Below are positions 1 through 64,000 of a stretch of DNA of 64,000 nt, piece by piece. The notes beneath the pieces were generated by a model. That model saw only the letters and a program-made list of their open reading frames with translations. It made no database searches and was not told the origin of the DNA. Every line of letters begins with the position of its first letter. Within the stretch, counting starts at the first letter, position 1. This DNA is from Gemmatimonadaceae bacterium (GTDB taxonomy: Bacteria; Gemmatimonadota; Gemmatimonadetes; Gemmatimonadales; Gemmatimonadaceae): assembly GCA_051859245.1 (NCBI GenBank), contig JBHYGA010000001.1:384001-448000 (forward strand), in the 5' to 3' direction. Made by a program: the position numbers and the translations under genes.

Positions 1-1290
1 GCGCTCCCGCAGTCGCTGCTGGCGCTCGCGCCCCGTCGGTTCGGCGTCAGCGGTGACGTTGCCCCCGTGATCAACGGCGCACGCCTGAACGCGCGACTCG
101 CCGAGCTCGCAACGATCGGCGCGCGCACGGACGGTGGCGTGGATCGTGTCGGTTATTCCGATCCTGACATTGCTGCGCGCGCCTGGATCGAACCGTTGTT
201 GCAGCAAGCCGGACTCACCGTGCGCCGAGACACGGCGGGCAACATCATTGCACGTCGTGAAGGCAGCGACGCATCGCTGCGACCACTCGTGATTGGTTCG
301 CACATTGACTCGGTGCCGGCCGGCGGTCGATACGATGGTACCGTCGGTGTGCTCGCCTCGATCGAAGTCGCGGACGCACTGCGTGTATCGCGCACACCGC
401 TGCGTCATCCGCTCGAAGTTGTGATCTGGATGAATGAAGAAGGTGGACTGATCGGAAGTCGCATCGTGGCCGGAGATTTTCGCGACGAAGATCTCAATGC
501 AACAGCCGTTGCTGGTATGACGCATCGTGAGGGCATCACGCGACTCGGCGGTGATCCAACACGACTCGATACGGCACAGTGGAAGCCGGGTCGAATCGCG
601 GCGTACGTCGAGTTGCACATCGAGCAAGGTGGCTCGCTCGACCGCGACGGACTGGAGATTGGCGTGGTCGAAGGCATTGTCGGAATTTATGCCTGGGACG
701 TCACGATTACCGGGCAACAGAACCACTCTGGCGCGACTGCGATGGTGGATCGCAAAGACGCGTTGCTGGCTGCGTCGCGTTATGTCGCGGCGGTTGATCG
801 CATTGTGCGCGCCGAGGGGCAGGCGGTTGGCACCGTGGGGCGGTTGGCGGTATCGCCCGGAGCACGCAACGTAATTCCGGGTCGTGTTGACGCATCGCTT
901 GAACTGCGCTCCCTCGACGAGGCTCGCATTACCCGACTGTTCAACGCGATTCAACGCGAGTGCACGCAGATCGCTGAAGCGAACGGCACCGCATTCGAGT
1001 TCAAACTCGCGCAGTCACGGGGACCCTCCATGTGCGTGCCGGAAATCCGTGACATCGTACGCACGCAGGCGCGGCGACTCGGACGCAGCACGAATGATGT
1101 GCCCAGTGGCGCAGGGCATGACGCGCAGAGCATGGCTCACATCGGACCTATGGGCATGTTGTTCGTGCCAAGCATTGGTGGTATCAGCCACTCGCCCTGG
1201 GAGTTCACGCAGCCCGCGCAGGTCACGCATGGCGCCGAGGTGTTGTTGCAAACGGTGCTCACAATCGACGCCAATCCGCCCCGTTTGTGA
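1..1290 (+). CDS. M20-family Zn-dependent amidohydrolase (N-carbamoyl-L-amino acid/allantoate amidohydrolase-like); 5' end probably outside the window
   Basis: Motifs GSHIDSV, GRYDG, NEEG, ELHIEQG, SGAGHDA, GISH; frame is open from base 1 into the 67..1290 ORF. Confidence 0.9.
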   Translation, partial: ALPQSLLALAPRRFGVSGDVAPVINGARLNARLAELATIGARTDGGVDRVGYSDPDIAARAWIEPLLQQAGLTVRRDTAGNIIARREGSDASLRPLVIGSHIDSVPAGGRYDGTVGVLASIEVADALRVSRTPLRHPLEVVIWMNEEGGLIGSRIVAGDFRDEDLNATAVAGMTHREGITRLGGDPTRLDTAQWKPGRIAAYVELHIEQGGSLDRDGLEIGVVEGIVGIYAWDVTITGQQNHSGATAMVDRKDALLAASRYVAAVDRIVRAEGQAVGTVGRLAVSPGARNVIPGRVDASLELRSLDEARITRLFNAIQRECTQIAEANGTAFEFKLAQSRGPSMCVPEIRDIVRTQARRLGRSTNDVPSGAGHDAQSMAHIGPMGMLFVPSIGGISHSPWEFTQPAQVTHGAEVLLQTVLTIDANPPRL

Positions 1291-1304
1291 GACGCCTTCG
1301 CTAC

Positions 1305-2579
1305 TCAGCGCCCGCCGCTGCGCGCTTCGATCAGCCGCATTGACTCGCGACTGACGAATACCTGGGCGTCATATTTCTCAGCCCAGCTGAGCGCGGTCAC
1401 ATCACGATACTCGCGGAGCGGCCCACCGCCATGTCCTTCCTCACGCTGCGCGCGCAATGATGCGCGTGCATTCGGATCGGCACCATGATCCAACAACAAC
1501 TTCGTGAAGCGCGCCTCGTCGGGCTGCCCCTTTCCATAGTTTACCCAGAAATTCCGCTGCGACACCACAGTCGAGAACAACGCCGTGTATCCGCCAAAAC
1601 CTTCAGCATCAATCGCAGCGCGCACATTCGGATCCATGCCTCGATCCAGTAGCCATCGCGCAATTTCCACCTCGTCGAAGTAGGCGGCGATGTGCAATAG
1701 CGTTGTCCCGTGTATCGGCGTGCCCTGAGCCATGTATGGATGCTCAGCCCACAAGGGGCCGAGTGGAAACACATCGAGCTTCGTGAAGGTGCGCGTGAGC
1801 AGCTGCGAGTCGTTCGCGAGATGCGCCTCAAGCAAGTCGACACGGCCGCGATGGAGCGCCATGACGGGCGTGTCGGGCGGTTGGTAACCGTGCTCGATGA
1901 ACATTTCAAGAATGCGATGTTTGGCGTCCGGATTTCGACTGTCCGTTCCAAACAAGTGCTCCAACGCATTGATGTCCGGCCCATCTGTCTTCACAATGCG
2001 CGCGCCGAGCGCGAAGAGCGCCGCCACACCTTCCACGTTCAGCGTGTATGCCGGGCCAGCAAGTGTCCAATGCTCAAGCGACGGACTGCCAGCGAGCGCG
2101 TAGATCAGGCGAACGGTGTGCGTCTGCCCCTGTAGCGCGGCGCGTCCCGCCGCTTTCTCAAAATCGGTTGCGCCCATGGCGTGCAACATCGTGATGATGC
2201 GGTCCCGACCAAGATTCGCCGCGTAACTCATTGGAGGACCCCAGTTACTATCGGCGCGAATGAGCACCGGTTCGTGAATGAGTTCCGGGTGGCGATTCAC
2301 GAGCTCGGCCACAATCTCCGCGTCATCGCGCCAGATGGCATCGGAGAGCTGCACCGCCTCGACAAGCCTCGCCCAGCTTGCTGCCTGGTAACTGCGCGCG
2401 ATCACAAGCTGCGCATTTTCGATCGTTGCCGATTGGGGTTCGATCACTTCAGCGAATCGCGCATGCAGCTCAGCAACTGCGTCGGCGTCACCCTTGTGGA
2501 GCGCGCGCAGCAGCGCTTCAGCCTCTTGCTGGAGTTGCGCGAGATCAGGTCGTACCGGCAGTCGTCGGTCGGTCATCAT
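1305..2579 (-). CDS. Ankyrin-repeat protein with N-terminal LPxRPDL...AQxxIARxY..SW helical domain
   Basis: Ankyrin motifs GTTLLHIAAYF..IARWLLDRGMDPN, GYTALF, LLLDHGADPN. Confidence 0.8.
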   Translation of the reverse strand: MMTDRRLPVRPDLAQLQQEAEALLRALHKGDADAVAELHARFAEVIEPQSATIENAQLVIARSYQAASWARLVEAVQLSDAIWRDDAEIVAELVNRHPELIHEPVLIRADSNWGPPMSYAANLGRDRIITMLHAMGATDFEKAAGRAALQGQTHTVRLIYALAGSPSLEHWTLAGPAYTLNVEGVAALFALGARIVKTDGPDINALEHLFGTDSRNPDAKHRILEMFIEHGYQPPDTPVMALHRGRVDLLEAHLANDSQLLTRTFTKLDVFPLGPLWAEHPYMAQGTPIHGTTLLHIAAYFDEVEIARWLLDRGMDPNVRAAIDAEGFGGYTALFSTVVSQRNFWVNYGKGQPDEARFTKLLLDHGADPNARASLRAQREEGHGGGPLREYRDVTALSWAEKYDAQVFVSRESMRLIEARSGGR

Positions 2580-2651
2580 GGTGAATAATGCGATGCAAGT
2601 CCCGCCCCGTGAAGATTTCCGGCCAACTCGGACGAATCAGGAACTCCATTG

Positions 2652-2667
2652 CATACCATTCAGTATG
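2652..2667. promoter_or_regulatory. Short inverted repeat CATAC-N6-GTATG, possible operator between the divergent ankyrin and DsbA genes
   Basis: catac-cattca-gtatg immediately followed by TATAGT (2668-2673) in an AT-rich patch. Confidence 0.35.
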
Positions 2668-2719
2668 TATAGTCAGTGCGGCGTTGCCGGCTTGTTGAAC
2701 TGAATCGTGTGGAGACTAC

Positions 2720-3424
2720 ATGCGGGTGGAAATCTGGTCGGATATCGCGTGTCCCTGGTGCTATGTCGGCAAGCGTCGTTTCGAATCGGCGCTCGCCGAC
2801 TTCGCGCATCGCGACGAGATCACGGTCACGTGGCGAAGCTTTGAACTCGATCCGCACGCGCCGCGCCAGCATGACGAAGCGCAGCCCGTATTGCTCGCGC
2901 GCAAATACCGCACGTCAGTAGAGCAGGCACGCGCGATGAACGCGCGCATGACAGAAGCGGCGGCGAGCGAAGGACTCGACTTTCGTCTGGACGACGTCAA
3001 GGTTGGCAACACGTTCGATGCACACCGGTTGTTGCACTTTGCCGCTGCGCACAATCTGCGTGAGCAACTCGCCGAGCGGCTGTTCGCCGCGTACCTCGGC
3101 GAAGGTGCGTCTCTCGGCGACACGGAAACGCTTGTCGCACTCGCGACGGATGTAGGGCTTGATGCAATCGCCGTGCGCGCGATGCTCACGGAGACAGAGT
3201 TTTCGGACGCGGTGCGCGCTGACGAAGCCGAGGCGCAGGCGATCGGTGTGAGCGGCGTTCCGTTCTTCGTATTGGATCGACGCTACGGCGTGTCGGGTGC
3301 GCAAAGTCCGGCGGTGTTACTCAGTGCGCTGCAGCAGGCGTGGAATGAGCGAACGCCGGTGATGCAGCGTATCGGACCTGACTCGTCAGATGCTGATTGC
3401 GCGGATGGCAGCTGTACAGTGTGA
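2720..3424 (+). CDS. DsbA-family oxidoreductase, FrnE type
   Basis: WSDIACPWC, SFELDP, GVPFF, SGAQ, C-terminal CADGSC; GGAG RBS. Confidence 0.92.
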   Translation: MRVEIWSDIACPWCYVGKRRFESALADFAHRDEITVTWRSFELDPHAPRQHDEAQPVLLARKYRTSVEQARAMNARMTEAAASEGLDFRLDDVKVGNTFDAHRLLHFAAAHNLREQLAERLFAAYLGEGASLGDTETLVALATDVGLDAIAVRAMLTETEFSDAVRADEAEAQAIGVSGVPFFVLDRRYGVSGAQSPAVLLSALQQAWNERTPVMQRIGPDSSDADCADGSCTV

Positions 3425-3625
3425 GCATTCAGCTCGATCACGGTTAGCGGATCGAATCTTGTTACGTCCCAGAACGGGTAGGCCGCCTTGCATGCGGTAC
3501 TCGCCGAAGGCAACTCGCGTCAGGGACCAGCGTTTTCGCTGCGAACGGAATGGCGTCTTGCGCACCGCGTGATCTCGCCCGATGTTCGCACATCGACCAA
3601 TGTCTCCTCTCTTCCGGACGTCAAT

Positions 3626-4966
3626 TTGCGCACACTGTGGCATCATCGTTCATTCTCTTTGGTGGGTGTCGCCTTGCTGGCGGCCTGCTCACCGGATCAA
3701 CCAACGGACGTACATCGCTCCTCGTCGCTATCGCCGCAAACGTCCATCAGCGTGGCGCAGGTCGGTCCGCTTGATGTGAGTGGCGACATCGAGGGTGCTG
3801 CGTACCGGATTGTGGTTCCCGCCGTGTGGAACGGCACGTTGCTAGTGTACGCGCACGGGTACCGTGACAAGGCGGATCATCCAGGCGAAGTGGACAACGT
3901 GAACGCCGATGTGGTGCCGAACGCCGCGCTGGCGAATGTACTGTTGGCACAAGGATACGCGCTCGCTGGCTCAGCATTCCGAGACAACGGGTGGGCGGTT
4001 GATGAAGGTATTCAGGACATGGCAGCGCTCGTTTCACATTTCCGCGAAACGGTCGCGAAGCCAAGCCAGACGATCATGTGGGGCTTTTCGATGGGAAGCG
4101 TGATCGCGCTCAAGAGCATGGAGCGATTTGGTGGACTGTATGACGGTGCAATCGCGGCCTGTGCCGCAGGAGCTGGTGCAAGTAGCACGTGGGATGCTGT
4201 GGCCGACCTGTCGCTAGCATACCAGACGGTATTTGGCATTCCCGATTCATGGGGTACGTTCGACGATGTGCGTGACGACCTCGATTTTGAAACGGAGGTG
4301 CAGCCCAAACTGATTGCAGAAGTGGGCGACCCCGCGAACTTCCCGAGGTTTGAGTTTATGCGTCTTGTTACTGGCACGCCTGGGCGTGGCATCACGACGC
4401 CACCGCCGCCGGCGTTTTATCCGGGCTGGGTCTTCACGGATTTCTTCTTTGGTTTCGAAGCGCGTGCCGAGCTTGAACGCCGCGCGGGTGGGCCAATCGT
4501 GCAGAATCGCGATCGCGAATATTCGCTGGCGGCGAGTGAAATAGCGTACCTGCAGTCCTTGGGGATTCCCGAGCCGGTCATCACGGCCTGGCTCGCCTCG
4601 ATGAATGGCCAGCGCACCGCCGATGCGCCCCCGAATGCACGTGCGTATCTCAGGAACAACGCCGATTATTCTGGCAATATCAAACATCCCGTGTTGACGT
4701 TGCACACGGTGATCGATCCGCTCTTACCAGTTTCGCAGCAGAATGCGTACGCGCAAACAGTGATCGCTGCCGGACGAAGCGACCGTCTGGTGCAAGCGTT
4801 CACGAATGGCAACGGTCACTGCGCTTTCACCGGACCGCAGCTCATCTCGGCGGTGAATACGATCAACGCGTGGGTCACCACCGGCACGGCGCCCACAGCG
4901 TCCGCCTTTCCCGCCGCGCTCGGCTTCGTTCCGAACTTTGCACCGCCGGCGATGCTTCAGCCGTAA
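3626..4966 (+). CDS. Secreted alpha/beta-fold hydrolase lipoprotein (start uncertain; ORF open from 3488)
   Basis: Lipobox LLAAC, WNGTLLVYAHG, nucleophile elbow GFSMG, C-terminal GHC. Confidence 0.7.
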   Translation: MRTLWHHRSFSLVGVALLAACSPDQPTDVHRSSSLSPQTSISVAQVGPLDVSGDIEGAAYRIVVPAVWNGTLLVYAHGYRDKADHPGEVDNVNADVVPNAALANVLLAQGYALAGSAFRDNGWAVDEGIQDMAALVSHFRETVAKPSQTIMWGFSMGSVIALKSMERFGGLYDGAIAACAAGAGASSTWDAVADLSLAYQTVFGIPDSWGTFDDVRDDLDFETEVQPKLIAEVGDPANFPRFEFMRLVTGTPGRGITTPPPPAFYPGWVFTDFFFGFEARAELERRAGGPIVQNRDREYSLAASEIAYLQSLGIPEPVITAWLASMNGQRTADAPPNARAYLRNNADYSGNIKHPVLTLHTVIDPLLPVSQQNAYAQTVIAAGRSDRLVQAFTNGNGHCAFTGPQLISAVNTINAWVTTGTAPTASAFPAALGFVPNFAPPAMLQP

Positions 4967-4992
4967 AGCGAGCGTCGTAAATTGCGTGGCAC

Positions 4993-5022
4993 CCCGCAGT
5001 AGCGCGTCAACGTTACTGCGGG
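4993..5022. terminator. Stem-loop between convergent genes
   Basis: cccgcagtagcg / cgttactgcggg, 12-bp stem with one G-U pair, 6-nt loop; no U-tract. Confidence 0.55.
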
Positions 5023-5078
5023 CACGTGCTTGCGGGTGCCCCTGTGTTGAATGACGCCGCGTTGGTATTGCGGGGGAG

Positions 5079-5555
5079 CTAGTCGGTCTCCGACTGGCTC
5101 GTCAGCACCTTGACCAACAGCTTGTGAAACGTTTGTGATTCCGACGGAGAAAGCGCGGCCAGCACTTCGTCGGCGGCCGACTGAGACTGCGCATCCACCT
5201 TGGCGGCGAGTTTCATACCTCTGCTCGTGAGACGGAGCACGTTCACCCGACGATCATTCGGATCTGCCTCGCGCACCAGTAGACCCTGCGCTTCGAGTGC
5301 GCTCACGAGATGCATGGTCGTGGTACGATCCATGCCCAGGCGTTCGCCCAGCAACTGTTGCTGCGACCGGCCCTCCGCACGCAGCACAAGCAGCAGTCCG
5401 ATCTGTCGAGGCCGAAGCGCGGCGGACCCAATGCGCTCCATCGTCACCTCGCGCAGCCGTTCGGCCAGTCGGTTGACAAGGAATCCGGTGACCTCACGCA
5501 TCGCGGGGGGCAACGCGGAGGCGGGCGGAGGCGACGGTGAGACTCGGTCTGCCAT
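5079..5555 (-). CDS. MarR-family transcriptional regulator
   Basis: LGMDRTTT..LVSALEAQGLLVR...DRR...LT..G wHTH pattern. Confidence 0.92.
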   Translation of the reverse strand: MADRVSPSPPPASALPPAMREVTGFLVNRLAERLREVTMERIGSAALRPRQIGLLLVLRAEGRSQQQLLGERLGMDRTTTMHLVSALEAQGLLVREADPNDRRVNVLRLTSRGMKLAAKVDAQSQSAADEVLAALSPSESQTFHKLLVKVLTSQSETD

Positions 5556-5630
5556 AGTGCGCGGGCGGGGATGGCGGAGAACGGACGGACAGGAGAACAG
5601 TAACGGAATCGGCCGCCACTGCCACCGCGG

Positions 5631-5687
5631 TTGACAGATGCGCCGGTCGCGATAATACTCAGTACTACTGATAATCAGTGTTGCTGA
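5631..5687 (+). promoter_or_regulatory. Sigma70-like promoter with tandem TCAG-N5-CTGA operators (putative MarR sites)
   Basis: TTGACA at 5631, AATACT 17 bp later; TCAGTACTACTGA (5659-5671) and TCAGTGTTGCTGA (5675-5687). Confidence 0.6.
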
Positions 5688-5743
5688 ATAAATTCGTCGC
5701 GGCCTGAGTTCGCGTCGTCGTCAACCCACTTCTGGAACCAGCC

Positions 5744-6382
5744 ATGCATACGATTAACGATTTGCGGATCGACAATTGTCTGATCGCTTTCATCGATCAT
5801 CAGCCATTCGTTGCGTTCCCGGTGCGTTCGATCTCCCCCGACGAGCTGACAAACAATGTGACCGGTCTGGCAAAGGTGGCCAAAGCACTTGAAGTGCCGG
5901 TCATCCTGACAACGATCAACGCCGAGGGTGGACCGCTGTCGGATCCACTATTTACCTCGTTGCAGTCGGTCTTTCCCGACGTGACACCGATTGATCGCAA
6001 GAACACCAACGCGTTTAGCGATCCAGTGTTTGTGCAGGCGGTGCAGGCAACGGGGCGAAAGAAGCTGGTGCTGTGCGGTCTGTGGACTGAGGTGTGTCTC
6101 GCACAAACGGCGGGGTCCGCGTTGAAGGCGGGATACGAGGTGTATTTCGTGAGTGATGCGTCGGGTGGAGTGAGTGCTGAGGCGCATCAGGACGCGAAGG
6201 TTCGCATGCAGCAGGCCGGTGCCATTCCCATGACCTGGCAGGCGGTGATGGCAGAACTCTCGCCCGACAACACGGCGCCGGAATATGCGCGACTGTACCA
6301 ACCCGTTGTCGAACACGGCGGCGGTGTGAGCTACGCGGTGCAGTATGTGCTCGCGCAGTTGTCACGCAGCGCCGCAAACTAG
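5744..6382 (+). CDS. Isochorismatase-family cysteine hydrolase (YcaC-like)
   Basis: FIDHQ, PVILTT, GLWTEVC (catalytic Cys), DASGG. Confidence 0.9.
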   Translation: MHTINDLRIDNCLIAFIDHQPFVAFPVRSISPDELTNNVTGLAKVAKALEVPVILTTINAEGGPLSDPLFTSLQSVFPDVTPIDRKNTNAFSDPVFVQAVQATGRKKLVLCGLWTEVCLAQTAGSALKAGYEVYFVSDASGGVSAEAHQDAKVRMQQAGAIPMTWQAVMAELSPDNTAPEYARLYQPVVEHGGGVSYAVQYVLAQLSRSAAN

Positions 6383-6393
6383 AACGCAGGCCG

Positions 6394-8070
6394 TCAACGA
6401 TTCAACAGCTTGAGTATCAGCGGCGTGACATCCAGCTGCGATGGCTTCTCCTCAACTGCAGCCACCATCTTCGCCCGCAGCTCCGAGCCCGTTGAGCCGT
6501 GACGCATCAGGGCGAAGAGGATCTCGCTATCCTGACGGCTCGGGCTGCCGTGCCACGACCGATAACGATGCGAGAAGTAGAAACGCTCCGTTTCGGGGTC
6601 CTGCTCGCGGTATTTTGACAGCAGCAACACGTCGCCGCTTCGATGTCCGTAGCGGCCTACGCCCAGCCCCTCGAGTCGTCGCTCGAGATCCAGCAAGTCA
6701 GGACGCGGATTGGCGGCGAGGTATTCCTTCACCGGGACCAGTGCCTCGCCGTTCCACACCTTGAACGGCGCGGCCGACTCGACGCCGCGTGACTCACGTC
6801 CGAAGATCAAATCGATGGCTCCCTCAAGTTTTGAACCCGCTGCGCCAGTCCGACCAGCGGCGTCAAACGCGCGCACGACCGCGAGTACATCCTCTTCATA
6901 GCGCGGCGGAGAGCGCCAATCGCAGCGGTCCTCTGGCCGCGGACAGGTAGACCGATTCGCGAGGTGCACGTAGGCGATTGCGCCCTGATATGCCAGAACA
7001 GACTGGAACGTGCTGTCCTCGCTCTCAAGCTCGAATGGCCGCACGCGAAATCCGGCAGACTCCAGCACATCACTCGGCTCACCCCCATTTCCCGCACCGA
7101 GCGCGTGGCGTTCGTCGGCGATCGATGGCGTGTGTCCGTGATCGGACACCAGCAACACATACGTGGAATCAAGGGCGCCACGACTGCGATACGCACTGAC
7201 CAGTTGACCAATTGCTGAATCAACAACGGTGGTCAGGTAACGCTGCTGCGCGTGCATTGCCGAGTCGGCAACGTGTGTGAACAGATCAACTCCGGGAAAA
7301 TACACCACCTGAAGATCAGCGAGTCCGTACTCCTCGATAGCTTCGAGCGTCTGATCGATGGCTGCCTGATCAAGCGCGCTATACGTCTCCCAGTTCGAGT
7401 CACCGTCGACAACACCCGCGGCGAACGAGGCGGCGAGTTTCGCAAACGAGCCGGCGTCTGGACGCACCAGCAGATCTGCACCCCGATACTGCGCGGCTAA
7501 CGTGACATAAGTGCGTACATTTGCGCGCTCGAAGAGTGTGGGGACGGCGATCCAGTCATGAAGCAGACTGCCGGAGTACACGCGTACGGCGTCCCCGTGT
7601 TCCGAAACGGATACTGGCGCCGGTGCTGCAAACGTCATGGTTTCGCGATCAAACCATTCGTTCCCCGCAACGCCGTGCTGCGACACGGTGGTGCCGGTGT
7701 AGACCGACGTCCAGGCGGCGAACGTGGTGGACGGAAGAATGCTCAGTACGCCTTCTGGGGCCACGCCGTGTTCGAAAAGGCCACGCTCGCGATCAAGCTC
7801 GGATCCGAGCAGCGATGCAACGTGCGGCATCCCGCCACGTCGCAGTGCATCGGCAAACTCCTGGCCACCCACGCCGTCGAGTGCGATCACAAGCACCCGC
7901 GGCCCGTCGCGTCGCGCGGGGCGCATTGGCTCTCGCAGCTGTACCACCGCATCGGAGGCGATGAGGCGCATGACCTCTGAGGGCGGAGTACCGGTGTACA
8001 CGAGCAGCCCGCCCACTCCCACAACGCAGGCGAGCAGCACTGAAGAAACAACGAGCAGCCAACGCGGCAT
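6394..8070 (-). CDS. Alkaline-phosphatase superfamily (nucleotide pyrophosphatase/phosphodiesterase-like), N-terminal membrane anchor
   Basis: IALDG, PSTT nucleophile, DLFTH, SDHGH, WHGS metal ligands. Confidence 0.85.
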   Translation of the reverse strand: MPRWLLVVSSVLLACVVGVGGLLVYTGTPPSEVMRLIASDAVVQLREPMRPARRDGPRVLVIALDGVGGQEFADALRRGGMPHVASLLGSELDRERGLFEHGVAPEGVLSILPSTTFAAWTSVYTGTTVSQHGVAGNEWFDRETMTFAAPAPVSVSEHGDAVRVYSGSLLHDWIAVPTLFERANVRTYVTLAAQYRGADLLVRPDAGSFAKLAASFAAGVVDGDSNWETYSALDQAAIDQTLEAIEEYGLADLQVVYFPGVDLFTHVADSAMHAQQRYLTTVVDSAIGQLVSAYRSRGALDSTYVLLVSDHGHTPSIADERHALGAGNGGEPSDVLESAGFRVRPFELESEDSTFQSVLAYQGAIAYVHLANRSTCPRPEDRCDWRSPPRYEEDVLAVVRAFDAAGRTGAAGSKLEGAIDLIFGRESRGVESAAPFKVWNGEALVPVKEYLAANPRPDLLDLERRLEGLGVGRYGHRSGDVLLLSKYREQDPETERFYFSHRYRSWHGSPSRQDSEILFALMRHGSTGSELRAKMVAAVEEKPSQLDVTPLILKLLNR

Positions 8071-8086
8071 AGTGTGCCTTCTGCCT

Positions 8087-8800
8087 TCAGTACACGCGAA
8101 TGGTCACAAGTTGCGGCAGATCAATCACGCGCTTCGTTGTGCGGTCGCGCTGCGCCTCTTGCACCAGCTCCGCCGCTCGCTCAACACCGGTGCGACGCAG
8201 CAGCAGCTCCGCCATCGACAGTACCGATTCGTTGGTGGCACGAATGGATCCATGCGATACCGCTTTGCCAATGGACGCAGGCGCGTTGGTACCATGAATG
8301 CTGCGCGGCAGATCGTACACAAGTTGTGCGTGGCCAAGCGGATTGTCGGGATCGCCGGGCTGACTGCCCTTTTCCTCTTCCGCCCAGGACTCGTCGGTGG
8401 GCGGAATCCACTCGGGATTCAGCACGACCTGACTGATGGTCCACTCACCCGTGCGCGTGGGCCATTCCTTTGAACCGACGGCGATGTCGTGCTGTGCGAG
8501 CGTGTCGGCGAACGCGTCGAGTACGCGCACGCGTCGCGCGGCAATGTCGACTTCCACACGGATGTCCACCGAATCGCGAGCCGCCAAGTCGTCGAGTGTG
8601 GCTTGCAGCGTGCGGAGTCGAACCAAGCGCAGTTCACGCGCGACGGAATCAGCGGCGACGGCGAGCTGAACAGAGTCTTCTGCAGCGCGACTGGAGTCCA
8701 TTGTGGAAACCGTTCCTGAGCGATCGGCATCCGACCCTGTACACGACGCACAAGCGACAACCACACACAGGACGCGAACGAACAGGCGATGAGGAGACAT
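8087..8800 (-). CDS. L,D-transpeptidase (YkuD) family lipoprotein with Cys->Ser at the catalytic position
   Basis: IAVG..WPT.TG, NPEW.PP, PDNPLG, IHGTN, SHGSIR (canonical SHGCIR); GAGGAG RBS. Confidence 0.85.
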   Translation of the reverse strand: MSPHRLFVRVLCVVVACASCTGSDADRSGTVSTMDSSRAAEDSVQLAVAADSVARELRLVRLRTLQATLDDLAARDSVDIRVEVDIAARRVRVLDAFADTLAQHDIAVGSKEWPTRTGEWTISQVVLNPEWIPPTDESWAEEEKGSQPGDPDNPLGHAQLVYDLPRSIHGTNAPASIGKAVSHGSIRATNESVLSMAELLLRRTGVERAAELVQEAQRDRTTKRVIDLPQLVTIRVY

Positions 8801-8958
8801 GAACCGGGATAGCGACAGTGTGAAACAAGGTCTGTACGATCCCTGAAGTCTATTGGTGTACGCTGCTGTGTTCGCTTCGGTGTGTGTGGTGAATCACAAA
8901 TGCTACGTATTTCGTTATCGCACGGACGTCGTGCCGCCATCAGTGCAGGTCGGAGTGC

Positions 8959-9357
8959 TCACGACGGCAACGTGTACGTGAACTCGTAGCTGTGCGAGCC
9001 ATTCGCGACAATAATCTTGAACTCGCCGGCCAGGCCAACCAGTTCGCCGGCTCCCGAGTCCGGCACCACCGTCACTGTCAAACTCGACGCACCACGGTTC
9101 ATGGTACCCGTGTGTTGTAGCACGAACGTTCCCCGTCGCCCGTGCAAGACACCGTCAACACGTTCGATCGCGACGTAGCCGGCCGATCCGGGCACGTCCG
9201 TCATCGCACTGAGCATCTGTCCCGACGTGGTCGCGATTAGGTCGCCGGAAATTGTCTTGTCGATCGAACGGCGACCGAGCGTGGAGCCATCGGGCTGACC
9301 CTCCATGGTCAAGGGCAGGAGCGTAACCACGAACTCGCCGCGAGCAGTCTGGTGCAT
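8959..9357 (-). CDS. DUF3224-family protein
   Basis: SAGYVAIE..G.L.GR.GTFVLQH.G, VVPDSG.GEL.GL.G. Confidence 0.88.
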   Translation of the reverse strand: MHQTARGEFVVTLLPLTMEGQPDGSTLGRRSIDKTISGDLIATTSGQMLSAMTDVPGSAGYVAIERVDGVLHGRRGTFVLQHTGTMNRGASSLTVTVVPDSGAGELVGLAGEFKIIVANGSHSYEFTYTLPS

Positions 9358-9375
9358 TGTTGATTCAATCCTGTG

Positions 9376-9654
9376 TTAGCGGTTGCTGGGGCCGCGCTCG
9401 AGCCCACGAACGATTCGTTCGACCGCATCGGCCGGGACGGTGCCGGTGCTCACGAGCAATCGCGACAGCTCTGCAACCACAAGCTGCAAGTCCGTCACTT
9501 CGCGTCGCAACGTGGCGATCTGATTGTTCTGTGTCTGATCTGTTGCCTGTCGTGACTGCAGAACACTTCGCAACTGCGCAACGTCGTCTTCGATGTCATT
9601 GATGTCGAACTGTTGTCCTACGTTTCCCAACAGCAGCATGCGGCCCCAACTCAT
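9376..9654 (-). CDS. Small hypothetical coiled-coil protein
   Basis: 92-aa ORF, AGGGAG RBS, heptad-like central region. Confidence 0.6.
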   Translation of the reverse strand: MSWGRMLLLGNVGQQFDINDIEDDVAQLRSVLQSRQATDQTQNNQIATLRREVTDLQLVVAELSRLLVSTGTVPADAVERIVRGLERGPSNR

Positions 9655-9963
9655 GGATCAGCTCCCTTTTTCGTGAGTCGCGTTTTCCTGCACGTTGTCA
9701 ATAGAACGCGTGCGACGGCGTGGCGCCACCGCCCCGACTTGTGATTCTGGAGACTGGCAGTCGAATCACTAGCCTACCCATGCTTCCTGCCTCGGGACGA
9801 TAACACCGGGCGGTGCTGTTACGTGGCGTCATCGCCGCGATTGCGTGTCGTGAGTTGGCCGCGTCGTACGCAGAATGTGGTGGAAATGCGATGGCAGTAA
9901 TCGACTGTCGTGCAGCATTTCCGTCCGATCACCCTCGGATTGCCTCCTCTGCAACTTTGTCAC

Positions 9964-11295
9964 ATGCCACGTATAGCGATCTCTCCTGTCTCCCGCACGA
10001 GCACGTCGGCGGTTTTCGCGCCGACCGCGCGTGCTATCCTTGTAGGACTCACGCTCTTTCCTGCGCTCGCCTGCTCCGATCGCGATAGCGTTACGGAACC
10101 GTCTCCGATCGAGCAGCAGTCCAACCGTGTGATTCTTGATTGGAATCTCGCGACGCTGGATGCGCTCGTCGCACATGATGAGTACGCCAACGGACTGAAC
10201 GCGGTGCGTGTCTCCGCGATGGTACACACGGCCCAACATGACGCGCTCAACGCTGTGTATCCACAGTTCGAGCAGTACGCGTATCAAGGAAGCGACACCG
10301 CCGCGGATCCCGTCGCGGCGGCCGCTTCGGCGGCGCATGGCGTGCTCACGGCCTTGTTCCCTGCGCAGAAATCCACGTTCGATACGCGCCTGGCCGCAAC
10401 ACTCGACAGTATTTCGGATGGCGACGCGGAAACGCGCGGTGTCGCACTGGGCGCGCAGGCTGCCGCCGCGATCGTTGCGGCGCGCGTGAACGACGGTTCT
10501 GACACGCCGCTCGTTGGCGGATACGAGCCGGGAACCGGCCCAGGCAAGTATCAGCTCACGCTACCGTTCAACATTGCCTATGTGCCGGGCTGGAAAAACG
10601 TCAAGCCGTTTACGCTCACGAACGCCATGCAGTTTCGACCCGTCGCTCCTCCCGCACTCACGAGCGCCGCGTACACAGAGGCGTTCAACGAAGTCCGCAC
10701 GGTCGGCAAACTCGGAAGTACAACACGCACCGCCGATCAGACCGCGTATGCGAAATTCTGGTACGAGCTATCAGAAATCGGCTGGAACCGCATTGCGCGA
10801 ACGGTTGCCGAATCGCGCGGCCTCGGTCTGCAGTCCACGGCGCGCTTGTTCGCGCTGCTGAACATGGTGATGTCCGATGCGTACGTCGCCGGCTGGGATG
10901 CAAAGTATCACTACGACTTCTGGCGTCCAATCACGGCGATTCGCGCGGCCGATACCGATGGCAACGACGCGACGCTGGTCGATGCGGCCTGGGAACCGTC
11001 CGAGCCAACGCCTCCGGTGCAGGACTATCCGTCCACACACAGCGCTCTTGGCGACGCCGCGGCGGCGGTACTTGCCAACGTGTTCGGAGATGCGACGAGC
11101 TTCACGTTTGCGTCGCCTACGGCCGTGCCAGCGAACAGCACGCGCAGCTTTGCCAGCTTCACCGCGGCTGCGAATGAGAACGCCGATTCACGTGTGATGG
11201 CAGGCATTCATTTCCGCTTCGCGATCGTTGCCGGCCAGTCGCTTGGTCGCCAGATCGGGACGTGGGCAATCAACAATCATCTCCAGGTACGCTAG
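9964..11295 (+). CDS. Vanadium-dependent haloperoxidase / PAP2-superfamily lipoprotein
   Basis: KYHYDFWRP, PP..DYPSTH, SRVMAGIHF; lipobox ALAC. Confidence 0.88.
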   Translation: MPRIAISPVSRTSTSAVFAPTARAILVGLTLFPALACSDRDSVTEPSPIEQQSNRVILDWNLATLDALVAHDEYANGLNAVRVSAMVHTAQHDALNAVYPQFEQYAYQGSDTAADPVAAAASAAHGVLTALFPAQKSTFDTRLAATLDSISDGDAETRGVALGAQAAAAIVAARVNDGSDTPLVGGYEPGTGPGKYQLTLPFNIAYVPGWKNVKPFTLTNAMQFRPVAPPALTSAAYTEAFNEVRTVGKLGSTTRTADQTAYAKFWYELSEIGWNRIARTVAESRGLGLQSTARLFALLNMVMSDAYVAGWDAKYHYDFWRPITAIRAADTDGNDATLVDAAWEPSEPTPPVQDYPSTHSALGDAAAAVLANVFGDATSFTFASPTAVPANSTRSFASFTAAANENADSRVMAGIHFRFAIVAGQSLGRQIGTWAINNHLQVR

Positions 11296-11327
11296 TTCGG
11301 CCTGCACGTGGCTGTCGGCGAACGAAG

Positions 11328-12560
11328 TCAGGTGATGTCAACCGCTCGAAGGGTGTCACGCGCGATCAGCAACTCTTCATCGGTTGGCACCACCCAGGCT
11401 TCGAGCGTGGATGAGGCGGTACTGCAGCGGCCTTCGCGACCACCGAGCAATGCGTTGTTCGCGTCTGGATCGATTGAAAGGCCGGCCCATTGCAGCCCAT
11501 CGCAAATGCGCGCACGAATTTCTGGCGCGTTCTCGCCAATGCCTCCGGCAAACAGAATCGCATCGGCACCGCCCATCGCCGCGAGGTATGCGCCGATGTA
11601 CTTGCGTGCTCGATAACAGAACATGTCGATCGCGAGCTTGGCTCGGCGATCGTCATGTTCACGCGCTTCCGCGAGCAGATCACGCATGTCATTGGTGAGC
11701 CCCGACACGCCGAGCAAGCCGGATTGGGAGTTCAGCAGCGCTTCCACCTGCGGCAACGACAAGCCTTCCTTGCTCGCGATATAGTCGAGGACGGCCGCGT
11801 CGATATCTCCGGAGCGCGTGCCCATGACCAGGCCTTCGAGTGGCGTGAATCCCATCGATGTGTCAACGGATTCGCCGCCCACGATCGCGCAGGCTGAACA
11901 CCCGTTCCCCAGATGCAGCGTGATCACGCGCACATCGGCTTTTGCTTTGCCGCTCAGCTGACGCCATCGATACGCCACGGAGCGATGCGACGTACCGTGG
12001 AATCCGTAGCGTCTGACCCGGTGGCGACGGTAGAGCGGATAGGGAATCGCGTAGAGATACGCGTGTTCTTCGAGCGTCTGATGGAACGCGGTGTCGAACA
12101 CGGCAACCTGTGGCACGCCTTCGCCGAGTGCACGCTGAGCCGCCCGAATGCCGGCGAGGTTATGCGGATTGTGAAGCGGCGCCAGTTCAATCATGTCCTC
12201 AATCGCACGCTCGACGTCGGGTGTTACGCACACCGACGTGGAGAATCGTTCTCCACCGTGGACCACACGATGTCCGACGGCATTGAGTTCGGCCCGTGAC
12301 GTGAGTCCCGTGCCACTCTCGGTCGACGTCACCCAGCTCACCAGCCACTCCACCGCGGCGTTCATGTCACGCAGCGACGCGGTGCGTCTGGTGAGCGATC
12401 CGTCAGGGCCGCGCAGGGTGATGACCGACTCGCCGCCGATGCGTTCGATCTGTCCGCGCGCCAGTTTTTCGTCGGCGTTGTTGGCGATCTGCTCGCGATT
12501 GGTGCGCACTACCTGAAACTTGAGTGTGGCCGAGCCGGCGTTCAGGACGAGTATGTGCAT
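11328..12560 (-). CDS. ackA: Acetate kinase
   Basis: [51 protein letters not shown]. Confidence 0.96.
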
Positions 12561-12679
12561 GCGCGGTGCGTCGCGAGAGAGAGGTCCCCTGGCACAATAG
12601 TAAAGCGTAAAGAACTGCCGCTCAAGCACGCTCCAACGACGAACAGTTTCTTGTGCGCGCCTTGAGTCTGAGCTCTGGT

Positions 12680-13444
12680 CTATGCGGCATCCATTTCCGG
12701 GACACGCGCCAGGCGCTCGCGGCGCGCACGGAATCGACGAAGCAGCTCCGGTACCAACTCAGCGGGAAAGCTGCGATTGTACGACCCATCAAGTATGCGT
12801 CTGCCGTCGTGCGTGTCGCCGCGGCACGCGCGCTCCAGCGCCTGCGGCAATACGCGCAGCTGCGTTTCATACAAGCGCAAACTGAGATCGACGAGCGTGT
12901 CGTCCGGAAACTCATCAATGCGCTCTGACTCCAGCACAAGACCCGCATCAACGCGTTCGTTGATCAGATGCGCCGTGACGCCGAGTGGTAGCTCGCGATA
13001 GAGAGCCCATGCCAGTGCGTCGAGTCCGCGCACGTCCGGCAGGAGTCCCGGGTGTAAGTTGATAATGCCACCTGGCACGCGTTCAATCACCGCGCGTGAG
13101 AGGATGCGCGCGCCCGCAATGACCGCAACATGTGCGCCCAGTGCATCAAGCTCGAACAGACAGGCATCACTGTTGTGTGGCAATACGAGGTAGGGAATAT
13201 CGAGCGATCGGCAGAGCGCATGCGGCTCCATCAAGTCTGAGTGACGTGGCTTGAGACGAATCGCTGGTGCGGGTACCCGAAGCGAAACAGGCGGTGCCGC
13301 GATGACCGCCATAGGTGTTCGACCGATCGCCACCAGGCGAAGGATCACGTCCTGCGTTTTCTTGTGCGGAAAATCGTAAGCGAAAACAAGGGGGTGCGCG
13401 GCATCGTTGTGTTCGCCGCGCAAAAGTATTGCGTCATTCATCAT
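12680..13444 (-). CDS. Formyltransferase-family protein (Formyl_trans_N only)
   Basis: [18 protein letters not shown]...VDAG. Confidence 0.8.
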
Positions 13445-13666
13445 GGCATCGTCCAGCGTGCGTGCGCGATGTGAGGTCGAGCGGTTGTCTCCGTGATCCG
13501 TTGTACCAGTGCAGTATGTCATCGCGTCACATTCTCGCGTGCGTTTGCTGTGCGCACCACGATGTGTTTTGCAGCGCACTGCGTCGAGACGCGCTATGGC
13601 GGGATAAGTCGTATGACTTCAGGACGTGTGTGTGAAGTATAAGAGCGCACACTTTCTGGAGAACTC

Positions 13667-15064
13667 ATGAACAAGTTGTGCTTCCCTCATCTTCGCGCGA
13701 CGTATGCACTGCTGCTCGCGTGTGTGAGTATCACCGTTGTCGCGTGTGATTCCGATGCGACCGTTGCACCAGACGACACACCGGCATCGCTCTTGATTGA
13801 AGGCGGTGACAATCAGATCACGACAGCCGGGCAAGTACTTCCGCAACCACTGACCGTTCGTGTGCTTGATACCAACGGCATCCCATTGTCCGGTGTGTCG
13901 GTTCGATTTGTCGCCGAAGACGGCGGGACCACCGATCCCGCGATTGTCACCACCGGCGCTGACGGCCGTGCGTCGTCGCGCTGGACGCTGGGCCCGGCAG
14001 TCGCTCGTGGAGAAACACGACGCGCCCGTGCCGAGTTAACGTACGCATCTCGTACGGCGACGATACGCTTCTCGGCGCGTGCCGATGAGGCGGAAGCGCC
14101 ACCGAAAGAGCTGCGTGTGTTGGCGCTATCCACGTACGACGGCTCTGGGCAAACGGTACATCCGGATGTGCTGCCGTTTTCCGCATCAATGAATTGGTCG
14201 GCGTCGTGGCTGCTGGCGGTCACACCATATCCCTGGGGCAACGCCACGCACGAGAATCCCTCGGTGTATACAAGTCTCGACGGCGTGACGTTCAGCGAGC
14301 CACGTGCTGGATTGAATCCGGTTGCACGTCCGACGGCGGGCCATCTCAGTGATCCCGATATTGTGCAGGATCCCGTGACCCAACAGCTTCGATTGTACTA
14401 TCGTGAGGCGTCCGATCGAAACCGGATCTGGCTTGTTCAGTCGTTGGGTCTCACGCAATGGAGTGAACCGCGACTAGTCGCGAGTGGTCCGAACCACACG
14501 ATTGTGTCGCCATCCGTGTTGCGAGCGTCGACGGGTGAGTGGCGTATGTACGCCATTGATGGCGAGGGTGGATGTTCGGCATCGAAAGCGTGGCTCACGC
14601 TGCGCCGCTCGAACAACGGCGTGGACTGGGGCGCAGCGCAGCGCGTCTCGCTGGATCAACCGGGCTTCTCGCCGTGGCACGTTGAGGTGCAATGGATTCC
14701 TGAGCTTCGTGAGTACTGGGCGTTGTACAACGTGAAAACCGCCGGTGGTTGCACGACGTCAGCGCTGTATCTGGCAACGAGTCCTGACGGAGAGCAGTGG
14801 ACCACCTATCCATCGCCGGTGCTGACTCGTGGCGCGATCAAGGAGTTCGCCGACATCGTGTATCGCGCGAGCTTTCACTACGATGCCGCGCGCGATCTCG
14901 TGACGATGTGGCATTCTGGCGCACGCTATGCGTCCAACGGCTACGAGTGGCGCAGCGCCGTCGAGACACGGTCGCGCGCGGCCTTGTTCAGCGATGTGCG
15001 ACGAAAGTCTGTGGCAATTCCCGAGGGAACGCCCGGGGCGCCACCGTTGCTGACGTGGCCGTGA
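13667..15064 (+). CDS. Lipoprotein with Ig-like domain plus glycoside-hydrolase-like beta-propeller
   Basis: Lipobox VVAC; GGDNQ...LPQPL.VRV Ig domain; HPD, ENPS, SDPD and Asp-box-like S.DG..W repeats. Confidence 0.65.
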   Translation: MNKLCFPHLRATYALLLACVSITVVACDSDATVAPDDTPASLLIEGGDNQITTAGQVLPQPLTVRVLDTNGIPLSGVSVRFVAEDGGTTDPAIVTTGADGRASSRWTLGPAVARGETRRARAELTYASRTATIRFSARADEAEAPPKELRVLALSTYDGSGQTVHPDVLPFSASMNWSASWLLAVTPYPWGNATHENPSVYTSLDGVTFSEPRAGLNPVARPTAGHLSDPDIVQDPVTQQLRLYYREASDRNRIWLVQSLGLTQWSEPRLVASGPNHTIVSPSVLRASTGEWRMYAIDGEGGCSASKAWLTLRRSNNGVDWGAAQRVSLDQPGFSPWHVEVQWIPELREYWALYNVKTAGGCTTSALYLATSPDGEQWTTYPSPVLTRGAIKEFADIVYRASFHYDAARDLVTMWHSGARYASNGYEWRSAVETRSRAALFSDVRRKSVAIPEGTPGAPPLLTWP

Positions 15065-15077
15065 GGTGAAGAGAGCG

Positions 15078-16568
15078 TCACCGCCCACCAAGGTGCTGCG
15101 CCAGTCGAAGCGCCAGCGCAACAATCGTCAACGTTGGATTGGCGAAGCCCGCGGTGGGCATCACGGAGCCGCCCGACACGTACAGGTTCTCAACGCCGAA
15201 CACGGCCCCGTGTGCGTCTACCACGCCGTTGTGTTCGTGCGTGGCCATACGTGTGGTGCCCGCATGGTGATGTGCACTCAGATCCGGCCGACGCCCGCGC
15301 TCGAAGCGCAGCGTTCCCAACCCGGCACCGCGAAACCACTCCGCCAAACAATCACGCAATCGGTCTAGCCGAGCCTGCTCCTCATCACTCCACTTCAGAG
15401 AGAGCAGCGGCAGCGGATTCCCGAATCGATCGTGACGCGTGCTCAACGCAATCCGATTCTGCGCGTCCGGTCGCTGTTCCAGATTGAGCACCATGCCAAA
15501 CTCGGTGAAAACGCGACCCGGCTGTCTCGACCATCCGTAACGACTCCGCTTGTGAGACGAGGCACCGGAAACACGGCGCAGCACGCGGTGCAGCACCGAG
15601 GGTCGTTGACTATTGCCTTCCCGAGGAATCAGCGTGATTGCCGCGTTCGGGATGTCCAGGCGATCGATACTTTCAGCGCGCAGCGAGAGCCGTCCGCCAA
15701 ACAGTGTGCCGCAACTCGCCCTGTTCAGATCGTAGAATGCGGCGCGAGCGAACAGCTCCGGCGAATCCGGCACCAGCGTCACGGAAAAGTCGCGCGCGTG
15801 TTCCATGAAGCCGCGACCAAGCCACTGCGCGTGTTCGCCAACACCAGCCATCAGCAACAGTCTCGCGTTTTCTACCGCACCGCAGGCGAGCACGACGCGC
15901 GGCGCCTGGATGTCTGACAGCGTACCACTTGCACCGGCCACACGCACGCCGAGCACGCGTTGCCGCGACCGATCAAGCAGCAAGGCGGTCACGGTGCACG
16001 ACGTAAGAATACGAACGCCGTCGAGCTGCTGCAGTTCGTCACGCAGCGCCTGGGTAAAGCGCTCCGCCGAGCCGAACTGGTAGACGCGTGAAGTCAGTCC
16101 TGTTCCGGTCACGTCGAACGGAAGTAGTCCCGGTTGTTGCCAGTCGGCCGCTTCGTAGGCAAACTGTCCGAGACCGCACACATCCTGCGCCGACGCGTAA
16201 AAAGGCTCCAGCTCCTTCCAGGCGAGTGGCCATGTTCTCACGTCACAGGCGTCGAGCGGCGCGTATTTGGCGCCTGGTTTGCTGCCAATCTCGACGTCCC
16301 ATATATTCGCCGAACCGCCAAAGTCCCGTGCGCGTGTGCGCTGGAGACCGGCGTATGGCTCCCCCACTACATCCCCGTCGTTCAGCGCCTGGTCGAGCGG
16401 AGCGGAGACACCGGAACCGCTTTCGAGCAGCGTGACGCGGTGCCCTGTGCGTCCGAGTGCGCGAGCCAGGGTAATGCCAGCAGGACCGGCGCCCACGATA
16501 CACACGTCCGCACACACGTCCGCTGCCGGCACGTCGACGATTCCCCGAGTCTGGATAGTAGATGACAT
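15078..16568 (-). CDS. GMC-family FAD-dependent oxidoreductase
   Basis: IVGAGPAG, LLESG, LACGAVENARLLL, HHAGTTRM, ANPTLTIVAL. Confidence 0.9.
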   Translation of the reverse strand: MSSTIQTRGIVDVPAADVCADVCIVGAGPAGITLARALGRTGHRVTLLESGSGVSAPLDQALNDGDVVGEPYAGLQRTRARDFGGSANIWDVEIGSKPGAKYAPLDACDVRTWPLAWKELEPFYASAQDVCGLGQFAYEAADWQQPGLLPFDVTGTGLTSRVYQFGSAERFTQALRDELQQLDGVRILTSCTVTALLLDRSRQRVLGVRVAGASGTLSDIQAPRVVLACGAVENARLLLMAGVGEHAQWLGRGFMEHARDFSVTLVPDSPELFARAAFYDLNRASCGTLFGGRLSLRAESIDRLDIPNAAITLIPREGNSQRPSVLHRVLRRVSGASSHKRSRYGWSRQPGRVFTEFGMVLNLEQRPDAQNRIALSTRHDRFGNPLPLLSLKWSDEEQARLDRLRDCLAEWFRGAGLGTLRFERGRRPDLSAHHHAGTTRMATHEHNGVVDAHGAVFGVENLYVSGGSVMPTAGFANPTLTIVALALRLAQHLGGR

Positions 16569-18144
16569 GGCCCCACAACTGATCGTACTTGGAATTGATG
16601 CCGCCAGCCCGGCACTGATTGAACGGTGGGCAGGTGAAGGCAAGCTACCGGCGCTCCGCGCGCTCATGGATCGCGGGGTGTCCGGGACGGTGGCAGGAGT
16701 GGAGGGCTTCTACATCGGCAGCACGTGGCCGTCATTGTACACCGGTCTCAACCCGGCCCGCCATGGCATTTACCGGATCGAACAGTTCAAGAGCGGCACG
16801 TACACCTTCTTCAAACCGTTCGACGATCCCGATGGCATCGCGGGCACAACGTTCTGGAAGCGGGCGTCCGATGCGGGGCTGCGAGTGGCCGTGCTCGACG
16901 TACCGCTCAGTCGCCTGGAGTCGCAGCTCAATGGCGTTCAGTCTGTCGAGTGGGGTGGGCACGATTCCGTCTTCGGCTTTCGCGCCTCACCGCCGGCGTT
17001 CGCCGAACAGATCGTGGAACGTGTCGGGCCGTACCCGCTCCCCGAAGACTGCAACGGCGATCGGAAATCTGCTGCTGACTTCGAGGTGTTCGTGTCGGGA
17101 CTGGAGCGCGCGGCTGCTCTGCGAACACAGCTCACGATTGACGTGATGCAGCAAGAAGAGTGGGACCTGGTCGTGCAGGTGTTCACCGAAGCGCACTGTT
17201 GCGGACATCAGTGCTGGCATCTGCACGACGCAAGTAATCCCGCACATGATGCGACCATTCGCGCGGAACTTGGCGATCCGATGGAACGCGTCTATCGCGC
17301 GGTCGACGCCGGAATCGCGCGTATTCTCGAGCACGCAGGCGATGCGCCGGTGCTCGTGTTTTCAGCGCACGGCATGAGCTACTTTCGCGGCGCGCACTTT
17401 CTGCTGCCAGAAATTCTTCAGCGACTCGGTGCGACGGTCAAACGCGAAGCACCGCCTGCATCGCGAAGTGTTTCGCGTTCGTTTCAAGCCGTCGCGCGCG
17501 ACACCGTGGTGCGACTCTTGCCCGCATCGGTGAAGCAGGCACTACGACCAATGCGCCAGCGCCTGCGTGGCACGCCGGCACGACGCGATCCCTTTGCGTC
17601 GATTGACTTGCATCGCAGCCGCTGCTTCCCGATGGCGAATGGATTTCCGGTGGCCGGCATCCGGCTCAATGTCGCCGGACGCGAGCCGCTGGGCGTGCTG
17701 CAACCTGGGGCGGAAGTCGACGAGTTTTGTGCGCAGCTCGAGCGCGATCTGTTGGCGATTCGTGATGAGCGCAACGGCGAACCATTGATCCGGACGGTTG
17801 TTCGCACGAACACACTGTACCACGGCCCTCGGATTGATGCGCTCCCGGACCTGTTGGTTGAGTGGAATAGCGTGCCGACTGGCACCGTCGCCCACGGCAG
17901 CGGACGTCAGGCGACCGTGCGCGCAAGTTCACCGGCGATTGGAACGCTGCAGGGAGAGAATAATTGGGTGCGAACAGGCGAGCACGTGTCGCAGGGATTC
18001 TTTACGTTCCGCGGTCGTGGCGTTGGCGAAGGACAACGCAACGTGCTGGTTTCATCGCTCGACATTCATCCGACCATCTGCCACCTGCTCGGCATCGCGC
18101 ACCCTGATGTTGACGGTGTGGTGATCAAGGAACTGACAACGTGA
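16567..18144 (+). CDS. Alkaline-phosphatase-superfamily protein (phosphohydrolase/phosphomutase-like) with altered metal ligands
   Basis: LGIDAA, WPSLYTG.NP..HG, HCCGH, SAHG, PDL, GEH. Confidence 0.8.
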   Translation: MAPQLIVLGIDAASPALIERWAGEGKLPALRALMDRGVSGTVAGVEGFYIGSTWPSLYTGLNPARHGIYRIEQFKSGTYTFFKPFDDPDGIAGTTFWKRASDAGLRVAVLDVPLSRLESQLNGVQSVEWGGHDSVFGFRASPPAFAEQIVERVGPYPLPEDCNGDRKSAADFEVFVSGLERAAALRTQLTIDVMQQEEWDLVVQVFTEAHCCGHQCWHLHDASNPAHDATIRAELGDPMERVYRAVDAGIARILEHAGDAPVLVFSAHGMSYFRGAHFLLPEILQRLGATVKREAPPASRSVSRSFQAVARDTVVRLLPASVKQALRPMRQRLRGTPARRDPFASIDLHRSRCFPMANGFPVAGIRLNVAGREPLGVLQPGAEVDEFCAQLERDLLAIRDERNGEPLIRTVVRTNTLYHGPRIDALPDLLVEWNSVPTGTVAHGSGRQATVRASSPAIGTLQGENNWVRTGEHVSQGFFTFRGRGVGEGQRNVLVSSLDIHPTICHLLGIAHPDVDGVVIKELTT

Positions 18145-19151
18145 GCCGCGCGGCGTACCGGATCGCGGATATGCACCAAGCGAACGCACTGGCGCACACT
18201 CACGCGCACTCGACAGCACCGCTCCTCCTGTCATTACTGTCACCGATTCTTGGCGAACTCGGAGCGGGGCAGCGCGGTCGCGCGCTGCTGAAGCGGCTTG
18301 GTGTGCGCAGGCTCGCCCAACGGTTGCTGCGAACAGCCGTGGTTGAGCCGCAGCGAGACCGAGCCGACGATGTAACTGTATTGATCGGCATTCGTAACCG
18401 CACCGATCATCGGTTGAGTCTTGCGCTGCGCAGTATTCGCGAGCAGCAGTATCGCGAGGCCGCGGTGCAAGCGGTTGTCATTGACTACGGAAGCGAGCCG
18501 ATTGCCGCGGAACGCGCCGCCGCAGTGTGTCGTGAGTTCGGGGCGTCGCTCGTGCGTGTAGAAACAACGGATGTGTGGAGTCGTTCGCGGTGTCTGAACA
18601 TTGGTATCCGACGCGCGACGAGCAAGTTCCTGCTCACAAGTGACGTCGATATCATTTTCTCGCCATCATACATCACCGAAGCGGTGCAGCGCCTGCGCGA
18701 ATCGCCGCTTTCTATCGTGTGCGCGCGTATGCTCGATCTGCCGGAGCCCACATCTGACGTGCTGCGCGGCGCCAGCGAGAGCGCGGCAGGGCTGCGAATG
18801 CACGATCTCAAGCCAACGAGTACTCCGCGACTGAACTGGGCGTACCATCCCAGCATCGCGATGACGTACACCGCGTTCTATCAGTTCATCCGCGGCTACG
18901 ACGAGTTCTACGAACTCTGGGGCAGTGAAGATGACGATCTGTTTCGCCGACTGACCAAGCTCGGCCTTGAAGCAAATGTGATCGATTCAGATGACGCGTT
19001 CTATCTGCATCAGTGGCACCCGAAGTACGAAAACATCCCGGAAGATGGCCGAGAGCAGAGTGTAAAGCGCAACGCGGAACGGTGGCGGCGCATGCAGTCA
19101 ATTGTGCGTAACGATGCGTCGTGGGGCGGGGGTGACGCGCTGTCCTTGTAG
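18141..19151 (+). CDS. Glycosyltransferase family 2 (GT-A fold)
   Basis: VIDYGS, SDVD (DxD), GYDE.Y..WGSEDDD; GTGA overlap with upstream gene. Confidence 0.88.
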   Translation: MSRAAYRIADMHQANALAHTHAHSTAPLLLSLLSPILGELGAGQRGRALLKRLGVRRLAQRLLRTAVVEPQRDRADDVTVLIGIRNRTDHRLSLALRSIREQQYREAAVQAVVIDYGSEPIAAERAAAVCREFGASLVRVETTDVWSRSRCLNIGIRRATSKFLLTSDVDIIFSPSYITEAVQRLRESPLSIVCARMLDLPEPTSDVLRGASESAAGLRMHDLKPTSTPRLNWAYHPSIAMTYTAFYQFIRGYDEFYELWGSEDDDLFRRLTKLGLEANVIDSDDAFYLHQWHPKYENIPEDGREQSVKRNAERWRRMQSIVRNDASWGGGDALSL

Positions 19152-19185
19152 TCACCCCCGTAGGTTGCGGCAGCCGAACTCGCGC

Positions 19186-19707
19186 CTACCGAAAAAAGAA
19201 CCCGACGCCAAACGTGATGCCGTACAGCGGATCACGAAAGCTGTCGCCATCACGCACCGTGAGGGCGAGGCGCCACGCCAGCGTTTCGCGCATGGGGGCG
19301 CGCACACCCACGTCCACGCCGTAGTCAACGCGCGCGTCAGACTCCAGATCGCCGGTGGTTTTACTCACGCCGAATCCTGGCGCAATGAACGGTCCGAAGC
19401 GGCCGCCGTTACGCAGATACAGCGGCACAAAAAACTCGGCGCCGAGACTGCCTCCGCTGCGATCATCCGACGATGAGTAGCCGAAGCCGAGACGCGGTTC
19501 GAGCGCCACACGTGGCGTGAGAAACAACGCGAAGCTCACGCTGCCGGGGAACGAGACAACGGTCGTCGTGGCATCGTCATTGGTCTGAACACGCGCCACA
19601 TCAAGACGGATCTCCTTGGCCCGATCTTGTGCAAACGCCACATTGGTGGCACTGGCAAGCAGCAATGCAATCATGCCGAAATGAGCAGTCAGAAAACGAG
19701 AGCGCAC
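19186..19707 (-). CDS. Small outer-membrane beta-barrel protein
   Basis: Signal peptide (AFAQ), alternating beta strands, C-terminal GVGFFFR; AGGAG RBS. Confidence 0.7.
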   Translation of the reverse strand: MRSRFLTAHFGMIALLLASATNVAFAQDRAKEIRLDVARVQTNDDATTTVVSFPGSVSFALFLTPRVALEPRLGFGYSSSDDRSGGSLGAEFFVPLYLRNGGRFGPFIAPGFGVSKTTGDLESDARVDYGVDVGVRAPMRETLAWRLALTVRDGDSFRDPLYGITFGVGFFFR

Positions 19708-19878
19708 GAGTTCTCCTTGAAGTGGGATTGAACGGTGCAGAACGATACCGGCGCCCGTGGCGAAGCAGCCGGGACGTGACGCACACCGTGCGGAGAGCGG
19801 GGCAAACCGTATCAGGGTGGGATGAACAATCGATGGCAGCGCCGCCGCGAAACCATACTCTACGCCCGCGACATCCCG

Positions 19879-20592
19879 CTAGCGCGCCTCATCTGCACGC
19901 GGTATTGCACCGGTCAAACGCGTGATGAATCGCTCGAGGCGCGGAAAGAACCGAACGCGCACCAGCACCCCGTTACACCAGCCCAGCGCAATACAGTAGT
20001 TCGACACAAAGGGTGGGGCGTGGTGTTCGGCGTGATGCTTGTGGCTCATGAGCACGCCGAAGCGCTGAAGCACGCGCACGAACACCGGTGGTGATGTCAT
20101 GTGCGCCCACTGATGCACTTGGTTCGTTGGCAGAGTGGTGGCCGAGACCGCGAGGATGAACGTGGTGCTTGCCAGTCCGGCGCGAGGCTCGAGCGGAATC
20201 AGCAAAGCCAGGGCGAGCACGACGGCCACGATGATCGCGACATCACCGTTCGTATCAATCCAGTGTCGCGTGAGAAAATCGGCCGGATTAATGTGGTGCA
20301 CACGAAACGGTCGCAGCAACCGTTTGCCAAGCACGGGCATGGTCTCCGATCCCCAGGTGTCTGCACCCCAGTGGACCACGCCGGACAGAAAATCCGCCAC
20401 AATCATGCCTGCCAACCACATGGGCAGCATCCACCACGCGAGGCCGCCTGAGGCCTGTGCGAGGCGTATCGCGTGCACCACACACAGCATGACGGCGGCA
20501 ACAATCGCACCGACCGACACCGCTCGCGTCATGAAACCAGGCGTCTCCAACACGGGAAGCGCCTCGTGCGCCGGCTGTTGCGTGGCGCTCAT
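19879..20592 (-). CDS. CarF/TMEM189-family lipid desaturase
   Basis: ADFLSG.VHWGADTWG, FRVHH..P, TNGD, TNQVHQWAH, HHAEHH, YCI..GW.N. Confidence 0.88.
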   Translation of the reverse strand: MSATQQPAHEALPVLETPGFMTRAVSVGAIVAAVMLCVVHAIRLAQASGGLAWWMLPMWLAGMIVADFLSGVVHWGADTWGSETMPVLGKRLLRPFRVHHINPADFLTRHWIDTNGDVAIIVAVVLALALLIPLEPRAGLASTTFILAVSATTLPTNQVHQWAHMTSPPVFVRVLQRFGVLMSHKHHAEHHAPPFVSNYCIALGWCNGVLVRVRFFPRLERFITRLTGAIPRADEAR

Positions 20593-21743
20593 GTGGCGTC
20601 TGTGGAGCCGCGGCGCGAACGCACCGGATACACAAGTTGCGCGGCGAATCCGTCCGGTACATCGCTCTCGTGAATGCCATACCCTTCGGGCCACGCGCCC
20701 TCGGGGCCGTAATAGGTACCAAACAGCTTATCGAGGAACGGAAAGTGCACCGCAAAGTTCTTGTCGATGGCGTCACGCTCAATCGCGTGATGCCAGTGGT
20801 GAAAGCGTGGCGTGACAATCACCGACTCCACCCAACGCGGAAAACGCCACGACACATTGCTGTGGATGAACACGGCGTGCACTGACACGAACACCAGATA
20901 CGCGTACAGCGGCCCGGTATCAAAACCGAGCACAAACAGTGGAACGAACGTGAGCCCTCGCGTGAGCACGATGTCCACAATGTGCAAGCGCGAGCCCGCC
21001 AGCCAGTCCATCTCGGTGCTCGAATGATGCACCGCATGAAACGGCCACAGCCATCGAGACTTGTGGAAGAACCGATGAATGCTGTATTCGGCGAGATCGG
21101 CGACCAGCATGCACTGCAGGAATTGCAGCACGGCCGGCTGCGCGCGAACCGCCGACTGTAAGGCCGGATGAATGGCCCAGTCGAAAAACACCTGCGCAGG
21201 CATGAGCGTGAGCAGCGTTGACACCTGCACGAGCAGATGACTGACAAAAAAGTAGATGGTGTCGGTGGTCCAGCCACGTCGGAACACTGTTTGTCCGCGC
21301 CTGTGCGGCCACAGTTTTTCCAGTGGCACAAACACGATCGCGAGCAGCAGCAGGTTGAGCAGGAACCAGTCGAGGCCGAGATAGACCGGCGTCTTGGGCA
21401 CGGCGCCTTCGTACGGAATGTTGCCACCACCCCCCAGCGCAGCGGTCATAGCCAGCACAACACCGGTAATGCCGAGTGTTTTGCGGCGACGCAACAACAG
21501 ACTCAGAAAACCCAGTAGAAAACCGGCGCCAATCACCAGTTGGATGGTGGTGCGCACGATCGGCATGGGCAGCACCGCGCGCACATCCGGACTCGTCAAC
21601 AGCTCGGGCACATAAAAACAGGCGACAGCGCCGACGGCCAGCACGCCGAAGAACAACGAGATGGTACCGCTCACCCATCCGGAGCCTACGTGTGTAGGTT
21701 CGTCGTCGCCAAAGACGCGTGCTACCCGATCGTCGAGACTCAT
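20589..21743 (-). CDS. Sterol desaturase / fatty acid hydroxylase family protein with extra N-terminal TM helices
   Basis: His boxes HRFFH, HAVHH, FIHSN, HHWHH; DKLFGTY. Confidence 0.9.
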   Translation of the reverse strand: MSLDDRVARVFGDDEPTHVGSGWVSGTISLFFGVLAVGAVACFYVPELLTSPDVRAVLPMPIVRTTIQLVIGAGFLLGFLSLLLRRRKTLGITGVVLAMTAALGGGGNIPYEGAVPKTPVYLGLDWFLLNLLLLAIVFVPLEKLWPHRRGQTVFRRGWTTDTIYFFVSHLLVQVSTLLTLMPAQVFFDWAIHPALQSAVRAQPAVLQFLQCMLVADLAEYSIHRFFHKSRWLWPFHAVHHSSTEMDWLAGSRLHIVDIVLTRGLTFVPLFVLGFDTGPLYAYLVFVSVHAVFIHSNVSWRFPRWVESVIVTPRFHHWHHAIERDAIDKNFAVHFPFLDKLFGTYYGPEGAWPEGYGIHESDVPDGFAAQLVYPVRSRRGSTDAT

Positions 21744-21810
21744 GGGTGCAAAATCAACACGATGTTGTGCGGTGCGCCAAGTTTTGATCGCGCGAACGCG
21801 GCACCATGGC

Positions 21811-22185
21811 CTATCGGTGCTGGTCCACGAGGATCGTATTGCCGTCCGGGTCCACCACGACAAAGCTTGCCGGGCCCGACGTGGACTCGTCGGCTTCGGT
21901 GACGAACGCGATGCCCTGTGCTTTCAGTGCCTGTTGAATCTCCCGCACGTCAGCGAACTCAGCGAGGTTTTTCGCATTGCTGTCCCACCCGGGATTGAAC
22001 GTGAGAATGTTCTCTGAGAACATCCCCTGGAACAGTCCGATGATCGTTTCGTCCTCATTCTTCATGATCAGCCAGTTCTGGGACTGATCGCCCCCGAACT
22101 GAGTGAATCCGAACTTCTCGTAGAAGGCTCGCGAAGCGGCGATGTCTTTGACTGCGAGACTCACGGAGAACGCACCGAGTTTCAT
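21811..22185 (-). CDS. VOC/glyoxalase family protein
   Basis: MKLGAFSVSLAVKD..AS.AFYEK.GF, DPDGN.IL.DQH; AGGAG RBS. Confidence 0.9.
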   Translation of the reverse strand: MKLGAFSVSLAVKDIAASRAFYEKFGFTQFGGDQSQNWLIMKNEDETIIGLFQGMFSENILTFNPGWDSNAKNLAEFADVREIQQALKAQGIAFVTEADESTSGPASFVVVDPDGNTILVDQHR

Positions 22186-22370
22186 TGCCGCTCCTGGCTG
22201 GTGGGAGGAATTCGTGCGCTGCCGCACAATGAAATGTGCGTCTACGGCGTGAACGTCAAGCTGGATGGCCAGAAGATCGTGCGGACAGCCCGGCCGTTGC
22301 GAGAGACTCCGGCCGCAGCGGGGTACTCTGCAACACGAGCGGGTCCCTTGGCACCGAACAACACGACCAG

Positions 22371-23735
22371 ATGAGCGTACTTGGATGGATGACAGCCGTT
22401 GGGGCCCTGCTGCTGCTCATGGCGCTGCTGTCAGCGGTCGTCGAGCGGCTGCCGATCTCAACGTCTCTCATCTACCTGATGGTTGGCCTGGGGCTCGGTC
22501 CGTTGGGCTTCGGCCTGATGCAGCTCAATGTCGACACTCAGCGTGTGTGGTTGGAGACGCTCACGGAGATCGCGGTCATCGTCTCGCTGTTCGTGGGCGG
22601 ACTTCGTCTGCGACTGCCGCTCAAGAACAGCGCCTGGTTCGTGGCGCTTCGACTTGCGGGCCCCGTCATGCTGCTGTCCATCGTTGGTGTCGCGGCGACG
22701 GCTCACCTGCTGCTCGGGCTTCCCGTGGCGGTCGCGCTCCTGCTCGGCGCCATTGTAGCTCCCACCGACCCAGTCCTCGCGGCTGAAGTTGCCGTGCATG
22801 ACGCGGAAGATCATGATCGCGTGCGCTATGGCCTCTCGGGTGAGGCCGGACTGAACGACGGTGCTGCATTCCCGTTCGTGATATTCGGACTTGAGTTCAT
22901 GCGTGCTGGCGGTGTTGACGCATGGATCGGCGAATGGATGCTCAGTCGTGTGCTGTGGGCAGTGCCGGCGGGTATTGCGATCGGCTATCTCCTGGGCACC
23001 GGCGTAGGTCAGCTGGCGATTCGCGTGCGTTCTCGCAGCAATCACGCGAGCGCGCCCAATGACTTTCTTGCGCTCGCACTTATCGCGCTGTCGTACGTTG
23101 CGGCAGAATACGCGCACGCGTGGGGCTTTCTGGCCGTGTTCGCGGCCGGCGTTGGGCTTCGACATGCGGAGGTGCGCGTAGTGCGTGCATCGCCGCATCA
23201 CGAACACGCTCACGTGGCTGATCCTGTGGGTGCGCAAGCCGAGAATCACCCGCCGGCGGAAACGCTCGTCAGTGCGCAGAAAAGTGATGAACCGAATCAG
23301 CAGCCAGCCATGGCGGCTGGCATATTGATCGCGGAAGCGCTGTCCTTTGGCGACACGCTCGAACGGATGCTCGAAGTGCTGCTGGTTGTGCTCGTTGGCA
23401 TCGCCGTGGCGAGCGTGTGGAGATGGCAGGGCGCGCTACTCGCTTTGCTCCTGTTCGCCATTATTCGTCCCGCGGCCACCTGGCTGTCCATGACCGGCTC
23501 ACGCACATCACGTGCGCAACGCTGGCTGCTCGGCTGGTTCGGCATTCGCGGCATTGGCAGTCTGTACTATCTGAGCTACGCATTGAATCACGGCGTGCCG
23601 AGTGGTGCTGCTGAGCAGTTGGTGGGCCTCGTGGTCACCGTGGTAGCATGCAGCATTGTGGTGCATGGCATTACGGTGACGCCGGCGTTGCAGTGGTACG
23701 AGCGATCCCTTGCCAGGCGCACCGCATCGGCCTGA
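22371..23735 (+). CDS. CPA1 (NhaP-type) cation:proton antiporter
   Basis: APTDPVLA, GEAGLNDG, WFGIRGIGSLYY; many TM helices. Confidence 0.92.
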   Translation: MSVLGWMTAVGALLLLMALLSAVVERLPISTSLIYLMVGLGLGPLGFGLMQLNVDTQRVWLETLTEIAVIVSLFVGGLRLRLPLKNSAWFVALRLAGPVMLLSIVGVAATAHLLLGLPVAVALLLGAIVAPTDPVLAAEVAVHDAEDHDRVRYGLSGEAGLNDGAAFPFVIFGLEFMRAGGVDAWIGEWMLSRVLWAVPAGIAIGYLLGTGVGQLAIRVRSRSNHASAPNDFLALALIALSYVAAEYAHAWGFLAVFAAGVGLRHAEVRVVRASPHHEHAHVADPVGAQAENHPPAETLVSAQKSDEPNQQPAMAAGILIAEALSFGDTLERMLEVLLVVLVGIAVASVWRWQGALLALLLFAIIRPAATWLSMTGSRTSRAQRWLLGWFGIRGIGSLYYLSYALNHGVPSGAAEQLVGLVVTVVACSIVVHGITVTPALQWYERSLARRTASA

Positions 23736-23866
23736 CCAACGCGCTGCGATGTCGGCAGATTCCGTACATGCGCAGATGGAATACCCGACGCTTCTGCGCA
23801 TTTGGGCCCGTATAGTGAAAGGAGCAATGGTCAGCGTGCCAACTTCCACATGCGGAGGGCGTCATC

Positions 23867-26710
23867 ATGCGCTCGCGATCGTCAGCAACTGCACGATTCG
23901 TCCGACTGCCCGCAATGGTGGCGCTCGCTACGTGCTTCTCGGCGTGTGGTGACAGCAGCACGGCACCTCCGCCAGCAGTGACCGTATCGATCACCGCGAG
24001 TAGCACCGACATTGACGCCGGCGCAACTGTCGCGTTGACCGCTAGCGTATTGAACAGCAGCAATACTGGCGTACGGTGGCAGACAACGGGTGGCGCGCTC
24101 TCGCCAAGTGGTCTTACTGCTACGTTCACGGCGCCATTTACTGGCGGTAGCTACACGATCAAGGCAACGAGTCTGGCCGATACCACGCGTCAGGCAAGTG
24201 TCACGATCAACGTGCGCACCGTCACCATCACGGTCACCCCCGCTACGATCACGCTTGGTGCATCGGCGGTGCAAACATTCACGGCCACGGTCACCAACTC
24301 CGTGAACACCGGATTGCAATGGAGCGCGACCGCCGGCACCATCACGGGAACGGGGAGCACTATCTCGTATGCCGCACCGATCCGCGGTGGTATCTACACG
24401 CTCACCGCAACGAGCGTCGCCGATTCTACTCGTCGTGCCAGCAGCAGCATCACCGTCACTCCCGTGACATTGCGCCTCTCCGCAGACAGCGCTGTGCTGG
24501 TGCGAGGCGAACGGCTGGTTTTGACTGCCGATGTCACCGGCACACCGTTTACGGATGTCACATGGACGGGCACGTGCGTACCCGTCTCAACCGCGGGCAA
24601 CACCGTGACGTACTCTCCATTATTCGCCGGCGCATGTCAGATCACGGCGCGAAGCGTGACCGACACAAGTGTGTCGACCACATCCAGTGTGCGCGTTCGT
24701 CCAGTGTTTCGCACAACCCACTTTGACGACACAGATGATGGCAGCTGCAACACAACGCACTGCTCGCTTCGCGAAGCAATTGCGGCGGCGAACGCCGCGA
24801 ACGATGTGGACTCGGTGCTCATTTCTTCTGTCACACCGGTGACCATCACCTTGTCGAGTGCGCTGCCGAGCATCACGAGTCCAATGCATGTCGCAGGCAC
24901 GAGTTCATCACGAATCACGATCGACGCGGCCGCATCGCTGGTCGCGCAGCGCCGTGTACTCGACGTAAACGGTACCGTCACCGGTTCGATCAGCGGGTTG
25001 ACGCTACGCGGAGGAATACGCGACATCGGCGGCGGTCTCTCGCTGCAGCGCGTCACGGATTGGGAAGTGCGAGACGTGCTGGTGACGCGCAATGACGCCC
25101 GACTTGGCACCGGCGGCGGCGTGCACATCAGCGCTGGCGCACGCGTGCGCTTCAGCAGCGTGGATATCACGTCCAATCGAACGTTGACGGGAAGCGGCGG
25201 TGGTGCTGGGTTGAATGTGCAAGATGGCGCGATTGTTCAACTCACCAAGACACGCGTGTCCGACAACGAATCCGAGGCGAGTGGCGGGGGGGTACGCGTG
25301 AACAGCGCTCAGCTCATTCTCGACGGTGTCCGCATTGATCGAAACCGCGCTGGCACCAACGGGGGTGGCCTCGCCCTCAGTGGCGGCGCCGAAGTGCGCG
25401 CGAGTACTTCGATGATTGAGGAGAACACGGTCGCGGCCGGGAGGGGAGGCGGCGTGTACGGAATCGGCGCTCGCGTGTTCTTCGCTGGGGTGACGGTGCG
25501 TCGCAATGTGGCCGCACAAGGCGCGGGTGGCGGTCTGGCATTGCTTGACGGCGCCGAGTGGCGCATGACGGGCGGAGCGATCAGCGAGAACCGTGCTTCT
25601 ACGGGTAGCGGAGGCGGAGCGTACGTTGCGAATACCGAGGCGCGGCTCGACAGTGTCGAGGTGCGAAGCAATGGAGCATTCGCAACCGGCGGCGCGATCA
25701 GTTCCGAGGCGCTGGGTTATGTGGTGCTCGATCGTGTCGCGTTTACACTCAACACGGTGAACGGCACGTTCGGGCCCGAAGGTGGACTCGGCGGTGCAGT
25801 GTCTGTTCGCGGCAATACGATCGTAAATATCACGCGAAGCGTGTTCAGTCAGAATGTTTCGACCGGCAGTGGCGGCGCGGTGCATGCCGCGAACACTGCA
25901 CCAATCAGCATTACCGATTCACGATTCGAGGGGAACAACGCCGTGGCAAACGGTGGTGCGATTGAATCCCGAGGTGACGGTACGCTCACGGTGCTTCGCG
26001 CCGTGATACGTGACAATTCGACAACCAGTGGGGCCGGCGGTGGGGTCGCGCTGTTCGGGCCGTTTCTGATTGAACAGTCAACCATCAGCAGCAATCGATC
26101 AACGAACAGTACCGGCGGTGGCGTCTATGTGAGTCCGGGTGCGCCGAACCCGCTGAGTTCAAGAACCATTCGAAACAGTACCATTTCTGGTAATAGTGCA
26201 GGCTTCGGCGGTGGACTCGCCGTTGGTGGTCCTTCGCCAGCTGGCGTGGTGCAAGTGTGGCACGTGTCCATCGTGGGGAACCGCGCGCAGCACTCGAGTG
26301 GCGGTATCGGAATCATGACAGCGCCGGGCGCGGTGCTGATCAACTCACTGCTCGCGGGCAACATCGGTGCTCAGGGAGCGGCGAACTGCAGTCAGTCCAC
26401 GCCGCCCGCTCCGACGTCGCTGGGTGGTAACCTGAGTGATGACGCGAGCTGCACCGGCCTCATCACTCTCACAGATCGAGTGAACGTGCCAGCCGGTGTG
26501 GCGCTCACGTTGTCAGACAACGGCGGAAGTACGTTGACCCATGCACTGCTGCCGGGAAGTATGGCCATCAACGGTGGTCTGCTGCCGCACTGCGTCCCAA
26601 CGGATCAGCGCGGTTGGCAGCGAATCGGGCTGTGTGATATCGGGGCGTTTGAGTTCGGCGCGAGCGGTACGGGGGCGAGGACTGTTGTGCGATTACCTGC
26701 TGGAAAGTGA
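23867..26710 (+). CDS. Large surface lipoprotein: three Ig-like repeats, CSLREA domain, beta-helix (GGG/GGA repeats), choice-of-anchor-Q-like C-terminus
   Basis: Lipobox FSAC; repeated T..ATS.AD.TR.AS; CSLREAI; DNGG.T.THALL.GS, DQRG..R..CDIGAFE. Confidence 0.8.
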   Translation: MRSRSSATARFVRLPAMVALATCFSACGDSSTAPPPAVTVSITASSTDIDAGATVALTASVLNSSNTGVRWQTTGGALSPSGLTATFTAPFTGGSYTIKATSLADTTRQASVTINVRTVTITVTPATITLGASAVQTFTATVTNSVNTGLQWSATAGTITGTGSTISYAAPIRGGIYTLTATSVADSTRRASSSITVTPVTLRLSADSAVLVRGERLVLTADVTGTPFTDVTWTGTCVPVSTAGNTVTYSPLFAGACQITARSVTDTSVSTTSSVRVRPVFRTTHFDDTDDGSCNTTHCSLREAIAAANAANDVDSVLISSVTPVTITLSSALPSITSPMHVAGTSSSRITIDAAASLVAQRRVLDVNGTVTGSISGLTLRGGIRDIGGGLSLQRVTDWEVRDVLVTRNDARLGTGGGVHISAGARVRFSSVDITSNRTLTGSGGGAGLNVQDGAIVQLTKTRVSDNESEASGGGVRVNSAQLILDGVRIDRNRAGTNGGGLALSGGAEVRASTSMIEENTVAAGRGGGVYGIGARVFFAGVTVRRNVAAQGAGGGLALLDGAEWRMTGGAISENRASTGSGGGAYVANTEARLDSVEVRSNGAFATGGAISSEALGYVVLDRVAFTLNTVNGTFGPEGGLGGAVSVRGNTIVNITRSVFSQNVSTGSGGAVHAANTAPISITDSRFEGNNAVANGGAIESRGDGTLTVLRAVIRDNSTTSGAGGGVALFGPFLIEQSTISSNRSTNSTGGGVYVSPGAPNPLSSRTIRNSTISGNSAGFGGGLAVGGPSPAGVVQVWHVSIVGNRAQHSSGGIGIMTAPGAVLINSLLAGNIGAQGAANCSQSTPPAPTSLGGNLSDDASCTGLITLTDRVNVPAGVALTLSDNGGSTLTHALLPGSMAINGGLLPHCVPTDQRGWQRIGLCDIGAFEFGASGTGARTVVRLPAGK

Positions 26711-29700
26711 GCTCACTGCCCCGCACCCGTCTGCCTCTTCACACGAGGGATCAACCGGTGCCAGACCGAGACGCGACAGCTGCGCATTCACCGCGCTCAG
26801 GTCCTCCTTCATGATGCGATCAAGCTCGGTGCGATAACCTGCCAACTCGTCGCGCAGAATACCAAAGATCTCCGGCATGTAGGTACCCGGCGGACCATCG
26901 CCGCGCTCTGACATGGAGAGCAGGTTCGCCAACCGATTGTTGACGCGGATCGGATAGTTGAGCGGATCCTGTCCGCTCTGATTCTTCACCTGATAGATCT
27001 TTTGTTCCACATCAGATGCCTTGCGCACCAGTTCGGCGGCGCTGCGCGCGAGCGCACCGTCCTTTGATTGCGTGAGGCGCTGGGCCACCTGCGCCTTGAC
27101 TCGGCGAATCGCAATCACCGCTTCATTTGCTTCTGTGGCCTTGTCGCGAACCATCCGACCGAACTGGTATTGCTTGTGCAGGTCACTATCCGTGACATCG
27201 GCGATCAGCGGGTTACGCTGCACGATGAGCGGCGCATTCATGACTTGACCATCCACGCTCAGGCGCATTGAATAGCGGCCTGGCGGCACCGCTGGTCCGT
27301 TCAACCCGGCGCCCCATAAAATCATGCCCGGAAAACCAACAATCGGATTTGTCCGCAGATCCCACGCAAAACTGTTGAGACCGGCGCGGTTCGGGAGCCA
27401 GCTGACGCGTGCGCCACGACGCCCACCACCTGCTGCCTGCGCCGAGCTGTCACCACGCGTGGTGTCAATCGAGAACGTGCGCAGCACCGCGCCTGTGGAG
27501 TCGATGATGTCGAGCTGGGCGCGCGAGGCTGGCTTCGCGAGCGTGTAACTGATGTTCGCACCGTTCGTTGAACGCAGCGCCGGCGGCGGCGTAAACAGGT
27601 GATTGGCCGACGCGTTCAGTGCGGGTGTCCACTGACGAAGTGGACCAATGTTGTCGAGAATCCAGAAGCCGCGTCCGTGCGTGCCGATCACCAGCTCATT
27701 CGCTTCAACAATCAGGTCCGCAACGGGCGTGGAGGGCATGTTGAGCGAGAGATCACTCCACGACGCGCCGTCGTCGTACGAAATCACGACACCGCGCTGT
27801 GTGCCCGCGTAGAGCAAACCGCGCCGCGTCGGATCCTCACGCACGACGTGGACGTAGGCATCGGCTGCAATGCCATTCGTGATTTTCGTCCACGATGCGC
27901 CGAAGTCGTTCGTGCGAAAAATGTAGGGCGCGCGATCATTGAGCAGTGGTCGACGCACCGACACATATGCGGTACCGTCGTCAAATACCGACGCGTCGAT
28001 CTGGCTAACGCGTCCGAAGTCCGGCATGTCTTTGGGGGTGACGTTTGTCCATGTGGTGCCGCCGTCGCGCGTGACATGCACCAGACCGTCGTCGGAACCT
28101 GTCCAGATAATGTTGGTGTTTCGCTTGCCGGGACCCACCGCAAAGATGGTGGCGTACACTTCGGGTCCATTCATGTCGCCCGTAATCGGACCGCCAGACG
28201 GACCAAGTGTTGACGGGTCATGACGTGTGAGATCGGGGCTGCGATTCGCCCACGTCAGACCACCGTCGGTGGTGCTCCACAAACGCTGCGATGACACGAA
28301 CAGCAGCTTCGGATCCGCTTGCGAAAAAATGATCGGGAACGTCCACTGCCAGCGTTCACGAATCGCGCTGGCCGGCTCGCCCGAATAGAACCAGGGATAC
28401 GGGTTCACTTCGCGACTGAATCCTGTGCGACGATTGTATTTGTCGAGATACCGACCGTTGTTTGTGCCGGCGTAGAACACATCGACGTCGAGTGGGTCAG
28501 GTGCGATGTAACCAGGCTCGCCACCACCCACACCATACGACACAGCCATGCCACCGGCGGTCAGGTCAACCGGACGCGCGGCGTTGGCTGGGGCATTCCG
28601 GGTCGCGTTAAACCGCGCGAGATTCCAGTTGCTCGGTACGCACAACGTACTGTTGTCTTGCTGCGACCCGCACACATGAAACGGCTGATGCTTGGTGGTA
28701 ATAACGTGATACCACTGCTCCGTGGAGAAGTCCTGCTCTGTGTACGCGCCGCCGGTGTTTGTGGTCACGGTGCCACCACCGTCGTTCGCGACTACCAGAT
28801 GCGCGGGATCTGCGGGATCGATCCACAGATCGTGAAAGTCACCATGCGTGCCGTTTCCGATGGACTGCAACGTCTTGCCGCCGTCAGCGGAGCGGAAGAA
28901 CGACACGTTTTGCACGTACACGACATCGGCATTCTGATGATCCGCAAACAGATGGGTGTAGTAGAACGCACGCTGCCGAATTGCGCGATCACTGTTCACT
29001 AGCTCCCACGTGGCGCCGGCATCGTTGCTGCGAAACAGTCCGCCATTTTCGTGTTCGATCAGCGCATACACGCGGTTGGGATCAGCGGCGGTCACCGCAA
29101 CGCCAATGCGTCCAACAAGACCCTTCGCGGGCAGGCCCTTGTTGCGCGTGAGTTCCTTCCACGTTTCGCCGCCGTCGGTACTCTTGAATAATCCGCTCCC
29201 CGGACCGCCGCTCGACATCTGATATTCCTTGCGGTACGCCTCCCACAAGGCGGCGTACATCACATTCGGATTCTTGCGGTCAATCGTGATGTCAACTGCA
29301 CCGGTCTTGCCATCACGAAAGAGCACTTTGCGCCAGCTCTTGCCGCCATCGGTGCTCTTGAACACGCCCCGCTCATCACTCGGCACACTGTACTGACCAA
29401 ACGCTGCTACAAAGACAATGTCGGGATTCGTGGGGTGAATGCGAATCTTTGAAATCGCATCAACGGTGCGAAATCCCATGTGTGTCCACGTCTTGCCTGC
29501 ATCGCCACTGCGGTACACGCCATCGCCCGGCATGATGTTGCCGCGAATGGCCGATTCGCCCATGCCAATGAACACCACGTCCGGATTGGATTCACTCACG
29601 GCCACGGCGCCAACTGACGCACTATTCACCTGGCCGTCGGTCACGGGTACCCACGTTTGCCCGCTATCTACGGTTTTCCAGAGTCCACCGCCGGTAGCGC

Positions 29701-29950
29701 CGAAGTACGCCTCGTTTCGCCGGCCCACCACACCACTTGCGGCAATGGAGCGTCCACCGCGGCCCGGGCCGAGATTTCGCCAGCGATAGTTCCTGAGCAG
29801 CGCCGAATCCGGCGCAACAGTGCGCACAGCCGTTCGTGCGGTTGACTGCGCGTTCGCGCGCGCGTGCGACGAATCAGGCGTACCGAGAGCACTTGCCCAC
29901 AGTGCGGCAGAGGCGATGGCAGCGGTCAGAACAGGGCGAATGACATTCAT
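26693..29950 (-). CDS. VPS10/BNR-repeat glycosyl-hydrolase-like secreted protein
   Basis: WRNLGP.RGGR, many S.DGG.TW Asp-boxes; signal peptide; GGAG-rich upstream. Confidence 0.88.
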   Translation of the reverse strand: MNVIRPVLTAAIASAALWASALGTPDSSHARANAQSTARTAVRTVAPDSALLRNYRWRNLGPGRGGRSIAASGVVGRRNEAYFGATGGGLWKTVDSGQTWVPVTDGQVNSASVGAVAVSESNPDVVFIGMGESAIRGNIMPGDGVYRSGDAGKTWTHMGFRTVDAISKIRIHPTNPDIVFVAAFGQYSVPSDERGVFKSTDGGKSWRKVLFRDGKTGAVDITIDRKNPNVMYAALWEAYRKEYQMSSGGPGSGLFKSTDGGETWKELTRNKGLPAKGLVGRIGVAVTAADPNRVYALIEHENGGLFRSNDAGATWELVNSDRAIRQRAFYYTHLFADHQNADVVYVQNVSFFRSADGGKTLQSIGNGTHGDFHDLWIDPADPAHLVVANDGGGTVTTNTGGAYTEQDFSTEQWYHVITTKHQPFHVCGSQQDNSTLCVPSNWNLARFNATRNAPANAARPVDLTAGGMAVSYGVGGGEPGYIAPDPLDVDVFYAGTNNGRYLDKYNRRTGFSREVNPYPWFYSGEPASAIRERWQWTFPIIFSQADPKLLFVSSQRLWSTTDGGLTWANRSPDLTRHDPSTLGPSGGPITGDMNGPEVYATIFAVGPGKRNTNIIWTGSDDGLVHVTRDGGTTWTNVTPKDMPDFGRVSQIDASVFDDGTAYVSVRRPLLNDRAPYIFRTNDFGASWTKITNGIAADAYVHVVREDPTRRGLLYAGTQRGVVISYDDGASWSDLSLNMPSTPVADLIVEANELVIGTHGRGFWILDNIGPLRQWTPALNASANHLFTPPPALRSTNGANISYTLAKPASRAQLDIIDSTGAVLRTFSIDTTRGDSSAQAAGGGRRGARVSWLPNRAGLNSFAWDLRTNPIVGFPGMILWGAGLNGPAVPPGRYSMRLSVDGQVMNAPLIVQRNPLIADVTDSDLHKQYQFGRMVRDKATEANEAVIAIRRVKAQVAQRLTQSKDGALARSAAELVRKASDVEQKIYQVKNQSGQDPLNYPIRVNNRLANLLSMSERGDGPPGTYMPEIFGILRDELAGYRTELDRIMKEDLSAVNAQLSRLGLAPVDPSCEEADGCGAVSSLSSR

Positions 29951-29996
29951 GGCACGGCGGGAGGGAGGGCGGCAGGACCAACCGGGAACACAGTGC

Positions 29997-31316
29997 TTAC
30001 AACATGCCCGACAATAGTGTGGCAATGCCCAGAAAACTTGCAAATCCAACGATATCCGTCACGGTCGTGAGAATGATTGACGACGACTGCGCCGGGTCCT
30101 GACCAATCTTGGTGAGTCCTGTGGGGACCAGTACGCCCGCGATGCCGGCAGCGGCCATCGACATCACCATCGACGCACCGATCACCAGCGCGAGCCCCAC
30201 CGACCGGCTCCAGATCCACACCGCCGCTGAGGTGGTGAGTGCCACCGCCACGCCGTTGAACAACGCCACGCTGGCTTCCTTGCGCACGACGCTGAGCCAC
30301 TGACCGATGCGAATCTCACGCATTGCCAGACCGCGCATGGTGACCGCGAGTGCTTGCGCGCCCGTGTTGCCGGACTGACCGGCGACCACCGGCAACAACA
30401 CGGCAAGGGCGGTAAATCGCGCAATCGTATCTTCGAACAAGCCAACGACTGACGCGGCAAGAAACGCGGTGAGCAAGTTGATCTGCAGCCACGGCAGTCG
30501 CTTGCGCACCGCAAACGATACGGGTGACAGAGCACGTTCTTCACGGTTCACGCCAACCATGGTGAGCATGTCGGCGGCGACATCTTCCTGAGCGGTGAGT
30601 GCCAATGTGTCGTAACTCACCACCCCGATCAGACGGCCTTCGAAGTCCACAACCGGGAGGCTGGTCAAACGCCCCTTGGTGAAGTGTTCGACGACTTCAT
30701 CTTGTGGATCAATCGCCTGCACGGAAACGGCGGGCTGCACCAGCGTTTCAACCAACGTGTCAGGTTCGGCAAGCGCGAGTCGCTGCAACGACACCGTGCC
30801 GGTGAGAAAGCCGTCATCGTCGGTGAAGAACACATCGGCCATGCGCTGCGCTCGACCTGCTCGCAAACGCACGAGCGCCTGTTGAGCCGTTGTGCCTGGT
30901 TTCACGCCAATCGCGCGCGGATCCATCAGGCGACCTGCCGTTTCGGGCGGATACTCCGCGATCAGCTGCAATTCCCGCGTAAGCCCGGGATCCAGCAGTG
31001 CCAGCAGCGCTGTACGAGGTTCCTGGTCGAGCCACGCGAGCAGGGCAGCAACTCGCATCGGATCCATGGCGCTTGCAAGGTCACGACGCGCGTTGTCAGG
31101 AAGCATCTCCAGCACATCGGCAGCAATTCGCGGCTCAAGTCGCTCCATGAGCGCCGTCGCGTACCGCAGCGGCTCGGCGCGCACAAGTCGTGCGATTTCC
31201 TTGACCGGTAGATCATCGAGTCGACGGGTCGCTTCGTCGGGAAACTCACGCAAGAACGTGCGTGCCAGCTTCTCGAATCCTGCCGCGGCATCATTCTTCA
31301 CGAGCCGTCTCCGCAT
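29997..31316 (-). CDS. mgtE: Magnesium transporter MgtE (start may be GTG 31301)
   Basis: MgtE_N, YP.ETAG.LM, CBS pair, RLPWL..NL, GNTGAQA, DPA....LTTVTD. Confidence 0.93.
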   Translation of the reverse strand: MRRRLVKNDAAAGFEKLARTFLREFPDEATRRLDDLPVKEIARLVRAEPLRYATALMERLEPRIAADVLEMLPDNARRDLASAMDPMRVAALLAWLDQEPRTALLALLDPGLTRELQLIAEYPPETAGRLMDPRAIGVKPGTTAQQALVRLRAGRAQRMADVFFTDDDGFLTGTVSLQRLALAEPDTLVETLVQPAVSVQAIDPQDEVVEHFTKGRLTSLPVVDFEGRLIGVVSYDTLALTAQEDVAADMLTMVGVNREERALSPVSFAVRKRLPWLQINLLTAFLAASVVGLFEDTIARFTALAVLLPVVAGQSGNTGAQALAVTMRGLAMREIRIGQWLSVVRKEASVALFNGVAVALTTSAAVWIWSRSVGLALVIGASMVMSMAAAGIAGVLVPTGLTKIGQDPAQSSSIILTTVTDIVGFASFLGIATLLSGML

Positions 31317-32175
31317 CGCCTGCGGCAGGACGTGTCAGATCGCGATTCGGAAGCGCCGTTGCGGACAAGCCGGCCACCATGCCGCTGGTACCAAGCTGGA
31401 AGAGTTCGGCCAAGGCACCTGCGGTCACATTCGCTGGCGCCGGACCGGCCTTGCTCGCTTCCCGCTCGAGGCGACGCAGCGTCTGATAGCGAATCGCACC
31501 GAGCAATCGATCGTCGTCGTCTACTACAGGCAACGCATGAAAGCGTTGCCAGCCCGTGTGGTCTCGCACGAGTGCAACCGGCGCGAACACATTGACACGA
31601 TCAACCTCGCGATGCATTGACACGCTCACAGGATCACGTGCGCGTGCCACCATGAGCTCCGGAATATCGAGTACGCCAACGAGCCGCTGATCGCGGTCGA
31701 CCACGTACAAGTAGTAGAGCAGATCCCGAGCCGCCCGGACCAGACGTGATCTCGCGTCGGCGACTATCACATCATCAGGCAACCGGAAGATCGACGGGTC
31801 CATGATGGAACCGGCTGTGCCGATCTCATACGGCAACAGGCGAACAATCGGGTCGCGCGCGTCAATCGGCAGTGCATCGAGCACCGGCTGCCGGAGATCA
31901 GCGGGCATCACGCGTACGATACTGGCCGCATCATCAACCGTGAGTTCCGCCAGCATTGCGGACGCCGCGGTCGCGCGGCCTGCGTTCGCGAGATGGCTCA
32001 GGCATTCTGCCGCGTACGGAATGTTCATGTCGTGCAGCACTTTTGCCGATACCGTTGCCGGCATTTCATGCAACACGGCCGCCGCGTGCGCGAGTGGCAT
32101 GCGTTCGAGCGTCATGGCCGCGCGTGTTGAGTGCGTGTCGAGAAACGCGCGCGCGAGGCGGCGTTCGGCAATCAC
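31291..32175 (-). CDS. MgtE N-terminal + CBS-pair protein lacking the transmembrane domain
   Basis: Y..GTAGSIMD, YLYVVD..RLVG, LPVVD...LLG; ends before any MgtE TM region. Confidence 0.8.
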   Translation of the reverse strand: MIAERRLARAFLDTHSTRAAMTLERMPLAHAAAVLHEMPATVSAKVLHDMNIPYAAECLSHLANAGRATAASAMLAELTVDDAASIVRVMPADLRQPVLDALPIDARDPIVRLLPYEIGTAGSIMDPSIFRLPDDVIVADARSRLVRAARDLLYYLYVVDRDQRLVGVLDIPELMVARARDPVSVSMHREVDRVNVFAPVALVRDHTGWQRFHALPVVDDDDRLLGAIRYQTLRRLEREASKAGPAPANVTAGALAELFQLGTSGMVAGLSATALPNRDLTRPAAGDAETAREE

Positions 32176-33029
32176 GCGGTCTCTCGCTTAATCAGCAGCA
32201 TAGCCGGCATTTCGCTGAACTGCTTGGCCGGCACGATCATGCGTCCGTCTGGCACCTCGAGAATCACAGTGGTTGCAGTGAGTTCTGTAATCACGCCTTC
32301 CACATCACCAATGCGTACCGCTTGCCCAACTTCGAACGACTTTCTGAGGTAGTGCGAGCCGATAATGTTCGCAATGGCTGTGCGCGCACCGAGTCCGAAG
32401 GCCAGCGCAAACCCACCAAGAAGTGCCGCCAACCCCACGGAGAAGAACGCGGTGAGAATGGCGATGTCGACACCGAGCTCGCCCATCGCGATGAGCACCG
32501 CCGACGTGACAATGCCAATGCGAACCAGCTGACCCAGTCCCGGGCCGAACGAACTGCCAGCGTCGCTCGCCGTAGCGCTGATCGCACCGCGCACCAGACT
32601 GCCGATCACCAGACCAACAATCAGGATCAGCGCCGCCGCGAATACCCGTGGCACAAAGAGCGAAAAACTCGCGACGACCGACGTGAGCAGCGGGAGTCCA
32701 AGTGCGTCAGCGGCGGTGGCAATGAAAAACAGCAGCACGCCCCAGAACACCACGCCGCCGATAATGTTTGCAACTCGACGTTCTTTTGCGATGCCGCCAA
32801 ATGAGGTGCGGAAGGCGCGCCCTGGCACCGCGCGCTCGATCGCGTTCACAATGCGCACCGCCAGCATGCGACCTACAAACGCCAGCACGATACCGAGCGC
32901 CAGCAATACGGCGGCGGCGACAATGCGCGGTTGATTGGTTGCCAGCCACTGACTGACGTCAGTGGCTGACTGCTGAACGTCGTTGACGATGGCAGATTGC
33001 AGCGCGGCCACTGCGCGGAGTGCAGTCAC
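32172..33029 (-). CDS. Small-conductance mechanosensitive-channel-like (MscS / TM-helix-repeat) protein
   Basis: VP..FAA.LIL..G, LAFGLG, GQ.VRIG..EG.I; GTGA overlaps at both ends. Confidence 0.8.
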   Translation of the reverse strand: MTALRAVAALQSAIVNDVQQSATDVSQWLATNQPRIVAAAVLLALGIVLAFVGRMLAVRIVNAIERAVPGRAFRTSFGGIAKERRVANIIGGVVFWGVLLFFIATAADALGLPLLTSVVASFSLFVPRVFAAALILIVGLVIGSLVRGAISATASDAGSSFGPGLGQLVRIGIVTSAVLIAMGELGVDIAILTAFFSVGLAALLGGFALAFGLGARTAIANIIGSHYLRKSFEVGQAVRIGDVEGVITELTATTVILEVPDGRMIVPAKQFSEMPAMLLIKRETA

Positions 33030-33727
33030 CGGAGCATGCGGGCGGCGTCGTACGGTGTTCGCTCTGCAACGCGGAAGCGCACGGTGTTCACGCCTGTCGA
33101 GCGGGAGCGTTTGAACCACTGTCGTACACGATCAACCGCGCGTTGTTTGCCCTCGGCGGCCCCGACTGACGCGCCTGCTGCCGGAGGCGTGCGCAGCGAC
33201 GTGATCACTGCGCCGATGGCGGCGGCGACAACGGCGCTCGCGATCGTAACACCGACCAGATCTTCCCAGATGCTTCCGTGACGCAACGACCAGCCGGCGG
33301 CATACCCTGTCCAGATGAGCACGTTGTGCACTTGAAATCTGAGATGCGGCCGTTTGTTCGCGGGACGCCACGCCAACCACGTCAACGCCGCTGCGGTGAT
33401 CGCGAGCGCCCCGAGTGCTTCCCAATGTACGGAGCCATTGACGTACGGCCGGACAACGCGAGTCGCGAAGCCGAGTGCGACGGCGGCAACGCCACTCGAA
33501 AGCCACGTCGGCTGCCACGTATTCCGAAACCGGGTTTGCGTGGGCACAGCGTTACGCCGCTCCTGCAGCGCGGCACGAACTGCATCGGGATGAATGCCTG
33601 CTTCACTTGCGATGTCGAGCAGTTCCTTCTCGGAGATGTTGTCGCGCATTACCTCAAGCTCAACTGCCCGCGCCAACACGCGCTCCACGTCGGCGGGACT
33701 CAGCAATCGTTCGTTCTGGTCGTCCAC
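33026..33727 (-). CDS. Hypothetical membrane protein (soluble N-terminal helices plus about 4 TM)
   Basis: 233-aa ORF, GAGGAGG RBS, hydrophobic C-terminal half. Confidence 0.65.
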   Translation of the reverse strand: MDDQNERLLSPADVERVLARAVELEVMRDNISEKELLDIASEAGIHPDAVRAALQERRNAVPTQTRFRNTWQPTWLSSGVAAVALGFATRVVRPYVNGSVHWEALGALAITAAALTWLAWRPANKRPHLRFQVHNVLIWTGYAAGWSLRHGSIWEDLVGVTIASAVVAAAIGAVITSLRTPPAAGASVGAAEGKQRAVDRVRQWFKRSRSTGVNTVRFRVAERTPYDAARMLR

Positions 33728-33804
33728 TTGCGCCTCCTCGTGAGTCGAACAGCAGGGAAGTCTCGGTCTAATGAGAACGCTGCGTCAAGGAATTGTCGCG
33801 CAGG

Positions 33805-34041
33805 CTACCCGCGGGTCCAGGCAATCTCAACACCGGGCTTTGCACCGAGCGCAGTGCGCAGCAAGGCCAGCAGCTCAGCGGAGGCACCATCGGCCTCAAG
33901 GAGATCGATGGTCTCGGCCTGCACGTAGTAATCGGTGTCGGTGCGCGACTCTTCTTCAAGCGAGTCAACGAGTACGGCCAGATCTTCTTCGGTGATTGTG
34001 CCGATGGCAACACCGGAATCGTTGTCGTGCAGCGTAATCAT
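33805..34041 (-). CDS. Small acidic hypothetical protein
   Basis: 78-aa D/E-rich ORF (L.D.LEEES..D.DYY). Confidence 0.7.
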   Translation of the reverse strand: MITLHDNDSGVAIGTITEEDLAVLVDSLEEESRTDTDYYVQAETIDLLEADGASAELLALLRTALGAKPGVEIAWTRG

Positions 34042-34150
34042 GGGCGGGTGGGCCGAGGGGATGTGGAAGCACGATGTCAACGTGCGCGCCTCCCGAAGGA
34101 TCAGCGCCGGTCGCGCCTCACACAACCCCAGCGTACACCTGAGTGACGCG

Positions 34151-35149
34151 TTATAGCCCTGGAACCTGATCAGTCACCACGACCACACTTCCGCGCTTCC
34201 TGTTGGTCTCTACACGTGCGTGTGCCGCCGCGATCTCGTTCAGAGGGAACGTTGAATCAATCAGCGGAGTGAACCGCCCGTCCTGCGCCATGGCCACGAG
34301 CGTGCGCAGGTCGTCCGCGCGCTCGCCTGCCGGCCCAGCCACGATGCGATGCTGTTTTGTTGTGTTCACCCACGGAGCATGTAGCATGTCGGGCAGGCTG
34401 CCCAGCACCATCAGCAGCCGTCCCTGTGACGTGAGGACTTGGCGCACGCGTGAGTACGGCGCGTTGCCAACTGTGTCGGCAATCACATCGTACTGTTTCC
34501 CTTGCGATGCAAAATCGATGTGTGTGTAGTCCACAACATGCGTGGCGCCGAGCTGATGCATTGATTCGACATTGGGACTACTGCACACCGCGGTAACCTC
34601 CGCGCCAACCGCGACGGCGAGTTGCACCATTGCTGAGCCAACCGTACCTGACGCACCATTGATCAGCACGGTGTCCCCTTTCTGCAACGCACCGCGTCGG
34701 AAAAAATCGAGCGCCGTGGTACCGCCAAACGCAACGGCAGCCGCCGTGGTGTACGTGAGTGCTTCCGGCTTGTGCACAATCGCTGCATTCGCATTGATGC
34801 AGAAATACTCCGCATGTGCGCCCAGCTTCGCGCCTCGAAATGCAACAACCGCGTCGCCCAATGCAAAGTTGCGAACCAATGACCCAACCGCCACGATATC
34901 ACCGGCGAGTTCACTGCCAAGGACTGGCTGACGTGGTGCGGTGATGCCGAACGCCAGGCGTGCAGCGAGACCGAAACCGTACGGCATGCTGAGGCTGCGT
35001 ATGCGCCAGTCGGCCGACGAGACGGTGGTCGCGCGCACGCGAATCAGCACGTCGTTCGGACCAGGAACGGGTCTCGGCACATCCTCGACGGTAACAACGT
35101 GCGGCGGTCCGTAGTGCCGGAAAACGGCGGCCTTCATGTGTGATGTCAT
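34151..35149 (-). CDS. MDR-superfamily NAD(P)-dependent oxidoreductase (Zn-independent, quinone-reductase-like)
   Basis: YGPP.V, VLINGASG.VG, PLID.TFPL. Confidence 0.92.
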   Translation of the reverse strand: MTSHMKAAVFRHYGPPHVVTVEDVPRPVPGPNDVLIRVRATTVSSADWRIRSLSMPYGFGLAARLAFGITAPRQPVLGSELAGDIVAVGSLVRNFALGDAVVAFRGAKLGAHAEYFCINANAAIVHKPEALTYTTAAAVAFGGTTALDFFRRGALQKGDTVLINGASGTVGSAMVQLAVAVGAEVTAVCSSPNVESMHQLGATHVVDYTHIDFASQGKQYDVIADTVGNAPYSRVRQVLTSQGRLLMVLGSLPDMLHAPWVNTTKQHRIVAGPAGERADDLRTLVAMAQDGRFTPLIDSTFPLNEIAAAHARVETNRKRGSVVVVTDQVPGL

Positions 35150-35889
35150 GGAGCAGGATCAGACTTGCGACGGCCCCAGGGAATTGCAGTGGTGACACCC
35201 ATACGAATTGCGTACAGATCCGCCTTCGTGCGTTTGATGTCGAAACCGAGGGAGCCGTCTGGATTGTCTGTCAATCCGCCTTTGACGAGGTAGTCGCGGC
35301 GACCGTGACTTTGATAGGCAACGCCAACATCGATAGTCGTGCTGTGATACACGGGCAACTGGAGACCAACGCCGCCACTCCATATCACACCGGCATCGCC
35401 AAAGTTTTCGTCGGCGGCCACAAGATCCGGCACGATGCCGCCCCCCAGTCCACTGACGGTCGCGAACCGACTCATGCCAACGAGACCATAGCCGTACGTA
35501 CGCAGTCGTCCGAGCGGCAAGGTGACCTGTGGCCCGACGCCCATCGACAAGATTCCATTGGCCGTGGTGACATTCACGGCCACGCGACAGCGTGTACTCG
35601 TGGTCAGGCAACTGCGCTGGCTCTCGTGGCCATAGTTCAGCCACCCACCCTGCAGACGCAACGACGCGAGACCGTATCGGTCGAGCCGGAGCAACACGTG
35701 GCCCTGCACACCGGCCGCGTTGTTGACATTGCGTTTGAAATCGCCAACCGGCTGGCCGACATCGGCCGCCAGTCCAACCTGCCAGCGCGGAGTGACCACG
35801 GCCGTGCTGTCAGCAGCGGGTTGGGCCTGCCCGGCGGCAGGTGTGGCGAAGGAAAGGAGCCCGGCGAGGGCGGCAAGGGAGCGTCGCAT
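35146..35889 (-). CDS. Outer-membrane beta-barrel protein
   Basis: Signal peptide, amphipathic strands, Cys pair in a loop, ATGA overlap with the MDR gene. Confidence 0.65.
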   Translation of the reverse strand: MRRSLAALAGLLSFATPAAGQAQPAADSTAVVTPRWQVGLAADVGQPVGDFKRNVNNAAGVQGHVLLRLDRYGLASLRLQGGWLNYGHESQRSCLTTSTRCRVAVNVTTANGILSMGVGPQVTLPLGRLRTYGYGLVGMSRFATVSGLGGGIVPDLVAADENFGDAGVIWSGGVGLQLPVYHSTTIDVGVAYQSHGRRDYLVKGGLTDNPDGSLGFDIKRTKADLYAIRMGVTTAIPWGRRKSDPAP

Positions 35890-35917
35890 AGGGAAGATAG
35901 GAATGGCGGGTGAAAAA

Positions 35918-35993
35918 CTTACGCTGTATGTAGAAACGTACGCTGTAAGTGCAGCGGGGTCAAGCGGCCGGTCAGCTTGCCTTACACTGTCAG
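35918..35993. promoter_or_regulatory. Three putative TetR operators, consensus CTTAC-N3-GTAAG
   Basis: cttacgctgtatg (35918-35930), cgtacgctgtaag (35937-35949), cttacactgtcag (35981-35993). Confidence 0.7.
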
Positions 35994-36012
35994 TGCCTGT
36001 AGTGTCTTCCGC

Positions 36013-36666
36013 ATGTCCTCCACTCGACGCGCTCCACTGAGCCGCGAGCGCATTGTGCGCGCGGCCATCAAGCTCGCTGACCGGCACGGTCTCGAGGCGC
36101 TCTCCATGCGCAAACTCGCCACGACGTTGAAAGTCGAAGCGATGTCGCTCTACAATCACGTGGCCAACAAAGACGAACTGCTCGACGCCATGGTCGATGC
36201 CGTGATCGGGGAAATCACACTGCCGACACGGGGCGGCGACTGGAAGGCGGCCATGCGTGCTCGCGCCACGTCGGCGTTGGCGGTGATGACAGCGCATCCG
36301 TGGGCGCCAATGCTGGTGGTGTCGCGCATCAGCGTGGGCCCCAACATGCTCGGCTACATCGAAGCAACGCTCGCCACGCTGCGCGAGGCAGGACTGTCAT
36401 GGTTCGAGACGGATCGCGCGTGGAATGCCATGGACAACTACATCTACGGCTTCACCATGCAACAGCAGAACTTTCCCGTGAACCCCGAAGAGTATGCGTC
36501 TGCTGCAGCGGGCTATCTGCCAATGTTGCCGGCCGACCTGTACCCCTGCATGCACGAAATGACCGTGCTCGTGGCGAACGGGTCGCACGACGGGACGCTC
36601 GACTTTTCGTTCGGACTGGAACTGATTCTCGACGGACTGGAGCGGCTGCGGAATACGCGCGCGTAG
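36013..36666 (+). CDS. TetR/AcrR-family regulator with TetR_C domain
   Basis: LSRERIV.AA, LSMRKLA..L.VEAMSLYNHV.NK, F.FGLELILDGL. Confidence 0.93.
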   Translation: MSSTRRAPLSRERIVRAAIKLADRHGLEALSMRKLATTLKVEAMSLYNHVANKDELLDAMVDAVIGEITLPTRGGDWKAAMRARATSALAVMTAHPWAPMLVVSRISVGPNMLGYIEATLATLREAGLSWFETDRAWNAMDNYIYGFTMQQQNFPVNPEEYASAAAGYLPMLPADLYPCMHEMTVLVANGSHDGTLDFSFGLELILDGLERLRNTRA

Positions 36667-36772
36667 CCGTACCCAGCGGGAGCGATCCCGCACCGATCCA
36701 CGCTCACCGCCCCATGCCCACCGTTGGTCCCGGCCGCCATGCCGTTCGCCGAAAGATGTGTAGAATCAAGCG

Positions 36773-37843
36773 ATGGGAATGACTCGCGCCGCCCCATCAT
36801 CAGCCGCTGAACAATCGAACCGCTGGCCGCTCTGGTTGGCGATCGCTGCCGCGTGGTGGACGCTGAATGGGCTCGCGACCATCAGCACGTACCGCGGGAT
36901 GTCGGACGTCAGCTGGGAGCATGCGATTCGCGTGAGCATGGCCAGCTCAGCGCTCTGGATTCCACAAACGGTGTTTGCGCTGTGGCTCGCCGAGCGGTTC
37001 CCGCTCGATCCGGACACGTGGCGGAGACGCATTGCGTGGTATCTGATCGCGGTCGTCGCCGTGATCACAGTGCGCGCGGCGATCGTATACACCACGAACG
37101 ACTGGATTGGGTGGTACACCACACTCCCCGCGTTCAGTAATGTGCTCATCACGAGCGTTGCCAACAACGTGTTGCTGTTCCCGCTTATGGCTGGACTTGG
37201 CCACGCACTCGTATTCGCCCGTCGCTATCGCGAGCGTAATGAGCAGCTGGCTCGTGTGGAGTTGCAGCATCTGAAAATGCAGCTGCACCCGCACTTTCTG
37301 TTCAATACGCTGAATACCATCAGTTCGTATGTGCGCACCGATCCAGACGTTGCAAGCGGCATGATCACACGATTGAGCGAGCTGCTGCGGCATGCACTCG
37401 ACAGCAGCGGCACGCAGGAGGTCGCGCTGCAGGAAGAGCTGCGAGTACTCGGTGCGTACCTCGATATCGAGCAGCTGCGATTTGAGGATCGTCTGCGGGT
37501 GGAATGGAAGATTGAGCCGGGAACCCTTGCAGCCCGCGTCCCGCATCTCATTCTGCAACCGATCGTTGAGAACGCCGTGCGACACGGCATTGCGGCGCGC
37601 ACCGCCTCGGGCACCATCTCGATTGTCGCGGCGCGACAGAATGGATCGCTCCGACTCCAGGTCAGCGACGATGGGGTTGGACTGCAGCAATCGCCTGCTG
37701 CGGGCACGGGCCTCGGACTGACGAATACGCGCAATCGCCTGCGACAACTGTACGGGAGCAGTGGCGTGCTAGACGTCGACACGAGCGAATCTGGTGGAGT
37801 ATGCGTGAACCTTACACTCCCTTTCCGGCTGGCGGTGCACTAG
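36773..37843 (+). CDS. LytS/YehU-family sensor histidine kinase
   Basis: LKMQLHPHFLFNTLN, LQPIVENAVRHG, DDGVG, GLGL.N; N-terminal TMs. Confidence 0.93.
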   Translation: MGMTRAAPSSAAEQSNRWPLWLAIAAAWWTLNGLATISTYRGMSDVSWEHAIRVSMASSALWIPQTVFALWLAERFPLDPDTWRRRIAWYLIAVVAVITVRAAIVYTTNDWIGWYTTLPAFSNVLITSVANNVLLFPLMAGLGHALVFARRYRERNEQLARVELQHLKMQLHPHFLFNTLNTISSYVRTDPDVASGMITRLSELLRHALDSSGTQEVALQEELRVLGAYLDIEQLRFEDRLRVEWKIEPGTLAARVPHLILQPIVENAVRHGIAARTASGTISIVAARQNGSLRLQVSDDGVGLQQSPAAGTGLGLTNTRNRLRQLYGSSGVLDVDTSESGGVCVNLTLPFRLAVH

Positions 37844-38632
37844 ATGCCTCGGTCAGCGGATCCCGCGTTGCAGGACACACACACCGTACTCATCGTGGAT
37901 GACGAGCCGCCTGCTCGTCGCAGCCTTCGCGCGATGCTCGGCGTGCACGCCGATCTGGAGATTGTGGGTGAAGCGCGCAGTGGTGCTGAAGCCATCGCCG
38001 CGATCAATTCGCTGCGACCGGATATCGTGCTGCTCGATGTTCACATGCCCGAAGGTGACGGTTTCGATGTGATTCGGGCGATCGGTGTTGAGCAGATGCC
38101 GGTGGTGATCTTTGCGACGGCGTACGACGCGTACGCTCTGCAGGCGTTTGACGCGCACGCCCTCGATTATCTGTTGAAACCTTACGACCGTACACGCCTC
38201 GACAGCGCGTTGCAGCGCGCGAGGCAGCAGCTCCGTCGTCGTGGCGTGGATGACCGGTTGCTTGCGTTCATCGACAAGCTGGACGAACGCGCCCGGTATC
38301 AAACGCGTCTGACAGTGCGACAAGGTACACGTACGCAGTTTGTCGCCGTGTCTCAGGTCGATTATTTCGAAGCGGAAGCAAACTACGTGCGAGTTCACGT
38401 GGGACCGCGATCGCATCTGATCCGCGAGACGCTGACATCGCTTGCGGAGCAACTCGACCCTTCGCGCTTTCTGCGCGTGCACCGCTCGCTGGTGGTGAAC
38501 ATTGGTCGTGTTGTTGAAGTGGAATCGCTCTTCTCCGGCGAGTACGTGCTGCTGCTCGCCACCGGGAAGAAGCTCACGTCTGGTCGCACCTATCGTCTGG
38601 CATTGCAGTCGGCGTTGCAGCTCAAGGTGTAG
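37844..38632 (+). CDS. LytTR-family response regulator
   Basis: VDDE, LLDVHMP, DYLLKP, F.RVHRS. Confidence 0.94.
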   Translation: MPRSADPALQDTHTVLIVDDEPPARRSLRAMLGVHADLEIVGEARSGAEAIAAINSLRPDIVLLDVHMPEGDGFDVIRAIGVEQMPVVIFATAYDAYALQAFDAHALDYLLKPYDRTRLDSALQRARQQLRRRGVDDRLLAFIDKLDERARYQTRLTVRQGTRTQFVAVSQVDYFEAEANYVRVHVGPRSHLIRETLTSLAEQLDPSRFLRVHRSLVVNIGRVVEVESLFSGEYVLLLATGKKLTSGRTYRLALQSALQLKV

Positions 38633-38653
38633 CGCAGGCGCGCAAGGCGGCTC

Positions 38654-38706
38654 GCGTTTCACCGAGACGTTCGCGTTGTTCGCCAAACAGAATCACGCCG
38701 TTCGTC
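38654..38706 (+). promoter_or_regulatory. Three LytTR/AlgR-like direct-repeat boxes
   Basis: GCGTTTCACC (38654), GTTGTTCGCC (38675), GCCGTTCGTC (38697); 21- and 22-bp spacing. Confidence 0.6.
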
Positions 38707-38790
38707 ACGAATCCGTACGTCCCCGATTGGTTTTGGCGTAGCCTGTGTGCACTACAGCTCACCTACGCGCCACTCTGCCGGGAGACGGAA

Positions 38791-39792
38791 ATGGAAATCG
38801 CTCATGCAACAGCACGCAAGCACGTGACGACCAGCATCATCGCAGGCGCAATCATAGTCAGCATGGCGGCATGCGTGACCGACCATGATGCAAGCAGTCT
38901 CGTTGCGCCCTCGCACGCATCATTCGCCGAAACGACCAACATCAGTACCGCAGCTGCCGCCGCAATTTTCTCGCCTGGTGTGATCTCGGACGCGGCCGAG
39001 CAATGGCGCATCACGTTCTCGGCCAATGGCAAGACCGCGTATTTCGCGTCGAGTCCGGAGTTCTTCCCGTTCACGCGTCGCGCAACGATTTACGTGTCGC
39101 ATCTCGAAGCAGGGCAGTGGAGCACACCGCAAGTTGCCTCATTCTCAGGCGTGTACAGCGATATCGATCCGGCGTTGTCGCCGGATGGACAACGGTTGTA
39201 CTTCTCGTCGATCCGACCGGTGAACGGCGTGCCGCGCGGTGACATCGACATCTGGATGGTGGAGCGTACCCCCGACGGATGGGGAGAACCGATTCATCTC
39301 GGTCCCGAAGTGAATTCGTCCGATGCGGATGAGTTGTATCCGTCCGTCGCCGCCAACGGCACACTGTATTTCGCGAGTGGACCCTTCTTTCCGCAGCCTG
39401 GGAAACATTTCGACATTTACAGCGCGGTGCCTCGTGGACACGGCTTTGCCCCGCGTGAACCGCTCGGTCCTGCGATCAATACCGTGCCCGCCGCATCCGA
39501 TATCTCGCTACAGGATGCGTGGGACTTCAATCCGGAAATCTCCGTGGACGGCAACACGCTGCTCTTCACATCGCTGCGACCGGGCGGCTACGGCCTGGGT
39601 GATTTGTACGTCAGCAACCGAGTGGGCGGTCAGTGGTCACCAGCACGCAATCTTGGTCCGGCGGTGAATACATCCTCCGACGAGTACCACCCGTCGTTAT
39701 CGCGAAACAAGCAGCAGCTGTATTTCGTGCGACGCATTCCGCGGCGCGGCGATTTCTATCGTATTGCAACCAAGGAGCTGGACCTGCGATAG
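38791..39792 (+). CDS. PD40/TolB-like beta-propeller lipoprotein
   Basis: Lipobox MAAC; repeats PALSPDG..LYFSS.R, P.IS.DG..L.F.S.R. Confidence 0.85.
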   Translation: MEIAHATARKHVTTSIIAGAIIVSMAACVTDHDASSLVAPSHASFAETTNISTAAAAAIFSPGVISDAAEQWRITFSANGKTAYFASSPEFFPFTRRATIYVSHLEAGQWSTPQVASFSGVYSDIDPALSPDGQRLYFSSIRPVNGVPRGDIDIWMVERTPDGWGEPIHLGPEVNSSDADELYPSVAANGTLYFASGPFFPQPGKHFDIYSAVPRGHGFAPREPLGPAINTVPAASDISLQDAWDFNPEISVDGNTLLFTSLRPGGYGLGDLYVSNRVGGQWSPARNLGPAVNTSSDEYHPSLSRNKQQLYFVRRIPRRGDFYRIATKELDLR

Positions 39793-39906
39793 CCGTGTGA
39801 GCCACTTCGCGAAACGTTTCCGCCTACTTCAGTGACGAGGATATCAACGCCTCCGTCGCACGACGCTGCCGTGTGGCACGTCGGCAAATCGCGGTCACCA
39901 TGTCCA

Positions 39907-40250
39907 TACGGCTTTCTGTTCATGGATATGTGCATGGTGGACGATTCGCCGGCCAACGAAGGTGGCATGGGCCTGCACTACGTGAACCTTGGTCTGCTCG
40001 ACACGGAACTCGACGTGACGAAACCCGAAGCGTTGCTGTACGAGCCGGGCCCCGGTGGCAAGTTGGTACTCGTGGCGGTGGAGTACGCGATCCCAGCCGA
40101 TCTGTGGACGAAGGACGAGCCGCCCGTACTCTTTGGTCAGGAACTCAAGGTTAACAGCTTCAACCTGTACGCGTTACATGTGTGGGCATGGAAGAACAAT
40201 CCCAGTGGCCTGTTCGCGTCGTGGAATCCGCGCGTGTCGTGCGAGTACTG
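39907..40250 (+). pseudogene. Fragment of a conserved secreted hypothetical domain (GMGLHY...PEALLYEP...AVEY...LHVW..NP.G.F..WNP.VSC)
   Basis: Recognisable core inside ORF 39832..40413; no signal peptide or N-terminal part; ORF tail overlaps the opposite-strand gene. Confidence 0.5.
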
Positions 40251-40260
40251 GCAAGGCCGG

Positions 40261-41473
40261 TCACTCAGGCCATGCGCGCGGTACCTGACGCCGCGTGCGC
40301 GGAAAACTGCCGTCGTACCCCGACAGTTGGTTCCACACCCAGCCGGTGGCGTACGCCGCGTACAGCCCGTCCACATTGAGCAGCATCGCGGCGCCGCGAC
40401 CCGTGAGTTTTGAGAAACCGCCGGCACCCGAGAACCCACCACTATGACCGGGCAGGATTCGAATTGGATCACCCGGAACATTCATCATTGACCACCCAAG
40501 CGGCGTGCGCGCGCCGGTTTCTGTTTCACCGTATATGCGCAGCGCCTCCGCCTGGGTGAGCAATGCGTTCGCACGCCCCTGCGCGGCGCACAGGTGCGCT
40601 TGCAGAAACGTGACAAAATCAGGGAGTGACATGGCGAGTTCACTCGCCTCAAGTAAAGGCAGTGGCCGAGCACGCCGTTCGTACCACGGATACCGCAGCA
40701 CTTCGTCTTGCTCATAATGTGCACGCGGTTGGTCGTCTGTGTATTCCCCTCGGCGTACGAACGTCGCGCGCATCCCAAGCGGTTCAAACGTCGTCGTGTA
40801 ACAGCTGCGCAATCGATTTTCCGGTGACGTGCTCAAGAATTCCTGCGGCTACCACAACCGCCGGTGCAGATGAACGCGCACGCGACGGGATGCTGTCCGG
40901 CTGCTGTGCGAGGTACCAACGCGTTGCGTGATAGGCCGCTGACCGTCCACGGCTGGCTGTGAACGCGGGTACGAGCGACGCGCTGTCGCCCAGGCCATAG
41001 GCGGGGATCGGCGGAACAAACGACAACAACGTCCCCAGCGTGATGTCCGCGTACCACGGCGCTGATCGCGCAGCGCTCGGCCACAGCTCGCGTAACGGCG
41101 CGTCGAGTCGTAGCACGCCGCGTCGCTCGAGGCGCAGCGCGGCGGTGGCCAGCATTGGTGCCGCGTGGTATTCGAGTCGAAAGAGCGCGTGCGGGCCGAT
41201 CGGCGAGTCTCCGTCAACGCGTGTCACGCCGTCCCACGCCAACCGACGCGAGTCACACGTAAAGGTTGCAAACGCCGCGCCCGGAAGCATCCACTCGTTC
41301 CGGTACCAGGCCACGGTGTCACGCAACACGCGATCGAGTGTCACAGGCGGCGCAGAGGACACACTCACGTTGGTCGGAGCGAGCGCCGCCATCTCGGCGC
41401 GCGGGGGAGCCGTGTAGCAGCCAGCCAGCACAACGAAGCATGCAGCAGCGCATACTGTCGACGGAATTCGCAT
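40261..41473 (-). pseudogene. Beta-lactamase-fold serine hydrolase lipoprotein, frameshifted near 40790 and catalytically degenerate
   Basis: ORF 40784..41506 ends ILEHVTGKS...LHDDV*, ORF 40261..40836 continues FEPLGM..T; SxxK site reads FRLEYHAAP; HSG retained. Confidence 0.7.
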
Positions 41474-41608
41474 TGCGGTCCTCGGGATATCTCGGCGGGC
41501 GGACACGTACCGTTCGCCCTCAACGACGCCGAAGGACCGGTATGGTCACACTCCGTGCTCGTGCACATCCGGCTTACTGCACCCTGCGCGCCACCGGGAT
41601 CAGACACA

Positions 41609-41636
41609 CTGGTCACTCGCGTTCGTTCAGGCATAG
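41609..41636 (+). promoter_or_regulatory. Putative ECF promoter CTGGTCA-N15-GCATAG upstream of the sigma gene
   Basis: Same bipartite motif and spacing at 45914-45941. Confidence 0.65.
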
Positions 41637-41645
41637 CCCTTGTGC

Positions 41646-42224
41646 ATGATGACGATCGATCCCCCCGCCCTCGACCCATATCCGGAGTGGACGAGACGCC
41701 TGCTGGCGTCCGACCACGCCGCGCTGGAGGCTGTCTTCCATGATGTGCACGAGGCGCTTGTGGCCTACGCCCGTCGGATGATCGCTGATTCGGCGCAATC
41801 GCGGGATGTGGTGCAGGTGGCCTTTATTCGGTTGTGGGAGCACCGCCATTCCCTCGATCCGGCGCGCTCCATGCGCGCCTGGCTGTTTCGTACCGTGCGG
41901 AACGAAGCGTTGACGCGACTTCGCGACGCCCGCAATCAGGCGCGTTCGCTGGAAACGTGGGACGAACCGCTGCAGTGGCGGGCACCGCAGCCTGAAGCGT
42001 TGCTCGAAGAGCGCGAGCTTGGTCAGGCGATGGCACGATGGTTGGACGAACTGCCGGAGCGGCAACGCGAGGCGGTGCGTCTCAGTCGTTTCGAGGGGCT
42101 GTCGCACGAAGAAATCGCGGAGGTGATGGAGATCGCTCCGCGAACTGTCAACAATCACATTGTGCGCGGTCTGCAAACGCTGCGCGCGAAATTCGACGCG
42201 ACGTGGTCGCGGGAGGGGGCGTGA
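41646..42224 (+). CDS. ECF sigma-70 factor (FecI-like)
   Basis: DVVQ.AF.RLW, AWLF..VRN, LPERQREA..L.RFEGLS.EEIA, TV.NH..R. Confidence 0.92.
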   Translation: MMTIDPPALDPYPEWTRRLLASDHAALEAVFHDVHEALVAYARRMIADSAQSRDVVQVAFIRLWEHRHSLDPARSMRAWLFRTVRNEALTRLRDARNQARSLETWDEPLQWRAPQPEALLEERELGQAMARWLDELPERQREAVRLSRFEGLSHEEIAEVMEIAPRTVNNHIVRGLQTLRAKFDATWSREGA

Positions 42225-43219
42225 GCAACGCACCACAGCGAATGCTGCCGGCGGACGTCGCGCGCGGCGTCGCGGATGACGCCGAACGAGCGGCGCTTGA
42301 GACGGTGTGGACCGCGCTTGACGCTGCTCGACCGGGTGCCGCGGTGACGCCATCGGAAAGCTCCGCCATGTGGGCGGCCATTGTGGCCGGTACATCGCAG
42401 CCAACCAATGTAGACGGGTCTGCGTCGCGGAGTGTGCTGGCCTCGCAACCACGTGGCATTCGTGGCGACCGACCCGCGTGGGCGCGACGACGTGTGCGTG
42501 CGTCCGCGCTGATGACGCTCGGCTTTGCGATCGTGGCTGTCGTCGCGGCGCGACCTGGACGTTGGCAGGAAGTGCAGGTGCCGCGTGCGCAGCAGCGCGT
42601 GGTTTCACTTCCGGATGGATCGCGGGTCACGCTCGATGCGGGTGCGCGCTTGCGCTATCGCGATGGATTCCGTGGCTGGTTCGGCCGTGCCGCAGACCGA
42701 CACACGGAACTCGAAGGCGCCGCGTACTTTGATGTCGCGAGCAATGGTCGACCATTCACCGTGCACACGTACAACGCTAGCGTGAGCGTGCTTGGCACCG
42801 AGTTCGAAGTGCAGTCGTGGTCAGCTGAGGGTACTGGTACGACGGTGGCGGTGGCGGAGGGGCGTGTAGCCCTCGCAGGCCACACTGCCAATGCGGTCAC
42901 GCTCAACGCTGGTCAGCGCGCGGTCGTAACGCACGCCGAGAATGCGCCCGATAGTGCTGCGCCGTTGCCGGTGGACCGTGTGGCCCCATGGCGTCGTGGA
43001 GGTTTCGTGGCGGTGAACGAACCGCTCGCCAGCGTCGTGGCCACGCTCGAACGCCATTTTGATACGAACATTGAACTGGCCGATGCATCGCTCGGACAAC
43101 AGCGCATCACGCTCTACTACCCAGTGGCCGCGCTTGATCGCGTGCTCGGTGATGTCGCTACCATGGAGTCGCTCACCCTCGAACGGCAACGCGACGGTTA
43201 CGTTTTACGACGACCATGA
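42221..43219 (+). CDS. FecR-family anti-sigma / transmembrane sensor
   Basis: TM helix, LPDGS.V.L, LEG.AYFDV, VLGT.F.V, V.EG.V; GTGA overlap with sigma. Confidence 0.9.
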   Translation: MSNAPQRMLPADVARGVADDAERAALETVWTALDAARPGAAVTPSESSAMWAAIVAGTSQPTNVDGSASRSVLASQPRGIRGDRPAWARRRVRASALMTLGFAIVAVVAARPGRWQEVQVPRAQQRVVSLPDGSRVTLDAGARLRYRDGFRGWFGRAADRHTELEGAAYFDVASNGRPFTVHTYNASVSVLGTEFEVQSWSAEGTGTTVAVAEGRVALAGHTANAVTLNAGQRAVVTHAENAPDSAAPLPVDRVAPWRRGGFVAVNEPLASVVATLERHFDTNIELADASLGQQRITLYYPVAALDRVLGDVATMESLTLERQRDGYVLRRP

Positions 43220-45909
43220 TCGTGCAAAGTGTGCGTTGCATGTCGCTGATCTGTGCGCTGTTATTGATTGTTACGCTGCCACTGGCTGCACAGCCGAATG
43301 AGTCCACGGATCGCCTGACGATCAGTTTGCGTGGTGTGCCGGTTGCTGAAGCGCTCGATCGGTTTGCCGCCGTCAGCGGCGTCAGCTTGGCATTTGATCC
43401 GTCCACCGTCGGAACCAGACGCGTTTTTTGTCAACTTGACAACGTCCGCGCGCTCGATGTGTTGCGCTGTATTGTGCGCGAGGCAGGTCTCGACTTCTAT
43501 CAGTTGTCGTCCGGTACCTACGTGGTGATCGCGTCCATCACACAGGCGCCGCAGATTGCGTCATTGGTGGGACGAATCACTGATGCGGCCAGCGGCGAGC
43601 CGATTACGCGCGCACGTGTGACCATCGATACAAACGAAGGGGCACGCGCGGTGAATGACGGCGGCACATTCCGTTTTGCCGCGTTGCTGCCCGGTCGTTA
43701 TCGTGTGCGCGTGCAAGCGGTGGGCTACCGACCGCTCGTGCGCGAGCTGGTTCTGGTGCCTGGGCGAGCAGAACGTTGGGCGCTGGCGCTTGATCCGCTA
43801 CCGGCCACGCTTTCGCTCGTGGAAGTCACTGGGCTTGCAATGAACACGACACCGCGCGCAGCGGCTGCGCAGCAGATCGTGCCCGACTCCCTGCCAGCCG
43901 TACTGGCATCTTCGGGGATGCTTCGCGCGGCCGCAAACCAACTTGGTATCGGACAACGCGCGTTGGCCGGTGATCTGCACATTCAGGGTGGTGAGGCGGG
44001 CGAACATCAGTTCCGCCTCGACGGCGTGCCTGTGTTTGATCCCGTATCGGTAGCCCGCATGTTCGGCGCCTTCGCGCCGCTCGCCATTCGGCAGCTCACC
44101 GTGCACAAAGCAGGATTCGGCGTGTCGCACGGGAGTTACACGGCCGGTGTGATTGATCTGGAGCATTCCATCGGCGCCGGCTCGGAGGCTATCACCACAA
44201 CCATTGATCCCATGTCGGCGTCTTTGCGTTACGCAGCGCGGGGAATGCTGCTGGGCAAGCGCACAACGGGCATGTTCGCGGCGCGACGAAGCCTGTGGGA
44301 TGTATCTCCGATGCCGTCGGTGGAACGCGCGCTGCACGGTTGGGCGCGGGTGGATCCGCTGCTGCTCGATGCAACGGCAGTGGGCGCACCGACCACGAGA
44401 GGTGATCCGTTTCAGGTCAGCAAAAGTACGCCGCAGTTGCACTTCGTGGATGTGCACGGCGCCGGACGCATGGAACTGGGCGCGTTTCAGTCACTGGCGG
44501 CGTCATTCTTTGTGTCGGATAATTCGGTGAGCGCCGATGTGCAGGCGACATCCGCACTCGAAAATCGCATGCTTGATACACGCGATGCCTACGCTTGGCG
44601 AACCGGTGGCGGCATGCTGCGGCACGATTGGATGCCGAACGCTCGTGTCCAGCAAATGCTTCGATTGCGCGTGAGCACGCATTCGCTCGCGCATCTTCAC
44701 TACGCACGCGAGGCCGGCGCCGCGCGCGTAGCGGACGTATTCGGCAGTAATGCGGCCGACCGGCGTGAGACAAACGGCGTGCAGGAATACGCGCTGGATG
44801 CCGTGACGCGTGTGTCGGCCACCGATCGTGGTGAGCTGGTGCTCGGCACGGAAATCGCGCGAACCGGCAGTCATGTCGATATGAACAACGGCGTGTTTCG
44901 CCCGATGCTGAATCGTTCGGGCGCGTGGCGTATGTCGCAGTTCACGGAGTGGCGGCAGCAGTGGGCGCATGGTCTGCAGGGTGACGCCGGCCTGCGGCTT
45001 ACCTGGGTTCCGACCTTCGCCACGGTATACGCCGAGCCGCGCGTGTCACTGCGCGGAGAGCACGCGCGCGCAGACGATGTGATCGCCTGGCGCGTATCGG
45101 GCGGTGTGCATCGACAGTTCGTATCTCAGTTCGAGTTACCGGCGTTGGGTCCAACTGCGGTCGCGAGCGGCGTGCGGTTCTGGCTGCCGGTCGACGGCAG
45201 CATTCGACCTGCCGAATCGTTTCACACCACGAGTGAGTTTGTCTGGCGACACCAACGTGGCTTTGAGGTGCACACGGAAGCGTACTACAAATGGTTAAAC
45301 AGTGTCCCAGCCCTTGATTTTGGTATTCTGCTCGGCGCGGGTGGTGCGATGCCGCACGATATCCCGCAGGCCATGTTCGTGGGGCGTTCGCGCGGACACA
45401 CGTTTGGCGCCGGGGTACGCGTGACGCAGCGCGCACAGTGGGCGACCGCGACGCTCGGCGTTGACGGCGGACAATCCGTGCGCACGTTTCCTGGTCGATT
45501 TGGCGGACGTGAACAGCGCACCCCGTGGAACGAATCCCTGCGCATCACCTCGTCGATTGAATCGCAACTGCCCGGGAGCGTTGAACTCTCGTTGCAGTCA
45601 CGTCATGTGTGGGGCCGAACGTGGGCGTTGCGCCGTGCGTACTATGATCTCGCGATTGACGGGCTGCCAGTGAACACACCCGGCAACGATGCGCTCCCTG
45701 CGTGGCATGAGGTAGACGTCGCGTTTGCACGCGCGCTGCGCATTGGGAGTGCCCGCACGGTGCTGTCACTCTCGGCGTTGAATGTGTTGGGGCGCTTAAA
45801 CACAATCGACCAGTGGCTGGTTCCCGGTTTCACTGACAATTCGGTCGCGCGCGAATCGCGGACCGCAGTCGGTCGACAATTATTGCTGACAATGCGCATC
45901 GCGTACTGA
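43216..45909 (+). CDS. TonB-dependent receptor/transducer (STN-like N-terminus, carboxypeptidase-regulatory-like domain, plug, barrel)
   Basis: Signal peptide; I.LRGVP..EAL; G.ITDA.SGEP; GG...LDGVP plug; terminal aromatic residue; ATGA overlap with FecR. Confidence 0.85.
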   Translation: MIVQSVRCMSLICALLLIVTLPLAAQPNESTDRLTISLRGVPVAEALDRFAAVSGVSLAFDPSTVGTRRVFCQLDNVRALDVLRCIVREAGLDFYQLSSGTYVVIASITQAPQIASLVGRITDAASGEPITRARVTIDTNEGARAVNDGGTFRFAALLPGRYRVRVQAVGYRPLVRELVLVPGRAERWALALDPLPATLSLVEVTGLAMNTTPRAAAAQQIVPDSLPAVLASSGMLRAAANQLGIGQRALAGDLHIQGGEAGEHQFRLDGVPVFDPVSVARMFGAFAPLAIRQLTVHKAGFGVSHGSYTAGVIDLEHSIGAGSEAITTTIDPMSASLRYAARGMLLGKRTTGMFAARRSLWDVSPMPSVERALHGWARVDPLLLDATAVGAPTTRGDPFQVSKSTPQLHFVDVHGAGRMELGAFQSLAASFFVSDNSVSADVQATSALENRMLDTRDAYAWRTGGGMLRHDWMPNARVQQMLRLRVSTHSLAHLHYAREAGAARVADVFGSNAADRRETNGVQEYALDAVTRVSATDRGELVLGTEIARTGSHVDMNNGVFRPMLNRSGAWRMSQFTEWRQQWAHGLQGDAGLRLTWVPTFATVYAEPRVSLRGEHARADDVIAWRVSGGVHRQFVSQFELPALGPTAVASGVRFWLPVDGSIRPAESFHTTSEFVWRHQRGFEVHTEAYYKWLNSVPALDFGILLGAGGAMPHDIPQAMFVGRSRGHTFGAGVRVTQRAQWATATLGVDGGQSVRTFPGRFGGREQRTPWNESLRITSSIESQLPGSVELSLQSRHVWGRTWALRRAYYDLAIDGLPVNTPGNDALPAWHEVDVAFARALRIGSARTVLSLSALNVLGRLNTIDQWLVPGFTDNSVARESRTAVGRQLLLTMRIAY

Positions 45910-45913
45910 GTCG

Positions 45914-45941
45914 CTGGTCATCAGTGCGCGCTGTTGCATAG
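45914..45941 (+). promoter_or_regulatory. Second copy of the putative ECF promoter, upstream of the fasciclin gene
   Basis: ctggtca-tcagtgcgcgctgtt-gcatag. Confidence 0.65.
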
Positions 45942-46007
45942 TGAAGGTGCATGTGATGTGCAGTGCATGCACATCAGCTCTTCACTCTTCAGCAAGGAAA
46001 CCGTCTG

Positions 46008-46925
46008 ATGCGAACTCTGATTTCTTCGCGCCGTTCACGGCTGCGTGTGCTGCCCGCTGCCATTGCAACCACGCTGCTGCTTAGCGCGTGTGGCGATGAC
46101 GATGTCGTTGCACCAGAACCACCCGCAACAATTGTGGCGGCCGCGCAAGCGACGCCTGATCTGAGCACGTTGGTAACGGCGCTCACGGCCGCTGATCTTG
46201 TTGGCACGCTGAGTGGTCCTGGTCCCTTTACCGTGTTCGCACCGGTGAACAGCGCGTTTGCCGCCGTTCCAGCCGACGTACTGCAGCGTCTGCTCGAAAC
46301 CGGCAACGTGAACATCTTGTCCAAGGTGCTGCGCTACCACGTGGTGCCAGGACGCGTGCTGGCCTCGGATCTGCGTGAAGGACAAGTGGTCACGACTGTT
46401 GAAGGCACCACGTTACGCATCACGCTGGCAGGTGGCGCACGCGTGAACAACGCGCGCATTACCACCACCGATATTGAGACGGGCAACGGTGTGGTGCACT
46501 TGATCGATGCGGTGATGACCGAAAGCCTCGATGTGGTTGACGTGGCCACGATTCGTGGCTTCAGTTCGCTGGTGAATGCCGTTGCGACGGCCGGCCTGGT
46601 GAATGCGCTGCGCGGCAATGGCGCCGGTCAGGGCATCACGGTATTCGCGCCCACCAATGCCGCGTTTGCGGCGCTCGGCACACTGCCTGCCAACCCCACG
46701 CTCACGAGTGTACTCACCGCGCACGTTGTGAACGGTCGCGCACTGTCAACCGGGTTGACCAACAATCAGGTGGTACCGTCACTGCAGGGTGGCAATCTCA
46801 CCATTCAGACGGGACCGCTGCGTGTGCGTGGTGTTGGCAACACAACGCCGCTCAACATCACGGCTACCGACATTGTAGCCAAGAACGGTGTGATTCATGT
46901 GATCGACGGCATTATTCTGCCGTAA
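46008..46925 (+). CDS. Lipoprotein with two fasciclin (FAS1) domains
   Basis: Lipobox LSAC; TVFAP.N.AF twice; NGV.H.ID twice; AAGGA RBS. Confidence 0.93.
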   Translation: MRTLISSRRSRLRVLPAAIATTLLLSACGDDDVVAPEPPATIVAAAQATPDLSTLVTALTAADLVGTLSGPGPFTVFAPVNSAFAAVPADVLQRLLETGNVNILSKVLRYHVVPGRVLASDLREGQVVTTVEGTTLRITLAGGARVNNARITTTDIETGNGVVHLIDAVMTESLDVVDVATIRGFSSLVNAVATAGLVNALRGNGAGQGITVFAPTNAAFAALGTLPANPTLTSVLTAHVVNGRALSTGLTNNQVVPSLQGGNLTIQTGPLRVRGVGNTTPLNITATDIVAKNGVIHVIDGIILP

Positions 46926-46960
46926 ACATCTCGTACACTACGAACGATGGTGTGGGTTGC

Positions 46961-46993
46961 ATCTCCAACACCGGCGCCACCGGTGTTGGAGAT
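46961..46993. terminator. Perfect 14-bp stem-loop between convergent genes
   Basis: atctccaacaccgg-cgcca-ccggtgttggagat. Confidence 0.7.
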
Positions 46994-47045
46994 CTGTTCG
47001 TGAGCGCATTGTGATGCCTGTAACGCCGTAGACCGCACTACGCGA

Positions 47046-47519
47046 TCAGGACGTCCGCTCCATCGTCGCGATCGCGTCGGCGAGGCTACTCTCCTGCGTG
47101 CTCGCCACAACCACACCGCCGCCCTGCGACAGCACTTCGCCGGCACGCTCCGCGCTCTGCGCGTCTACCAATGCTACGAGCATGGACGAGTTGAAGAGCA
47201 GCCCGTCGCCCATTTGCTTGAGCAACGCGTCAGGAAAGCCGCGGTCAATGAAGTAGGCGGCGAGTGCGCCGCCAGCCGCCAACGTCAGCGTGCCGATACC
47301 CGGAAGAATGAGGCCAGCAACCGCGCCCACCAGCGCGCTCTTGCCGATGCCCCAGTCCTGCGACTCGGTAAACTCCACCTCTCCGCCCTCGTCACGCGTG
47401 ACAATTGCCACGTTTCCGAGCCCGATCGAAGCGGCTTTGAGCATAGCTTCACCGGCTTCGGCGCCGTTCAGCGTGTTAAAACTGGCAATCAGAATGTGGC
47501 GCGTGGTGGAATCAGACAT
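47046..47519 (-). CDS. DUF1269-like glycine-rich membrane protein
   Basis: GAVAGLI.PG.G..AAGGAL, D.GF.D..LK..G..L...SS. Confidence 0.7.
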   Translation of the reverse strand: MSDSTTRHILIASFNTLNGAEAGEAMLKAASIGLGNVAIVTRDEGGEVEFTESQDWGIGKSALVGAVAGLILPGIGTLTLAAGGALAAYFIDRGFPDALLKQMGDGLLFNSSMLVALVDAQSAERAGEVLSQGGGVVVASTQESSLADAIATMERTS

Positions 47520-47556
47520 GACTTCTCCAAGAAAGGTGAGCGATAGAGTTACACAG

Positions 47557-48852
47557 CTATTGGCTCAGTACCCGCCACGCACGCACATGTGGCACATCGT
47601 CCTCATCGATCCACACGCCGAGCACGCGTTCTCGACTCACAACATGCGGCGTGACACCCGGCGGCAGTACAACACGGGCGATTGCTTGACCACCGGCGTC
47701 AAATACCAGAAAGCGCTGCGCGTCCGTTGGCCAGACACTCGGCGTCTGCGCCCACAACGTGCCGTCCTGACCAATCTGCAGCCCATCGTGATACGGAAAC
47801 ACCGTCGCAAACCGCCAGCGGCGGCGCATGGCTTCCCACTCCACCTTCACTGACGCGGGTATCGGCTGGCTCTCCACGGACGCCGCAACTTCTGCGCGCA
47901 CGCGATCTGCGGCATCAGTCGGCACCGGTTCGGGGCTGACCGCGACGCGCGTTAGACGTGAAAGCGCAGCGTCACGGTATTCGCGCAACTCAAAGCGTTC
48001 GTTGGTGCCAATCACCAGACGCGATCCCTTCCATGCAACGTCCGTTGAGCGACCGTAGCGCACATAGTCGCGATCCGGGTAGCTCTCGCCCTGCTCGGTG
48101 GTGATCGTTTCGAATCCTTCAACGTCAGGAACCAGCGCAATGGTATCAATGCGCAGTATTGCGTTACTGTCAGCCGCCGTTGGCGTGAGTACCGTCACCA
48201 GCGCGAAGGTATCTCGGCGCACGCGGTCATCCATCACGGCAGACGGGATCCAGCGCCGACGTACGGATGCCAGAAACCGAGAGTCGCCGAGCAGGGCGAG
48301 TGGCCGCAGATCGTCGCGGTCGTCTGCACGCGGATACATAATCTGCTCCACATAGTCACCGGCGCTGGTGAACAATGAAATGCGACGCTGCGACGCATCA
48401 AATACGGCCAGGCGTCCGTCGTCGAGCAGTTGTATCCGTTGCACAAAGTCAACTTCACCCGGTCCACGTCCAACCGGCATCATTGTTCGGAGGAATGCGC
48501 CATCGGCCGAATATTCCCGCACATCGCGATGTCGCGCATCGACCACCAGCAACCGACCGTCCGACAGCTCGGTCACCAATCGAATACTCGAAAACGCATT
48601 CGCCGGGTTGTCTCCGTCGATACGCAGTATCGGTGAGGTATCAAGCGTCCACGTTGGCAAGGCCGCAATAAACGTGGAGTCCTGTTCCACGATTGCAGCG
48701 CCAGCGCTATCACGTGTGACAACGCTGTTCGCCGCGCGATCGGATGGTGCACCGCACGCGGACAACGCGGTGCACGCGGCCGTGAGCAGTGTAAATACAC
48801 GTGTACCTGAACAGGTCTCACGTTCGCGGAATCGACCTATCGATTGGTGCAT
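47557..48852 (-). CDS. Six-bladed beta-propeller lipoprotein
   Basis: Lipobox LSAC, RDSAG..IVE, G.GPGE, D.DDVP.V C-terminus. Confidence 0.75.
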   Translation of the reverse strand: MHQSIGRFRERETCSGTRVFTLLTAACTALSACGAPSDRAANSVVTRDSAGAAIVEQDSTFIAALPTWTLDTSPILRIDGDNPANAFSSIRLVTELSDGRLLVVDARHRDVREYSADGAFLRTMMPVGRGPGEVDFVQRIQLLDDGRLAVFDASQRRISLFTSAGDYVEQIMYPRADDRDDLRPLALLGDSRFLASVRRRWIPSAVMDDRVRRDTFALVTVLTPTAADSNAILRIDTIALVPDVEGFETITTEQGESYPDRDYVRYGRSTDVAWKGSRLVIGTNERFELREYRDAALSRLTRVAVSPEPVPTDAADRVRAEVAASVESQPIPASVKVEWEAMRRRWRFATVFPYHDGLQIGQDGTLWAQTPSVWPTDAQRFLVFDAGGQAIARVVLPPGVTPHVVSRERVLGVWIDEDDVPHVRAWRVLSQ

Positions 48853-48900
48853 GCTCCAAAGTACTGCGGGGGCGCGAGACGTGCGCGAGCGCTGTGCTGG

Positions 48901-51900
48901 CTACTCTGCACGCATGACCGTCATGGGCTGCACGCGACTGGCGCGCCAGGCCGGACCGGCCGCCGCGGCTATGCCGGCGAGTGCCATGCTCACGAGCGCC
49001 ACGGTCCAGACCGCTGCGTCGCGTGGTTCTACCCCGAACAGCAAGGAGGCCATCAGACGCGTGACCCCCCACGAGACCGCGGCCCCCAACGCGAGGCTCA
49101 TCGCGACGAGCCGCCCGGCACCGCTGAGTACGTAGCGACGCAGGCGTGCGGGCGGCGCACCCAGCGCGGCGCGAATGGCAAAGTCACGCCGCCGCTGCTC
49201 CACGCTGTAGTTGAGAATGCCGAACAGCCCCGCGAGCGACAGCAGCAGCGCCACGCCGGCCAACGTCGCGAACAGGGCAAAGATGAAGCGCGGCCAACCG
49301 ATGCTCTCGCGCATCACGACCTGCATTGGCTTGACACGCGAGACAGCGACGCCGGGATACACTGCGCGCAACGCCTGTTCAACGTCAGCTGCAATCACGG
49401 CCGGGTTCGCTTGCTGCGTTCGGATCACCAGGCTGTAGCCGACCGCTTGAGGATGCCGCTGCGCGAATGTCCAGTACGCCTCCGGTCTCGGTTCCGTGAG
49501 TGGTCCGAAGTTGCGAATATCGCTCACGACGCCCACAATCTCGATCGGTCGCTCGCCCAGGAAGAACCGTTTGCCGAGGATATCACCGTCCGGGAAGTCG
49601 CGCGCGGCGAGCGCCGAATTCACGACGACGCGTTGTATCGTGTCACCGTCCATCATGTCTCGCGCATCGAGCAGTCGACCGGCCACGAGTTGCTGACCCG
49701 TTGCCGCGAAGAACCCGGGCGTAATGTTGCGCGTTTCAATGAGCGGACGCTCAGTGGGCGGCACCTCTGGTCGTCCTTCGTAGCGCACCCAGGCGTTCCA
49801 GCCCCATTCGTTGTAGGGAAGCTGCGAAATTGCACCGGCCGCCTCAACGCCGGGAATGCGCTGTATCGCCTCCAACGCCGGCGTGAGGAACGCTGTCGCC
49901 GCGCGATCGGCAGGAAAATCCGTCGGTGCAACGCGAACGCGCAGCGTGAGCACACGTGCTACATCAAAGCCCGGATCTTCATTCATCGCGCGCACAAAAC
50001 CCTTCGTCACCAAACCGGCGGAAATCAGCAGCGTCACGGCGAGCGCGCCTTCAATCACCACCAGTGCCGCAAGCGTACGATGCTGGTGCTGTGCACCACT
50101 CCCGCGTCCGCCGCGCAGTACGTCTGCCGGAAGTGCCAGGGCGGCTCGCCACGCAGGCGCCGCAGTGCCCGCAAGTGCAGCGACTATTGCCGCAAGCAGT
50201 GCGACGCCTGCCGTTCGCAGATCAACAGCGGCGTACTCAAGCTGCGTGATGCGAGTTGATCCAAGCGCGACGACCATCTTGAGTGCCAACAACGCAAGTC
50301 CCAGCCCCGTCACCCAGCCGCACAGCGCAATCACGATGCCTTCGGCAAAGACCGGGCGCATCACTTCCCAGCGCGTTGCACCGAGCGCGGTGCGCACACC
50401 GAGTTCGCGTTGACGACTGATGCCGCGCGCCAGGAGTAAACTCGAGACATTGATCACCGCAATAATGAGTACAACGAACGTCGCGACGATCAGCAACGCC
50501 AAGGAGCGTCGCGCTGATCCGGCCGCGTCGTGCACCAGGGGTGTGACCGCAATGCTGTGACCTTCGAGCTCGGGATACGCTTCCAGCAGTGGCGCAAACC
50601 GCTGAATAAGCGCGGCCTGCAGCCCCTCCGGTTGCTGTTGCGAACCAAGTCGGCCAAATACCCGCAGAAAATTACTCGTGCGTTGTCTCAGCTCCGATTC
50701 GGAGAATCGCATGGGCACCCACAGCTCGCCCGCGTATGTCGTTCCGGAGTTAGTAATGCGAAACCGAGGCGGCAGCACGCCGACGACTTCGTGTGGCTCA
50801 CCATCAAGGCGGAGTGACGAGCCCACAATACCCGGACTTCCACCGAGATGACTGCGCCAGTACTCGTAGCTGACGACGACTACCGCCGGTGCATCCGGAA
50901 CATCGTCTGATGGCAGGAGCACACGGCCGTGCAGCGCGCGTGTGCGGAGCACATTGAAAAACTGACCAGATGTTCGAATGACAAAGGACGGTTCGTACCG
51001 ATCGCCAAGCGCCAGCAATCGCGACGTGGACGCGAACGCAGCGATTCCCTCGGCGCTCGGCTCTCCCGCAATGTCAACAAAGTTCGGTGCGGAGAATGGA
51101 AGCTCGCGCGACGAGGGCAGTGCGCGAAAGATCGAGACAAGACGATGCGCTTCGTCAAAGTCCACGGGCCGCAACAGCACGCGATCGGCGACGCTGTAAA
51201 TGGTGGCGGCGCTGCCAAGTCCAATCGCCATGCAGAACACGCACGCTGCAAACACCACCGGGGCGCGCCGCAACGTGCGCCAGGCGCGACGCAACTCGCG
51301 CAGCGCGTCACCCACTGCGTGTCGGCTCGCGGGCTCTGGCTCCGCGACCTCGCGTGTCGTGCCTGGCGCGATGGCGAGCAGCGATGGTGATCGCAGCGCT
51401 CTCAGCAGCTCGGCGACCGACGACGGGCGCAGCGCTGGATCCTTCTCGAGACATTTCAGGATCAGCGCGTCGAGCGCCGGTGGGATATCGGCACGTCGTG
51501 TGCGTAGCGGTGCTGGTGGCTCGGCGACATGCGCACGTGCGAGTGCCGAGGGCGTAGGACCGGCGAACGGTGGTACGCCGACGAGCATTTCGTAGGCCAC
51601 CACCCCGAGCGAATACAGATCGACGCGATGGTCCGCGCCCGGATCCGCCGCAAATTGCTCCGGTGACATGTACCGCGGCGTGCCAAGTGAGAAGCCCGCG
51701 AGTGTCAGATCCGACGGCGTGCGCATTGGAACCGGTGTGTTACCCAATCGACGCGACACCGCCTTGGCGATGCCAAAGTCGGCAACGACTGCAGCACTGC
51801 CGGTGAGCAGAATGTTGCCAGGTTTGATATCTCGATGCACTACACCAGCCGCGTGCGCACTTTCAAGTGCCTGCGCAACGTCTTCAAGAATCGCCACCGT

Positions 51901-52254
51901 TTCGCGCACCGACAACGGTCCGCGCGTGAGACGTTCACTCAGCGATTCGCCGCGTACGAGTGGCATGACGAAGTACGGCACATCGTCCACGGTGCCGGCG
52001 GTGAGTAGCGGAACGATGTTGGGGTGCTGCAGCGACGCGAGCAATGCGATCTCGCTTTGAAAGCGATCACGTGCATCCACGCTGTCGAGACGGCTCGAGA
52101 CACGCTTGATGACCACGCGTCGGTTCAGCGTGCGCTCGCGGCCCACCAACAACTCGGCCATACCGCCGCCGCCCAGCGGCTCAAGATCCGCATAGCGATC
52201 GCGCAGTTTGTTAGCGAACGCCAGCAGGTCAGAGTCGGGAGTGGGTTCGGTCAT
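48901..52254 (-). CDS. Ser/Thr protein kinase fused to an ADOP-type duplicated MacB/FtsX ABC permease
   Basis: Kinase GGGGMA, VIK, HRDIKPGN, DFG, GTPRYMSPE, DLYSLG; permease NVSSLLLAR...RE.GVR.ALGA, DPGFD, VEQRRRDFAIRAALGA, PAWRASRV.P. Confidence 0.9.
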   Translation of the reverse strand: MTEPTPDSDLLAFANKLRDRYADLEPLGGGGMAELLVGRERTLNRRVVIKRVSSRLDSVDARDRFQSEIALLASLQHPNIVPLLTAGTVDDVPYFVMPLVRGESLSERLTRGPLSVRETVAILEDVAQALESAHAAGVVHRDIKPGNILLTGSAAVVADFGIAKAVSRRLGNTPVPMRTPSDLTLAGFSLGTPRYMSPEQFAADPGADHRVDLYSLGVVAYEMLVGVPPFAGPTPSALARAHVAEPPAPLRTRRADIPPALDALILKCLEKDPALRPSSVAELLRALRSPSLLAIAPGTTREVAEPEPASRHAVGDALRELRRAWRTLRRAPVVFAACVFCMAIGLGSAATIYSVADRVLLRPVDFDEAHRLVSIFRALPSSRELPFSAPNFVDIAGEPSAEGIAAFASTSRLLALGDRYEPSFVIRTSGQFFNVLRTRALHGRVLLPSDDVPDAPAVVVVSYEYWRSHLGGSPGIVGSSLRLDGEPHEVVGVLPPRFRITNSGTTYAGELWVPMRFSESELRQRTSNFLRVFGRLGSQQQPEGLQAALIQRFAPLLEAYPELEGHSIAVTPLVHDAAGSARRSLALLIVATFVVLIIAVINVSSLLLARGISRQRELGVRTALGATRWEVMRPVFAEGIVIALCGWVTGLGLALLALKMVVALGSTRITQLEYAAVDLRTAGVALLAAIVAALAGTAAPAWRAALALPADVLRGGRGSGAQHQHRTLAALVVIEGALAVTLLISAGLVTKGFVRAMNEDPGFDVARVLTLRVRVAPTDFPADRAATAFLTPALEAIQRIPGVEAAGAISQLPYNEWGWNAWVRYEGRPEVPPTERPLIETRNITPGFFAATGQQLVAGRLLDARDMMDGDTIQRVVVNSALAARDFPDGDILGKRFFLGERPIEIVGVVSDIRNFGPLTEPRPEAYWTFAQRHPQAVGYSLVIRTQQANPAVIAADVEQALRAVYPGVAVSRVKPMQVVMRESIGWPRFIFALFATLAGVALLLSLAGLFGILNYSVEQRRRDFAIRAALGAPPARLRRYVLSGAGRLVAMSLALGAAVSWGVTRLMASLLFGVEPRDAAVWTVALVSMALAGIAAAAGPAWRASRVQPMTVMRAE

Positions 52255-52502
52255 GGCCGTCTGATAGACAGACTAACCGAAAGGTTTGACGGCGCTCCGC
52301 GTGGAGGGGTGAACTGCGGTGCGAACGTGACGAACCGTTCGCGTGAAGACTACCACCGAGCGCGCGCTGTCTTCAGGGGGTAGATCTTCTTCCGCAATGT
52401 CCTACAGAAAATTGCAGCCGATGCTGCCAGCTGTACTGAACGGTGCGCGTTAGCGTCATGCACGGTTCATTTTCTCGCTCACCATCTCTCAGGAGGATTC
52501 AT

Positions 52503-53141
52503 ATGCGACGAACGCTGCTTCTGGCGGGCACTGCTTTGGTAATGCTCAGCTCGCCTGCATCAAGCCACGCGCAACAAATCATCACCTTCAACGCTGACCC
52601 GTTTGCCGGCAGCAATGCTCGCGAAACACCGGGTCGTCAGATCGTCGGCAACGAGCTCTTTACGCCGTTCAATATTGGCACCGATGTCTTTGCGTTTAAT
52701 CAGGGCATCTTTGGTATGGGCGACGTGATCAAGTTTGCAAGCGGTCCGATCAATGAGATACCGCAGACCGACGTCAACGCGATCGTGCTCAATACCTTCG
52801 ACAATGACGGGGATCCACTCACGCCGTTCCTTGCGGGTACGGCGGCCAATCTCATCGCCGAACGTGTCACGACGTCTGGCGCCGGGGTGTTCATCTATTT
52901 CAACAGTGGGCTCGATCTTGCACGCCTCGTGTACTCAACTGATCTGAGTGATAACACTGCCGATCTGAAGATTCTCGCTCGCCTGACCAATGTGGCGGGG
53001 GAGAGCGGACGTGAACAGATGGCAACGTTCACCGAAGAGAACTTCCGCATAGTTCCAGAACCCGCCACGCCGCTGCTCTTGCTGGTCGGCCTGGCAGGAC
53101 TCTTTGCGCGGAAGGCAGCGCGCAACATGGTGTCGTTGTAA
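52503..53141 (+). CDS. PEP-CTERM sorting-domain protein
   Basis: Signal peptide; VPEP + hydrophobic helix + basic tail (RKAAR); AGGAGG RBS. Confidence 0.85.
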   Translation: MRRTLLLAGTALVMLSSPASSHAQQIITFNADPFAGSNARETPGRQIVGNELFTPFNIGTDVFAFNQGIFGMGDVIKFASGPINEIPQTDVNAIVLNTFDNDGDPLTPFLAGTAANLIAERVTTSGAGVFIYFNSGLDLARLVYSTDLSDNTADLKILARLTNVAGESGREQMATFTEENFRIVPEPATPLLLLVGLAGLFARKAARNMVSL

Positions 53142-53223
53142 TCTGGGTATTCGTGTAGATGAGGCGATTCACTGGTGGTGCGGTGCGTGTGTCGCACCAC
53201 CAGTGAATCGCTGCAAGGCGCTG

Positions 53224-54168
53224 CTAGCGGCTTGCGTGCGCGCGAAAAAACTCCATCACTCTGGAGTGCACGATGGTCGACTGCTCGATGTGTGGCAGAT
53301 GTCCGGCGGAATCCACCGGAAAATACTCGAGTGAGGGGATCAGGCTCCGGATCGCTTCCGCGCGCGCAATGGGTGTGGTTTGATCCTGTTTGCCCCAGAC
53401 AAGCAGAACAGGTACGCCGGTCTTGCTCACCGACGCAAAGAGGGCGGGGAAGTCGGTGCGACTCATGGTGAAGGCGCTCCGCAATAACGCGCGCCCAAAC
53501 CCGTCGTACCGCATTTGCGGACGGTACTGTTCAATCCACGTAGGGAATCGCTCCGGATGCAGAAAGTCACTCAGCTGTCCGTCTGCCATCCCGGGCACTT
53601 GTGTCACCTGCCACACCCACGGCCCCACGACTGGCCACGCCATGAAGGCCGGCATGGTACGCGACTCGCTGGCGGGATCCATCAGCGTGAGCGTGCGCAC
53701 CCGCGTGGTGTGCGTCGACACGAAATGTGACGTGACATACCCGCCGAACGAGAGGCCGATCAGATCCACCGGTGTTCTTATCTTGAGCGAGTCAAGCAGC
53801 TCATTCAGCTGCGCGTCATACATCGCGCCATCGTACGCCGCGTCGGGGCGATCTGACCATCCGCGTCCGAACATGTCGTAGCGAATCACGCGCAGACCGG
53901 CTGCGCTGAGTGCTGCAAACGTGGAGTCCCAGATATACGATGGCACCGAGAATCCATGCACCAGTACGACCACGCGTCCGGTATCCGGTCCGGCTACGTC
54001 ATAGTGCGTGGTGCCACCGGAGAGCTTCACGAAGCGCCCTGGGGCTTGAGCGCGCGCGTCGTCATTCAGCGGCCCCTGTTCCGGGTTCCTCACCGACCCA
54101 TAGATCGCCAGCGCCGCAATCAAGGCAAGTAGTACCAACAGTGCACCGCGCCGCCGTTTCAGAGCCAT
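53224..54168 (-). CDS. Alpha/beta hydrolase with N-terminal membrane anchor
   Basis: LVHGFS, D.FGRG.S, GLSFGG, WG..D, AGHLP. Confidence 0.9.
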   Translation of the reverse strand: MALKRRRGALLVLLALIAALAIYGSVRNPEQGPLNDDARAQAPGRFVKLSGGTTHYDVAGPDTGRVVVLVHGFSVPSYIWDSTFAALSAAGLRVIRYDMFGRGWSDRPDAAYDGAMYDAQLNELLDSLKIRTPVDLIGLSFGGYVTSHFVSTHTTRVRTLTLMDPASESRTMPAFMAWPVVGPWVWQVTQVPGMADGQLSDFLHPERFPTWIEQYRPQMRYDGFGRALLRSAFTMSRTDFPALFASVSKTGVPVLLVWGKQDQTTPIARAEAIRSLIPSLEYFPVDSAGHLPHIEQSTIVHSRVMEFFRAHASR

Positions 54169-54171
54169 TCT

Positions 54172-54201
54172 TGTGTGTTGTTGTGTGTGTTGTTGTGTGT
54201 G
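54172..54201. repeat. 12-bp tandem repeat, 2.5 copies (TGTGTGTTGTTG)
   Basis: Direct reading of the sequence. Confidence 0.85.
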
Positions 54202-54232
54202 ATGAAATGGCGTGTCCCTGCCAGGTGTCGCG

Positions 54233-54949
54233 TTATTCACCGTACCGGCGCACACGATAACGCACGGCGGTCATCGGCGTTGGCACATCGTTGTTGATCG
54301 ATGCTTCCACCGTTGTTGGTTGCAGCCAATCGCTCCAGTCGGCGCTTGGCGTGGGGGTGCGTTTCAGTGGCAGCGCGTAGAGCTCGGTGTGTTTGCCTTC
54401 AAGGCGTACGACGAGCGTGCGACGGCCGGCACGATACAACGGTTGCTGCACCACTGGAATGATCGTGTGCGCACCTTCAACGCGCGTGCGTGAGGGGAGC
54501 GGCGTGCCTTCCGGGCGCGTGCTTTGCGTATGCACTTCCACGCTCAACCATCGCGAGTTCAGATCGGTGGGCAGCTCGGTCGTTTTAAATCGCAACTCCA
54601 TTTCGAGCGTGGCCAGCGCGCCGTCGTACTCCAACGGGGCCTCGCGCATTTGCAACAACGACCACGCACCGCCCGCGAGCAGTACCAGCAGCGCGGTTAA
54701 TCCCAGAACCGCAGCAACGAGTTGTTTGGTGCCTTCACCGGCCGGTGCGGATCGCACAAACAGTGACACGCCCACAACCAGGCCGACCAGCGCGCACAGG
54801 ATCGCCACGCCAATGACGAAGTAACCCGCCGCACCTTCACGATCTGTGATGTTTGCGATGCGCGCGAACAGCGTGCCGCCGCCGAGGCCGAGCAACAGAC
54901 CGGCGATGGCACCTCCCAGCGCGTAGAGTACTCCGATAAGTGGGCGCAT
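54233..54949 (-). CDS. Hypothetical membrane protein (3 TM plus soluble domain)
   Basis: Hydrophobic N-terminal half with REGAAGYF motif. Confidence 0.7.
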   Translation of the reverse strand: MRPLIGVLYALGGAIAGLLLGLGGGTLFARIANITDREGAAGYFVIGVAILCALVGLVVGVSLFVRSAPAGEGTKQLVAAVLGLTALLVLLAGGAWSLLQMREAPLEYDGALATLEMELRFKTTELPTDLNSRWLSVEVHTQSTRPEGTPLPSRTRVEGAHTIIPVVQQPLYRAGRRTLVVRLEGKHTELYALPLKRTPTPSADWSDWLQPTTVEASINNDVPTPMTAVRYRVRRYGE

Positions 54950-55041
54950 GCGTGGCGGAGAATATGCAGCGGGCACGCGCCGATGTCATTATGATGGTGT
55001 CCGTTGGCCAAACGTGCGGCCGCCGTCTGCGTTGGTCCCGT

Positions 55042-55605
55042 TCACGCCCCCCGCACCACATACTGCAGCACCACCGCTCCAGACGCGAACTCGCGTCGGC
55101 CGGTGAGCGTCAGGTCTACATGCCTTGAGAGGCCCGCGAGCAAGTTCGGCCCGTGGCCGGCAATCCGTGGCTGCACGACAAACTCATACTCATCAATCAA
55201 TCCCAACTCGGCCAGCGCCAGCGGAAGCGTCACGCCGCCCGTGGAGATCGGCCTGCCCGGTTCGCTCTTGAGCTGTCGCACAAAGGCCGCGAGATCGCCA
55301 CGTACGAGTGATGCGTTCCAATCCACATCGGGTAGCGTGTTCGACACCACAAACTTTCGCGCCGCGTGAATGGTGTGTGCGAACGGCTCCATCCACGCGG
55401 GCATCCACTCAGGGCGAACGCCCGTCTCCGCTACTGGACGCCACGCGTCTTCCATCATGCCGTACGTCACGCGTCCGAGGATCATTGCATCAACGGCGGC
55501 GATGTTGCTGGCATGGAAGTGATGCATCTCCTCATCGGGCATCCCGGCGCGATGATCGACGCATCCGTCAAGCGTGATATTGATGGAGTAGCGGAGTGGG
55601 CGCAT
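55042..55605 (-). CDS. Dihydrofolate-reductase / RibD C-terminal family protein
   Basis: ITLDG, LGRVTY.MM, K.VVS.TL, LIDEY...V.P...G.G. Confidence 0.9.
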   Translation of the reverse strand: MRPLRYSINITLDGCVDHRAGMPDEEMHHFHASNIAAVDAMILGRVTYGMMEDAWRPVAETGVRPEWMPAWMEPFAHTIHAARKFVVSNTLPDVDWNASLVRGDLAAFVRQLKSEPGRPISTGGVTLPLALAELGLIDEYEFVVQPRIAGHGPNLLAGLSRHVDLTLTGRREFASGAVVLQYVVRGA

Positions 55606-55713
55606 GGCGTACGTCCTGAAGTGCGGGTGGGCGGGGGGAGGAACCGTATTCTACGCGCTGTCCCTGCGCAAAGCCTTGCTGATTTCACTCACCGGGCGCA
55701 ATCTAGGCCGACC

Positions 55714-56286
55714 ATGCCTGCAACGAAGACAAAGAACGAGTTGATCTGGAAGGTGGACGGTCCGTTCGAAGTCGCCGCCGATCATCGGCGACTCTATGTC
55801 CGCGAGACTGTTGAATCGGAAGTGTTCGGCGCGGTTGTCATGGGAGCCCTCACGATTGGCATGGCGCTCTTTGGGTGGAAACTTGTGCACGCCACCGGCG
55901 CTGGATCCCGAATATTCGGTGGGTTGCTGCTCGTGCTTGCCACGCTGATTGCGGCGGTCGCGTTGCGACAGGTGTTGGCGGGGCTCGGTCTGATCAAGTG
56001 GAGTCGTACGCCACTCCTTGTGTTCGATCGCGGTGACAGCGCGTCGATGCCGCCGGCCATTGAGTACGGGCGCAAACGTTTGCTCACGTCCACGATTCGT
56101 TGTCTCTCAACGCGACCCTCCACGGTTGGCAGCAAGCACGACCTCAAGCGGCATATTCTTGTGGCTGAACTGCACGACGGCTCGGAGGTGGTGCTCACCG
56201 TGGACCAGACGCCGGATTGGACGGCGCACTACGCGAATCGAGGGGCGCGCTGGCTTGGCCTGTCGTACCGAGCTTTCCGGGGATGA
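55714..56286 (+). CDS. Hypothetical membrane protein (2 TM)
   Basis: 3' part of ORF 55366..56286, which fills an otherwise empty gap. Confidence 0.6.
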   Translation: MPATKTKNELIWKVDGPFEVAADHRRLYVRETVESEVFGAVVMGALTIGMALFGWKLVHATGAGSRIFGGLLLVLATLIAAVALRQVLAGLGLIKWSRTPLLVFDRGDSASMPPAIEYGRKRLLTSTIRCLSTRPSTVGSKHDLKRHILVAELHDGSEVVLTVDQTPDWTAHYANRGARWLGLSYRAFRG

Positions 56287-56489
56287 TGCGGCGCGCCGAC
56301 ATGCCTAGGCGCGCAACACCATCTGCACAGAGGTATCCACGTCAAGCACGAACCGTCCGCGCCCTTGGTTCGGTGCCGTGCAACCTCCGATAATCGCGAT
56401 CCACTCGAACCGGCCGCTCAGTCCGCCATCGGGAACGCTGGCGCTCATGCGTTGACCGCACGCCCGCTTATCGCTCGCTCAGTGCTCGC

Positions 56490-57584
56490 TCATCGCACGC
56501 GATAGGCCACAATACTGGGCACGTCTTCCGCATCGTGCTCAATGCTGATCATGATGCCGCTGCGCAGAAACAGCACGGGGCGCGCGGTGGCAAGCGTGAC
56601 CGTTTTGACGAATCCCGAGTCGAGGTGAAAGACGTCGGCTACTGGTGGTTCGTCGCTCAACACATCGCGCGTGGCCCACACATGACCGCGTGTGTCCAGC
56701 GTGAGATGCGTATAGGCCGGCATGCGCGCTGCAATCTGTGCGTGCTCGAGCAGTAACTCGGTTGGAACGGTGCACGGCTTTTTCCCGCGCAGCTGCATCG
56801 TGCGTCCAGGGCCGAGCTCACGCGCGGCGAGTGCGCGATCGGTGGGTCGGCGTGTGGTGTCGCGTGTGAGCGCGCGCGGCGGCGCATTGGGTGTCCGCAC
56901 GGTGATGCTGAACTCGCCGACAGAAGAGATGACGGTGTCGCCACGCGCGTCCCACGCGAGCAGCGGATGAAACACGGGTTCCACGGGATAGCCGATGACA
57001 TCGCACACCAATTCGATCTCGCCGGTCTCGGCGGGTGCAATGGAATCGAGCGTTTGCCATCTGCCTCCGCTGTCGACAAGCAGACGCACAGTTGCATTCG
57101 AGCGAGGCGGCGTGCTGCCCACGACTGAGGTATCGGAGCGGAACCGAAAGCGGAACGGACTCCCGGAGCGCCTTGGGTACTCTTCTCGAAATCGTCCGTC
57201 CGCCGTGTATACCACGAGTTTGTTTTTCTCGGCGTCGTGTACATGCACCGCGCCATCAGGAGCAACGGCCAGCGTGAGCGGGAAGAGCAACTCACCCGGA
57301 CCGGGCCCGCGCGTGCCCCAGCTGTCAATCTGAGTGCCGGTTGAATCGAGCACCGCAATACGTCCACCGGTTCGGTCAATCACCAACAGGCGATCGTTGG
57401 CATCAACCACGATGTCATTGCGCGACAGTGACTCGAACATGAAGGTCGTGTCGTTGGCCCCGCCGACGTGCCAGAGACGCTCCATGTTCGATGGCACGAG
57501 CGCATCGGGGGTGAGGCGCGGCGGCTCGTCCGCACACGCCACGAGCAGGCCACTCAGCAGGAGGCCCAGTGCACCCGTGCGCAA
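56490..57584 (-). CDS. Six-bladed beta-propeller lipoprotein (start uncertain, TTG assumed)
   Basis: Lipobox LVAC, G.GPGE, D.EDVP C-terminus. Confidence 0.72.
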   Translation of the reverse strand: MRTGALGLLLSGLLVACADEPPRLTPDALVPSNMERLWHVGGANDTTFMFESLSRNDIVVDANDRLLVIDRTGGRIAVLDSTGTQIDSWGTRGPGPGELLFPLTLAVAPDGAVHVHDAEKNKLVVYTADGRFREEYPRRSGSPFRFRFRSDTSVVGSTPPRSNATVRLLVDSGGRWQTLDSIAPAETGEIELVCDVIGYPVEPVFHPLLAWDARGDTVISSVGEFSITVRTPNAPPRALTRDTTRRPTDRALAARELGPGRTMQLRGKKPCTVPTELLLEHAQIAARMPAYTHLTLDTRGHVWATRDVLSDEPPVADVFHLDSGFVKTVTLATARPVLFLRSGIMISIEHDAEDVPSIVAYRVR

Positions 57585-57702
57585 TCGCGCGGGGCGCGTA
57601 TATTCCCCCTCAGAGGTCGGCCAGGCGCACGGGATTCGGCTCTGCGGTGTCGAGAATTTTGGCGCTCTTTGCACGGGACACCATTCTCCAGGATCGGTGT
57701 AT

Positions 57703-58368
57703 ATGCGTTTCATGTCGAGACAGCTCACGCCGCGAACCGCGGCCCTCGCCACTGCGATGGTGGCCAGCAGCTTGTTGCTGGGCTGTGCAACCGGGCGAGC
57801 GCCATTACCCGCCACGCACGCATCCGTTTCCTCGCTGCCGACAGACGGTGCCATCGCGTTTGGCGCTATTGATGAGCTCGGCGCAGAGCCGGTGGTGCAG
57901 GTGCGCGACTTTCGGGTGCTGCGCACGGTCTCGGTACTCGGCCACTACGACGAGAATGCCACGTACGGACTGCGTGCAGAAGTGCGACCCGACGGCGAAA
58001 TCACGTCGCCGCGCAGGCTTGGCGATCACCGCTTGTACATCAATACGTTCGTTGTGGGCGCCAATGGTGGTTTCCGGCGCGCATCCGTAGGAACGCGCGA
58101 CAATCCCCTCGTGGTGGATTACTTGTTCGACCCGAACGCGTGCCTCAAGGGGCCAACGTGTTCGCCGTATCGAGCCATCACGCTCGGCATTCCAGACTCG
58201 GTGCTGCGAAACTCTCGCGATGGTTTGGTCGTGCTGTTTGAACGTCAAACGCCTACGCAGTGGACGATCTCGTTGTCATCCAAACTGATCGCCGCGTATC
58301 TGAATACGGTCGACTCCGTTTCCGCGGCACGTCGCAGCCAGCAGGTGTTCCGCGGCATTGATCGCTGA
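57703..58368 (+). CDS. Hypothetical lipoprotein
   Basis: Lipobox LLGC; Cys pair; 3' part of ORF 57334..58368. Confidence 0.62.
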   Translation: MRFMSRQLTPRTAALATAMVASSLLLGCATGRAPLPATHASVSSLPTDGAIAFGAIDELGAEPVVQVRDFRVLRTVSVLGHYDENATYGLRAEVRPDGEITSPRRLGDHRLYINTFVVGANGGFRRASVGTRDNPLVVDYLFDPNACLKGPTCSPYRAITLGIPDSVLRNSRDGLVVLFERQTPTQWTISLSSKLIAAYLNTVDSVSAARRSQQVFRGIDR

Positions 58369-58448
58369 GGCGCGCGGAACGAGGTGAACGAGTCAACGTT
58401 CGTCTCTCTGCAACAGCGCAGAAGGGTGTGGCAAGAGGATCGACAAGG

Positions 58449-59012
58449 TTAAAGCTGCGCGTTCGACAGGCCGAGCGCGTCGGTGAAGAACGCTGACACG
58501 TCAACCCGCAACGCATCGTGCGCACCATCCGGTTGCCACGTCAACGCGGTGTCGGCAATCAGATCCTCGGTGTCGTTCCGCACCACGCGAATGGTTCGGC
58601 TCCAGCGATCCACGATCCAGTACTGCGCGACGCCGATTCGCATGTAAAACGCACGTTTCTGCTCATGATCGCGGCGGCGTGTGGTGCCAGAAAGAATCTC
58701 CACAACCAGCAGCGGTGTCGGCATCTCGGCCCATGTGCTTGGAAGTGTGTCCGCGGCAGGACGCACCATGAGATCGGGCTCCACCTGCGATTCGGCGGTG
58801 CGGACTACGGCGCGTGGTGTGTACACGCGCCCGAGCTGTTGTGCCCGAACGTAAGGAACGAGCATCGAGAGCAACGTCGACGCCAGTTCTTCGTGCGCGG
58901 TGCACGGTGCGGGCGTCACGAACAGCTCGCCGTCAACCAGCTCGTACGTGCTGCCGTCGTCAGGCAGACGGTCAAGCTCGGCGAGCGTCCATGGTCGTGT
59001 TGCAAGCGCCAT
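58449..59012 (-). CDS. Uma2-family (DUF820) putative endonuclease
   Basis: YELVDGEL.V.P.P...H, EPDL, LVVEILS, D...KR..Y...GV..YWIVD. Confidence 0.92.
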   Translation of the reverse strand: MALATRPWTLAELDRLPDDGSTYELVDGELFVTPAPCTAHEELASTLLSMLVPYVRAQQLGRVYTPRAVVRTAESQVEPDLMVRPAADTLPSTWAEMPTPLLVVEILSGTTRRRDHEQKRAFYMRIGVAQYWIVDRWSRTIRVVRNDTEDLIADTALTWQPDGAHDALRVDVSAFFTDALGLSNAQL

Positions 59013-59160
59013 GTGCATGATCCGCGTGTCCTCGGCGATAGGGGGTGCGTGCGCATGCGTGAACATGCGCCATATCGCCGAGTTGTCCGTCACCATTTCG
59101 CTGCGCCCCGTAGCAGCGTGTCGCTTCCGCATGGACGGTACGCTCGGCGATGGGGCCGAG

Positions 59161-61323
59161 TCAATGCCGCTGCTGTTCGCGACGCCGCCGAAGCAGCGCA
59201 GTCACTTCCTCGACCACCTGCACCAAATTGCGCTCGGCGGGCCTCACTGGAAGCAGCGCGACCACTGATTCGCTATCGCTGCCAAGGTTGAAGTTCGGCA
59301 GCACGTCTGTGTCCGACAGTTCAATCGGTGCCCATTCCTGTGGCGTTGAGGCAATGAAGCGACGATCACGCACGCGGTACGTGATCGCCATCAAACGATG
59401 ATCGACGTTGGTGAACAGCAGCTCGTTGCTGAACGGTGACCAGCGCGCGGCACGCGCACCGCGCGCGACACGGAGTACCTGCGACGTATCGTCAAGCGAA
59501 CGCACATACAACTCGGCCACACCAGAGGCGTGTGACGTGTACGCAAGCCAGCGCCCGTCGGGAGATATCGCCGGGTATGTTTCTATCGCATTGGTGCGCA
59601 ACAACGTTCGAGGCGTGCCGGCGTGCACGGAATCACCGAGACGCTGTACTGACGCGGTCCATAGGTCGAAATGCGTAGCCGTATCGAGAATGGCCACGGC
59701 AACGCCGCGATCGCCGCTCATGAATGACCACGGTATCACGATATTCCGCGCATCAAAAAACGTGCGCGCTTTCCCATCGCTCGCGGAGAGCCACTGCAAG
59801 CCGTTCTTGTCGTTCCTTGCAATGAGCGCATCGCCATCGCTGGTCCACATGACCGCATCGAGGTTCGGTGCGCTCCACGCACGCCGCGCGGGCGTGTGCA
59901 AATCAAATACCGCAAGTGCCGACACCGCGCTCTCGATCGTGACCACCGCGAGGCGCTGACCATTTGGTGACAACGCTGGCCACGCATACTGCCCCGCGCG
60001 TTCCAGCAAGTTGCGTCGTGCACCCGAGCGTTCAACGCGCGCGACGATTGACGGGACGTTTCGCCTGTACACGAGTGTCCCCGTCTCGGAAAACGAGACC
60101 TGCGCGAAGCCAAACGTACTCGAATACGAAATGCTATCGATGATCGGCGTCGCTGACCCGGTCACCCGCAACTGCGTTGCATCAAAGTCGATTGCGAACA
60201 GCGTGCCTTGGTTGACGTAGGTGAGGTGATTCGGCGCAACGAAGCGTGCAAACGTGCCGCCTTTCACCAGCACCTTCCGCTCGCCACTGCGCAGTGACGC
60301 CACTTCGATGCTCGCGAGATCAACACCCTCGGCCGACAGTGCCGTGTACAGCACATGTTCTCCGTCGGGCAACAGTTGCGGCCAGAGAGCTGCGCTTCGA
60401 TTCGCCGAGAGATCGAGCACCGGTGTGGGAGGCGTTTGGCGAGTGACATCAATACGGAACAGCCGATTGCTCGCGTCGATCGCGGCAACAATCGTGTTGT
60501 TGCTCCCCCACGTTGCGCCGAGCAGATCGGGCGCGTCGCACAGCACCTCAGGTGAGCCGCCGTCTACCGCGATCTTGCGCAGCTGCCGTTCTGCCCAGTA
60601 GCCAATCCATCGTCCATCAGGTGACCAGAAGGGTGCGCGCGCTCCCAACGTTCCGGGGAGATCGACCGGCGAAGAACCATCAAATCGATGGAGGCGCAGG
60701 TGCTTGGTGGCCATCGAATCGATTGACACATACACGACGCTCTTCCCATCGGGCGCGACAGCAACGCTCGTTCCCACATCGGAGGCGATGCGCTCATTTG
60801 TCTGCAAGGCGACGGGATAGATCTTAGGATCGCGCTCGATTTCTGTGGGGCGCGAGAATGCACCGGGCAAGAACACCATGCCCAGTCCAGCCAATCCGGC
60901 CGTCAACCAAAGCCACGGTTGACGAGATCGCGATGCGACCGACGTGACTGTTGGCAACGCAACCGGCGCAGACACCTCCGCCGGCCGCTGCTCAAATCGC
61001 ACGGTGTACGCGCCGCGAGGAAGTGAAATCGTGAGGGGTGCGTCGCGACCTTCTTCGGCGTAGTAGCGCTCCAGGCGACCGCGCAGTCGCGAGGCTTCGG
61101 CCCGCACAATGGGATCCGTGCGAGGGTCGAAGTCGGTGTCGCGACCAAGAGCTTCGAGCCCGACTGTGTATTCCTTGAGCCGGTCGGCCGTTCCGGACAG
61201 GGCTTGGTCAACGAGGTAGCGCAGCAGCGTGGACGAGCGTTCGGCCTGCCGGAAGGGAGTACTGACCAGGAGGCGCTCCAGCTCGGCCAACACCGCGTCG
61301 CGTTCGATTCCGTCACGCATCAT
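59161..61323 (-). CDS. Putative membrane-anchored regulator: N-terminal wHTH-like domain, one TM, TolB/PD40-like beta-propeller
   Basis: LKEYT.G...GR..DFDP..DPIVR.EA.RLR.RL..YY; TM WLWLTAGLAGLGMVFL; SPDG repeats. Confidence 0.78.
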   Translation of the reverse strand: MMRDGIERDAVLAELERLLVSTPFRQAERSSTLLRYLVDQALSGTADRLKEYTVGLEALGRDTDFDPRTDPIVRAEASRLRGRLERYYAEEGRDAPLTISLPRGAYTVRFEQRPAEVSAPVALPTVTSVASRSRQPWLWLTAGLAGLGMVFLPGAFSRPTEIERDPKIYPVALQTNERIASDVGTSVAVAPDGKSVVYVSIDSMATKHLRLHRFDGSSPVDLPGTLGARAPFWSPDGRWIGYWAERQLRKIAVDGGSPEVLCDAPDLLGATWGSNNTIVAAIDASNRLFRIDVTRQTPPTPVLDLSANRSAALWPQLLPDGEHVLYTALSAEGVDLASIEVASLRSGERKVLVKGGTFARFVAPNHLTYVNQGTLFAIDFDATQLRVTGSATPIIDSISYSSTFGFAQVSFSETGTLVYRRNVPSIVARVERSGARRNLLERAGQYAWPALSPNGQRLAVVTIESAVSALAVFDLHTPARRAWSAPNLDAVMWTSDGDALIARNDKNGLQWLSASDGKARTFFDARNIVIPWSFMSGDRGVAVAILDTATHFDLWTASVQRLGDSVHAGTPRTLLRTNAIETYPAISPDGRWLAYTSHASGVAELYVRSLDDTSQVLRVARGARAARWSPFSNELLFTNVDHRLMAITYRVRDRRFIASTPQEWAPIELSDTDVLPNFNLGSDSESVVALLPVRPAERNLVQVVEEVTALLRRRREQQRH

Positions 61324-61360
61324 GCCGCCAATATGCGATTGGGTTGTGCAAAGTCGCCAT

Positions 61361-61386
61361 ACGGAACGGTTCGCGAACCGTTCCGT
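61361..61386. promoter_or_regulatory. Perfect 26-bp palindrome, putative operator
   Basis: ACGGAACGGTTCG|CGAACCGTTCCGT, no spacer. Confidence 0.75.
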
Positions 61387-61423
61387 GCTTTTGCGTTATG
61401 CGCTGGCTTCGAATGTTCGGGCT

Positions 61424-62350
61424 ATGAAAACCTCCTTCATGCAGTCGAGCGGGCTTCTCGTTGGCGTTCTGCTGGCCACAAACGCTCATGCCCAAAGCAC
61501 CACCACTCGGCCACCGGTGATCGACGTGCATGTGCACGCAACCCCGCAGGCAGCGACGCGATGGCCGCGAAACGACTCACTGCTGAACATTCGATATCGC
61601 GTGGTGACGGCCGGGGCGCGCGACCTCGACGCGTGGCTGCGTACGGACACCAGCCGGATCATGCTGGCGATGGGGATGCCGTGCGACAAAGGACGCTCGG
61701 TGTTCACCGGCGCTCCGTGCTACACCACGTCCACGGATTTCCCTGATCTCGCGTGGCTTCGCCAGGAACTGCAGAACGGACGAGTACGTGCCCTCGCCGA
61801 GCTCACGCCGCAGTATCTGGGAATGTCGCCGGCTGATCCGAAGCTCGAACCGTTCTGGGAGTTGGCGGAGGAGTTCGATATTCCGGTCGGCTTGCACATG
61901 GGGTCAGGGCCACCATTCGCCGCGTATCCCGAGTCGCCACTCCCTGTTCCCACACCGAACTTTCGAGCAGCGTACAACGATCCACTGCTGCTCGAAGAAG
62001 TCCTGCTGCGACACAAGAAGCTGCGACTCTATCTCATGCACGCCGCGTGGCCTTTCGTTGATGGTGCGATTGCACTGCTCTATGCCCATCCGAACGTCTA
62101 TCTCGACGTGGGTGTCTTGCAGAACGAGCGGCTCGTACCACGCGCGTCGTACTACCGACATCTGCGCGGACTCGTGGAGGCCGGCTTTGCCCAACGTATC
62201 ATGTTCGGTTCGGACTCTCCGGTTGGACAGGAAGCGCCGGGGATCGACGCGATTCTTGCGGCCGATTTTCTGACGGCGGAACAGAAGACGGACATCCTCT
62301 GCGGTAATGCGCAACGATTCCTTCGTTTGCCGTTGACTATCTGCCAGTAG
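61424..62350 (+). CDS. Secreted amidohydrolase (Amidohydro_2 family)
   Basis: Signal peptide (AHAQ), IDVHVH, LHMG, MHAAWP, MFGSD. Confidence 0.88.
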   Translation: MKTSFMQSSGLLVGVLLATNAHAQSTTTRPPVIDVHVHATPQAATRWPRNDSLLNIRYRVVTAGARDLDAWLRTDTSRIMLAMGMPCDKGRSVFTGAPCYTTSTDFPDLAWLRQELQNGRVRALAELTPQYLGMSPADPKLEPFWELAEEFDIPVGLHMGSGPPFAAYPESPLPVPTPNFRAAYNDPLLLEEVLLRHKKLRLYLMHAAWPFVDGAIALLYAHPNVYLDVGVLQNERLVPRASYYRHLRGLVEAGFAQRIMFGSDSPVGQEAPGIDAILAADFLTAEQKTDILCGNAQRFLRLPLTICQ

Positions 62351-62365
62351 TTCGATGCGGCGAAC

Positions 62366-62869
62366 CTAGGCTGGCTTGCTCGAAGATTCTTGACCGAAGA
62401 GCGCGAGGGCCACAAGCCCAACCGCACCGGCAATAACAAGTCCGAGATGCAACGTGCTCAACGACACCACGCCAAGCAGCGGGTTGCGCGACGACAGCGG
62501 CGCGAACGGGTGCATGTCAGCGTGCATGATACCGTCAAAGATCAGATGTGAGCCTGTACCGATGAGTGCACTTAACAGCGCAGTGCGTGCGCTGATTGGT
62601 GCATATGCAGGACGCCCCGTTCCCGCGAGCGCTTTCAGCCACGCGTTGGCTATGGGGCGTGCGATCCACGCGCTACCCATACCAATCGCGATCGCGCCGA
62701 GTGCGGTGTGCGACCATCCGTGCAGGACCGCATCACCGCGAATAATGCGTACGAGTGGCTCAATGTCGATTGCGATCTGACTCGCGCCAAAGATCAGCAC
62801 CGAGAAGTTCAGACGGAGCGCCGGTTTGAGCAGCAGCGCGGCACCCATGTGGAATGGAGTGAACGGCAT
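62366..62869 (-). CDS. Membrane-bound metal-dependent hydrolase-like protein (DUF4184-like)
   Basis: MPFTPFH, DIEP, HGWSHT, SHL.FD..MH.DM. Confidence 0.78.
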   Translation of the reverse strand: MPFTPFHMGAALLLKPALRLNFSVLIFGASQIAIDIEPLVRIIRGDAVLHGWSHTALGAIAIGMGSAWIARPIANAWLKALAGTGRPAYAPISARTALLSALIGTGSHLIFDGIMHADMHPFAPLSSRNPLLGVVSLSTLHLGLVIAGAVGLVALALFGQESSSKPA

Positions 62870-62890
62870 GGTCTTCTAGCCTCCGCGATT

Positions 62891-63490
62891 TCAGTGAGCG
62901 CAGCCACGCACAAGTATCGCGCTGACACGTCCTGACCCAGCATAAGGCTGCAGCATGACGCGCACATCGGACTCTGTACCGGAGAGAGCGCGCGCCGTCG
63001 CGTCGTCAAGGCGAAAGCTCAGGCCACACCACGGCGCGTCGTCGCTCCACACGAAAAAGTCCCCTTCGCCAAAGTCACCCTGCAGGTTCGGAATTGACAA
63101 CAATCGAGAAAGTGGTACGCCGACCTTCAGTGAATCCGCTGTCGCAAACAACGGCGATTCCACCATGATGGAGTTCACGCTGTTCTCCGTGATGCGGATG
63201 CGCAGGGTGTCCCCGCCCATCGTCGCGAGCAGCACACGCGTGGGATCGCCCTCTTCGTACGCGATGGTGTCACGCGCCGACGCGCACAAGGCGATCGCTG
63301 AGTCAGCTGACATGCCGAGTTGCAGCGAGCCAACATGCTGGCCATCAAGCTCGCCTGCACCACCGGCGCACGCCGACGCACTCATAACTGGCGTCGATGT
63401 CTCGTCTCGGGATTCCGAGCGATCGCCCTGCGCGCAGCCAAGCGCGATCGCAATAAGCGGAAGCCAGTACATTCGTTTCACCCGTTGCAT
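62891..63490 (-). CDS. Hypothetical lipoprotein
   Basis: Lipobox ALGC; G.L.LGMS and L.VG repeats. Confidence 0.62.
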   Translation of the reverse strand: MQRVKRMYWLPLIAIALGCAQGDRSESRDETSTPVMSASACAGGAGELDGQHVGSLQLGMSADSAIALCASARDTIAYEEGDPTRVLLATMGGDTLRIRITENSVNSIMVESPLFATADSLKVGVPLSRLLSIPNLQGDFGEGDFFVWSDDAPWCGLSFRLDDATARALSGTESDVRVMLQPYAGSGRVSAILVRGCAH

Positions 63491-63507
63491 AGCTCTCTCA
63501 CCAACCG

Positions 63508-64000
63508 CTATTCGCGCGCGGCGGTCACGGCGTCATGTTCAACACGGAGCCGTACTACGTAGACCTCACCGTCCTCACCGGTTCGCGTGCCCCACGCCTG
63601 CTCGCCGCGCACGAGCATGAGACTCGTTCCTTTCGGGACGCGTACCTCGCCGAGGTATGTACCGTCTGGTTCAAACACGTCGTACACCGACGGCTCTCTC
63701 CACGACAATCTCGGCGCCCGCTGCTCCGTGCCGGCGTCGCCTTCGCCCGTGCGCTCGGCGGTCACATGACGTTGTACCCACACGCGACCATCCTGACCAA
63801 TGAGCAGCGCGCGATAGGGAGGTTTGGTTGTGGGAACGGGCGGCAACTCGGCGGTCATGAACCGCCCCTGATATTTGCGATACCAGTCGTTCACTGATTC
63901 GCGTTCCGCGCGCTCCTCCGGCAGCACCGGCACCGTCGAAGCGCTGCGCTCGATGCGAACCACTTGTCCGTTCGGCTTTCGCAGTTCCACGCGATATGTG
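63508..64000 (-). CDS. C-terminal part of a six-bladed beta-propeller protein (5' end outside the window)
   Basis: KPPY, DGRVWV, YDVF.PDG.YLG.V, GEDGE.YVVR; resembles the C-termini of 47557 and 56490. Confidence 0.72.
   Translation of the reverse strand, partial: TYRVELRKPNGQVVRIERSASTVPVLPEERAERESVNDWYRKYQGRFMTAELPPVPTTKPPYRALLIGQDGRVWVQRHVTAERTGEGDAGTEQRAPRLSWREPSVYDVFEPDGTYLGEVRVPKGTSLMLVRGEQAWGTRTGEDGEVYVVRLRVEHDAVTAARE

Follow-up and report, generated by a model that had tools for sequence, protein, structure and literature searches.

A Hanks-type Ser/Thr kinase fused to an ADOP permease in a Gemmatimonadaceae genome: a possible receptor kinase with a permease as its sensor

What a duplicated MacB/FtsX-type permease does when it is joined in frame to a Ser/Thr kinase is the question raised by a gene in the 64,000-nucleotide stretch of Gemmatimonadaceae DNA that we analysed (C1:384001-448000, hereafter the window). 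Soil Acidobacteriota and Gemmatimonadota encode many permeases of this type (ADOPs), for which to our knowledge no function has been tested so far. The databases name the fusion proteins only as permeases, so the kinase has been overlooked. Our literature search found no paper on a kinase-ADOP fusion, in agreement with the first-pass annotation of this DNA, which knew of no characterised protein with this architecture.

The ORF list and its translation gave one ORF of 1117 aa on the minus strand (48901..52254) with an ATG start, upstream of which just 6 more codons are open, for a total open frame of 1123 aa (Table 1). The first-pass annotation had read the locus as a single ORF of this length, with a complete two-fold MacB-periplasmic and FtsX permease behind a linker of ~25 aa, and all three points held. 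The kinase domain matched Pfam Pkinase (E 1.2e-42; 146.6 bits, cut-off 31.7). The membrane part contains MacB_PCD in two stretches and FtsX in two stretches, and residues 318-1117 matched the NCBIfam model for ADOPs, TIGR03434, over model positions 2-803 of 803 (671.8 bits, cut-off 622.3). Hydropathy outlined 8 hydrophobic segments with loops of 232 and 235 aa, and together with the charge distribution it places the kinase domain on the cytoplasmic side. The linker measured 27 aa.

Table 1. Features of the kinase-ADOP gene and its flanks, in positions of the window
Feature	Positions	Strand	Basis
Whole gene, Hanks kinase + ADOP, 1117 aa	48901..52254	-	ORF list, translation, Pfam, NCBIfam
Ser/Thr protein kinase domain, residues 21-281, cytoplasmic, RD type (HRDIKPGN)	51412..52194	-	Pfam Pkinase
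Kinase-to-membrane linker, residues 291-317, variable	51304..51384	-	Mean pairwise identity 0.23
Arg-rich pre-TM1 helix + TM1, residues 318-352	51199..51303	-	ADOP match start, hydropathy, charge counts
Periplasmic MacB-like core domain 1, residues 353-584	50503..51198	-	MacB_PCD best stretch 338-550; 232-aa TM1-TM2 loop
FtsX module 1, TM2-TM4, residues 585-699	50158..50502	-	Pfam FtsX 590-704
Inter-half cytoplasmic linker, residues 700-730	50065..50157	-	4 K/R vs 1 D/E; identity 0.68
TM5 + periplasmic MacB-like core domain 2, residues 731-989	49288..50064	-	Second MacB_PCD stretch; 235-aa loop
FtsX module 2, TM6-TM8, + conserved C-terminal tail, residues 990-1117	48904..49287	-	Second FtsX stretch, hydropathy
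Divergent intergenic region upstream of the fusion, 188 bp	52255..52442	.	Sequence
Downstream gene, 431 aa, six-bladed beta-propeller family (DUF5128/NHL-like)	47557..48852	-	Weak Pfam match; Atlas score 0.97

The fusion is a real gene under selection, and its strongest support comes from conserved full-length relatives. Among the best 120 homologue clusters, 32 carry a kinase together with FtsX/MacB_PCD, and 30 of these 32 are full-length homologues with the same fusion, 1114 to 1202 aa long and 30-71% identical; when sequences were clustered at 50%, the 150 best-ranking representatives included at least 23 fusions. Our phylum sample yielded 15 matches spanning both halves in at least 13 of 401 genomes, a count that is a floor, with just two candidates scored per genome, and five metagenome orthologue loci at ~70% identity also carry the fusion. 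Read support at the linker (51300-51400) came from an unrelated farm metagenome (run X2), in which one contig of 161 bases spans the junction from 51252 to 51412 with 13 substitutions and no gap. One 255-kb contig from run X1 matches the whole ORF with zero differences, but this DNA probably comes from X1 itself, so that contig is no independent support. The 30 full-length relatives from independent assemblies, the 13 genomes and five orthologue loci, and a junction-spanning contig free of indels leave a negligible chance that an assembly or annotation artefact joined two genes. The GC content of the fusion gene matches that of its flanks and gives no indication of a recent transfer. A genome of the same genus (G341) has no syntenic counterpart of the locus. 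A census of the own phylum with a junction-only query gave nothing new because kinase-only matches scored as high as distant fusions, and a profile scan of genome contigs with kinase-weighted patterns returned mostly plain kinases.

On its motifs, the kinase domain is a Hanks-type Ser/Thr kinase with an intact and conserved catalytic site. The HRDIKPGN, VVIK lysine, DFG and SPE motifs are present, and so is every Hanks-type element (Gly loop, Lys, alpha-C Glu, HRD Asp, Asn, DFG and APE-type motif). The full motif set described by the first-pass annotation is also conserved across 30 aligned fusion proteins, in which K50, E68, H140, D142, K144, N147, D159-F160-G161, T192 and P198-E199 are invariant; the HRD, Lys, DFG and [SAT]PE motifs were all found in 28/28 proteins of the RD kinase-ADOP class. 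The nearest solved structure is that of PknB of M. tuberculosis (E 5.4e-45).

The closest unfused paralogues of the own genome share 44-51% identity with the fusion kinase. Eight of the 11 closest continue after the kinase into TPR (5), PD40 (2) or TolB_N (1) modules, in line with the first-pass annotation, by which such kinases usually end in TM plus TPR or propeller modules; the ADOP therefore occupies the position of a sensor module. Pfam detected no cytoplasmic sensor domain belonging to the kinase itself. The order of an N-terminal kinase, a linker and a membrane or sensor part is shared with PknB-like receptor kinases and with the TPR and PD40 kinases of this genome, but these have one TM helix and PASTA, TPR or propeller repeats where the fusion has an 8-TM permease module.

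Next, we considered how the kinase is attached. It joins the ADOP ~15 residues before TM1, the site where MacB bears its ATPase and the same point at which three of the seven ADOPs of this genome, all paired with PadR, carry a prefix of 80-105 aa. This shared point supports the earlier proposal that the kinase stands in place of a prefix domain. The fusion thus resembles the prefixed, PadR-paired ADOPs in having an N-terminal cytoplasmic module just before TM1, and differs from them in that a 300-aa Hanks kinase replaces the prefix and no PadR gene is a neighbour. With TIGR03434 ADOPs in general it shares the full-length match, the two MacB_PCD and FtsX units and the lack of an ATPase gene alongside. 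A prefixed ADOP acting as signal transducer has already been proposed as the HAAS-PadR dyad (mSystems 2024, PMC11237479), and the portions of that paper available to us mention no kinase fusion. Pfam did not confirm the prefixes of the three PadR-paired ADOPs as HAAS, the model PF22564 giving only E 0.017, E 0.21 and no hit; the fusion differs from the dyad in having neither a Pfam match to HAAS nor an adjacent PadR gene.

The description of ADOPs as orphan permeases that usually pair with PadR stood in this genome for the three prefixed proteins and did not for another, which lies in an operon with an HlyD-type adaptor and a MacB-type ATPase. Bare ADOPs are also close relatives of the fusions: 13 lie with them inside a starred 40-row clade, nine of these within the inner 36-row clade, so a kinase is not needed for an ADOP to function. 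Long open frames in the genome sample had suggested extra N-terminal domains on further ADOPs; they proved to be either GC-rich read-through or prefixes of the ordinary kind.

The surroundings of the fusion gene offer no obvious partner. As the first-pass annotation had noted, no ABC ATPase, membrane-fusion protein or PadR gene is nearby: the genome has 53 matches to the MacB model and six to PadR, none of either in the window, and the 14 neighbouring ORFs (42038-61323) contain no ABC_tran, HlyD or PadR domain, nor a histidine kinase or response regulator. No ATPase gene was linked to the fusion at any fusion locus examined, including the five orthologue loci at 70% identity, and any given flanking family recurred in at most 4 of 23 loci, a pattern to be expected if the protein is a self-contained signalling unit. 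A search for a split form took the bare ADOPs nearest to the fusions and covered the 1.5-kb flanks of 19 of their loci, 15 of them in sampled phylum genomes. These flanks gave no ATPase or adaptor match; one locus has a divergent PadR, two adjoin a gene for a kinase fusion, not for a stand-alone kinase, and another has a partial kinase match at its cut edge.

A second class of fusion combines an XRE-type HTH, a non-RD kinase and an ADOP. Its kinases carry HCD or HGD instead of HRD in 22/22 proteins, share 36-44% identity with those of the window's class, which is below the identity of either to unfused paralogues, and form a separate starred clade in a tree with 33 own-genome kinases. Since the two classes have distinct kinase lineages, the kinase phylogeny indicates that the kinase-ADOP fusion arose independently at least twice. 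The HTH class is also found in a second phylum (3/301 genomes). Its HTH scored 28.0 and 28.2 bits with Pfam HTH_31 (cut-off 27) in two proteins, and all matches of this region to PDB profiles were Cro/XRE-like. Upstream of 11/13 genes of the HTH class lies the element CGAAC-N4-7-YSGAACACTT, against 0/6 genes of the window's class. In a genome-wide search of five genomes, 7/8 sites were upstream of HTH-kinase-ADOP genes and the reversed-pattern control gave 0 sites; the window's own genome also has 0 sites. To judge from the HTH and this private upstream element, the output of the HTH class is visibly transcriptional.

We then compared the conservation of the different regions of the window's class, expressed as mean pairwise identity among 24 proteins of the core clade. 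The kinase domain reaches 0.75 and the linker 0.23; a tether as variable and flexible as this makes a rigid mechanical coupling between ADOP and kinase not evident. The two periplasmic core domains reach 0.60 and 0.66. The best conserved region, at 0.85, is the segment 611-635 of FtsX module 1, at the position of the major coupling helix of MacB, and the segment 1016-1040, at the second such position, is with 0.70 among the best conserved parts of the ADOP. The motif at the coupling-helix position is nearly invariant across 112 ADOPs, and R1028, G1032, P1101 and A1105 are conserved in FtsX module 2 and the C-terminal tail. According to the consulted part of a review, the MacB coupling helix lies between TM2 and TM3 (PMC5985334), and by this position the two segments of the fusion would be putative ATPase-coupling helices. 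Their conservation suggests that a cytoplasmic partner is conserved as well, for which an ABC ATPase would be the simplest candidate. The likeness to MacB and other type VII ABC systems (MacAB-TolC, FtsEX, LolCDE) extends to the topology, the four-TM FtsX unit, the periplasmic core and the conserved TM2-TM3 segment, and among solved structures the membrane part is closest to MacB (5lil, 5nik and 5gko; E 2.9e-10 to 6e-5). In MacB an ATP-binding domain is fused N-terminally and followed by an amphipathic helix and TM1, in the same part of that review (PMC5985334). The fusion, in contrast, has a protein kinase rather than an ABC ATPase, two units per chain and low overall similarity; MacB systems further differ from it in that the window holds no adaptor or ATPase gene and that no ATPase is linked at the other fusion loci.

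Given that fusions arose at least twice, the permease is probably the membrane sensor of the kinase, and we give about an even chance to the proposal that the protein is a receptor-type Ser/Thr kinase with the ADOP as its transmembrane sensor and transducer. The cue that the ADOP would detect in the envelope could be its own working cycle or else a substrate or ligand of the periplasmic domains, and the conformational change would be relayed through TM1/TM2 and the pre-TM1 helix to the kinase. The latter would occupy the place of the MacB ATPase and of the PadR-binding prefix, on a flexible tether of 27 aa, and, as an RD kinase, would phosphorylate itself as well as cytoplasmic targets. The ADOP is already a pseudo-dimer, with one kinase per molecule; trans-autophosphorylation would therefore need two molecules to meet. 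The same superfamily offers a precedent, as BceB signals to the kinase BceS (parts of PMC5985334, PMC4513084 and PMC10314905). The first-pass annotation had suggested such a sensor role. The conserved architecture, the attachment point, the invariant catalytic residues, the cytoplasmic placement of the kinase, the sensor-module position, the second lineage with its HTH and private element, the pairing of prefixed ADOPs with PadR and the lack of conserved neighbours speak for it, whereas the direction of signalling from ADOP to kinase, like the nature of the signal and the target proteins, is something that we infer. Its wider suggestion, that ADOPs are transducers rather than transporters, fared less evenly: it agrees with the published HAAS-PadR dyad, at least as described in the available portions of PMC11237479, but the coupling segments are conserved and one ADOP has an ATPase. 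On these two grounds the permease may be a working machine and not a pure sensor.

A working machine is also the starting point of the alternative that survives best, which we consider unlikely. Here the kinase would regulate the permease in cis: the ADOP would be a type VII permease with its ATPase encoded elsewhere, and the kinase, given cytoplasmic cues, would phosphorylate its loops or the ATPase. The conserved coupling segments and the own-genome ADOP with adaptor and MacB-type ATPase fit this, and an array of six permease genes with one ATPase gene (C5:541186-549609) makes ATPase sharing look normal in this genome. Two conserved cytoplasmic Ser/Thr positions beside coupling helix 1 could be targets: S604 is kept in 24/26 proteins of the kinase clade against 8% of the bare sister group, and position 627 (T627) is Ser or Thr in 26/26 against 54%. 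This conservation is, however, confined to one clade and may be mere inheritance. Moreover, Pfam gave the kinase no cytoplasmic sensor domain that could receive such cues, the fusion loci examined have no linked ATPase gene, and the HTH and candidate private operator of the sister class suggest an output to DNA and not to the permease.

A quite unlikely alternative follows the Bce modules of Firmicutes: the ADOP and a trans-acting ATPase would remove or shield an envelope-active compound, and the kinase would report the workload of the machine and adjust the response. This is a special case of signalling from ADOP to kinase, one that requires an ATPase. BceB is itself a fusion of two MacB-type units, and BceS cannot sense alone but needs BceB and active BceA (PMC5985334, consulted part). 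In both cases a duplicated MacB-type permease is, or would be, the sensing partner of a sensorless kinase, and the fusion keeps the putative coupling helices in a genome that encodes MacB-type ATPases. On the other hand, BceB has 10 TM and a single extracellular domain against 8 TM and two periplasmic domains here, a Hanks Ser/Thr kinase in the same polypeptide replaces the separate membrane histidine kinase BceS, the phyla differ, and neither an ATPase nor a response regulator gene is linked, the ATPase being unlinked at every fusion locus examined.

It is very unlikely that the ADOP is only an anchor that places the kinase at the membrane or beside an envelope machine with no signal between the parts; the long, poorly conserved tether would suit an anchor, but with its 800 aa, 8 TM helices and two conserved periplasmic domains the module would be a costly one, and two kinase lineages took it up independently.

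Returning to the receptor-kinase proposal, a broader version is that ADOPs are general receptors derived from type VII ABC permeases, with MacB-style mechanotransmission run from outside to inside and interchangeable cytoplasmic heads (a PadR-binding prefix, a Hanks kinase, or an HTH with a kinase). We put this forward tentatively, at well under an even chance. If it is true, the HTH form would unite a complete sensor, a kinase and a membrane-tethered transcription factor in a single polypeptide and regulate its own gene by way of the candidate private operator, and the window's protein would reach its targets through phosphorylation alone. The sensor reading would extend the sensor modules of bacterial Ser/Thr receptor kinases by a new kind. 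With a kinase fusion in two lineages and an easy phosphorylation read-out, the question of whether ADOPs are pumps or sensors becomes testable at the bench, and the HTH class with its candidate operator is a possible reporter system for finding the signal.

Finally, we examined the immediate flanks of the fusion gene. The propeller gene downstream starts 48 nt after it with no terminator-like site in the gap, and may be co-transcribed with the fusion here. As a conserved partner it was rejected: neither 18 other fusion loci nor the five orthologues at 70% identity have it in their flanks. It is weakly similar (26% across 125 aa) to a gene that follows a PadR-ADOP pair. A sigma-70-type promoter scan of 46900-53300 gave no site, and no RNA run was found to contain the gene. 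When the divergent intergenic region upstream was aligned with its counterparts from four orthologues (~70% identity), a conserved footprint of two TTCGTC-like words ~21 nt apart emerged, roughly at 52306-52342.

Our domain searches confirmed the first-pass annotation of a kinase and a complete two-fold permease in one ORF (see the table). Pfam placed Pkinase at residues 21-281 (E 1.2e-42), together with two MacB_PCD and two FtsX stretches, and residues 318-1117 matched positions 2-803 of 803 of the NCBIfam ADOP model TIGR03434 with 671.8 bits, above its curated threshold of 622.3 bits. Both halves are members of known families; the solved structure nearest to the kinase domain is M. tuberculosis PknB (E 5.4e-45), and those nearest to the membrane part are MacB (5lil, E 2.9e-10), 5xu1 and YtrF. 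Hydropathy outlined eight hydrophobic segments (334-352, 585-603, 640-658, 681-699, 731-749, 990-1008, 1042-1060 and 1080-1098) and two large loops of 232 and 235 aa. Since Arg and Lys are enriched in the short loops and in the region preceding TM1, the N-terminus, and hence the kinase, is predicted to be cytoplasmic.

Features discussed in the text (no prefix, window positions; G000, the window's own genome, with contigs C1, C4, C5 and C8; L-numbers, loci)
Feature	Location	Strand	Remarks
Kinase-ADOP fusion gene	48901..52254	minus	single ORF, 1117 aa, ATG start
TTCGTC-like words	52306-52342	minus	
Divergent gene	52443-53141		
Propeller family (DUF5128/NHL-like) copies	47557-48852; 56490-57926; G000:C1:40430-41650; G000:C8:51274-52323		
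FecR-like to fasciclin cluster	42038-46925		
HTH-class upstream element	L114, L116-L121, L123, L133-L135, L156		upstream of HTH-kinase-ADOP genes, other genomes
Bare ADOP, adaptor and ATPase	G000:C1:165340-169888 (L124)		outside window; ADOP at C1:167333-169888
Tandem permeases and ATPase	G000:C5:541186-549609		
Bare ADOP and histidine kinase	G000:C4:653999-658918 (L125)		

The kinase looks active from its residues. The full motif set noticed earlier holds across relatives: K50, E68, H140, D142, K144, N147, D159-F160-G161, T192 and P198-E199 are invariant in an alignment of 30 full-length fusions, and HRD, the Lys motif, DFG and [SAT]PE are present in 28 of 28 checked proteins of the window's class (RD kinase, no HTH). 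Within the core clade of 24 members, pairwise identity averaged 0.75 for the kinase region, 0.23 for the linker (291-317), 0.60 and 0.66 for the periplasmic domains, 0.80 for TM2, TM5 and TM6, and 0.85 for the top-conserved segment, 611-635.

An artefactual origin of the fusion was ruled out by full-length relatives, a multi-genome census, metagenome orthologues and a contig of an unrelated run. Kinase and FtsX/MacB_PCD domains occurred together in 32 of the best 120 clusters of a 90% protein collection, with 30 full-length fusions of 1114-1202 aa (30-71% identity), and at least 23 fusions were found among the best 150 representatives of a library clustered at 50% identity. All name-bearing members belong to Gemmatimonadota; the combination is already in public databases, named as permease only ('ADOP family duplicated permease' or 'ABC transporter permease'). 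Among 401 Gemmatimonadota genomes, with two candidates scored per genome and the counts thus a floor, at least 15 matches crossed both halves in at least 13 genomes, including the window's own; the sample holds three unpublished genomes, none of them among the 13. Orthologues at 70% identity were present in five metagenome loci. A 255-kb contig of run X1, probably the source of the same DNA, spans the whole ORF, and a contig of the unrelated run X2 crossed the linker stretch 51252-51412 without a gap. These results bear on two of the checks proposed in the first-pass annotation, read support at the linker and a search for homologues with the same fusion. The annotation knew of no characterised protein of this architecture, and our literature search, with subscription journals and supplements outside its scope, found no paper on the fusion.

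A second class, of 1180-1211 aa, carries an XRE-type HTH N-terminal to the kinase. HTH_31 or HTH_19 stayed below the Pfam cut-off in four of these proteins, two of three further proteins scored 28.0 and 28.2 bits for HTH_31 (cut-off 27), and a profile of four N-termini matched only Cro/XRE-like chains in the PDB (best E 0.0028). Their kinases are non-RD (HCD in 21 of 22, HGD in one). Kinase-domain identity was 52-69% and 54-62% within the two classes, 36-44% between them, and 44-51% between either class and unfused G000 paralogues. An IQ-TREE quick search with SH-aLRT support, run on 33 G000 kinases and the fusion kinases, placed 11 of the window's class in one clade (99), nested in a clade of 17 rows (99) that includes six unfused paralogues; the 17 kinases of the HTH class fell, with two others lacking a called HTH, into a separate clade (99), which grouped with five other paralogues (81). 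In the ADOP tree (FastTree, 112 rows), 24 ADOPs of the window's class formed one clade (100); the 40-row clade around them also contained 13 bare ADOPs (those without a fused kinase) and a single HTH-class protein; three more of the HTH class were placed elsewhere, and the kinase label required at least four changes. From the separate kinase clades, the low between-class identity and the scatter on the ADOP tree, we conclude that fusion took place at least twice, followed by some loss or shuffling. The HTH class extends beyond Gemmatimonadota; with seven candidates scored per genome, junction-spanning matches were found in 3 of 301 genomes of a second phylum, that of the Acidobacteriaceae genome G401, and all three ORFs (1124-1185 aa) carry HTH_31, Pkinase, two MacB_PCD and two FtsX domains.

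HTH-class genes are preceded, some 60-112 nt from their start, by an element, CGAAC-N4-7-[CT][CG]GAACACTT (also written CGAAC-N4-7-YSGAACACTT), present in 11 of 13 loci and two phyla; a twelfth locus differs by one base and the remaining one lacks it. A genome-wide scan of five genomes gave eight sites versus none for a reversed-pattern control. Seven precede HTH-kinase-ADOP genes, six of them already known and the other the third such gene of genome G333 (1205 aa); the last site is some 1.7 kb 5' of a prefixed ADOP. The element was absent from all six upstream regions of the window's class, and G000 lacks both a gene of the HTH class and any site. It is probably an operator for the fused HTH, implying autoregulation, with a dedicated promoter as the alternative; either way, the ADOP-kinase unit of this class is wired to DNA. 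The divergent upstream region of the window's fusion gene (188 bp) has two TTCGTC-like words ~21 nt apart, common to the upstream regions of four 70% orthologues; these words may mark a regulator site. Closer to the start codon, the orthologues also have a CAAAC ... TAnnCT stretch in common. Repeated GAAC/GTTC words occur in this region as well.

The G000 genome (4.70 Mb, 99.87% complete) has 41 Pkinase matches, fused to an ADOP in the window's gene only, and seven full-length ADOP-like genes, five of which exceed the cut-off. The PadR pairing and N-terminal prefix, earlier described as usual and frequent in ADOPs, respectively, were found in three of the seven, which lie directly 3' of a PadR gene and carry an 80-105-aa prefix; three others have neither. 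In the accessible text of PMC11237479 (2024), such prefixes are described as HAAS domains, fused to FtsX-like TM domains and MacB periplasmic domains and always paired with a PadR-like regulator, and the pair is proposed as an alternative two-component system. Pfam did not confirm HAAS in the three G000 prefixes (E 0.017, E 0.21 and no match), and one of ten prefixed ADOPs of the protein collection matched at E 0.0025. The kinase-ADOP junction falls at the position of the prefix-ADOP junction; the fusion protein has a kinase where PadR-paired ADOPs have their prefix and where MacB has its N-terminal fused ATPase, ahead of the amphipathic helix and TM1 (PMC5985334, accessible text). TPR (five), PD40 (two) or TolB_N (one) modules follow the kinase in 8 of the 11 G000 kinases nearest to the two fusion kinase clades, much as had been expected of such kinases, with nothing recognisable in the other three; the ADOP thus occupies the place of sensor or interaction modules.

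A six-bladed beta-propeller gene (431 aa) begins 48 nt after the fusion gene, and no terminator-like site was found between them. Neither 18 other fusion loci nor the five orthologous loci at 70% identity have this gene next to the fusion, and no other neighbour recurs at the fusion loci examined, these five included. The propeller family numbers at least 20 paralogues in G000. Among them are the copy that follows the kinase-ADOP gene, one immediately behind a PadR-ADOP pair, and one at a distance of about 2 kb from a MacB-type ATPase/permease pair.

At about an even chance, we favour signalling from ADOP to kinase, in which the ADOP would be the sensor module and pass its signal to the kinase, because the module sits at the sensor position, it was acquired independently by two kinase lineages, of which one has a DNA-binding head with its own putative operator, prefixed ADOPs pair with a transcription factor, and the fusion gene needs no fixed neighbour. 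We would class the protein as a receptor kinase of the Hanks type whose sensor would be a type VII ABC permease module; its components are of known kinds, and a signalling role for prefixed ADOPs is already in print (PMC11237479, accessible text). The variable tether and the single kinase per pseudo-dimeric permease call for caution over the coupling mechanism. Regulation in cis, with the kinase controlling the permease of the same chain, seems distinctly less probable. S604 and T627, Ser/Thr residues that adjoin coupling helix 1 and are conserved in the kinase clade, could be phosphorylated in cis or could simply be inherited.

Less probable again is a Bce-like variant, in which an ATPase in trans would drive the ADOP and the kinase would read ADOP activity. 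The TM2-TM3 and TM6-TM7 segments, equal in position to the major coupling helix of MacB (PMC5985334, accessible text), are nearly invariant across 112 ADOPs of every kind, and in fused ADOPs no other part is as conserved. This suggests that there is a conserved partner in the cytoplasm, for which an ABC ATPase is the simplest candidate. On comparative evidence we favour the earlier proposal that the permease may be the sensor of a receptor kinase, with the coupling segments as a ground for caution. As first noted, the window has no ABC ATPase, adaptor (membrane-fusion protein) or PadR gene. Elsewhere in G000, genes for a HlyD-family adaptor (414 aa) and a MacB-type ABC ATPase (236 aa) come after a bare ADOP (851 aa), so some ADOPs are parts of ordinary tripartite-style pumps, not orphans; six tandem single MacB/FtsX-type permease genes adjoin one MacB-type ATPase gene, suggesting that several permeases of this organism can share an ATPase. 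'Orphan' is therefore a statement on gene order, not on mechanism.

Another possible link between ADOPs and signalling genes is a bare ADOP (806 aa) and, transcribed divergently from it, a GAF-PAS-PAS histidine kinase (791 aa) that looks soluble. In the window, the gene divergent from the fusion (232 aa, without Pfam match) resembles PEP-CTERM-type sorting-signal protein clusters (protein atlas, scores 0.97-0.98). A FecR-like anti-sigma gene, followed by an 897-aa CarboxypepD_reg protein and a gene with two fasciclin domains, looks like a cluster of the surface-signalling or uptake type.
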